From the NCBI GenBank assembly GCA_016783505.1, contig JADHWK010000002.1, positions 62,001 to 91,153 on the forward strand: a DNA stretch of 29,153 bases, in the 5' to 3' direction. This document shows, piece by piece, positions 1 to 29,153 of this stretch (position 1 is the stretch's first letter; the number at the start of each line of letters is the position of its first letter). The stretch comes from Candidatus Zhuqueibacterota bacterium (lineage in GTDB: Bacteria; BS750m-G25). The position numbers and the translations under genes are program-made. The notes beneath the pieces are model-generated. The model ran no database searches and was not told where the DNA came from. It saw only the letters and a program-made list of their open reading frames with translations.

Positions 1-854
1 TTGATATTAAAATGCTTAAATTTCAGCCGTTCACAAGCGGACAAAACCAACCTGACGTTCGCCATCTGATGGGTGCCCGGTAAAGTCAGCTTCACCAAGG
101 GGAACTTCCCAAAACCCCTTAGGGGAGTTGGTGTTGTGTTGGATCTTTTAGGATAAAACGACGTAAAACGACGGTAAAACCGGGGGACCCCCAGATCCCA
201 TGTGCTTGAGCTGTCAACAAAGGGGGCCTGGACCTGACGACAGATTTCTTTCAGGACATCGGCTGTCTGGGGTTGGGACCCATCGGTCACCAGTTCCACT
301 CCTTTTTTAATAATTCCCCCTTTTTCTCTGGCAATGGAGATCAAATCCCGACCTAAATGCTCAGAATGATCATAATCAATGGGGGTAATGATGGTCAGCA
401 GGGGCTTGACAACGTTGGTGGCATCCAGCCGACCCCCCATCCCCACCTCCACGACGGCCAGATCTATCCCCTGCTCGGCAAAATACAGAAACCCCAAGGC
501 GGTGACCGATTCGAAAAAAGTGCATTTCAGTTCGATCACGGCTGGCTTGATCATTTCCACGTATTGGACGACCCGAGCTTTCGGAATCTTCTTCCCACCG
601 ATGCAAATCCTCTCCCGGAAGTCCACCAGATGGGGGGAGGTGTAAAGCCCGACTTTATACCCGGCTGCGGTGAGCGTGGAGCCCAGCATGGCGGCCGTTG
701 ACCCCTTTCCGTTGGTGCCAGCGATGTGGATGGCCGGGAAGGCCAGATGGGGATCTCCCACCCGACCCAAAAGTCTGGTAACATTATCCAGGCCCAGTTT
801 TATACCAAATCCCTCCAGGTCATAGAGGAATTTTACAGCTTCACCGTAGGTCAT
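1..854 (-). CDS. folC: Bifunctional folylpolyglutamate synthase/dihydrofolate synthase (3' part beyond window start)
   Basis: Not in ORF track. Manual translation from ATG at 854: MTYGEAVKFLYDLEGFGIKLGLDNVT...FPAIHIAGTNGKGSTA, the FolC N-terminus and P-loop. Confidence 0.95.
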   Translation of the reverse strand, partial: MTYGEAVKFLYDLEGFGIKLGLDNVTRLLGRVGDPHLAFPAIHIAGTNGKGSTAAMLGSTLTAAGYKVGLYTSPHLVDFRERICIGGKKIPKARVVQYVEMIKPAVIELKCTFFESVTALGFLYFAEQGIDLAVVEVGMGGRLDATNVVKPLLTIITPIDYDHSEHLGRDLISIAREKGGIIKKGVELVTDGSQPQTADVLKEICRQVQAPFVDSSSTWDLGVPRFYRRFTSFYPKRSNTTPTPLRGFGKFPLVKLTLPGTHQMANVRLVLSACERLKFKHFNI

Positions 855-1118
855 AAGTCAAACGCATCAGTTAAGCTATGTGAAGTTAATAATAGATAGA
901 AAGGTATCAGAATGGAAGATCAGTGGAGCATGGGATAGTGGAGAAATGGGTAATTGGTCAAGTATCCTACAGACGCCCGACTGAAAGGAAATAGGGATTT
1001 TTTCTCTCCTCTACCCCCCCAGGCCCTCCCTGGCCGTTCCCGGCTACAGGCAGGCTGCTCCTCTGCCGGTTTTCAATTTCAGACAACTAAACACCTACAT
1101 CTTTTTTTTGTGTTTACC

Positions 1119-2639
1119 TCACATCTTTTCATGTTTCTTTTTGAACTCCACGATGCTTTCATAAAGCCCCTCCGCTATTTTCTGACGAAGCTTTTTCGTC
1201 CTCAGCAGCTTCTCCTCGTGGGGATTGGAGATAAAGGCGGTTTCCACCAGAACAGATGGCATGGAGGCCCCCATAAGCACATAGAACCCAGCCTGGTCAA
1301 CCCCCCGGTTTTTGAGATTAATCCTTCGGTCCACCTTCTGCTGAATGATCGCCGCCAAGTCCTCGCTTTCCCTGACAAAACTGGCCTGGGCCATGGCCAA
1401 CAGGATAAAGTTTTCATCGGTTAGATCAGGATACTTGTGGGTCTCCTCTTCGTATTTGATCACCGAGTTCTCTCGCATGGCCACCTCCATGGCCTCATCG
1501 TTTCGAGCCGGGGATAGGAAGTAGGTTTCAAATCCACCCGCATAGCGGCTCAATGAGGCATTACAATGAATGCTAATGAAAAGCTTTCCCCCTTTTTGAT
1601 TGGCCAGTTTGGGGCGGTCGGCCAGAGGAATAAAGGTATCGTCATCCCGGGTTAGGATTACCCGTAGATCAGTGCGCCGACGGAGTAGCCTGGCCAACCT
1701 TTTAGCGATATCTAAGGTGGCGGTTTTTTCTTGATACCCCGACTTCCCAATGGCTCCCGGGTCCTTCCCGCCGTGTCCGGGATCAATAACGATGCAATCA
1801 ATAGCCCACTTGGCCCGTTCCTTCTCCAGGTTATCCTTCAAGCTTTTAGGGGTAGCAGTTCGGGAAGGGCCCACTTCGGTGGAGGTGACCAGGGAGATGG
1901 TGATCGCTCGATCACTTACTTCCTTGATCTTTTCTTTGACTTTACCTTTAAGGAGGAAGGAAATTTGGGCGGACTCGGGAAGCTGAAAGGGAAGGATTTT
2001 CCGTACGATACCCCCTGTCTCTTCGTTGGCCAACTTGGTCGAATCAATCTTACCTCCGTAAATGGTCACGTTCAGCCAGTTGGTCTGGGTGATAGGGGCT
2101 GAGACCTCTTCCTCCTCGAACCGCTCCGTAGTGCTAATTCGAATCAGGGTGCCGTTCAGCTTCTCCTCAATCCGAATCCCGGTGATATTTACCTCCTTGG
2201 TGCGAATCTCCAGCTTATACCCCTTGGGTGAAAATACCAGTTTGCCCGGATAATAATCCCTAAGCAGATCAATAAATCGGTTCAGGGAGACGAAGATCTC
2301 ATCGTCTTTGAATTTTGCCCCTAACGGTAGATTGAAAATTTTATCGTCCACCATGACAAACGGGTTGTCGGCGGTGACCTTCACCCTTTTCCCGTAGAGA
2401 TAAACCACCATCTTCCGGGTTTTGGGGTTATAGTAGGTGTTGGCATCAATAGCCCCGGCAAAATCCTTCAATGAGGCGTATACGATTCCCTTATCCTCGA
2501 AGGCCTTGATAGCAGCGGGTTTCCTTTTGCTTCCAGGGTAGGATACTTCTATTTGATCCACTTTGGCAAACGAGGCCCCCGTAAATAGGGAAAGAAGGAG
2601 ACTAATAATAAAGATGGGATTTGCTTTAAAAATCTTCAT
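1119..2639 (-). CDS. N-acetylmuramoyl-L-alanine amidase (Amidase_3, AmiC-like) with N-terminal stalk/AMIN-like domains
   Basis: IVIDPGHGGKDPGA, EK, FISIHCNA, GFETY, MPSVLVETAFISNP motifs. Start placed at MKIFK (signal peptide follows) instead of 2678. Confidence 0.93.
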   Translation of the reverse strand: MKIFKANPIFIISLLLSLFTGASFAKVDQIEVSYPGSKRKPAAIKAFEDKGIVYASLKDFAGAIDANTYYNPKTRKMVVYLYGKRVKVTADNPFVMVDDKIFNLPLGAKFKDDEIFVSLNRFIDLLRDYYPGKLVFSPKGYKLEIRTKEVNITGIRIEEKLNGTLIRISTTERFEEEEVSAPITQTNWLNVTIYGGKIDSTKLANEETGGIVRKILPFQLPESAQISFLLKGKVKEKIKEVSDRAITISLVTSTEVGPSRTATPKSLKDNLEKERAKWAIDCIVIDPGHGGKDPGAIGKSGYQEKTATLDIAKRLARLLRRRTDLRVILTRDDDTFIPLADRPKLANQKGGKLFISIHCNASLSRYAGGFETYFLSPARNDEAMEVAMRENSVIKYEEETHKYPDLTDENFILLAMAQASFVRESEDLAAIIQQKVDRRINLKNRGVDQAGFYVLMGASMPSVLVETAFISNPHEEKLLRTKKLRQKIAEGLYESIVEFKKKHEKM

Positions 2640-2653
2640 GGGCGCATAACAAA

Positions 2654-2693
2654 ACGAATTTTTATACACGAATTTCACGAATTAACACGAATT
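2654..2693. repeat. Short tandem (C)ACGAATT repeats, REP-like; inverted partner near 2869-2894
   Basis: CACGAATT at 2667, 2676 and 2686; ACGAATT at 2654; AATTCGTG at 2877-2884. Confidence 0.6.
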
Positions 2694-2713
2694 AAAAAAT
2701 AGAGAAGAATTAA

Positions 2714-2743
2714 TTGACATATCTTTTCCAATACAGGTATAAT
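2714..2743 (+). promoter_or_regulatory. Consensus sigma70-type promoter with no credible downstream CDS
   Basis: TTGACA (2714-2719), 18 bp spacer, TATAAT (2738-2743). Confidence 0.6.
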
Positions 2744-2745
2744 TA

Positions 2746-2842
2746 ACCCTGTTAAATAGATACTTTCGTTATCTACCTGACTTGGCTGAAAACATAAGCA
2801 CACCTAATATTTTCGGTAAGTACGATAATTATTTAACAGGGT
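2746..2842 (+). other. Structured inverted-repeat element (candidate sRNA or REP-like element)
   Basis: Perfect 13-bp IR ACCCTGTTAAATA (2746-2758) / TATTTAACAGGGT (2830-2842) enclosing two internal hairpins. Confidence 0.45.
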
Positions 2843-3053
2843 GAACCAAAATTTATTAGCACCCCAACTTTAGCGTAATTCGTGTAATTAGTGGTCCAGG
2901 TAATGTCCGAAAGTCGTGAAGGATCGGAACATTTCGGACCTACAAATCTTATCTGTAAATCCGAAACTCTTAAAAGATAATAAACATAGGGGAACTTTCC
3001 AAGAAAATTATTGCATATCCGCCAAAATTTTAATGATTTCTCATGAATGCGCC

Positions 3054-5024
3054 TTAGAACTTCATATCCAATTGCACGCCCGCCTCCCGGCCCACGTTTC
3101 CTGGAATCTCGTCCGTCCCCGACCCGAAATGATCCCGGTCGTCAAGGTAGGTCTCCGACCATTTCATAGAAACCCGAACTTTCTTGGCCAGTCTATAGGA
3201 GGCCAAGACATACCACCGCCTTCCCCGTCCCCAGAAGGGGGTGTTTTTGAAAACTCCCCTGAGATCTCCCTCATATTCGTAGATTCTGGAATCGAATGAC
3301 GGGGTATCGAAGGTAGTCATTCGACCCCTGAGATCAAGCCAGGGAAAAGGACGCAGCTTCACCTCCTGGAAAAACAGAATGCCCAGCTCTTTTTCCTTTA
3401 TCCCTTCAGTGTGTAAAAAACAGGTTTCTACCCGGCCCCGGAACTGAAGGTGCGACCCTAGCTTCACCCTGATCTCTCCCCGGAAATTCCTTTTGGTGAT
3501 CTGTCGGATGACAGTAATTTCCCTACCGTAAGTATCATACTCCTCCCCAACTTTTTGGCCGATCTTCTCCCTCATTTGAAGATAATAAGACAGGGATGGG
3601 TTGACCTTTCGAAAGACCTTGATCAGAAAATCGGTCCCCCGGGTGGGCATGGGAACCCCATAAGTCCGCCAGGGACGGACAAACTGATCGAAATAGGCGG
3701 CGAGCCGGGTCCCGGGGGAGAGCTTGACATCCACTCCCAGATAAGCCCCCCGCTCATTTCTGGGTTTGTCCCGGCGCTCCCCGAAACCGCTGGCGCTCAG
3801 GTTATGAAAGTCGGGTCCATAATCCCGAAGGGCCAGGGCCAATTTGAGACCGGGCCAGCCCCCCAAAGCCCCGGCCAGCCAGGCCCGCCCTCCGCCCAGA
3901 GAGGAGGCCCACTCGCCGAAAAAGTTGATGTTCTTCAGGGATCCATCATATTCTATTCCCCAGACTTCGTTCCTTGTCCCATAAAATTCAAAATGCTTTC
4001 GGACCGGATCAGAAGGGAGGATGCGGGGAGAGTAGTGGGCATTATAGTAGGTAATACCCAACTTTACCACCCCACCCATGGCGTAATCGGCGTGACCCCC
4101 GACCATCTTTTCCACCAGCACATCCCGCTTTCTCTCCTCGGCTTCCGTCCGATGGAGGCCGGTCTCGGATATACTGGTGACCCCACCCTCCCCCAGAGTG
4201 GCATCCAGCGGGGTGCGGGCAAAAAAGACAGTGCCGTTAAACCGGCCCCACCCGACCCCATAAGACCCCCCGGCAAAGGCCTGGTTCTCAGAAGAACTGC
4301 TGAAGGGCCTGACCCCAGCGGCTTTCTTTTTCACCGGGGAAATGGGGTCCCCCCCTTTGGAAAAACCAAACCCATTCCAGAGAACTAAACCCTGACCGAA
4401 CTGGAGTCGGAAGTTCCCGAGAACAAGATGATCCTGGTTTAGAACATCCCTAAGACTCAGACTAAATACCGCCAAGTCACCAAGCCGATCCTCTCCACTG
4501 TCCTTTTCCAGCACAATTCCCAGCGAGACCCTCTCCGCCAGCCGAAGGTCTATCCTTTGGTAGAGCTTCTCCGGCGATCCCCGGTAAAGGTTCTCCTGAA
4601 ATCCACGAGATCTTCCCAACTTCCTCCCGGCACGCACCCGCAGGGTTCCCTGGAGGGGGGGAACCCCCCCTTTTTCTGGGATGAACAAAAACTCTTTAAT
4701 GGTTTCGTAGAACTCGGGGTCAATCTCAGGTAAGACGGTAAGATCGCCCACTTTTCGAAAATTACCGTGTTGTTGTCGGTACTCTACTATTTTTTGGGCT
4801 GTAAACCGGTCGAGGTAAGGAATTTGCAGCAGGTCTTCTACCCTGGCTGAGTTCAAATCAATCGGACTTTGCTTTAGTTCCTCCAGTTGATCCATCAGAT
4901 CCGATCGATCGGCCTCCTCCTCTAATTCAAGCAGGTCTTCTTCCGAAGACACCTGGGCCGTAGCCACCCCAAATCCCAGCAGTGTAACGAAAATTATAGT
5001 ACGTCCGCAAAGCATATCGGCCAA
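3054..5024 (-). CDS. ComEA-type helix-hairpin-helix domain fused to a predicted outer-membrane beta-barrel
   Basis: PIDLNSA...LLQIP...AQKIVEYRQQHGNF HhH motif; EKDSGE and GNFRLQFGQGLVLW motifs; amphipathic beta-strands; C-terminal Phe. Confidence 0.85.
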   Translation of the reverse strand: MADMLCGRTIIFVTLLGFGVATAQVSSEEDLLELEEEADRSDLMDQLEELKQSPIDLNSARVEDLLQIPYLDRFTAQKIVEYRQQHGNFRKVGDLTVLPEIDPEFYETIKEFLFIPEKGGVPPLQGTLRVRAGRKLGRSRGFQENLYRGSPEKLYQRIDLRLAERVSLGIVLEKDSGEDRLGDLAVFSLSLRDVLNQDHLVLGNFRLQFGQGLVLWNGFGFSKGGDPISPVKKKAAGVRPFSSSSENQAFAGGSYGVGWGRFNGTVFFARTPLDATLGEGGVTSISETGLHRTEAEERKRDVLVEKMVGGHADYAMGGVVKLGITYYNAHYSPRILPSDPVRKHFEFYGTRNEVWGIEYDGSLKNINFFGEWASSLGGGRAWLAGALGGWPGLKLALALRDYGPDFHNLSASGFGERRDKPRNERGAYLGVDVKLSPGTRLAAYFDQFVRPWRTYGVPMPTRGTDFLIKVFRKVNPSLSYYLQMREKIGQKVGEEYDTYGREITVIRQITKRNFRGEIRVKLGSHLQFRGRVETCFLHTEGIKEKELGILFFQEVKLRPFPWLDLRGRMTTFDTPSFDSRIYEYEGDLRGVFKNTPFWGRGRRWYVLASYRLAKKVRVSMKWSETYLDDRDHFGSGTDEIPGNVGREAGVQLDMKF

Positions 5025-5148
5025 GCTAAGGCTGGGAAGAAGCAGGAGAACAGGGATAAAACTATAGGTTTGTTTTCATCCTATCTCTCCCTCCCCACTG
5101 CCCCTCTGCAGTTATTCAACTACAGATAATTAAATAGTTTAAATAAAT

Positions 5149-6006
5149 TTATAGGTGTTGAGGCAATTGAAATCTTAGTGTCACCCCCACCGCGTGTGTG
5201 AGCCCCAGCACCTGATGGCTGGAGAGACCATAATCCAGTTGAAAGCTTCGCAAACGAATACCCATCCCCCCGGAGAAGGTGGCGGGATTCGATCCCACGC
5301 CAACCCGGAGGCTGAGATTTTGAAAGATCTGGTATTCGCAGCCAAACCCCATTCGGGTCGGAAAGCGCACATCCTTATCCGCCTGTAGGGCGAACATCAT
5401 CCCCTCCCGGGGATAATAGCAGAAACCCGTCTGGAAAACCTGGGGGAGTTCTTCATTGGCTTCCCCCAAGCCGGGCTTATTGAGGTTTTTTAGACATCCT
5501 CCCCACAGCAAGTTCTCCCCAATCCATATCAAAAAGCCCATATCGAAACCAAAGGTTTGATCGAATCCGTAGTTTTCTATACGCACCCCCATCACCTTCA
5601 TCCGGAGACCGTAGGCCACCTTCGACCCCATAGTCCTCCCGAAGGCCAGGGAGATCAGGTGTTCCCGATACAGGTCAAATCCAAAAGAGGCGGCTGTCAG
5701 CCCGATACCGGCAAAGGGGAAATGAACCCCAAGGCCCACCGCGGCCGTCCCCAGCTCTTTCAACCCGTAGGGCCGGCTCAGGGCGGCGGTAAAAAACCCG
5801 TCCTTTCCATAACCCAAGCTGGCGGGATTAAAATAAAGGCCATCCACACCAGTGGGCAAGGAAACCATCGCCTCGCCAAGCGCCCATGCCCGGGGTGAAA
5901 ACCCCATCTCCTCAAACGCCCCATAGAGGGATCCAATCCCCAAAAACATAACAATCCCCACCATCTTGATATTCATCCTGAAAAGCCTTATCCCGATCAG
6001 CTTCAT
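5149..6006 (-). CDS. PorV/PorQ-like outer-membrane beta-barrel protein
   Basis: Signal peptide, RAWALGEA...YFNPASL motif, beta-rich body, C-terminal LDYG...LGLTH. Confidence 0.7.
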   Translation of the reverse strand: MKLIGIRLFRMNIKMVGIVMFLGIGSLYGAFEEMGFSPRAWALGEAMVSLPTGVDGLYFNPASLGYGKDGFFTAALSRPYGLKELGTAAVGLGVHFPFAGIGLTAASFGFDLYREHLISLAFGRTMGSKVAYGLRMKVMGVRIENYGFDQTFGFDMGFLIWIGENLLWGGCLKNLNKPGLGEANEELPQVFQTGFCYYPREGMMFALQADKDVRFPTRMGFGCEYQIFQNLSLRVGVGSNPATFSGGMGIRLRSFQLDYGLSSHQVLGLTHAVGVTLRFQLPQHL

Positions 6007-6030
6007 CTGCTTAATCTGTTATTTTTTCTC

Positions 6031-6059
6031 TTGACAATTAGGTAAATTTTAGCTAAATT
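6031..6059 (+). promoter_or_regulatory. sigma70-type promoter for the DUF4835 gene
   Basis: TTGACA-17bp-TAAATT. Confidence 0.6.
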
Positions 6060-6116
6060 TCCAACCAGAAGGAATCCTATCTTAGCGATCCCCAAAAAAC
6101 TGAGGGAGAAAGCCCA

Positions 6117-6971
6117 TTGGCAAAAAGATATATCTGCGCTTCATTGGGAATAATGCTAATGGTCTCGGGGATGGCCTGGGGACAGAAGTTGATCTTCGAT
6201 GTCTCCGTCGTCCTGGACAAGCTGCCCCTGGAAAGCCAGCAAAAGCTTGTTACCTTCCAGAGTACCCTGGCCGACCATCTTAATAATTTTGAGTGGAACA
6301 AAAACGAATACCAATATCCGTTGAAGTGCTCGGCTCAAATCTTCTTTGAAAGGGCGCTCACCATCAGCTATGAGGACCGGTACCAAGCCCGTTTTCTTAT
6401 CTCAAACAACGAAGATTTTCAACAATTCGACAAAAAGTGGGAATTCAGGTACACCAGCGGTGAGCACCTGAACCATCGGGGACCGTTCCACACCCTAACA
6501 GGCCTGGTTGACTTCTACGTCTACCTCCTGTTGGGGAACGAATACGACAAGTGGAAGCTTTTGGGCGGCACCCGATATTATGAGAAGGCCCGGGAGATTG
6601 TCAATAGCTCCCGTTTCGAACAGCTCTACCTAGGATGGGACCAGCGGAAAAAATTATTAGACGAGATCCTTTCCCCCGACAATGAGGCCTTTCGAAAGAT
6701 GCGTGTTTATTACTATTCCGGCATGTATTATTTTCGCGAGAACGATCTGGAAACAGCCCGGGATTACCTCCTCACCACTCTGTCCCAGCTCGAGGACATC
6801 CCCAGAATTAAAACCGAGCGCTTTTTTGAATTGAATTACCTTAATCTTGCCCAAGCCCTATTGTTCCTAGAATCCCGGGAAAACTACCGCAAACTCATCA
6901 AGTTTGACCCTCCCCACAAGAGCACCTATCAGGAATTTATGAACAAAATCCCTATCCCTGATACAAAATAA
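6117..6971 (+). CDS. DUF4835 family protein (T9SS PorD-like)
   Basis: Signal peptide; DKKWEFRY, LTGLVDFYVYLLLG.EYD...GGT.YYEKA, GW motifs recalled from DUF4835. Confidence 0.75.
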   Translation: MAKRYICASLGIMLMVSGMAWGQKLIFDVSVVLDKLPLESQQKLVTFQSTLADHLNNFEWNKNEYQYPLKCSAQIFFERALTISYEDRYQARFLISNNEDFQQFDKKWEFRYTSGEHLNHRGPFHTLTGLVDFYVYLLLGNEYDKWKLLGGTRYYEKAREIVNSSRFEQLYLGWDQRKKLLDEILSPDNEAFRKMRVYYYSGMYYFRENDLETARDYLLTTLSQLEDIPRIKTERFFELNYLNLAQALLFLESRENYRKLIKFDPPHKSTYQEFMNKIPIPDTK

Positions 6972-6983
6972 TCAAAAAAGTTC

Positions 6984-7012
6984 TTGACATTTACATTTTG
7001 ATAAGTTATATT
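6984..7012 (+). promoter_or_regulatory. sigma70-type promoter
   Basis: TTGACA-17bp-TATATT. Confidence 0.6.
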
Positions 7013-7038
7013 TAATATAAATAGTCAGGGGGTTGAAT

Positions 7039-7437
7039 ATGAAGCTAAAAGCGGTAATTTTAATTTTCCTGTTGGCTTTTATTCTACCTGTTTTTTCTGG
7101 AACGGTCCTTTTAGAATTCACCTATGGAACTGAAGACCAACAGGTTTTCCTGAATTGGAGAACGGGTGAGGAAACAAATTTATCATCGTTCGAGGTTCAG
7201 CGCAGCAACGATGGGGTAGATTTTTTCACCGTTGGGTCCATAGCCGCTACGGGCAGCTATTCCAGTTATCAGTTCATTGATGATGAACTCTATAAGCAAA
7301 GCGATAGAACCTTTTATTATCGTCTGAAAATGGTAGATCGTGATGGCCACTTCAATTATTCCGCTAATCTCAGGGTTGACATAACCATCAATCCTATTCG
7401 TCAAACCTGGGGAAGCATTAAGGCCATGTTTCGATAA
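7039..7437 (+). CDS. Small secreted FnIII/Ig-like protein with C-terminal TWGxIK motif
   Basis: Signal peptide; LNW.T..E...FEVQRS.DG...Y.FID...YYRLKMVD.DG...YS; ends QTWGSIKAMFR. Confidence 0.75.
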   Translation: MKLKAVILIFLLAFILPVFSGTVLLEFTYGTEDQQVFLNWRTGEETNLSSFEVQRSNDGVDFFTVGSIAATGSYSSYQFIDDELYKQSDRTFYYRLKMVDRDGHFNYSANLRVDITINPIRQTWGSIKAMFR

Positions 7438-7468
7438 TGCCCTATTGTCCTAACCGAATCAAGTAACG

Positions 7469-7502
7469 AAAAGCCGGGCCTGATGGTTCGGTTTTTCCTT
7501 TT
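7469..7502 (+). terminator. Intrinsic terminator
   Basis: AAAAGCCGGGCC-TGAT-GGTTCGGTTTTT stem with G:U pairs, followed by a pyrimidine tract. Confidence 0.7.
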
Positions 7503-7612
7503 CCCCCTTCCTAGCAGTAATGGATAAAATACAATAAAAAAAGTTTTTTGTCAAGTAAAAAAACGAACCGCTACTTAATCGGTCAATTTTTTAGATTTGA
7601 ATATAAAAAAAA

Positions 7613-7625
7613 CCCTGTCGGCTTG
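7613..7625. repeat. Direct-repeat copy of half of the groEL terminator (candidate island boundary)
   Basis: CCCTGTCGGCTTG identical to 13217-13229, with an A-run to the left in both copies. Confidence 0.6.
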
Positions 7626-7996
7626 TCAATTGCTCTGCACGATTGAGCTATGGAATCAAAGCTAAAATGGGGCTATAAAGTGTCTAATTTGTGGAAGTTT
7701 GTCTATCTGAATTACTTAAAATGGGAGAATTTTGGGAGAATTATTTAGCAAAAAGTCAAGTCTTTAATATGGTAACTTCTGAGCCGATTCCCGTAGGTGC
7801 TCAGGGACCGAATAAGTGTAAATCAATACTGTTAATAATTTGCTATGTCCCAAAAGGTCTTTTTGTTCAAACCATCCTCTGCTTGTAGGAAGCTAATAGG
7901 TGACCGAAATACAGTAGGGGAGGGTTTTTATACTATTTATATTCACACCTTTGATAAGAACACATCGGATTAAAATATATTATGGGAGTGAGGACA

Positions 7997-9553
7997 TCAT
8001 TTGCTATTTAGATTTTTATCATGTATATATGCTATAATATCACCAATGGCTCCAACCGCAATGCTAAATCCCCAAGAGTTCCATACTCCCTGCGGATTCT
8101 TATCAAACAAAGCATAATCCATATATAAAGCACTTACGAGTTGTATCCCCCATACAATTTTATATACTGGGGATTGTTCACCTATACTAATTCCTTCTGA
8201 AGGGAAAGGAGCCATTATAGGAAATAAACCACAAAACCCATTAACAAGCAAACCGGATATAGTCCCATCTACATAAGCAAAATGTTCGGGTATTTCTGAT
8301 TCATCTTTTAAAAGCGCCGTGCTTCCCCAATATGTTGGTCTGACTAAACCCAGCTCCTTGGGCTTTGGATATGCGTTGATTTGCCCCACTTTTTCGGATT
8401 TTTTCAACGTAAAATCGAGAATTTTGGAATCATTAGGTAACATCTCAATTTGTTTCTCTTCTGAAGGATATCCAGAAAGGTTAACTCTGATTGTATGCCG
8501 CCCCACCGGCACTGAAGTGGACAACACCGTCTGTCCCTTCTTCACCCCATCCACATAAACATCCGCCCCCTCGGGAACAGAAGTTACCAGCAACTTCCCG
8601 GGCAGCCCCTCAAGGGTTAACGAAACCCGGGTTGTCTGTTCATAATAAACTTCAACCTCCTTTTCAGATTCTGTATAATTTTCCTTAACGCCTTTGAGGC
8701 GATGCTTTCCCACCTGAACCGCCTCCAGCTTTTTCGGGGCCTGCCCCATATAATTTCCGTCAAGGTAAATCAGAGCACCGGTAGGACTTGTTTTCACATC
8801 AATGAAACCGGTCTGAAGGGAAAGGAAGCGTTTAATCTTATTTGTCTCATCTTTATTCACAAGAACGACTTCATTGATAGTAGCATAACCTTTTTTTGTA
8901 ATAGTAAGGTTGTGCCGTCCGGTAGTTGTTTTCAGGGTCTGCGGAGAAAGTCCCTGCTCCTGGGCGTCTAAGAAAATACGGGCTCCCGAGGGGGTCGTAG
9001 TTATTTCCAGAGCACCGTAAGCTAACTTCTTTGTCGGCGGCTCACCAAACCTGGTGGTTGGTGGCGGAACGGGTTCCCCTCCCACCAGATCAATAGCCGC
9101 CTTCCTTATCCCCGTTTTCATCACGTCCTCAATTCCGCCCTCAATATCTTCGGTGGACTCCCCCAAAATGGCAGAGGTTTCCACATCAATTAATCTTAAG
9201 TCTATGGAATACAAGTTCCCTACCTTGCTGATGCTCCCCCCTACCATCAGTTGCACACCAAGGATTTCACCCGCCTGAACGATGCATTCAGAGGAGGTAC
9301 AGCCCTTCTGCTGAAAGCCCATTTCCGTTAGAATTTCATCCATCTTCCCCCGCTCCAAAACGGTAAACCGCCGGGTGCCGATCAACCCAGAACGGAGCCT
9401 CTCGGTCAACGCCCGCACCTCAGTCTCCGAAACCCCAATAGCATCCAAATCCAGCACTGCCAGGGTTTTCTTCTCCTGCCCATAAAGAATAGATGATATA
9501 TTAACAATTATGGCAAGGGCAATCCCAAAGTTCAATAGAACTTGCTTGAGCAT
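7997..9553 (-). CDS. Secreted CsgG/FlgO-like domain plus three PEGA domains
   Basis: LAVLDL...FTVLER..MD.IL.E..FQ..GC...C...G.ILG; three repeats of L.I.T.P.GA.I.LDG...G..P. Confidence 0.85.
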   Translation of the reverse strand: MLKQVLLNFGIALAIIVNISSILYGQEKKTLAVLDLDAIGVSETEVRALTERLRSGLIGTRRFTVLERGKMDEILTEMGFQQKGCTSSECIVQAGEILGVQLMVGGSISKVGNLYSIDLRLIDVETSAILGESTEDIEGGIEDVMKTGIRKAAIDLVGGEPVPPPTTRFGEPPTKKLAYGALEITTTPSGARIFLDAQEQGLSPQTLKTTTGRHNLTITKKGYATINEVVLVNKDETNKIKRFLSLQTGFIDVKTSPTGALIYLDGNYMGQAPKKLEAVQVGKHRLKGVKENYTESEKEVEVYYEQTTRVSLTLEGLPGKLLVTSVPEGADVYVDGVKKGQTVLSTSVPVGRHTIRVNLSGYPSEEKQIEMLPNDSKILDFTLKKSEKVGQINAYPKPKELGLVRPTYWGSTALLKDESEIPEHFAYVDGTISGLLVNGFCGLFPIMAPFPSEGISIGEQSPVYKIVWGIQLVSALYMDYALFDKNPQGVWNSWGFSIAVGAIGDIIAYIHDKNLNSK

Positions 9554-9641
9554 AAATGCCCTCCTTTTTTATCATTCATTTAGATTAGTGAAAGCTATAT
9601 TTTAATATAGCAATTAATTATTAAAAATCAAGTAAAATTTC

Positions 9642-9679
9642 AAAAAACAAAAAGCCTACTCAAGATGAATGAATAGGCC
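9642..9679 (-). repeat. Terminator-module repeat, copy C (partial)
   Basis: 38 bp identical to 11299-11336; minus-strand hairpin GGCCTATTCA/TGAGTAGGCT followed by a U-tract. Confidence 0.85.
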
Positions 9680-9808
9680 CTGACAATAAGAAAAGCTAAG
9701 CCCCCTATTTACGGATTTTATGACTTAGCCTTTTCAGTCCAATCAAATTGTCAACGAAAATCTAAAGTCAAATTTTTCTTTTCGGACAGCGTAACCCCTA
9801 CTTCATTC

Positions 9809-10321
9809 CTAAGACGATTGTCGTATCTTGTTGACTAATATATTGAAAGCATCTTTTTGACTACTTATTTTAAGATCGTCAATACTCCCTGATCTATTTT
9901 CTGGTAATTCAGAAATTGGATAAACCTGCCCGATACTACCACTTTTTATATGGTCCCAAAACTCTTCAGGTGGTTTCACAGTCCGTTTGTCCCAATCCCC
10001 ATGATGAATTAAGACGCCACTGGGATGGGCAGTTGTGCCTACAAAAGCTAACCCAAAGGGTTGTTGGTCAATTGCTTTTTCCATGTAGTCTACTCGGTTT
10101 CCATTAGCCATATAATAAATGGTTCCATTATAACTTTGCGAACCAGAAGCTAAAACCAAAACACTATCATACTTCTGCTTTAGAGATTCAGTAATAATGT
10201 CTGGTAACCTTCCAGGCTCGACAATTCGATATTCGTTTGTTGGACAAAGACTTTCCCATTCTTCTCTTGATTCACCCGATGTATCAAACCAACTATATTT
10301 CATTTTGGTCTTTTTCTTCAT
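9809..10321 (-). CDS. Hypothetical protein (cassette-like)
   Basis: 170-aa ORF with GAGGGG RBS, starting just downstream of a GTTACGG core site. Confidence 0.7.
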   Translation of the reverse strand: MKKKTKMKYSWFDTSGESREEWESLCPTNEYRIVEPGRLPDIITESLKQKYDSVLVLASGSQSYNGTIYYMANGNRVDYMEKAIDQQPFGLAFVGTTAHPSGVLIHHGDWDKRTVKPPEEFWDHIKSGSIGQVYPISELPENRSGSIDDLKISSQKDAFNILVNKIRQSS

Positions 10322-10359
10322 AATTAGCCCCTCTTCTCATTGTATATTATGGTATTTTG

Positions 10360-10387
10360 CCGTAACTATAATTAGTGTGGGTTAGCC
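10360..10387 (-). other. Truncated attC or attC/attI-like hybrid site
   Basis: Minus strand GGCTAAC-ccacactaattata-GTTACGG directly after the stop of 10404..11015. Confidence 0.45.
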
Positions 10388-10403
10388 ACCATCCTAAACC
10401 TAA

Positions 10404-11015
10404 TTATTCAAATGCATCTTCAATTGCCTTTTTCTTTTCAACTTCTTTTTTTACTTCCATGAGTTTTTCAACAGTAAGGCCTTCTCGTAAAATCAAAACA
10501 TCATCATAATCAAAATATAAGGTCTCCGGCTTGTGATTGATGTATTCGTTTCTAGTTCGAATTTTACCAAAGCTTAAAACAAATTGGTGTCTTTCTTTAT
10601 TTTGTGATAAGAATGAGGCCGTAACAAGGCAGGGTTTCCAGGATGAGGGAAAAGAACTATGCCAATCATCCCCCAATTTGAAATATCCTCTTAGTCTGAA
10701 ATCTCCAATTGTTTTTTCCAATTTAACTTCCATTTCAATTGCCTTATTACGCCATTCAATATACTTATCAATCAAAGCTGTAAATATTCCTCTGTCTAAT
10801 TTATCTAATTCATAAGCGACAGTGGTAATAAATTCTTTAAAATATATGGATACCTTATCTTCTTTAATATCATACCTTAAATCAAGGTTCCTTTCACCGA
10901 GAGTTTTCCAAACATCATTATAATAATTTCCTTTTACAATTAAGTAGCGTTCTTGACCAGCAAACAAAAGACAATTGAATAAAAGCATTAGGGATAATAT
11001 TGTTTTATTTTTCAT
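10404..11015 (-). CDS. Hypothetical secreted protein (gene cassette)
   Basis: 203-aa ORF, signal peptide, AAGGA RBS, lies between the attC at 11041 and the site at 10360. Confidence 0.75.
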   Translation of the reverse strand: MKNKTILSLMLLFNCLLFAGQERYLIVKGNYYNDVWKTLGERNLDLRYDIKEDKVSIYFKEFITTVAYELDKLDRGIFTALIDKYIEWRNKAIEMEVKLEKTIGDFRLRGYFKLGDDWHSSFPSSWKPCLVTASFLSQNKERHQFVLSFGKIRTRNEYINHKPETLYFDYDDVLILREGLTVEKLMEVKKEVEKKKAIEDAFE

Positions 11016-11040
11016 TTGCTATTTCCTTCTATCTAATGCG

Positions 11041-11102
11041 TGCTAACGGATTAGCTCACATTCCCGGCGGCGTTTCGCCGTCCGGTACAGCGGGGATTAG
11101 AA
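11041..11102 (-). other. Integron attC site
   Basis: TTCTAAT-CCCCGCTGTACCGGACGGC-GAAAC-GCCGCCGG...GTGAGCTAATCC-GTTAGCA; GC-rich palindrome in AT-rich DNA. Confidence 0.75.
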
Positions 11103-11170
11103 AGCAAAGACATAAACTCATCCTATCATCCTATTACTTCTGGTGGGGGTTATTAATAATCAATTTTGCT

Positions 11171-11188
11171 TTCTAACTCGTAATTATC
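11171..11188 (-). other. attI-like simple site
   Basis: Minus strand GATAATTACGA-GTTAGAA, about 20 bp downstream of a promoter; the bases after its G pair with the R'' side of the next attC. Confidence 0.45.
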
Positions 11189-11206
11189 TCGATTCAATCC
11201 TTTTCT

Positions 11207-11235
11207 AATTTAAATCATTCACAGGAAAAAGTCAA
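11207..11235 (-). promoter_or_regulatory. sigma70-type promoter facing the cassettes (Pc-like position)
   Basis: TTGACT-17bp-TAAATT. Confidence 0.6.
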
Positions 11236-11390
11236 GCTTTTAATAAGGTAATTTCTGAATTAATCTAATCCCAGATTTGAGTAAAAGTCTTATATTAAAA
11301 AAAACAAAAAGCCTACTCAAGATGAATGAATAGGCCTTGTTTAATAAAAAAGGAGGATTTTGGGAGAATTGACCCTGTTTTTATGGCTAA
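11226..11390 (-). repeat. Terminator+promoter module repeat, copy B
   Basis: Colinear similarity with 13045-13212 along the whole length. Confidence 0.85.
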
Positions 11391-11464
11391 TACCTACGGA
11401 TTAGAAGTCCGTTTGTCGTCTCAATCAATACTAGCCAATAATCACTGAGAGTAATCAGGGCAGG

Positions 11465-11749
11465 TTACATTTCAGAAATCATTTTGTCAAAACGGTCTAC
11501 TGTTACTGCAGGAGATGTGGAAAATGAGATGCCCGTTATTTGACTCAAAGAAACAGATGCTTTCATTGCTTCCTTAGTATTAGGGAAATCCGCTATAATA
11601 ACAAGATCGTATTCTCCTAATAGGGCATACATCGATTTTACTGCACCACCATACTTCTCGATGAGACTGTTACCCCTTTTTGTGCGTTCGGCACTCATTC
11701 CCTTGATAGCCTCCGATGTATACTTTCCAAACATAAAAAATGTTGACAT
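11465..11749 (-). CDS. GYD domain protein
   Basis: 94 aa; KYT..A...GG.V..MY.LLGEYDLV.I.DFP. Confidence 0.9.
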   Translation of the reverse strand: MSTFFMFGKYTSEAIKGMSAERTKRGNSLIEKYGGAVKSMYALLGEYDLVIIADFPNTKEAMKASVSLSQITGISFSTSPAVTVDRFDKMISEM

Positions 11750-11852
11750 GTTTGACCCCTCTAAATTATTAACGGTTATTGAAATGAATTAATATATTAA
11801 ATATAACAATTATTTTAAAAAAAGCAACAATAAAATTGGGATTTCAGGAAAT

Positions 11853-11883
11853 AAAAAACCCCGCATTTAGCGGGGTTTGGTTT
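11853..11883. terminator. Intrinsic terminator after the proteasome-like gene
   Basis: AAACCCCGC-ATTTA-GCGGGGTTT. Confidence 0.8.
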
Positions 11884-11904
11884 ACCAATCAAGAAATCGT
11901 TTTA

Positions 11905-12804
11905 CTATTTAAAAACTATTTTCCTAAGTGCTTCTTTTAGCTCATCTACCCTTTTTGAAATTTTCCCCTTGTTATACTTTCCGTCTTTAATTTCAGGTTC
12001 CTTGTCTGATATATAAACTATTTGAGGATCTCCACCCACATAATCATCAATTTCTTCCCTTATCCAATAAATACAAGCTGCTATTCGAGAGACTATCACT
12101 TTACATTCAAGGGGAATTTTACCGTTATGCCGAGGAAAAAGATATTTCGCTAGTGTTCTGGCATAATCCCTTCCATGTCCAACTAAACAGGCATATTTAA
12201 TTTTCGACCCAAATCCACGGGGGCCAATTTCGTATAATCTCGCATCTCCTTTGCTTAGTTCAGATAAACCCCCCAATATAAAGTGTAAAGGGTATTCTCC
12301 AATTTTGGGCCCGTATCTTTCTTCGGTTTTCTCTACCAAGTCCTCCGCTATCATTTTGATTGAAAGTAAAGAATTAATTTTCCCCTCTTGAATGTTTGCT
12401 ATCAATGTTTTTTCAAATATTTCTATGAAATCATCTATTACCCCTATTATTCCAGCACTGGCAAATATAATAGGAGCTCCTTCCACAGTAGTAATAGTTT
12501 TTACTTTCTTTTCATAATCAGTCTCTCCGCCCCTCATTGTTTTTGTATCTCCCCCAAGAACAATTCCATCTTTTCCTCTCACTCCTATTATTAGAGTAGA
12601 CTTTCCCAGCATGTCCTCACCCAGCATTTTCTTATATAACCACCTCTTATATTTTTCCTTATTAGCTTCATTTAGTTCATCCAAAAGTTGAATTTCTTTT
12701 GGATATGCTATTTTAGGAAAAATCTTCTCTAATCCTTCTATCTCTTTCTTGATTTTCTTCTTTCCCCCAGCATAATTACCAACATCCATCTTCCGCAATT
12801 CCAT
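11905..12804 (-). CDS. Proteasome beta-subunit-like Ntn hydrolase with N-terminal extension
   Basis: TLIIGVRGKDGIVLGGDTK (Thr1/Asp17), KKV, SAG, FILGG, LYEI.P.G, GHG..YA, DDYVGG. Start set at MELRK behind a GGGGGAG RBS (track start 12825). Confidence 0.8.
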   Translation of the reverse strand: MELRKMDVGNYAGGKKKIKKEIEGLEKIFPKIAYPKEIQLLDELNEANKEKYKRWLYKKMLGEDMLGKSTLIIGVRGKDGIVLGGDTKTMRGGETDYEKKVKTITTVEGAPIIFASAGIIGVIDDFIEIFEKTLIANIQEGKINSLLSIKMIAEDLVEKTEERYGPKIGEYPLHFILGGLSELSKGDARLYEIGPRGFGSKIKYACLVGHGRDYARTLAKYLFPRHNGKIPLECKVIVSRIAACIYWIREEIDDYVGGDPQIVYISDKEPEIKDGKYNKGKISKRVDELKEALRKIVFK

Positions 12805-13044
12805 TCTCTCTCCCCCTTCTTTCATTTATAATTATCTATATCTATATTTCTAGGCTTTATTCAAATTCCCATTTGCTAATTTCAGATCATCCCAATCAAA
12901 AAATAAATAATTCCAGGCTTTTCTAAATCATATGGCAAAAACCAGACCAATTTTAAGTGTAGCTGGATCGCTATTTTTGAATGAACTAAAGGGCAAGTTT
13001 TGCCTGGCATGTTTTGAACGAATTCAATATACTAACTTTTTAAA

Positions 13045-13212
13045 AAAAAGTCAAGCCTTTAATACCATAATTTTTGAACTTATCTAAATCCAGTTTTGGA
13101 GGACAGCCAGATATTTAATGAAAAACAAAAAGGCCCACTCAAGATGAATGAATAGACCTTTTTTCATAAAAACGGACAATTTCTGGACAATTGACCCTTA
13201 TTTTATAGCTAA
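13045..13212 (-). repeat. Terminator+promoter module repeat, copy A (adjacent to the groEL terminator)
   Basis: Hairpin GGTCTATTCA/TGAGTGGGCC with U-tract, then TTGACT (13049-13054)-17bp-TATATT (13026-13031). Confidence 0.85.
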
Positions 13213-13240
13213 AAACCCCTGTCGGCTTGACAGGGGTTTT
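13211..13240 (-). terminator. groEL terminator
   Basis: AAAACCCCTGTC-GGCTT-GACAGGGGTTTT perfect stem. Confidence 0.9.
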
Positions 13241-13252
13241 CATTTTGTGGAT

Positions 13253-14872
<1,620 letters not shown>

Positions 14873-14915
14873 CTATGAACCCTCCTTTCTGAAAATCTCT
14901 TGGTTAAATTAGAAC

Positions 14916-15188
14916 CTATTCTTCCACTATGCCTAAAATATCATCCCTTTTTACAATTAGATATTTCTCCCCCCCGATTTCCACATCCGTTCCCCCGTAC
15001 TTGGCATAGATGATCCGGTCGCCCTTCTTGACCACCTCTTTTAACTCCTCATCATTACCCACCGCCACCACATCCCCCATCTGGGGTTTCTCCTTGGCGG
15101 TGTCTGGTATAATGATGTTGCCTACCTTCCTCTTTTCCTCCTCCAGGGGTTTTACCACTACCCGATCGTCAATCGGAATTATCCTCAT
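14916..15188 (-). CDS. groES: Co-chaperonin GroES (groEL-proximal copy)
   Basis: [41 protein letters not shown]. Confidence 0.97.
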
Positions 15189-15270
15189 GATCCCTCCTTT
15201 CCTTATCGCATGATTCGTTAATCAGAACTTTGACTTAGCCCCTTTTGAGCGAGCACTAATTTCGGACACA

Positions 15271-15299
15271 AATATAATAAAATATTATTAGGATGTCAA
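15271..15299 (-). promoter_or_regulatory. sigma70-type promoter for groES-groEL
   Basis: TTGACA-17bp-TATATT. Confidence 0.7.
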
Positions 15300-15355
15300 G
15301 CCTTTTCTGTTATTTTTAACCTTTTCTTTCAGTGGGTTGGATGCAAGTATGTTTT

Positions 15356-15673
15356 TTAATCCACCACTACCCCGTGAATATCGGACCGATCCAGAATCAA
15401 AAGTTTCTCCCCCTCTACTTCCACCTCGGTCCCACCGTATTTAGCATAGATGAGCCGATCCCCAACTTTCACCAATTTACTAAATTTCTTCCACTTCTTT
15501 TTCTCCTCCTCTTTGGGCTCCCGATCATTACCCATAGCGATGACTTCCCCGATCTGGGGTTTCTCCTTGGCGGTGTCAGGAATTATGATTCCACCCACCT
15601 TTTTCTCTTCTTCCTCAAGAGTCCTTACCAAGACCCGTTCATCCAAGGGTTTAATTCTCATTTTTCCCTCCAC
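15356..15673 (-). CDS. groES: Co-chaperonin GroES (second copy, with charged insertion)
   Basis: [40 protein letters not shown]; start may be the internal MRIKP. Confidence 0.95.
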   Translation of the reverse strand: MEGKMRIKPLDERVLVRTLEEEEKKVGGIIIPDTAKEKPQIGEVIAMGNDREPKEEEKKKWKKFSKLVKVGDRLIYAKYGGTEVEVEGEKLLILDRSDIHGVVVD

Positions 15674-15821
15674 AAAATCCCGCTTCTATGCCTTGGGGAT
15701 ATTAATTTTTGTCCCCTCTGCGGCTTTTTTCCTTTTCTTTCTCCTCTTCCAATTCAGCCGAATGCGGTTACGGATAATTCTTTGCTTGCTCTAACTTCTG
15801 CCCATAAACCGCAACCTTTAT

Positions 15822-15851
15822 ACTCTAATCTATTTCTACCTCAAGTGTCAA
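15822..15851 (-). promoter_or_regulatory. Possible promoter for the distal groES
   Basis: TTGACA-18bp-TAGAGT. Confidence 0.4.
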
Positions 15852-16105
15852 ATCCCAACAAAAAAGGAGCGGACATTTAAATGATCCCCTTCTCGTGGTT
15901 TCTTATTCCATCCAATAGGAATATAAAATCCCTTTGCACCTAGACACCCTTTTTCAAGGAATGTCCCCATAACTGGCATCAATCTTATCAACCATATCGA
16001 ATTGCGGATTTCTTCTTCATTATGCAAATGACGTGCCAAAAATATAATCTTAAAAATAACAAGGACTTAACATATAACAGAATGGGGGTTAGCCGACCAA
16101 ATCTG

Positions 16106-16309
16106 TCATTGTGGCATAAAGATGAGGGCTATCCCCACCCCAATAATTAGAACAGGAAGGGAAAGCAGAAGCCACCCCGATCCCAGGTTATTCAACAGCC
16201 AGATCACCCCAACGATTAAAAGAATTACCCCAATGAAAGGGCTCTTTTCTCCCCCTTTCCTTATATTGTCTTTCATTCTCTTCTTCATAACGTCCAGGGA
16301 TTTCATCAT
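16106..16309 (-). CDS. Small two-TM membrane protein (LiaF-TM/DUF5668-like)
   Basis: GVILLIVGVIWLLNNLG...PVLIIGVGIALI. Confidence 0.6.
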   Translation of the reverse strand: MMKSLDVMKKRMKDNIRKGGEKSPFIGVILLIVGVIWLLNNLGSGWLLLSLPVLIIGVGIALIFMPQ

Positions 16310-16326
16310 TTACCCCCCAGGCTAAA

Positions 16327-18348
16327 TTAAGATGTTTCCAGTGACTCATAGACCAGTTCAGCGATATCCTTAACGTCCATCTGCCCTTCCCGATCGGTCT
16401 CTTTAATGCCATCGCTGATCATCGTCATACAGAAAGGGCAGGCCAGGGATACGATCCCGGCATTCGTCTCGGCCAACTGATCTACCCGCATTTGGTTGAT
16501 TCGCGATCCGATTTTCTCTTCCAGCCACATCCGGCCGCCGCCGGCGCCACAGCAGAGACCCCGGTGGTGGTGAAGGATAGGTTCCACCAGTTCAAGGCCC
16601 GGGATGCTACTTAAAATCTGGCGTGGGGGGTGATAAATCCGATTGTAGCGGCCCAGATAGCAGGAATCATGGTAAACCACCTTTTCGCCCAGGGGTTTTC
16701 GAAAACGGAACTTCCCCCCTTCAATAAGCTTTTGAATAAACTCAGAATGGTGATACACGCTGAAATCCCCCCCGAATTGGGGATATTCGTTCTTGAAGAC
16801 ATTATAACCATGGGGACAGGTGGTTAAAATCTTCTTCACTCCGTAGCCTTCAAACTGCTCAATGTTAGCCTTGGCCATCATCTGAAAGAGGTACTCGTTT
16901 CCCAGCCGGCGGGCCTGGTCCCCGCAACACCCCTCTTCTGTACCCAGGATGGCAAAGCTTACCCCCGCCCGTTGGAGTAGCTTCGCAAAGCTCCGGCAGA
17001 CTTTCTTGTTCCGCTCATCAAATGCGCCAGCACATCCCACATAGTAGAGATACTCCACCCTTTGGTTTTCTGCCAGGAGGGGTATTTCCAGATCCTGAGC
17101 CCAATCCTGCCTGGAAGCGGCACCGATCCCCCACGGGTTTGAGTTATTCTCCAGGCCCTTGAATACTGGAATAAGCTCGGGGGGAAAAGACGATTCCATA
17201 AGAACCTGATAGCGCCTCTGTTCCACCAGTTTATCGAGGTGTTCGATGAACAGGGGACAGGCTTCCTCGCACCAATGGCAGGTGGTGCACGACCATATTA
17301 CATCCTCTGAAACCACTTCTTCGCTTGTCAGGGCCGGCCCGGGCCACTGCTTATCCCCCATCTTACTCAGAATATAGGGCTGCTTGGCGTAGAGGTGATC
17401 CCGGTAGTCCGTGATAATTCGCTTGGGGGAAAGGGGCTTTTCGGTTAAATGGGCAGGGCAGAACTCCTGACAGCGGCCGCACTCGGTGCAGGAAAACAGG
17501 TCGAGATATTGCTTCCAGGTGAATTCTTCGATCCGGGAGACGCCGAAACTTTCGGCAGCCTCATCCTCCAGGTCCAAGGGCTTCGGGGTTCCAACGGGAC
17601 CCTCATCTTCGAGTCGGGCAAAGAACACATTGGGCAGGGAAGTAATAATATGGAAATGCTTCCCCAGGGGAAGAAGGTTAAGAAAGACAAACAGGGTAAT
17701 GATATGTATCCACCAAGCGGTGATGAAAGTAGCTTTCAGCCCCCCGGCGTCCATCCCGGCAAAAACGCCACACAGAGCAGACTGTATGGGGGACCAGCTG
17801 TGCTTGAGGGGCCCAAAAGCGGCCTCAGTACCGCTCATGACAAAATCGGCGATCATCAGGATACCAATAAGCCCCAGGATGAGATAAGCCTCAGCGGATT
17901 GAGTAATCCGATCCGGCCTTACCACCGCCCGGCGGTAGACGGCGAGGACGACCATGATCAAAACCAGAATCTCAAACACATCCCGAACAGGAATGTAAAC
18001 GGAGCCAAGGGGTGAACCGGGGCTGAAAAAGGGAAGAGCAAATCCAGTTACAAATCCCCCGCCCACGTGATGGATCGTATTAATGGCCACCGCTAGGAAT
18101 CCCCAGAAGATGAAGGCGTGCATGATACCTGAAAGGGGGTCCCCCCCGATGGTGCGCTTTTGACCGATAGCGTAGGTCAATAGCTGTTTAACCCGGGCAC
18201 CCCAGCGGTTAAAGCGGTGATCAGGACGGGCCTTCAGCAAAAGTCCCAGGCGCCCCCAGATGGTATGGGCAAAAAGGACAACGGCCCCCAACACCAGCAC
18301 ACAGTAGAGGACAAAACCCCCCGGAAACGGAGTCGGATCCAGCTTCAA
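16327..18348 (-). CDS. Membrane Fe-S oxidoreductase, FadF/heterodisulfide-reductase-like (probable ETF:quinone oxidoreductase)
   Basis: Cytochrome-b-like TM domain with His ligands; CTECGRCQEFCP and CTTCHWCEEACP; two CCG domains; lies near etfA. Confidence 0.92.
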   Translation of the reverse strand: MKLDPTPFPGGFVLYCVLVLGAVVLFAHTIWGRLGLLLKARPDHRFNRWGARVKQLLTYAIGQKRTIGGDPLSGIMHAFIFWGFLAVAINTIHHVGGGFVTGFALPFFSPGSPLGSVYIPVRDVFEILVLIMVVLAVYRRAVVRPDRITQSAEAYLILGLIGILMIADFVMSGTEAAFGPLKHSWSPIQSALCGVFAGMDAGGLKATFITAWWIHIITLFVFLNLLPLGKHFHIITSLPNVFFARLEDEGPVGTPKPLDLEDEAAESFGVSRIEEFTWKQYLDLFSCTECGRCQEFCPAHLTEKPLSPKRIITDYRDHLYAKQPYILSKMGDKQWPGPALTSEEVVSEDVIWSCTTCHWCEEACPLFIEHLDKLVEQRRYQVLMESSFPPELIPVFKGLENNSNPWGIGAASRQDWAQDLEIPLLAENQRVEYLYYVGCAGAFDERNKKVCRSFAKLLQRAGVSFAILGTEEGCCGDQARRLGNEYLFQMMAKANIEQFEGYGVKKILTTCPHGYNVFKNEYPQFGGDFSVYHHSEFIQKLIEGGKFRFRKPLGEKVVYHDSCYLGRYNRIYHPPRQILSSIPGLELVEPILHHHRGLCCGAGGGRMWLEEKIGSRINQMRVDQLAETNAGIVSLACPFCMTMISDGIKETDREGQMDVKDIAELVYESLETS

Positions 18349-18414
18349 GGGACAATCCTTTCAACCCAGATTCTGGAAACACTGTCGGAACGATCTTGGG
18401 AAACGAGACTGAAA

Positions 18415-18523
18415 TGATTGCTAATTACTGATTGCTGATTGCTGATTGATGCTGGAGCCTGGGTTTTAACAATTGACAACCTGCCCGCCAAGTCTTGGCA
18501 GGCGGGTTAACAATCAACAATTC
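18415..18523. repeat. Heptamer tandem repeats flanking a REP-like palindrome
   Basis: TGATTGC-like units at 18415-18450; AACAATT/C units on both sides of ACCTGCCCGCCAAG-T-CTTGGCAGGCGGGT (18479-18507). Confidence 0.6.
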
Positions 18524-18662
18524 AGTGTTTTTTCGCCACGGCGGACCTTCGGTCAGTGTTGAATTTCCAGATCTTAAGTCAATAATAATCCATTCTTGTA
18601 TACGAAAAACGCACCTGACAAGATGCGCACAATCTATGTAAATGGGGTTAAGGGAAATAACC

Positions 18663-19235
18663 CTAAGGTTTTTGGCCTTTCTCCTGCTCCCCCCCTAACT
18701 TCTTTATCTCATCCCTTAACTTCGCCGCCTTTTCGTAGTCTTCCTTCTCCACCGCCCTCTTTAAATCGAGCTTCAACTTCGTCAGTTTATCAATTCCCTC
18801 ATCAGGGATATGTTTAGCCGTCAACCCCACATCACCGGGAATGGAGGCCTTGCTCATCACATCATCGGCCACGAACACCGGGGCGTTGGTCCTCACGGCC
18901 AGGGCTATGGCATCGGAAGGACGGGCGTCAATGGAGGCCACTTTGTTCAAGTTGCGGAGGATAATCTTGGCAAAGAAGGTGTTATTCTTCAACTCATCAA
19001 CGATAATTTTGTCAATGGTATATCCCATTGAGATCAACAGGCTGAGGATAAGATCGTGGGTTAACGGGCGGGGGGGTTTGATCTTCTCCAGCCCTAAGGC
19101 AATGGATTGAGCCTCAAAGTCCCCCACGATAATGGGCAGGGATCGGTTGCCGTTTACTTCTTTTAAGATCACCCCATTATCGTGAAATTGGGTCATAAAC
19201 AAACCTTTAACTTCAACTCTTATCATTGTTTCCAT
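18663..19235 (-). CDS. Bifunctional nuclease family protein (DUF151) with C-terminal UVR motif
   Basis: LPIIVGDFEAQSIA, PRPLTHDL, IDARPSDAIALA, AVEKEDYEKAAKLRDEI. Start set at METMIR. Confidence 0.93.
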   Translation of the reverse strand: METMIRVEVKGLFMTQFHDNGVILKEVNGNRSLPIIVGDFEAQSIALGLEKIKPPRPLTHDLILSLLISMGYTIDKIIVDELKNNTFFAKIILRNLNKVASIDARPSDAIALAVRTNAPVFVADDVMSKASIPGDVGLTAKHIPDEGIDKLTKLKLDLKRAVEKEDYEKAAKLRDEIKKLGGEQEKGQKP

Positions 19236-19317
19236 TTCAGCCCTTTGTCCACCAATACAATAACAAATCCAATCAACACAATAACTCCAAATCCTAAGAA
19301 AACTGAAGTTAAAGCAT

Positions 19318-20292
19318 TCATTGCTGTACATCCTTTAATGCTTTAGTCAATTCGGGCACAACCTGGAACAGGTCTCCCACGATACCGTAGTCGGCCACCT
19401 TGAAGATGGGGGCATCCTGGTCTTTATTGATGGCCACGATGACCTTAGAGGATTTCATCCCCGCCAGGTGTTGGATGGCCCCGGAAATGCCGCAGGCGAT
19501 GTATAGATTGGGCACCACCACCTTTCCGGTCTGACCCACCTGGTCATCGTGGGTCCGCCAATCGGCGTCTACTGCCGCCCGGGAGGCGCCCACTACCCCC
19601 CCCAGGGCATCGGCCAGCTCTTCGAGAATGCCGAAGTTTTCCGGACCTTTCAACCCCCGACCGCCGGAAACGATGATGTCGGCCTCGGTGAGATCAACCT
19701 TAGCCCCAGCCTTTGCCTTCATTTCAACAACCCGGGCCCGAACTACCCCTTGAAGATCTACGGCGACCTTATTGATGGGGACGGCCTTTCCATCCATTTT
19801 GTCGGGAGGGGGAAACATCTTGGGCCGGAGGGTGATTATCTTTATCTTTGAATTTAGTTGGATGGTTGCGGTTACCTTTCCGGCGTAAACAGGGCGTTTG
19901 ATTACCACCTTACCGTTTTCCGTTCCTATCCCGATACAGTCCTGAACGACGCTGGCCCCCACCCGGGCAGCCACCCGGGCAGCCAGGTCCCGGCCCATAG
20001 CGGTGGCCGCCAGTAGTACTACTTCCGGGGCCTTTTCCTCGATGATCCGGGCCAGGGCTTGGGTATATCCCTCGGTGGAATAGGCTCCCAATTCATCGGA
20101 TTCGGCAACCAGAACCTCATCGGCCCCATAATCCCCCAAGGAACCAGCGTAGGCTTCTACTCCGGAACCGACCACCGCTGCCGCCAGGGGAACCCCCAAA
20201 CTATCGGCTAACCCCTTGCCCGCTCCGAGGGCCTCATAAGCTACCCCACGAAAGTCTCCGTTTCTTCGCTCAGCAAAAACCAAAACCGCCAT
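19318..20292 (-). CDS. etfA: Electron transfer flavoprotein alpha subunit
   Basis: [51 protein letters not shown]. Confidence 0.98.
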
Positions 20293-20302
20293 TTTAAATT
20301 TC

Positions 20303-20353
20303 CTAAATCACATTCACCTCTTCATTCAGCAACCTTACCAACGAGGGCACCTC
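20303..20353 (-). pseudogene. etfB 3' tail remnant (copy 1)
   Basis: Manual translation EVPSLVRLLNEEVNVI*; stop 10 bp before the etfA ATG; resembles the EtfB C-terminus (LV.LL.EEAKVI). Confidence 0.7.
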
Positions 20354-20529
20354 TAACGTTAGTGAAAAATGGATTTAAACTAAAAACAATTTTGAAAACG
20401 AACCCAAGTCAAAAGACCGAAAACAGCGAAGTAACCTACCGTTGGCAGAATTTAAAATTGAAATTGATGGTGAAAGGTCGCAGCCAGTGCATTGAGAGTT
20501 TCGGCAGCCATTTTGTATTATTATTGTAA
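20351..20529 (-). other. Degenerate attC-like site at the island boundary
   Basis: TTACAAT...AAAATGG ... CCATTTT-TCACTAAC-GTTAGAG; arms weak; coincides with the GC step. Confidence 0.45.
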
Positions 20530-20592
20530 AAAAATATTCAATAAATTTAAAATTGTTAATTTAGCGAATAGTAATAACTAAAATAGATATTT

Positions 20593-23500
20593 TCATAATA
20601 CATCTTCCAAATTTATTGCTTTGAAATTTTTAGTATCTTCGGATGCAATCTCTGATAATTTTTGTCGAAATAGATCAAAAAAATCGAAATTACAAGTAGT
20701 AATAATAATTTGTTTTCTGGCTCGAGAAAGACCTATAATAATGTCAACAAAAGATAATGTATTCATTTCATCCATTTGTTGTACGGGATCATCAATTAGA
20801 ATGGTTTGAAGAATTGATATGTTTTGATATATTACTCTGGTTAAAAATATTGATAAGGCTAGAATATTTAACTGTGCTTCACTCAAATAAGAAGAAGGTG
20901 TATACTCAATTTCACCAAAATAATTCTTAAGTAATATATATAAACTTCTTTTTCTTTGATCCTTAGACATTATTGGTTTCAATTGAACTTCATTAAAATA
21001 TTCATGTCGGATAAATTTTTTATATATTTCATTGATTAAAGGGCTATATTGGACTAAGCTTTTTTTAAATGCAGAATAGGATACAGACGATAACTCTTTA
21101 TTTAACTTTCTGAGATTATTATAACAAATTTCCCATCTTTTCTTCTCGTAACTATATTTTTCTATTCTGTTTCGAATATTCTCTGATTCTTCTTTTGTTC
21201 TAATCAGCCCAAAGAGATTGTTCAGATCTTTTATTTTTGAAATTAATTTATAATATTTTTCTTGATCATATACATCTATTTTTAAAGGATCAATACCATC
21301 CTTAATAGAATATTTATCTGAAAGATTATATCTCTGTATTAAAGATTCCATCTCTACTAGATCTTTCTCAATTTCATCAATCCTTTGTTGTAAGATAACC
21401 TTATATTTTAGTTGTTCTTCTAGTTCTTCTAATTCATCTTTATATTCTTTTAGATCAGTCTCTATTTGGTTTATTTCATTATCAATATTATCAATATTTA
21501 AAATTTTATCTTCAGGAATAACCTTAATTATTTCTTCTATTATATTTGATATTGTATCTCTAGTTTCTTTGTGTTTATTTTTGTAATATTCATAATTTAG
21601 ATAATGAATTTTATCAACTATTAATTCTGTTTCATTTCTAATAGATTCGACATCATATTTTTTTATTTCATTTTTTAATTCTAGTAATTGGGAATTAGAT
21701 TTATCAAGCAGTGTTTTTATTTCTTCCTCGGTAATTGATTTCTTTTTACAAACTTTATTTAACAGTTCTTCAAATTCAATTATATCATTTTTCATATCAG
21801 AATTTTCTTTTTCTAATTTTTCCCTTTCCTCTTTTTTGCGCTGAATTATATTTTTTTCTTCTTCTATTGCTAATTTTTTATATTTTTTGTTTATATTAAA
21901 GATAAAATCTTTTAGTTCTTCTCTATATTTTCCATCAGTAATTTGTTTAATTATGTTCTCATTTAACTCATTTTTATCACTATAAGAATTCCCACAACAT
22001 GGACATACAAATTTATCCATTACGTTAAAGTAATCTGTTTTATTTATAATATTTTTTATAACATCAATATCATTATAATCTATGTCCTCAGATTGAATCA
22101 AACCTTTAATTTCATTCTCATGACGATCTAAATAAAAGTCGATTTCCGAAATTATTTTACTATTTTTACTCAATAGTATTTTTTTTACTTCAATTTCTTT
22201 CAGCCTCTTTTTGATATATAGGAAATTCTCTATATTAGCTACTAAATCATTAATTTTCCTACTTAAATCAATTTTACTTTTTTTAAATTCAATCAATTTT
22301 TCCTCGAGTAGTTCTTTCTTTTTAAGTAAGGCTTCATTCTCTTTTCTTTTTATTTCAATTTTTTCTCTTAAATCTTTTTCTTTTGAATATAAGTCTTTAA
22401 ACTCATTAAACCTTGTCTTGAAATCATTCAATATTCTATTATTTTCATTTAGTTCTTTCATTTTACCATTTAATACTTCAATTTTATATTTATTATGCTC
22501 AATAGTTCTAATCTCATTTTTTATGCTACTTTGAACGTTTTCTATATAATAAAGAAAATTATCTGCTTCAATATTAATATTTAGACTACTTAATATGCTA
22601 CTTATTTTTATGTATAATTGATTCAATTTATTAATTGCTCCTTCATGTGTCTTTTTCTTTTCTAATTCATTATTCAATATTTTCATTAAAAGATCACAAG
22701 AAATCATATAGTTATCAATAGGTAATTGACAATCCGTTATACTCTCATCTAACTTTATTCTAATTTCATTTTTTAATTTATCTATCAATTTTTTATATGC
22801 TATAATACCGTATTCTTGGTCTATCTTATGACCTTTTTTTTCAATCTCGGATCTAGTTCTTGGTCCATATTTATGACTAATACTCCTAATATTAGATTTA
22901 TATTCTTTTATCAAATCATCTAAGAGATTAATTTTTATATGTTTAATTTCTGAATATACTCTTGTCAATCGACGTTTTAAAGCTTCAATTTTTCCAAAAC
23001 CAAACATTTCGGAAATTAAATCATATCTGTTTTTTCTTATCTCGTTTTCATCACTTGTATTAACACCATATATAAAATGTCTAATAGAATGTTGCCCAAG
23101 GAAGTGTGTATGTAATAGTATATCCAAATATTCTTTCTTTTTTATTAATTCCTTATTATCAGTTAAGAAAGTTATAATATCCTCATTTTTAACTTGTTTG
23201 TTGTTTAAGAATAAAATGCATTTATTTTTTTGTATTTTTGTTTCAATTTTAAATATATCATTCTTTGATATCCCTGTTATGTCTATTAGTGCTTCATCTT
23301 CCATTGATTCACAATTTATTAAGGCAGAGTATTTTTTCTTAGTTTTTGGTTCCATGTCTGGATCATATTCCAGTCGGTTTATTTTATTAAATATTGAGAA
23401 TTCAACAGCATCAACTATTGAAGTTTTACCTCTTCCATTTTTACCATAAATCACTACTACATCACTATCTAAATCTAATTTTATACTTTTAAAGCATCGA

Positions 23501-24168
23501 AAATTTTTTAACTCTAAAGATTTTATTCTGCTTATTTCTACAGACAGTTCTTCTTTTATAGGTGATACTAATTTTTTTTGCTTTTGCAATTTATTTTTAA
23601 AGTCTTCAGAAAATAACCAGCTATATTTTTCACTTTTTTCTATCTCCTTAACGATTGCCGGAGCTTTTTTTGAAATTAATAAGCTTCTAAGATCTCTATC
23701 AGATATAGTATCCTCTATTAAAGGGATATATTCTCTAAGAACTTTATTTTTATCTGAAATCCAGACTGGTATTCTGTTAGCTAACGACTTTTCAATAATT
23801 TTTTTATTATACTTGTCAGGTAATTCAATAAATACTTTTCTGAAAAAATACTCATTACTTTCAGCCAGAGATAATTCTTCAAATAAATCATTTTCCCGCA
23901 CAACTTTTTCGGGAATTACATAGATAAGATATTGATTTATTTTATTTTTTTCCTTCAGATATAGTTCCCTTTGTAATCCAATCCACGATTTGATAAGTTC
24001 AATATTGTCTGTTATTTGGCAATATAATGAGCTGAATAAATTTTCAGCTTTGAACAGTATATGATCGCTCTCTTCTTCCATTCTATACAGATTATACCCA
24101 AATCTTTTATCACGGCGGATGAAGTCTTCTGCTATATCACCAATTTTAGATAAATTGAAAGCATTCAT
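20593..24168 (-). CDS. Rad50/SbcC-like SMC ABC ATPase with extra ~200-aa N-terminal region
   Basis: LELKNFRCF, Walker A GKNGRGKTS, Q-loop HFLGQ, long coiled coils, Zn-hook CPCC, signature LSEAQ, Walker B/D-loop ILIDDPVQQMD. Confidence 0.9.
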   Translation of the reverse strand: MNAFNLSKIGDIAEDFIRRDKRFGYNLYRMEEESDHILFKAENLFSSLYCQITDNIELIKSWIGLQRELYLKEKNKINQYLIYVIPEKVVRENDLFEELSLAESNEYFFRKVFIELPDKYNKKIIEKSLANRIPVWISDKNKVLREYIPLIEDTISDRDLRSLLISKKAPAIVKEIEKSEKYSWLFSEDFKNKLQKQKKLVSPIKEELSVEISRIKSLELKNFRCFKSIKLDLDSDVVVIYGKNGRGKTSIVDAVEFSIFNKINRLEYDPDMEPKTKKKYSALINCESMEDEALIDITGISKNDIFKIETKIQKNKCILFLNNKQVKNEDIITFLTDNKELIKKKEYLDILLHTHFLGQHSIRHFIYGVNTSDENEIRKNRYDLISEMFGFGKIEALKRRLTRVYSEIKHIKINLLDDLIKEYKSNIRSISHKYGPRTRSEIEKKGHKIDQEYGIIAYKKLIDKLKNEIRIKLDESITDCQLPIDNYMISCDLLMKILNNELEKKKTHEGAINKLNQLYIKISSILSSLNINIEADNFLYYIENVQSSIKNEIRTIEHNKYKIEVLNGKMKELNENNRILNDFKTRFNEFKDLYSKEKDLREKIEIKRKENEALLKKKELLEEKLIEFKKSKIDLSRKINDLVANIENFLYIKKRLKEIEVKKILLSKNSKIISEIDFYLDRHENEIKGLIQSEDIDYNDIDVIKNIINKTDYFNVMDKFVCPCCGNSYSDKNELNENIIKQITDGKYREELKDFIFNINKKYKKLAIEEEKNIIQRKKEEREKLEKENSDMKNDIIEFEELLNKVCKKKSITEEEIKTLLDKSNSQLLELKNEIKKYDVESIRNETELIVDKIHYLNYEYYKNKHKETRDTISNIIEEIIKVIPEDKILNIDNIDNEINQIETDLKEYKDELEELEEQLKYKVILQQRIDEIEKDLVEMESLIQRYNLSDKYSIKDGIDPLKIDVYDQEKYYKLISKIKDLNNLFGLIRTKEESENIRNRIEKYSYEKKRWEICYNNLRKLNKELSSVSYSAFKKSLVQYSPLINEIYKKFIRHEYFNEVQLKPIMSKDQRKRSLYILLKNYFGEIEYTPSSYLSEAQLNILALSIFLTRVIYQNISILQTILIDDPVQQMDEMNTLSFVDIIIGLSRARKQIIITTCNFDFFDLFRQKLSEIASEDTKNFKAINLEDVL

Positions 24169-25933
24169 TTAATGTCTCCTTTATATTATCAACTTTTTTA
24201 TAGCTTTGGCGTGCATTTAATTTATTAATTAGATAGCAAAGAGTTAAAACATATGGATATTTAGGCTTTGTTATTTTATTATAACTGTCGGGTCTTTTCA
24301 TTGTCTTGACAATTTTATTAAGGTTTAAAAGTTCATTAAATCTTTTAGGTTCACCGTTCCAATCCAAATATAAAGGACCTAATCTCTGTAATAGAACTAT
24401 TTGCATATCTCTATACTGAGAAAGTAATAATTCACCTTTTTCTTGTCTAAATTGTAAGTCTTGCATATTATCACAATCAATTATAGAAATAAAAATATCA
24501 TCGCTCTTAATCTTATTTTCTTCAATTTCAATACCTTCATAATTTGTATTAAGCATAGCAAGTGAAACAAAAAAATATTTAAAAGTTCCTTTGTCTTCGT
24601 CCCATAAGTCGCAATTAATAGCTCTTTTGTTTTCTTCTCGAATAAATAATAGGGTTCTAATGACTTCACATGGTCTTTGCATAAATAAATTACAAAACAT
24701 ATTTTCATACATTTCTATATTGCTGAAATATTGCCTTAAGAGATATTTAGAAAATAATGTTTCTATAAAGTCAGAAAAATCATCCAATAAAATTTCTTTA
24801 AATTCATATATTTCTGGAATTTGTTTTATTTCTGTTAATTCAAAATTAGTATTAATCTTTTCTAAACCAGGTTCCTCTATGGGAATTACGTTTTCATCTT
24901 GAAATCGAAATGTTGTATCGTTCATGTTTAAAATAAATGATATCACGCCCGGATATCTTAGTCTCCAAAGTATATACTGAAGGCTGTCTTGTTCTCCAGC
25001 TTCTTTTTTGAATGACTTCCAAGCAAACAAATTCTCTGCTCTCATATCCTTTAATGTTTCAGGAAATCTACCTCTATTCATTACTGCGACATTTGAATTC
25101 CTAAAGTGTTTTACATCTTCTGTATCTACACTGTTTATAGAGCACACCATTGTTTTTGTAGTATCAATTGTATGACTCTTGAAGTAGAGACTTTTTATTA
25201 TTTTAGTGTAGTGATTTCCAATTGGATGTTTATTGTTTTGAATTAAAAACATGAGATCAATTTTCTCATGTCTTGGATTTTTATAAAAATAGTCTAAATC
25301 TTTAAACAAAGTATATATTATAGGCAGTTTACCTCTTTCAAGTATGAAATCTGAACAGATTAAAATCAGTATAGTATATACGCCTAGGTTGAAAATATAT
25401 ATTATTTTGGAAATGAATTGTTGTGTTGTTTCATAACGACTTTTGCTTAATTTTGGTTGGTAATAAATATAATTTTTCCCATTTTTGTCTTTAATCAGAA
25501 TCGCTGCAGTATTGACAAATTTAATATTTCTTCCAAAATCTACTTCGTTAAAATCATCTTTACTATTTGAATTTGAAATTAATTCTAAAAATTGGTTTTT
25601 AGTTATTTGTTCTAAGCCAAAAATAATTATGGTATTTGTATTTATTTCTCCATTTTTTAATTTCACAATCATTAATTCAGCTGCTTCCATACTTACTGAA
25701 AGTTCTGGAAATACTATAAAATTTGGATTACCTTCTGAAAATATATTATTATTATATTTATTTAGTACATTTTCAACTATGTGAATATTATTTTGTTTTT
25801 CCTCTTCCTTAATTTTATAAATTCCATCTTTTTGACATTGTTCTGGCATTTGTACTTTTACAATGCCAATTCGGTTTCTATTAAAATATTCAATATTTGG
25901 TATTTTGATGTCTTTTATCTTAAATTCATTCAT
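24146..25933 (-). CDS. Carbon-nitrogen hydrolase (nitrilase-fold) domain fused to an unknown C-terminal region
   Basis: FIVFPE77LSV, VNTAAI, QPK161LS..E168, LIC193SDF: Glu-Lys-Cys triad in canonical contexts; overlaps the SMC gene by 23 bp. Confidence 0.8.
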   Translation of the reverse strand: MNEFKIKDIKIPNIEYFNRNRIGIVKVQMPEQCQKDGIYKIKEEEKQNNIHIVENVLNKYNNNIFSEGNPNFIVFPELSVSMEAAELMIVKLKNGEINTNTIIIFGLEQITKNQFLELISNSNSKDDFNEVDFGRNIKFVNTAAILIKDKNGKNYIYYQPKLSKSRYETTQQFISKIIYIFNLGVYTILILICSDFILERGKLPIIYTLFKDLDYFYKNPRHEKIDLMFLIQNNKHPIGNHYTKIIKSLYFKSHTIDTTKTMVCSINSVDTEDVKHFRNSNVAVMNRGRFPETLKDMRAENLFAWKSFKKEAGEQDSLQYILWRLRYPGVISFILNMNDTTFRFQDENVIPIEEPGLEKINTNFELTEIKQIPEIYEFKEILLDDFSDFIETLFSKYLLRQYFSNIEMYENMFCNLFMQRPCEVIRTLLFIREENKRAINCDLWDEDKGTFKYFFVSLAMLNTNYEGIEIEENKIKSDDIFISIIDCDNMQDLQFRQEKGELLLSQYRDMQIVLLQRLGPLYLDWNGEPKRFNELLNLNKIVKTMKRPDSYNKITKPKYPYVLTLCYLINKLNARQSYKKVDNIKETLNECFQFI

Positions 25934-25988
25934 AATATTTCTTCAATAATTGTTATTCATAAAATCTATTGTTTAATATTAGAAGGCT

Positions 25989-26122
25989 ACCTAACATTAA
26001 GGATTTTATCCGTAGTTGAGCTAAAAAAATAATACTCTAAAGTTACTCAAGATCAGTATTTTTAAAAATCTCCACAAAACTTCATTCTGTCACGCTCAAT
26101 TGCGGATAAAATCCAGTTGAAT
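25989..26122 (-). other. Integron attC site
   Basis: R'' ATTCAAC and R' GTTAGGT (both consensus); arms GGATTTTATCCG..TTGAGC / GCTCAA..CGGATAAAATCC; 134 bp. Confidence 0.8.
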
Positions 26123-26271
26123 GGAGCCGCATACATGGTAATGCTATGGGGATTTAATCCGAGGTTCTCTGTTTATTATAATCGTTAATATCCAAAAAAA
26201 TCGGTAAGGCTCCATATTTACAATTGCAACCGACAACTGTCATTATATCCAATAAAGCAAAAGTATAAAAG

Positions 26272-26331
26272 TTAAATCACCTTCGCCTCTTCCTTCAACA
26301 ACCTCACTACACGTTGCACTTCCCCTCCCAT
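26272..26331 (-). pseudogene. etfB 3' tail remnant (copy 2)
   Basis: Manual translation MGGEVQRVVRLLKEEAKVI*; GC-richer patch similar to 20303-20341. Confidence 0.7.
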
Positions 26332-26347
26332 CACACCTTTTCCGTAA

Positions 26348-26436
26348 GAATAACGAAAAGCTTAGCTGCCGCCGAGCGAAGCGAGAGAACCGAAACGCGT
26401 AGCGTTTCGGGGGTCAGCTGCAGTGCATTGTTCGAT
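26348..26436 (-). other. Integron attC site
   Basis: ATCGAAC-AATGCACTGCAGCTGAC...GGCAGCTAAGCTTTTC-GTTATTC, starting 1 bp after the GIY-YIG stop; internal hairpin CCGAAACGC/GCGTTTCGG; 89 bp. Confidence 0.85.
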
Positions 26437-26437
26437 T

Positions 26438-26809
26438 TTAGCTTGTTGGGGTGCTTGGTAGATTCACCAGAATAGATGTTCCTCCGGGATCAACTTTATT
26501 ACATTCAGTACTGTAATGATCATATAGATATTTTTCGATTCCATCACGATCGGACTGTTTACCAACCTTTGCATAATGAAATCCTGAGGTGTATTTCACA
26601 TTTTCTTTTATGCAATTATTTTTTTCCTCATCACTCAAGTGCTCCAATAATCGATTCTCAAGATTTGAGGCCTGTCCTATATAGAAGGCTTCCCATCGGT
26701 CACTCTTATATTTTACCCATAAAAGATAAACACCAGCTGACGTCGGTACGTATTTCTTTACTTCGCTCTCATTGTATGGGGTATGAAATGACGACCATTC
26801 TATGTTCAT
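26438..26809 (-). CDS. Stand-alone GIY-YIG nuclease (gene cassette)
   Basis: AGVYLLW...FYIGQASNLENRLLEH...E...CN; AGGAGG RBS; attC on both sides. Confidence 0.88.
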   Translation of the reverse strand: MNIEWSSFHTPYNESEVKKYVPTSAGVYLLWVKYKSDRWEAFYIGQASNLENRLLEHLSDEEKNNCIKENVKYTSGFHYAKVGKQSDRDGIEKYLYDHYSTECNKVDPGGTSILVNLPSTPTS

Positions 26810-26822
26810 TTTTCCTCCTTTC

Positions 26823-26956
26823 TATTAACGGATATGGCATCACCTGCCCAAAGGCTAGGAAGCACCTAACCTACTGATAGGATACTCTGAACTTGGATTT
26901 TAAAATGGTTGGATTTGCACAGAGCCCTTTTGGTCAGGTGAATGCTATGGTTAGCT
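26823..26956 (-). other. Integron attC site
   Basis: AGCTAAC-CATA-GCATTCACCTGACCAAA...TTTGGGCAGGTGATGC-CATATCC-GTTAATA with one unpaired base in the L box; 134 bp. Confidence 0.85.
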
Positions 26957-27008
26957 GCTTATTGTTATTAAAGGAATTAACTTTATCAGATGTAATATAA
27001 AAATAATT

Positions 27009-27545
27009 TTAATTCCCCAATAAAATTTGACTCGAACGTAGATGTAGTAATTCTAAAATATTATCATTCAATATTAAGTCTGTTTTTTTTCTACCTGAAT
27101 GATAGCCTTCAATTGTTGAAGATGGTTGATTTGATAATATTTTTTCTTTCTGACCGTAATTACCAGTCTTTGGATCTCCCCAAATTCTAAAAAATCCTTT
27201 TACTTGATAACTGGAAAATTTTAAACCTTCTAATCCTATATATATATCACCACCATATTGATTGATTGGTACAGTTCTCAGGCTATAATAAGTTGAATAC
27301 GGTAAAAAGAATAAGTGATTATTTATTAAAACATAATATTGATAATCTTCACTATCGAACAAATTCGAAAATTTATCTTTTTTAGGTAAAATCCCATTGC
27401 ATTCATAATTTAATTTTTTATATGTAAATTGTAGCTCAACAATAAAAGGACAAATTACATTTGGAATAGAAGTAATAAAAATATGATCACCAGTTGAAAT
27501 ATTAAATTTGAATTGAGAGCTACGAACAAAACCAGAAGGCGGCAT
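27009..27545 (-). CDS. Hypothetical protein
   Basis: 178-aa ORF, AAGGAG RBS, last gene of a tight three-gene run before an attC. Confidence 0.7.
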   Translation of the reverse strand: MPPSGFVRSSQFKFNISTGDHIFITSIPNVICPFIVELQFTYKKLNYECNGILPKKDKFSNLFDSEDYQYYVLINNHLFFLPYSTYYSLRTVPINQYGGDIYIGLEGLKFSSYQVKGFFRIWGDPKTGNYGQKEKILSNQPSSTIEGYHSGRKKTDLILNDNILELLHLRSSQILLGN

Positions 27546-27560
27546 TTTTACACTCCTTTT

Positions 27561-27983
27561 CTAAAAAATTTTATAAAACTTTTTTAAAAAACTAACTCGA
27601 GATAAATTCGAAACTAATGCAATAAAATACATTGCAAAACTAAGAACCATTAATGCATCATGAGTTGTTTTATCAAGTGGAAGTTTATTTGCAATTCCGT
27701 AAAATATTAAACCTATTAAAATTGAAAAAATAAGAAAAATTATACCATATTTTTCTGAGTCAATAAATTCTCTAACAACTGATTTAATTTTTTCTAACAA
27801 ATCATTACAATAGTCACAATTTCCCTGATAAGTTGAAATTTTTGTTCTTAGTTTTCTCAAATAAAAACCGGCATACAATAAAACAACAACGACAATAATT
27901 ATTGCAATAGAATGATTATAACAAAAAGTTCCTAAAAGTTTTATAAATTCTAAAAAATCTTTATTACTAAAGTAATCATTCAT
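27561..27983 (-). CDS. Hypothetical membrane protein (about 3 TM)
   Basis: Three hydrophobic segments; overlaps the upstream gene's stop. Confidence 0.7.
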   Translation of the reverse strand: MNDYFSNKDFLEFIKLLGTFCYNHSIAIIIVVVVLLYAGFYLRKLRTKISTYQGNCDYCNDLLEKIKSVVREFIDSEKYGIIFLIFSILIGLIFYGIANKLPLDKTTHDALMVLSFAMYFIALVSNLSRVSFLKKFYKIF

Positions 27984-29025
27984 TTTCTACCTTGTATTTT
28001 TCAATCGATGTTAATAATAAATATAAGATAGTTGAACCAATAACACTAAAAATGGCAGCAGATGAATAAGGATTGATAATCTCATTATTTATTATAAGAG
28101 GAATTAAACATAAAACAACTCCCCCAATAATACTTACATAAGCTGATAATCTGTTTAACTTTTTTGAAATGAAGATTAAAATTATTGATGGGAATAAAGC
28201 GAGTTGAAAAGCATAGAATGTATATAGAATATTATCAATACCAGAAACAAATTTTCTAACTACAACATAAAGAATAAAAAATATGAATGTATATGCAATT
28301 GTCCACATTCTGGATTTAGAAAGCTGAGCTTTTTCAGAAATATTACCCTTAAGAATAATATCATAATATGTAGTATATGAAATTGAAGAAATTAAACTAT
28401 CCAAGGTCGAATACATTATAGAAATCATGCAAAAGATGAAAATAAAAATATATATATTGTCTATTAAAGATACGGAGCTAAATGAAGCAGCAGCAAGATT
28501 CTGAAGTGCAGTCCATGCATCTGGAAGATTAAATCCTACATAGCGAAGTGACATGCCAAAGAAAATTGCTATTATCCAAGTTATTGGCGAATAGATTGAA
28601 ATGAAAGAAATAGTCTTACTTAGTTCTTTCCTTAACTTTTCATCATATTTAAAAGATGCTAACCTTTGCCAGCCAGAAATGTCAACTATTTGCCAAAGGC
28701 CATTGGCAAGAAGAAGGCTAATTAAGGATAGTTTTCCAAGTGAAAAAACATTAAAGAATTTCTGTTCTTTCCAAAAGAATGAAAATGAATCTTTTATATT
28801 TAAGTTACTACTTAGGTTAACAATAATAAAAATTGTTCCAATTAAAAAAGCAAAAAGACTTAAATAAAGTGTTGTAGAATACTTTTTAGGAAATACGTTT
28901 GGATTAATAGTGTTAAGTTTTTTAAAAAGAATATTTAATGCTAATAGGCTAAAAAAAGATAGAACAAATAGAATTACTCCAGTATAAACATAGCCATTGT
29001 TTATTACCTTTATATGTATTATCTT
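27976..29025 (-). pseudogene. 5'-truncated sodium:solute symporter (SSS)-like membrane protein
   Basis: Frame stays open upstream of 28554 (LANGLWQIVDISGWQRLAS; later SIMYSTLDS) to an in-frame TAA at 29044-29046, with no standard start codon in between. Confidence 0.65.
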
Positions 29026-29153
29026 GAGGGGGTGTTTACACTTTTATGTTATTGTTCTTTTTTGGGAACCTACTATTTTCTTTTAATAGGGTTATGAATC
29101 ACTGGTCGATAAAGCTTTCTTGCTCAGGTATATTTAACGAACAAAACCGTTTT
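29026..29153. mobile_element. Probable IS end (IS5/IS1182-like terminal repeat); element extends beyond the window
   Basis: GAGGGGGTGTTTACACTTTT lies where the symporter frame loses coherence; a minus-strand frame (..KRFCSLNIPEQESFIDQ*) runs in from the window edge. Confidence 0.4.

What the first reader, a model, noticed from the sequence alone, without database searches (positions are those of the whole stretch)
20303..26347. Two decayed copies of the etfB 3' tail, each just downstream of an attC crossover point
Seen: LVRLLNEEVNVI* (20303-20341, abutting etfA) and VVRLLKEEAKVI* (26272-26310) resemble each other and the EtfB C-terminus. Each follows the GTT of an attC R' box (20357 directly, 26354 within about 25 bp). 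No full etfB is in the window. Known: etfB normally lies directly upstream of etfA, and IntI can insert cassettes at non-canonical genomic sites. Inference: the etfB 3' end is a repeatedly used landing site, with successive blocks each leaving a tail copy, or tails carried in by recombination with relatives' alleles. An intact etfB should lie beyond 29153.
Basis: partly seen in the sequence, partly recalled or inferred. Interest (0 to 1): 0.75.

Follow-up and report, generated by a model that had tools for sequence, protein, structure and literature searches.

The report
Foreign islands stacked at etfB's end
Two orphan copies of the last 16-18 codons of the etfB gene bracket a foreign, AT-rich anti-phage (Lamassu) gene pair that sits where etfB should meet etfA, which looks like mobile islands inserted one after another at the end of etfB rather than integron cassettes.

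Summary
LVRLLNEEVNVI* (20303-20341, minus strand, 10 nt before the etfA start) and VVRLLKEEAKVI* (26272-26310) match the EtfB C-terminus of the nearest relatives at 9 and 10 of 12 residues. The next best of 3133 stop-preceding 12-mers in the window has 5. No etfB body is in the window. In 75 of 80 related loci etfB lies just upstream of etfA, and none has a second tail.

Between the tails lies a 5.9-kb block at about 25% GC, against about 52-58% for the host. It encodes a Lamassu defence pair, LmuA and LmuB. Upstream of tail B lies a second foreign block of at least 2.8 kb.

The attC reading is not supported. Neither GTT has a complementary R'' partner, the flanks fold no better than shuffled sequence, no attC array exists, and no integrase is in the window.

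My best reading (confidence about 0.5) is serial site-specific insertion into the etfB 3' end. Each element carries an etfB-tail mimic, and the Lamassu block is an integrase-less, CIME-like remnant. Whether an intact etfB and a recombinase lie beyond 29153 could not be checked. This is a new member of a known kind, of moderate interest.

The parts
19318..20292 (-). etfA, intact, 324 aa
   Evidence: Pfam ETF 9.3e-46 and ETF_alpha 2.3e-37. GC 57.6%.
20303..20353 (-). Tail A: orphan etfB 3' fragment, (LE)VPSLVRLLNEEVNVI*. The robust part is 20303-20341. It lies 10 nt upstream of the etfA ATG.
   Evidence: 9/12 to the L045 EtfB end; profile positions 244-259. An in-frame stop lies 9 codons upstream of the E-V, read. 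It deviates from the EEAKVI seen in the closest relatives.
20354..20592 (-). Arm A: non-coding stretch between the lmuB stop and tail A. It holds the GTT at 20357 and the CTAACGTTAG palindrome.
   Evidence: GC 36.5% near the tail and 12.5% further away. It folds no better than shuffles, z +0.16 to +0.46. No R'' partner for GTTAGAG.
20593..24168 (-). lmuB, 1191 aa, SMC/Rad50-like ATPase of Lamassu, with a 213-aa N-terminal extension
   Evidence: PADLOC LmuB PDLC03865 6e-64, residues 214-1173. Pfam SMC_N/AAA_23. PDB Rad50/PtuA head matches. GC 24.4%.
24146..25933 (-). lmuA, 595 aa, Lamassu effector subunit; overlaps lmuB by 23 nt
   Evidence: PADLOC LmuA PDLC03850 1.4e-23. No Pfam, NCBIfam or PDB match. 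GC 26.1%.
25934..26271 (-). Spacer between tail B and lmuA, with a 114-nt hairpin (21-nt arms at 26001-26021 and 26094-26114)
   Evidence: z -4.45 on the minus strand, -7.24 on the plus strand.
26272..26325 (-). Tail B: orphan etfB 3' fragment, GEVQRVVRLLKEEAKVI*. It may extend to GKGVMGG (26343).
   Evidence: 10/12; profile positions 242-259, E 0.036. An in-frame stop lies at 26362-26364.
26326..26437 (-). Arm B: GC-rich imperfect palindrome (26354-26434) with a perfect 9-bp inner hairpin; holds the GTT at 26354
   Evidence: GC 52.7%. DNA fold -18.3 kcal/mol, z -1.23. The R boxes are only 3 of 7 complementary, read; no better partner.
26438..26809 (-). GIY-YIG nuclease-domain protein, 123 aa (second foreign block)
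   Evidence: Pfam GIY-YIG 7.7e-05. Weak NCBIfam matches to UvrC and to the group I intron endonuclease, both below cut-off.
27009..29037 (-). Rest of the second foreign block: 178-aa unknown, 140-aa membrane protein, and a membrane ORF 27976-28554 that stays open upstream to 29037
   Evidence: GC 22-27%.

Best explanation
The 3' end of etfB, about its last 16-18 codons, serves as an attachment site for integrative elements. Each incoming element carries its own copy of that tail. Insertion therefore leaves etfB with a complete C-terminus and pushes the previous tail downstream. At least two insertions happened here. Tail A, still joined to etfA by the native 10-nt spacer, would be the original end of etfB. 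Tail B would have arrived with the Lamassu block and served as the etfB end until a second block (GIY-YIG gene plus three unknown genes) inserted at the same point. The Lamassu block has no recombinase of its own. It is what the streptococcal literature calls a cis-mobilizable element: att sites kept, integration genes lost, stacked with a newer element by accretion. Shown: the tails, their position, the foreign composition, the Lamassu identity and the normal etfB-etfA adjacency in relatives. Inferred: the recombinase, the order of events, the intact etfB with a third tail beyond 29153, and which tail came with which block.
For: The tails are genuine EtfB C-terminal fragments far beyond chance. 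They flank the Lamassu block as direct repeats, 30/35 nt identical. By the profile alignment both begin within 2 codons of the same EtfB position, 244 and 242 of 259, as a fixed crossover predicts. The similarity ends at the stop codon, as expected if the copy only has to restore the reading frame. Tail B is as far from tail A (31/39) as from the L045 etfB end (32/39), so it is not a fresh local duplication. Tail A departs from the EEAKVI kept by the six closest relatives that have it, consistent with loss of selection after displacement. The blocks are foreign: 22-27% GC against 57.6% for etfA. They carry a defence system. Relatives show the empty arrangement. In 73 of the 75 loci with an etfB match it ends within 173 nt of etfA, and none of the 80 loci has a second tail. 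Tandem accretion with integrase-less CIMEs at the 3' end of a target gene is a described process (passage in PMC5704250, section 2.3).
Against: No integrase or other recombinase is in the 8.9 kb upstream of etfA. The intact etfB and a third tail were not seen. The longest exact run shared by the tails is 8 nt, a weak candidate for a crossover core. The two arms upstream of the tails are not demonstrably related. They share 15 6-mers against 5.0 +/- 2.8 in shuffles, but 23 of 2857 windows of the same contig do as well, including unrelated host DNA. Tail B may carry extra etfB-like residues (GKGVMGG) that tail A lacks, which would put the two boundaries 6-7 codons apart. There is only one genome and no evidence of excision.
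Confidence: 0.5

Rival explanations
1. Integron-type capture. The blocks are gene cassettes ending in attC sites, inserted by an integron integrase at GTT secondary sites in the etfB 3' end.
For: GTT triplets lie at the edge of tail A (20357) and 29 nt upstream of tail B (26354). Arm B is an ~80-nt imperfect palindrome with bulges, placed right after an ORF, as an attC would be. Defence systems do occur in integron cassettes (abstracts and passages of bioRxiv 10.1101/2024.07.02.601686 and 10.1101/2024.07.02.601719).
Against: Neither GTT heptamer fits GTTRRRY. No R'' partner reaches 6 of 7 complementary bases, and the ends do not pair in any fold. None of the six folds beats shuffles, z -1.23 to +0.46. 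The window-wide rule-based scan gives no enrichment in the island, and its best candidates lie in ordinary host genes. There is no attC-like site after the other island ORFs. No IntI is in the window. The block is 5.9 kb with two genes, while integron defence cassettes are reported to be small. An integron crossover would not explain why about 50 nt of etfB tail starts the cassette.
Confidence: 0.1
2. Hot-spot turnover without a dedicated recombinase. DNA from other lineages entered between the conserved genes etfB and etfA by homologous or homology-facilitated illegitimate recombination, with the conserved etfB tail as one anchor. Imperfect events left extra tail copies.
For: Defence hot spots flanked by core genes, often with no identifiable mobility genes, are described (passages of PMC10121019). 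No recombinase is in the window. The tails are as diverged from each other as from another phylum's allele. The arms are not clearly homologous. In L045 a small PD-(D/E)XK gene also sits between etfB and etfA without any tail copy.
Against: A 36-50-nt anchor at 80-86% identity is short for homologous recombination. This is general knowledge and was not tested here. Both tails start at nearly the same EtfB position and both end at the stop codon, which random illegitimate joints would not predict.
Confidence: 0.25
3. In-situ duplication: a long target-site duplication or a local tandem duplication of the etfB end, made when the Lamassu block inserted and followed by decay.
For: Direct repeats flank one inserted block.
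Against: The copies differ at 8 of 39 nt and are no closer to each other than to L045, while lmuA and lmuB remain intact. Target duplications of about 40-50 nt are not a feature of known transposition mechanisms (recalled, not tested). I saw no terminal inverted repeats at the block ends when reading.
Confidence: 0.07
4. Assembly chimera: the host contig and AT-rich DNA from another organism were joined wrongly.
For: There is a sharp GC step at about 20.5 kb. The window is probably a metagenomic contig; this is an inference, drawn from the fact that all the nearest relatives are MAGs.
Against: A second etfB tail and a 52.7% GC arm sit inside the AT-rich DNA, which a simple mis-join does not produce. 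The tails share at most 8 identical nt in a row, too short to mislead an assembler.
Confidence: 0.05

Closest known systems
Tandem accretion of ICE/IME-type islands with cis-mobilizable elements (CIMEs) at the 3' end of a protein-coding gene, e.g. ICESt1/ICESt3 at fda in Streptococcus thermophilus
   Same: Islands lie in series downstream of a conserved gene. [quoted passage not shown] One block has att-like repeats but no integration genes (passage of PMC5704250).
   Different: No integrase, relaxase or conjugation gene is visible here. The repeats are only 80-86% identical, with at most 8 identical nt in a row. The target is etfB, for which my two searches found no report. The host is an uncultivated lineage.
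Integron gene cassettes and attC sites, including clusters of attC sites lacking an integrase
   Same: Co-oriented foreign genes are followed by a palindromic non-coding element (arm B). Defence systems occur as cargo.
   Different: The defining R''/R' pairing was tested and not met. Only one of the two sites has a hairpin. There is no array, and the cargo is large and multi-gene.
Defence-island hot spots between conserved core genes
   Same: A Lamassu system and unknown genes sit between two genes that are adjacent in relatives, with no obvious mobility genes.
   Different: Here each block is followed by a copy of the upstream gene's last codons, which points to a defined insertion point.
Lamassu (LmuA/LmuB) anti-phage systems
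   Same: LmuA and LmuB profile matches, with adjacent overlapping genes.
   Different: No LmuC-like third gene. LmuB has a 213-aa N-terminal extension with no family match. The LmuA effector domain is unassigned, with only a weak nitrilase-like PADLOC match, E 0.001.

Membership tests
EtfB C-terminus (identity of the tails) | Sequence match to the last ~12-18 residues of EtfB, ending at a stop codon | tested here: met
   9/12 and 10/12 identities against a next best of 5/12 among 3133 12-mers. Profile positions 244-259 and 242-259 of 259.
EtfB C-terminus (identity of the tails) | etfB lies directly upstream of etfA in relatives | tested here: met
   75 of 80 loci. Four of the other five have under 310 nt of upstream DNA. 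L007 has none within 10 kb.
Integron cassette / attC | Inverse core sites R'' (RYYYAAC) and R' (GTTRRRY) that are complementary to each other | tested here: not met
   GTTAGAG and GTTATTC do not fit GTTRRRY. The best partners give at most 5/7 and no end pairing.
Integron cassette / attC | Imperfect hairpin of about 57-141 nt between the R boxes | tested here: inconclusive
   Arm B folds into an ~80-nt bulged hairpin, but z is only -1.23 (DNA) and -0.77 (RNA). Arm A has no such fold, z +0.16 to +0.46.
Integron cassette / attC | Array of attC sites, one after each cassette | tested here: not met
   The rule-based scan finds only weak candidates in 20.3-29.2 kb (-7.8 kcal/mol or weaker), poorer than those in host genes.
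Integron cassette / attC | IntI integrase and attI next to the array | tested here: not met
   None of the 23 window ORFs scanned has an integrase domain. Beyond 29153 this is not testable.
Site-specific integrative island with accretion (CIME-like) | Direct repeats at both ends that include the 3' end of the target gene | tested here: met
   Tails A and B flank the Lamassu block, 30/35 nt identical.
Site-specific integrative island with accretion (CIME-like) | A recombinase gene in at least one element of the tandem | tested here: not met
   None in the window. The element next to etfB would lie beyond 29153, which is not testable.
Site-specific integrative island with accretion (CIME-like) | Target gene kept intact by the element-borne tail | not testable with these tools
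   No etfB body in the window. The source genome is not among the loci fetched.
Site-specific integrative island with accretion (CIME-like) | Identical core shared by the att sites | tested here: inconclusive
   The longest exact runs are 8, 7 and 6 nt.
Site-specific integrative island with accretion (CIME-like) | Foreign composition and accessory cargo | tested here: met
   22-27% GC against 57.6% for etfA. Lamassu genes as cargo.
Lamassu defence system | Adjacent LmuA effector and LmuB SMC-like ATPase | tested here: met
   PADLOC LmuA 1.4e-23 and LmuB 6e-64. The genes overlap by 23 nt.
Lamassu defence system | Protection against phage | not testable with these tools
   Needs expression and phage challenge.

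The most novel reading that the evidence does not exclude
The blocks are units of a cassette-like stacking system that is not an integron. Each unit would consist of an etfB-tail mimic, cargo (here a defence system) and a palindromic end. A recombinase encoded elsewhere would insert the units in series at a fixed point in the etfB coding tail. A housekeeping gene's C-terminal codons would then play the role that attI plays in integrons.
Probability: 0.12. Interest if true: 0.7.

Novelty: new member of a known kind. Interest (0 to 1): 0.35.

Why it matters
If the reading holds, it adds etfB to the protein-coding genes whose 3' ends serve as landing sites for mobile islands. It also shows a Lamassu system travelling as an integrase-less block in a poorly sampled lineage; the best EtfA match among the species-representative genomes scanned is 50% identical. 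The orphan tails are a simple, searchable footprint: a copy of a conserved gene's last codons with no gene in front. That footprint could be used to map island boundaries and to count successive insertions in metagenomic contigs where no integrase is assembled. The practical caution is that a GTT and a nearby palindrome are not enough to call an attC.

Tried and rejected
- attC by folding: six folds of both arms on both strands gave z from -1.23 to +0.46.
- attC by rule: the scan required R''/R' with at least 6/7 complementary bases, 50-160 nt apart, with the ends paired in the fold. It gave 36 candidates in the whole window. Targeted partner searches for both GTTs also failed. In one search I used a wrong coordinate for site A; one search repeated it correctly.
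- Rfam: nothing at gathering scores. At E up to 5 in 20200-29153 there were only two chance-level hits.
- Homology between the two arms: the local alignment score was 21, against a shuffle mean of 15.8 and maximum of 22. Shared k-mers were nominally enriched, with 6 of 2000 and 14 of 2000 shuffles doing as well. The within-contig control matched or exceeded them in 23 and 30 of 2857 windows, including unrelated host DNA. I left this as inconclusive.
- A second etfB piece in tail B: tblastn paired RYSYGKGVMGG with the conserved PRYxxLKGIM motif, but the EtfB profile gave no such second match. Rejected.
- More tails or etfB pieces in the window: none. The output was cut, and I saw only its first and last parts.
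- Tail duplications in relatives: none in 80 loci.
- LmuA against plasmid and phage records and against PDB sequences: no match, so no related context could be fetched.
I did not pursue it.
- ESM Atlas for two proteins of the second block: the 178-aa protein got no usable hit (0.82). The membrane ORF resembles short sodium:solute-symporter-like proteins (0.96), which is a lead only.
- Promoter and terminator scan: 67 promoter-like sites against 54.6 +/- 8.5 in shuffles, so the two sites in arm A that face etfA are not evidence.
- Literature on etfB as an integration target: the two searches returned only papers in which the terms are unrelated (passages read).


Full report
**What is at the coordinates.** Almost all genes of the window lie on the minus strand.
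- etfA is 19318-20292: 324 aa, with full-length Pfam ETF and ETF_alpha matches.
- Ten nucleotides upstream of its ATG, the minus strand reads LVRLLNEEVNVI followed by TAG (20303-20341).
- At 26272-26310 it reads VVRLLKEEAKVI followed by TAA.

**Are the tails more than chance?** I fetched 80 loci encoding EtfA relatives from the species-representative genome collection. The best are only about 50% identical in EtfA: a Deltaproteobacteria MAG, a Bacteroidota MAG, an Ignavibacteria MAG and an Omnitrophota MAG. None is the source genome.

In the closest loci the gene upstream of etfA ends in ...ELV[KR]LLREEAKVI. Against LVRLLREEAKVI of locus L045, tail B has 10 of 12 identities and tail A 9 of 12. 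The next best of all 3133 stop-preceding 12-mers in the six frames of the window has 5.

I built a profile from 71 EtfB sequences translated from the loci. It aligns tail B to profile positions 242-259 of 259 and tail A to 244-259. These rank second and fourth of 1510 six-frame pieces. First is EtfA itself, whose N-terminal domain is a paralogue of EtfB. No other piece of etfB is in the window.

Both tails are orphan fragments. An in-frame stop lies 9 codons before the E-V of tail A, and another lies at 26362-26364 before tail B.

**How the tails relate to each other.**
- At DNA level they share 30 of 35 nt, or 31 of the last 39.
- The 15 nt further upstream match at only 6 of 15.
- The similarity stops at the stop codon.
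- Tail A is as similar to the etfB end of the Bacteroidota MAG L045 (31/39) as to tail B, and tail B is slightly closer to L045 (32/39).

The two tails are therefore different alleles of the same short segment, not a recent duplicate pair. Tail B keeps the EEAKVI found in the closest relatives. Tail A has EEVNVI, as expected for a copy that has been out of use longer.

**What lies between and beyond the tails.** GC content falls from 57.6% in etfA to 24-26% between the tails and 22-27% in most of the DNA upstream of tail B.

The two large ORFs between the tails are a Lamassu defence pair:
- The 595-aa protein matches PADLOC LmuA (1.4e-23).
- The 1191-aa protein matches LmuB (6e-64 over residues 214-1173). 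It has SMC/Rad50-type head motifs.
- The two genes overlap by 23 nt.

Upstream of tail B, in order, are:
- a 112-nt GC-rich arm (52.7% GC) containing an ~80-nt imperfect palindrome;
- a 123-aa GIY-YIG domain protein;
- a 178-aa protein with no family match;
- a 140-aa membrane protein;
- a membrane ORF that runs to about 29037.

No integrase or other recombinase domain was found in any of the 23 ORFs scanned.

**The normal arrangement.** In 75 of the 80 loci an etfB match ends just upstream of etfA. In 73 of these the distance is -32 to 173 nt.
- L004 (283 nt) is explained by an N-terminal extension of its EtfA ORF.
- L045 (582 nt) has a 125-aa PD-(D/E)XK (PF13366) gene between the two.
- Of the other five loci, four have less than 310 nt of upstream DNA. 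One, L007, has no etfB within 10 kb.

Tail-like 12-mers occur once per locus, at the real etfB end, in 8 loci and never twice. The 8.9 kb of foreign DNA upstream of etfA and the duplicated tails are thus peculiar to this window among what I could examine.

**The attC claim.** GTT triplets are at 20357 and 26354 on the minus strand. However, GTT occurs every ~65 nt there, and seven lie within 120 nt of tail A.
- GTTAGAG and GTTATTC do not fit GTTRRRY.
- For neither is there an R'' partner 30-240 nt upstream with more than 5 of 7 complementary bases. In no case do the ends pair in the minimum-energy fold.
- Arm B does fold into a bulged hairpin (-18.3 kcal/mol as DNA). Shuffles average -15.3 (z -1.23), and its terminal pairing is not in AAC/GTT register.
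- Arm A folds no better than shuffles.
- A window-wide rule-based scan finds its most stable candidates in ordinary host genes and only weak ones in the island.
- The GTT at 26354 is 29 nt upstream of the profile-supported start of tail B.
- Integron-borne defence systems are reported to be small and streamlined (passages of bioRxiv 10.1101/2024.07.02.601686). This block is 5.9 kb.

I conclude that the integron mechanism is not supported, although arm B remains an unexplained palindrome.

**Best explanation.** The pattern has five elements:
- direct repeats consisting of the 3' end of a conserved gene;
- foreign cargo between them;
- the copy nearest the downstream gene keeping the native junction;
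- both copies starting at nearly the same position of the gene;
- both copies ending at its stop codon.

This is the footprint of site-specific integration into the 3' end of a gene by elements that carry a replacement end, repeated at least twice. The integrase-less Lamassu block flanked by att-like repeats corresponds to a cis-mobilizable element. Stacking with a newer element corresponds to accretion, as described for streptococcal ICE/IME tandems (passage of PMC5704250, section 2.3). The original papers cited there were not read.

I hold this at about 0.5, for four reasons:
- no recombinase and no intact etfB were seen;
- the longest identical run between the tails is 8 nt;
- the two arms are not demonstrably related;
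- tail B may carry 6-7 more etfB-like codons than tail A (not supported by the profile).

Which tail came with which block also depends on where in the repeat the crossover lies, and that is unknown.

**Rivals.**
- Hot-spot turnover by homologous or illegitimate recombination between conserved flanking genes (0.25) fits the lack of mobility genes and published hot spots without identifiable mobilization (passages of PMC10121019). It does not predict the shared boundaries.
- Integron capture: 0.1.
- In-situ duplication: 0.07. It is disfavoured by the divergence pattern.
- Assembly chimera: 0.05. It is disfavoured by a second tail and a GC-rich arm inside the AT-rich DNA.

**What stayed unchecked.**
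- The contig could not be extended.
- LmuA has no match in the plasmid, phage or PDB sets, so no related context could be fetched.
- Two literature searches for etfB as an integration target found nothing relevant. That covers only the held open-access library.

**Verdict.** The landing-site idea is the best reading, and the attC/IntI mechanism is not supported. The thing is most likely a new example of a known process, carrying a Lamassu system, in a poorly sampled lineage.

Noticed in passing
window 7717-7782, 9642-9733, 11215-11390, 13034-13212: A repeated intergenic module on the minus strand. It consists of a terminator-like hairpin with a T run (AAGGCCTATTCATTCATCTTGAGTAGGCTTTTTGTTTTTT), followed about 60-70 nt later by a conserved ...ATATTAAAGGCTTGACTTTTT box resembling a -35 element. 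The copies are 61-83% identical. They separate groEL, a proteasome-like/GYD pair, two unknown ORFs and a PEGA/CsgG-like lipoprotein gene.
   Followed up: partly
window 9500-13000: A second lower-GC stretch (32-37% GC) inside host DNA. It holds a GYD-domain protein, a 306-aa proteasome-subunit-like protein and two ORFs with no family match, bounded by the repeat modules above.
   Followed up: no
window 14916-15188 and 15356-15673: Two tandem groES (Cpn10) paralogues upstream of groEL. 165 nt of the two genes are 73% identical. The upstream copy has an insert rich in Lys and Glu.
   Followed up: no
window 26001-26114: A 114-nt hairpin with 21-nt arms lies between tail B and lmuA. It is far more stable than shuffles: z -4.45 on the minus strand and -7.24 on the plus strand, where the two mismatches become G-U pairs. 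No Rfam match.
   Followed up: partly
window 27976-29037: The membrane-protein ORF is open for about 480 nt upstream of its first ATG (28554), with no ATG, GTG or TTG in that stretch. This suggests an unusual start codon or a 5'-truncated gene. The ESM Atlas features resemble short sodium:solute-symporter-like proteins (score 0.96), a lead only.
   Followed up: partly
window 23530-24168: LmuB carries a 213-aa N-terminal extension ahead of the ATPase head. It has no Pfam or PADLOC match, and no separate LmuC-like gene is present.
   Followed up: partly
L045 8646-9023: In the Bacteroidota MAG, a 125-aa PD-(D/E)XK nuclease gene (PF13366, 2.3e-37) sits between etfB and etfA without any tail duplication. 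This is a second case of a small nuclease gene at this junction, alongside the GIY-YIG gene of the window.
   Followed up: partly
window 16327-19331: Downstream of etfA lie a bifunctional-nuclease/UVR-domain protein, which overlaps the etfA end by 14 nt, and a 673-aa membrane-anchored Fe-S/CCG-domain oxidoreductase. The latter is the kind of partner expected for an ETF-linked electron route.
   Followed up: no
L007 1-10000: The Zixiibacteriota MAG locus has etfA with no etfB detected in the 10 kb upstream. It is the only one of the 76 loci with at least 310 nt of upstream DNA that lacks it.
   Followed up: no

Follow-up and report, generated by a model that had tools for sequence, protein, structure and literature searches.

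Two overlapping genes in a 29,153-nt stretch of Candidatus Zhuqueibacterota DNA (the window) raise the question of whether they form a Lamassu (ABC-3C) defence system, and if so, how many components the system has, what its effector does and how the genes came to lie in a core region of ~50% GC. Both are called as ORFs, with an overlap of 23 nt:

24146..25933, minus strand: lmuA, encoding a 595-aa effector with a nitrilase-fold N-terminal domain and a presumed Lamassu C-terminal docking domain
20593..24168, minus strand: lmuB, encoding a 1191-aa Rad50/SMC-like ABC ATPase with an N-terminal extension (PADLOC PDLC03865; Pfam SMC_N/AAA_23)

An earlier note, made from the letters alone, had described the pair as overlapping and very AT-rich, and the ORF calls and a GC content of 0.23-0.28 over positions 21001-26000 (vs. 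~0.50-0.54 in flanking core genes) agree with this. Next to the pair lie EtfA, a BFN/UVR protein, a small GIY-YIG ORF and ORFs that match no family; as the earlier note had also reported, there is no SbcD/Mre11 among the neighbouring ORFs of the window. The pair's GC of 0.23-0.28 against ~0.50, together with a closest relative in a Bacteroidales MAG locus of ~33% GC, suggests a foreign origin. We think it quite probable that the pair is a horizontally acquired, long-type Lamassu system directed against phages or plasmids, a judgement that covers the whole explanation, including a mechanism drawn by analogy.

Assignment of the pair to the Lamassu family

The PADLOC search that the earlier note had suggested for both proteins returned catalogued Lamassu models. 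LmuB matched the LmuB model PDLC03865 with an E value of 6e-64, aa 214-1173 covering positions 2-987 of 1007 (220 bits by six-frame search; 215-220 bits overall, full length), and also matched Pfam SMC_N/AAA_23. LmuA matched the LmuA model PDLC03850 (E 1.4e-23). By direct hmmscan, only the N-terminal half of LmuA was recognised (aa 17-270, positions 16-285 of 604), whereas a LmuA profile compared by hhalign with 40 canonical PDLC03850 members aligned over the full length, C-terminal domain included (566 columns, probability 100, E 4e-49). All 10 of the wider ~600-aa relatives that we scanned matched PDLC03850, four of them end to end. Identity to canonical proteins is low (12-20% in LmuA, ~21% in LmuB) and indicates a divergent clade; LmuA has eight full-length relatives at 33-53% identity, and the tight clade has just 14 representatives at E <= 1e-30 in a set of 1.84 billion proteins. 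Because both proteins match catalogued models, the pair is, by these matches, a rare, divergent member of the known Lamassu family and no new subtype. Most of the novelty is therefore removed, an outcome that the earlier note had foreseen for a match to a catalogued amidase-effector subtype, adding that the call itself would stand. We take the PDLC03850/PDLC03865 pair to be the DefenseFinder 'Lamassu-Amidase' subtype; our literature search found no paper on an amidase or nitrilase Lamassu effector or on such a subtype.

The ATPase motifs that the earlier note had read in the second gene were all located, including a Q-loop at aa 355-359 and the following:

23422..23445, minus strand: Walker A GKNGRGKT, aa 242-249 (G242, G245, G247, K248 and T249 invariant in 6/6 relatives)
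21994..22005, minus strand: zinc hook CPCC, aa 722-725, the only CxxC in LmuB (C722, P723 and C725 invariant in 6/6)
20788..20886, minus strand: signature-like LSEAQ, aa 1095-1099, and Walker B ILIDD, aa 1123-1127 (S1096, Q1099, D1126, D1127 and P1128 invariant in 6/6)

LmuB, a Rad50-like ABC ATPase, carries long coiled coils and a single zinc hook. Its Walker B ILIDD, its single CxxC and its 978-aa core are long-type features, hhhhDD being the Walker B form reported for long Lamassu in PMC12663957. That LmuB might instead be a housekeeping SbcC/Rad50 repair ATPase lying beside an unrelated metabolic amidase is scarcely credible. Its P-loop region does resemble Rad50, and public sources name a LmuB homolog 'SMC family ATPase' or 'DNA repair exonuclease SbcCD ATPase subunit', but its scores with the Rad50 and SMC equivalog models (20-33 bits) stay far below both their cut-offs (567-1087) and the full-length PDLC03865 match, and SbcD/Mre11 is absent nearby; LmuB is thus not a housekeeping SbcC, and the earlier note had named grouping with SbcC beside sbcD as a result that would refute its proposal. 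Nor does a repair role fit a pair with about half the GC content of its host that is present in 1 of 401 sampled genomes and stays linked in hosts ranging from 29-56% GC as well as in a provirus.

Conservation of the pair, another check named in the earlier note, was complete where it could be scored: LmuA is followed directly by a LmuB of ~1190-1218 aa in six of six related loci with downstream DNA (L005-L010), a count that leaves out three further loci that are too short or truncated. The distant provirus locus L020, the sole canonical-type locus seen, has the same overlapping two-gene layout (626 aa and 1209 aa) and an MC1-like LmuB N-terminus. The proposal of a Lamassu/ABC-3C system combining a nitrilase-fold effector with a Rad50-like zinc-hook SMC protein is supported by the PADLOC matches and by the effector fold described below.

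The LmuB N-terminal domain and the middle component

No free-standing gene for LmuC, the middle component, separates lmuA from lmuB, and the N-terminal extension of LmuB bears on whether this component is missing:

23599..24168, minus strand: LmuB N-terminal domain, aa 1-190, MComp1-like and probably a fused LmuC, from sub-threshold PF20289 matches
23530..23598, minus strand: variable, low-confidence linker from the MC1-like domain to the ATPase head, aa ~191-213 (poorly conserved alignment columns; pLDDT <50 for aa 196-214)

The domain shows 41-53% identity in 6/6 relatives. Pfam PF20289 (MComp1, the LmuC family) matched the LmuB N-termini of five of seven clade members at 21-25.9 bits, against a cut-off of 27.3, and the same place in L020 and in two fragments; all scores lie under the Pfam cut-off (best 26.5 vs. 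27.3 bits). The window's own N-terminal domain gave no MComp1 match in hmmscan and gave one at 23809-24012 in a six-frame search (25.4 bits, E 2.2e-5). In 4/4 records, the best MComp1 match genome-wide was the LmuB N-terminus (E 4e-7 to 8.5e-4), and across the 401 sampled genomes matches at E <= 1e-4 numbered only four, all of them true free-standing MC1 genes. Such free-standing proteins, 186-242 aa long and encoded between lmuA and lmuB, equal the LmuB N-terminal domain in size and slot and have in common with it the motif block E-x-N-E-Y-F-F-[KR]-K. The long-type three-gene systems of Bacteroidota that carry them (L025-L028) share the order LmuA, MC1, LmuB and a single CxxC in LmuB with the window's pair, and differ in having MC1 as a separate gene, in a LmuA of 400-444 aa without BLAST similarity (E <= 1) to ours and in a LmuB that resembles ours only in the head lobes.

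These consistent, if sub-threshold, matches suggest that LmuC (type MC1) is fused to LmuB as residues 1-190 and so is not missing, and on balance we favour this reading. The earlier note's two-gene system would then stand as two adjacent genes, though probably not as two components. The alternative, which we consider unlikely, is a true two-component, type-I-like Lamassu without LmuC, in which the N-terminal 190 residues are an unrelated restriction-endonuclease-fold domain that could add DNA binding or act as a second effector with nuclease activity. Lamassu systems without LmuC are known (type I, clade S, in PMC12663957), and several comparisons weigh against the fusion in addition to the MComp1 scores: a reciprocal search with a fused-domain profile returned nothing at E <= 10 in 4/4 genomes with free-standing MC1, hhalign of the domain against standalone MC1 gave E 0.003-0.0055 with a probability of only 7-10%, PADLOC LmuC models matched one of seven LmuB N-termini (E 0.014), and a purpose-built MC1 HMM did not separate real from reversed sequences. 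The AF2 model of the domain (alpha-beta3-alpha-beta-alpha-beta) has weak restriction-endonuclease-fold structural neighbours at Z 8-9; the nearest solved folds are nuclease domains (McrC, Can2, EcoT38I, BstEII and the FokI cleavage domain, Z 7-9), the Cap4 nuclease domain, EndoMS and Shedu appear among the Foldseek matches as well, and solved LmuC is absent among the structural neighbours. However, a Z of 8-9 is by the tool's own scale a middling, common-arrangement score, and a conserved D...(D/E)xK set is not visible in the alignment, in which the invariant polar residues are E103, R110 and K111. Size and position equal to those of MC1 also argue against an unrelated domain, as does the matching of MComp1 to the same region in nine sequences, including L020, where BLAST sees no similarity between its N-terminus and that of the window's LmuB. 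Since MC1 itself may share the restriction-endonuclease fold, the two readings may not exclude each other.

The LmuA effector and a proposed mechanism

LmuA divides into two domains, the first of which holds the candidate active site:

24890..25891, minus strand: nitrilase-superfamily (C-N hydrolase) domain, aa ~15-348, from the AF2 model, Foldseek, VIA-align and invariant residues
25703-25705, 25451-25453, 25430-25432 and 25355-25357, minus strand: catalytic candidates E77, K161, E168 and C193, respectively
24149..24886, minus strand: C-terminal domain, aa ~350-595, presumed docking domain for LmuB/LmuC

In the AF2 model (mean pLDDT 73.9), the N-terminal fold matched amidases, formamidase and NadE glutaminase domains with a probability of 1.00 in the Foldseek search that the earlier note had advised, and VIA-align superposed 217-243 residues on many nitrilase-superfamily structures at Z 15-16.7 (rmsd 3.2-5.0). 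The triad E77, K161 and C193 picked out in that note is invariant in 9/9 close relatives and in 95/95 wider relatives; E168 is invariant in the nine and at least 90% conserved in the 95. No Pfam family, CN_hydrolase included, matched LmuA or its eight close relatives (0/9 at E <= 0.1), and a profile of the nine LmuA sequences found no solved structure by sequence, so the nitrilase call rests on the predicted fold and the conserved residues. By these, LmuA has a predicted nitrilase-superfamily domain with an intact candidate Glu-Lys-Glu-Cys set, which is identical in PDLC03850-type LmuA. The predicted alpha-beta-beta-alpha fold and Glu-Lys-Cys chemistry are common to aliphatic amidase, formamidase AmiF, Nit2, the NadE glutaminase domain and Nta1, and also to the nitrilase domains found in reverse-transcriptase defence proteins of the DRT group (UG1/UG5). 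PADLOC RT-nitrilase models matched weakly (E 0.001 for the window LmuA, 1.6e-5 to 1.8e-4 for two relatives), but our system has no reverse transcriptase, and LmuA differs from the superfamily enzymes in lacking a Pfam CN_hydrolase match and in the fusion of its nitrilase domain to a Lamassu docking domain.

The C-terminal region had been described as having no recognisable motif. Scanned alone, it indeed matched nothing in Pfam or PADLOC, but by hhalign it pairs with the C-terminal half of canonical LmuA of the PDLC03850 type and so is homologous to a catalogued domain; W444 within it is at least 90% conserved in the 95 sequences. By analogy with solved Lamassu complexes (10.1101/2025.06.23.660979), we presume that it docks onto LmuB/LmuC.

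Systems with solved structures include type II Lamassu/DdmABC of Vibrio cholerae and Salmonella LmuACB, with a Cap4-nuclease effector (cryo-EM, 2025). According to 10.1101/2025.06.23.660979 and PMC12663957, they resemble ours in an effector N-terminal domain, a docking C-terminal domain, an SMC-like LmuB and a middle component, and presumably in a monomeric effector that is sequestered and then released on DNA-end sensing. They differ in being short-type (LmuB ~600-650 aa, Walker B ending D-[QSTE]), in having a DNase effector, in the lack of a hook in Vibrio LmuB and in a separate LmuC in an A1:B2:C1 complex; with LmuC fused to LmuB, each LmuB dimer would instead contain two copies of it. At the sequence level, the pair matched no solved Lamassu chain.

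The mechanism, its trigger and abortive infection are inferred from other Lamassu subtypes. By analogy with solved Cap4-type Lamassu, a LmuB dimer joined at its zinc hook would keep a single LmuA monomeric and inactive by way of the LmuA C-terminal domain, the LmuB heads would sense phage or plasmid DNA ends or palindromic replication intermediates, and LmuA would then be released and self-associate. Nitrilase-superfamily enzymes act as dimers or larger assemblies, and release and oligomerisation would therefore switch on C-N hydrolysis; active LmuA might then destroy an essential amide-bearing molecule and so abort the infection. For the substrate, our leading guess is an amide among the small metabolites, for instance NAD+ or glutamine. 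We are doubtful that LmuA acts on a macromolecule, whether by deamidation of protein Gln/Asn or of N-termini (Nta1-like), acyl transfer (Lnt-like) or cleavage of a cell-wall precursor amide. The protein N-terminal amidase (5hyy, Z 15.7) and apolipoprotein N-acyltransferase Lnt (Z 14.6-14.7) do lie within ~2 Z units of the top, but small-molecule enzymes (Nit2, aliphatic amidase, formamidase and the NadE glutaminase domain) score equally and nothing discriminates, and neither a membrane segment nor a lipoprotein context was seen. Since neighbours of both types score high, the LmuA fold points to no one branch.

Boundaries of the Lamassu unit

Four units with copies of the etfB 3' end at their boundaries split the etfB-etfA operon, and the Lamassu unit is among them:

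20298..20342, no strand assigned: copy 1 of the etfB 3' end, the lower boundary (33/45 nt match the genuine end; stops 10 nt short of the etfA start)
26267..26311, no strand assigned: copy 2 of the etfB 3' end, the upper boundary (40/45 nt match the genuine end)
26001..26114, no strand assigned: 114-nt inverted-repeat element, 68 nt upstream of the lmuA start (21-nt arms, 90% complementary)

The earlier note had placed the genes on an integron cassette between attC-like sites at 25989 and 20351, which now appears very improbable. A compact, repeat-bounded unit of foreign GC content, co-oriented with small neighbouring units and adjoined by a structured inverted repeat (DNA fold z -4.6 on the plus strand and -3.6 on the minus strand), would suit a cassette. 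However, the 41-nt stretches around the two named sites show no more tendency to fold than shuffled sequence (z -0.40/+0.04 and +0.20); at 25989, ACCTAAC and GTTGAGC lie only 19 nt apart, and the site at 20351 is a palindromic word of 10 nt on the inner edge of an etfB 3'-end copy. The bounding repeats are copies of coding sequence rather than hairpins, and the inverted repeat, which was not found in related loci, is single-copy in the genome and lies upstream of lmuA, and its GTT/AAC words are ordered the wrong way round. There is no integrase in the window, and in the genome, which is 59.9% complete, none of 11 tyrosine-recombinase matches exceeded the integron-integrase cut-off (best 86.7 vs. 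265 bits), none fell on the window's contig or on contigs C84 and C23, and no serine recombinase was found. The attC-like sites and the cassette are thus both withdrawn in favour of a unit bounded by etfB 3'-end copies. The small units next to it, which have the same orientation as the pair, include toxin-antitoxin-like ORFs.

Gene pair and system assignment

Both of the overlapping minus-strand ORFs that the earlier note had described were found at exactly the positions it had listed, with lmuA directly upstream of lmuB and an overlap of 23 nt.

24146-25933, minus strand: lmuA, ORF of 595 aa
20593-24168, minus strand: lmuB, ORF of 1191 aa

The window is the final 29 kb of contig C84, from a 2.5 Mb MAG that is 59.9% complete. 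The GC content of the pair is 0.23-0.28, compared to about 0.50-0.54 in the flanks, where the core genes encode a cpn60-family chaperonin (GroEL), an Hdr-like Fe-S protein, a BFN/UVR protein, and EtfA. No tRNA gene or Rfam family was detected in the window. A promoter scan was uninformative, with 45 sites compared to 43.2 expected, and four terminator-like sites were listed compared to 1.4 expected, all of them within lmuA/lmuB.

The PADLOC models of 2023 recognized both proteins. PDLC03850, the LmuA model, matched LmuA aa 17-270 (model positions 16-285 of 604, E 1.4e-23), and PDLC03865, the LmuB model, matched LmuB aa 214-1173 (positions 2-987 of 1007, E 6e-64; 220 bits in a second search). 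The earlier note had named conservation of the pair as a check, and the genes do co-occur: an LmuB of ~1190-1218 aa directly followed LmuA in six of six related loci with downstream DNA (L005-L010), a count that leaves out three further loci that were truncated or too short, and LmuA-LmuB pairing was also present at L020, a canonical-type locus. Local GC across the related loci ranged from 0.29 to 0.56. Judged by sequence, the predicted LmuB-type ATPase, the predicted effector/docking LmuA, and their co-occurrence in an operon place the pair among Lamassu/ABC-3C systems, in agreement with the call made in the earlier note. That note had made novelty depend on whether a catalogued subtype would be matched; one was, end to end by the LmuB model and over the full length of LmuA by hhalign. 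We conclude that the pair is a divergent newcomer to a known, catalogued but uncharacterized Lamassu subtype.

Lamassu occurs in roughly 10-15% of prokaryotic genomes according to two reports (10.1101/2022.05.11.491447, section 9; PMC12663957, section 5), and C-N hydrolase is mentioned as an effector domain of LmuA in a review (PMC10586767, section 9), as a list item only. Within the literature that was searched, no work on Lamassu treats this amidase or nitrilase effector. The Lamassu members solved and dissected so far are of the nuclease type only, and this clade offers a compact, intact two-gene case for asking what an amidase effector destroys. The type is rare: of 401 sampled genomes of one phylum, a single one had it, namely the genome on which the sample was centred; the window's own phylum is represented in the genome collection searched by this genome alone. 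Canonical PDLC03850 loci gave 0 matches in plasmids and, in viral contigs, 0 with a single-sequence query and one (L020) with a profile.

Several records of related loci are described here in their own right. At 7875-13365, IMG/VR provirus record G403 carries L020, an amidase Lamassu pair of canonical type (626 aa + 1209 aa), and CheckV classes this provirus as complete. At L011, a further related locus, an LmuA homolog (105-986) matches only over aa 2-211 within a 294-aa frame and may be a decayed copy. Public source names of nine neighbors in L005 and L006 are limited to DUF6602, DUF4760, and hypothetical proteins. In L006 (9784-13386) and P0004, the LmuA homolog goes under 'hypothetical protein', and the name given to the LmuB homolog is 'SMC family ATPase' or 'SbcCD ATPase subunit'. 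The system type is not labeled as defense in these L006 and P0004 records and is therefore easily missed.

The LmuA effector

Neither Pfam nor NCBIfam matched LmuA, Pfam was equally silent on its eight close relatives, and Pfam CN_hydrolase matched 0 of these 9 members at E <= 1. The hmmscan match of LmuA to PDLC03850 did not run end to end as it does for canonical members, which cover positions 5-603, and a second, weak PADLOC match was to the DRT RT-nitrilase model. A word-based search found eight full-length relatives at 33-53% identity, in all of which E77, K161, E168, and C193 are invariant. An exhaustive profile search recovered 318 representatives at E <= 1e-3 and 14 at E <= 1e-30, indicating that the clade is small and lies inside a wider family. 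Ten of the wider ~600-aa proteins were scanned; PDLC03850 matched every one, and in four cases the match ran end to end. When the LmuA clade alignment (A2) was compared with 40 canonical members by hhalign, 566 columns aligned (probability 100, E 4e-49), the C-terminal half included. Because the alignment reaches that half, the C-terminal region in which the earlier note had recognized no motif is not without a family, but corresponds to the LmuA C-terminal domain of the PDLC03850 family.

The intact nitrilase triad reported in that note was borne out, as all 95 aligned family members carry the candidate catalytic residues E77, K161, and C193; E168 is conserved in at least 90%. In an AF2 model of LmuA (mean pLDDT 73.9), Foldseek found nitrilase-superfamily enzymes with probability 1.00, and VIA-align superposed 217-243 residues on nitrilase-superfamily structures at Z 15-16.7; 162 chains reached Z >= 8. 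The model predicts that the N-terminal domain of LmuA has the alpha-beta-beta-alpha sandwich of the nitrilase superfamily. The structural neighbors were nearly tied and included Nit2, aliphatic amidase, formamidase, the NadE glutaminase domain, N-terminal amidase, and Lnt; since near-equal scores are spread across many branches, the fold names no substrate. An LmuA profile searched against PDB sequences returned nothing at E <= 10.

LmuB, its N-terminal domain, and a possible mechanism

All of the SbcC/Rad50-type ATPase motifs and the CPCC hook that had been read in the second gene are present in LmuB.

LmuB aa 242-249, encoded on the minus strand: Walker A, by motif reading
LmuB aa 355-359, minus strand: Q-loop, by motif reading
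LmuB aa 722-725, minus strand: zinc hook CPCC, the sole CxxC of LmuB
LmuB aa 1095-1099, minus strand: signature-like LSEAQ, by motif reading
LmuB aa 1123-1127, minus strand: Walker B ILIDD, with D1126/D1127 invariant in six of six

Section 5 of PMC12663957 gives a DD Walker B (hhhhDD), a single zinc hook, and a long coiled coil as the hallmarks of 'long' Lamassu, with a long-type LmuB of ~800 aa or more and one CxxC. LmuB shares the ILIDD Walker B and the single CxxC with this type, and its core measures 978 aa without the N-terminal domain. We rejected an SbcCD/Rad50-Mre11 identity, as the Rad50 models scored 23-33 bits compared to cut-offs of 700-1087 and, consistent with the earlier note, no SbcD/Mre11 neighbor lies in the window; the Rad50, SMC, and RecF equivalog models all fell far under their cut-offs on LmuB. 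Neither the sequence searches nor the fold searches turned up a solved LmuB or LmuC from Lamassu, an absence that is no evidence on the fold.

A separate gene for the middle component LmuC, which is optional and lacking in type I Lamassu, is absent from the locus, and we asked what the N-terminal part of LmuB might be. Its first 213 residues lie outside PDLC03865 and gave no PADLOC match when scanned alone, and the region, 41-53% identical across the six relatives that have sequence here, is conserved no less well than the core. Pfam MComp1 (PF20289), 'ABC-3C middle component 1', which is the LmuC family, matched five of seven relatives scanned one by one at 21-25.9 bits compared to a cut-off of 27.3, with every match falling on residues ~55-118 of the protein and positions ~16-76 of the profile. 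The window copy was not matched by MComp1 in hmmscan; a six-frame genome search scored it at 25.4 bits (E 2.2e-5), and in each of the four records of that search the top MComp1 match fell in the LmuB N-terminus. The best scores were 26.5 bits for P0155, 26.1 for the L020 record, and 25.4 for the window; since all are below the 27.3 gathering cut-off, we call the domain MC1-like and not an MComp1 member. The L020 LmuB (1209 aa) is ~21% identical in the core and its N-terminus has no BLAST similarity to that of the window, and it carries the same MComp1 match at aa 73-122. In the 401 sampled genomes, MComp1 had only four matches at E <= 1e-4, all of them true free-standing MC1 genes (186-242 aa) within LmuA-MC1-LmuB operons. 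These resemble the LmuB N-terminal domain in slot and size and have in common with it an E-x-N-E-Y-F-F-[KR]-K block.

Several results speak against a fused LmuC, the first being that all MComp1 scores are sub-threshold. The PADLOC LmuC models matched one of seven members (E 0.014), and hhalign of the domain against free-standing MC1 gave E 0.003-0.0055 at a probability of 7-10%, compared to E 0.39 for a reversed control. A purpose-built MC1 HMM did not separate real from reversed sequences, and a reciprocal genome search with the fused-domain profile returned no match. An AF2 model of the domain (pLDDT 74.8) showed a restriction-endonuclease-like topology, with structural neighbors at a middling Z of 8-9 and no solved LmuC among them. 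In further searches, the domain profile found only designed coiled coils among PDB sequences (E >= 0.26), and querying the ESM Atlas with LmuB aa 1-190 yielded nothing usable. Homologs of LmuC-like length were limited to two fragments of 134 and 145 aa, of which the one with a recorded contig sits on an 845-nt contig; rather than free-standing LmuC, we take them to be the fused protein in truncated form. When the LmuA C-terminal domain (aa 350-595) was co-folded with LmuB aa 1-190, the score was 0.00 compared to a mark of 0.32, in a run without controls, a result that weighs in neither direction. Considering the evidence on both sides, we think it reasonably probable that LmuC is fused to LmuB as its N-terminal domain. 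The description of the locus as a two-gene system fits in that no separate middle gene is present, and probably needs amending in view of the sub-threshold MComp1 matches in LmuB aa 1-190, which suggest a fused LmuC. In the passages of three Lamassu structure papers that use 'fused' or 'fusion', the terms refer only to engineered constructs.

For solved Cap4-type complexes, two reports describe an LmuB dimer that holds monomeric LmuA through its C-terminal domain, and DNA-end sensing that frees LmuA, which is then activated by oligomerization (10.1101/2025.06.23.660979; PMC12663957). Extrapolating from these complexes to the parts present and conserved in this clade, the LmuB dimer would sequester monomeric LmuA through the LmuA C-terminal domain, sensing of DNA ends would lead to release of LmuA, and released LmuA would oligomerize and become active. 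To our knowledge, nitrilase-superfamily enzymes show activity only once assembled into dimers or larger complexes, and such a release and oligomerization switch could therefore work for LmuA. The clade offers a test of whether 'sequester as monomer, activate by oligomerization' extends to a non-nuclease enzyme. A fused LmuC would place two copies in each LmuB dimer, compared to one in the solved complexes, and a natural LmuC-LmuB fusion, if true, constrains the position and copy number of LmuC. Symmetric docking of two effectors would likewise differ from the asymmetric A1:B2:C1 arrangement of the solved complexes. The full picture, an LmuC-LmuB fusion throughout the amidase-type lineage, two middle components per dimer, two effectors that can dock symmetrically, and a new kind of abortive-infection enzyme that kills through deamidation of an essential metabolite (e.g., NAD+ to deamido-NAD) and is switched on by release-driven oligomerization, is speculative and, taken as a whole, unlikely to hold in every part.

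A possible insertion array between etfB and etfA

The last 39 nt of C84 are the first 39 nt of contig C23 of the same genome, and this overlap is unique. Once the two contigs are joined, etfA and an intact etfB are separated by about 11.4 kb, and the segment that splits their operon (window 19318-29153 plus C23:40-3328) holds four co-oriented units. The etfB 3' end occurs five times between the two genes, matching at 33, 40, 42, 42, and 45 of 45 nt, and these copies bound the four units.

Copies of the etfB 3' end (window-continued coordinates)
20298: copy 1
26267: copy 2
30001: copy 3
31003: copy 4
31679: genuine end of etfB

The Lamassu pair is the unit adjoining etfA (window ~20343-26266). 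The end of copy 1 is 10 nt ahead of the etfA start, and copy 1 thereby resembles the original operon junction. The pattern fits repeated insertion into the etfB 3' end, with the gene restored each time. We found no recombinase in the etfB-etfA array and no serine recombinase in the genome. The earlier note had placed the pair on an integron cassette between attC-like sites. This reading was abandoned: both of the named sites fold like shuffled sequences, the boundaries are etfB 3'-end copies, the window contains no integrase, and in the genome (59.9% complete) 0 of 11 tyrosine-recombinase matches were above the integron-integrase cut-off, with none on C84 or C23. Units 3 and 4 of the array presumably hold small toxin-antitoxin-like ORFs.

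One further element is located upstream of lmuA at a distance of 68 nt; the genome has a single copy of it, and the related loci lack it.

26001-26114: inverted repeat of 114 nt with 21-nt arms, 90% complementary, fold z -4.6

The unit beside the Lamassu pair (26438-28554) contains a 123-aa GIY-YIG ORF with weak PADLOC PDC-S14 matches (E 9e-7) and AT-rich ORFs at 27009-27545, 27561-27983, and 27976-28554, two of them apparently membrane-like and none with a clear family. Elsewhere in the window, an intergenic repeat of ~90-170 nt occurs in copies 61-88% identical at 7717-7782, 9642-9733, 11215-11390, and 13034-13212, with the copies at 9642, 11299, and 13121 spaced 1.6-1.8 kb apart. This stretch includes a part of ~34% GC (10001-13000) with family-less ORFs and a proteasome-subunit-like ORF (11905-12825), and, lying beside the chaperonin gene, it may be another insertion array. 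A direct repeat of 165 nt with 73% identity is present at 15024-15188 and 15497-15661, the two copies being 473 nt apart.
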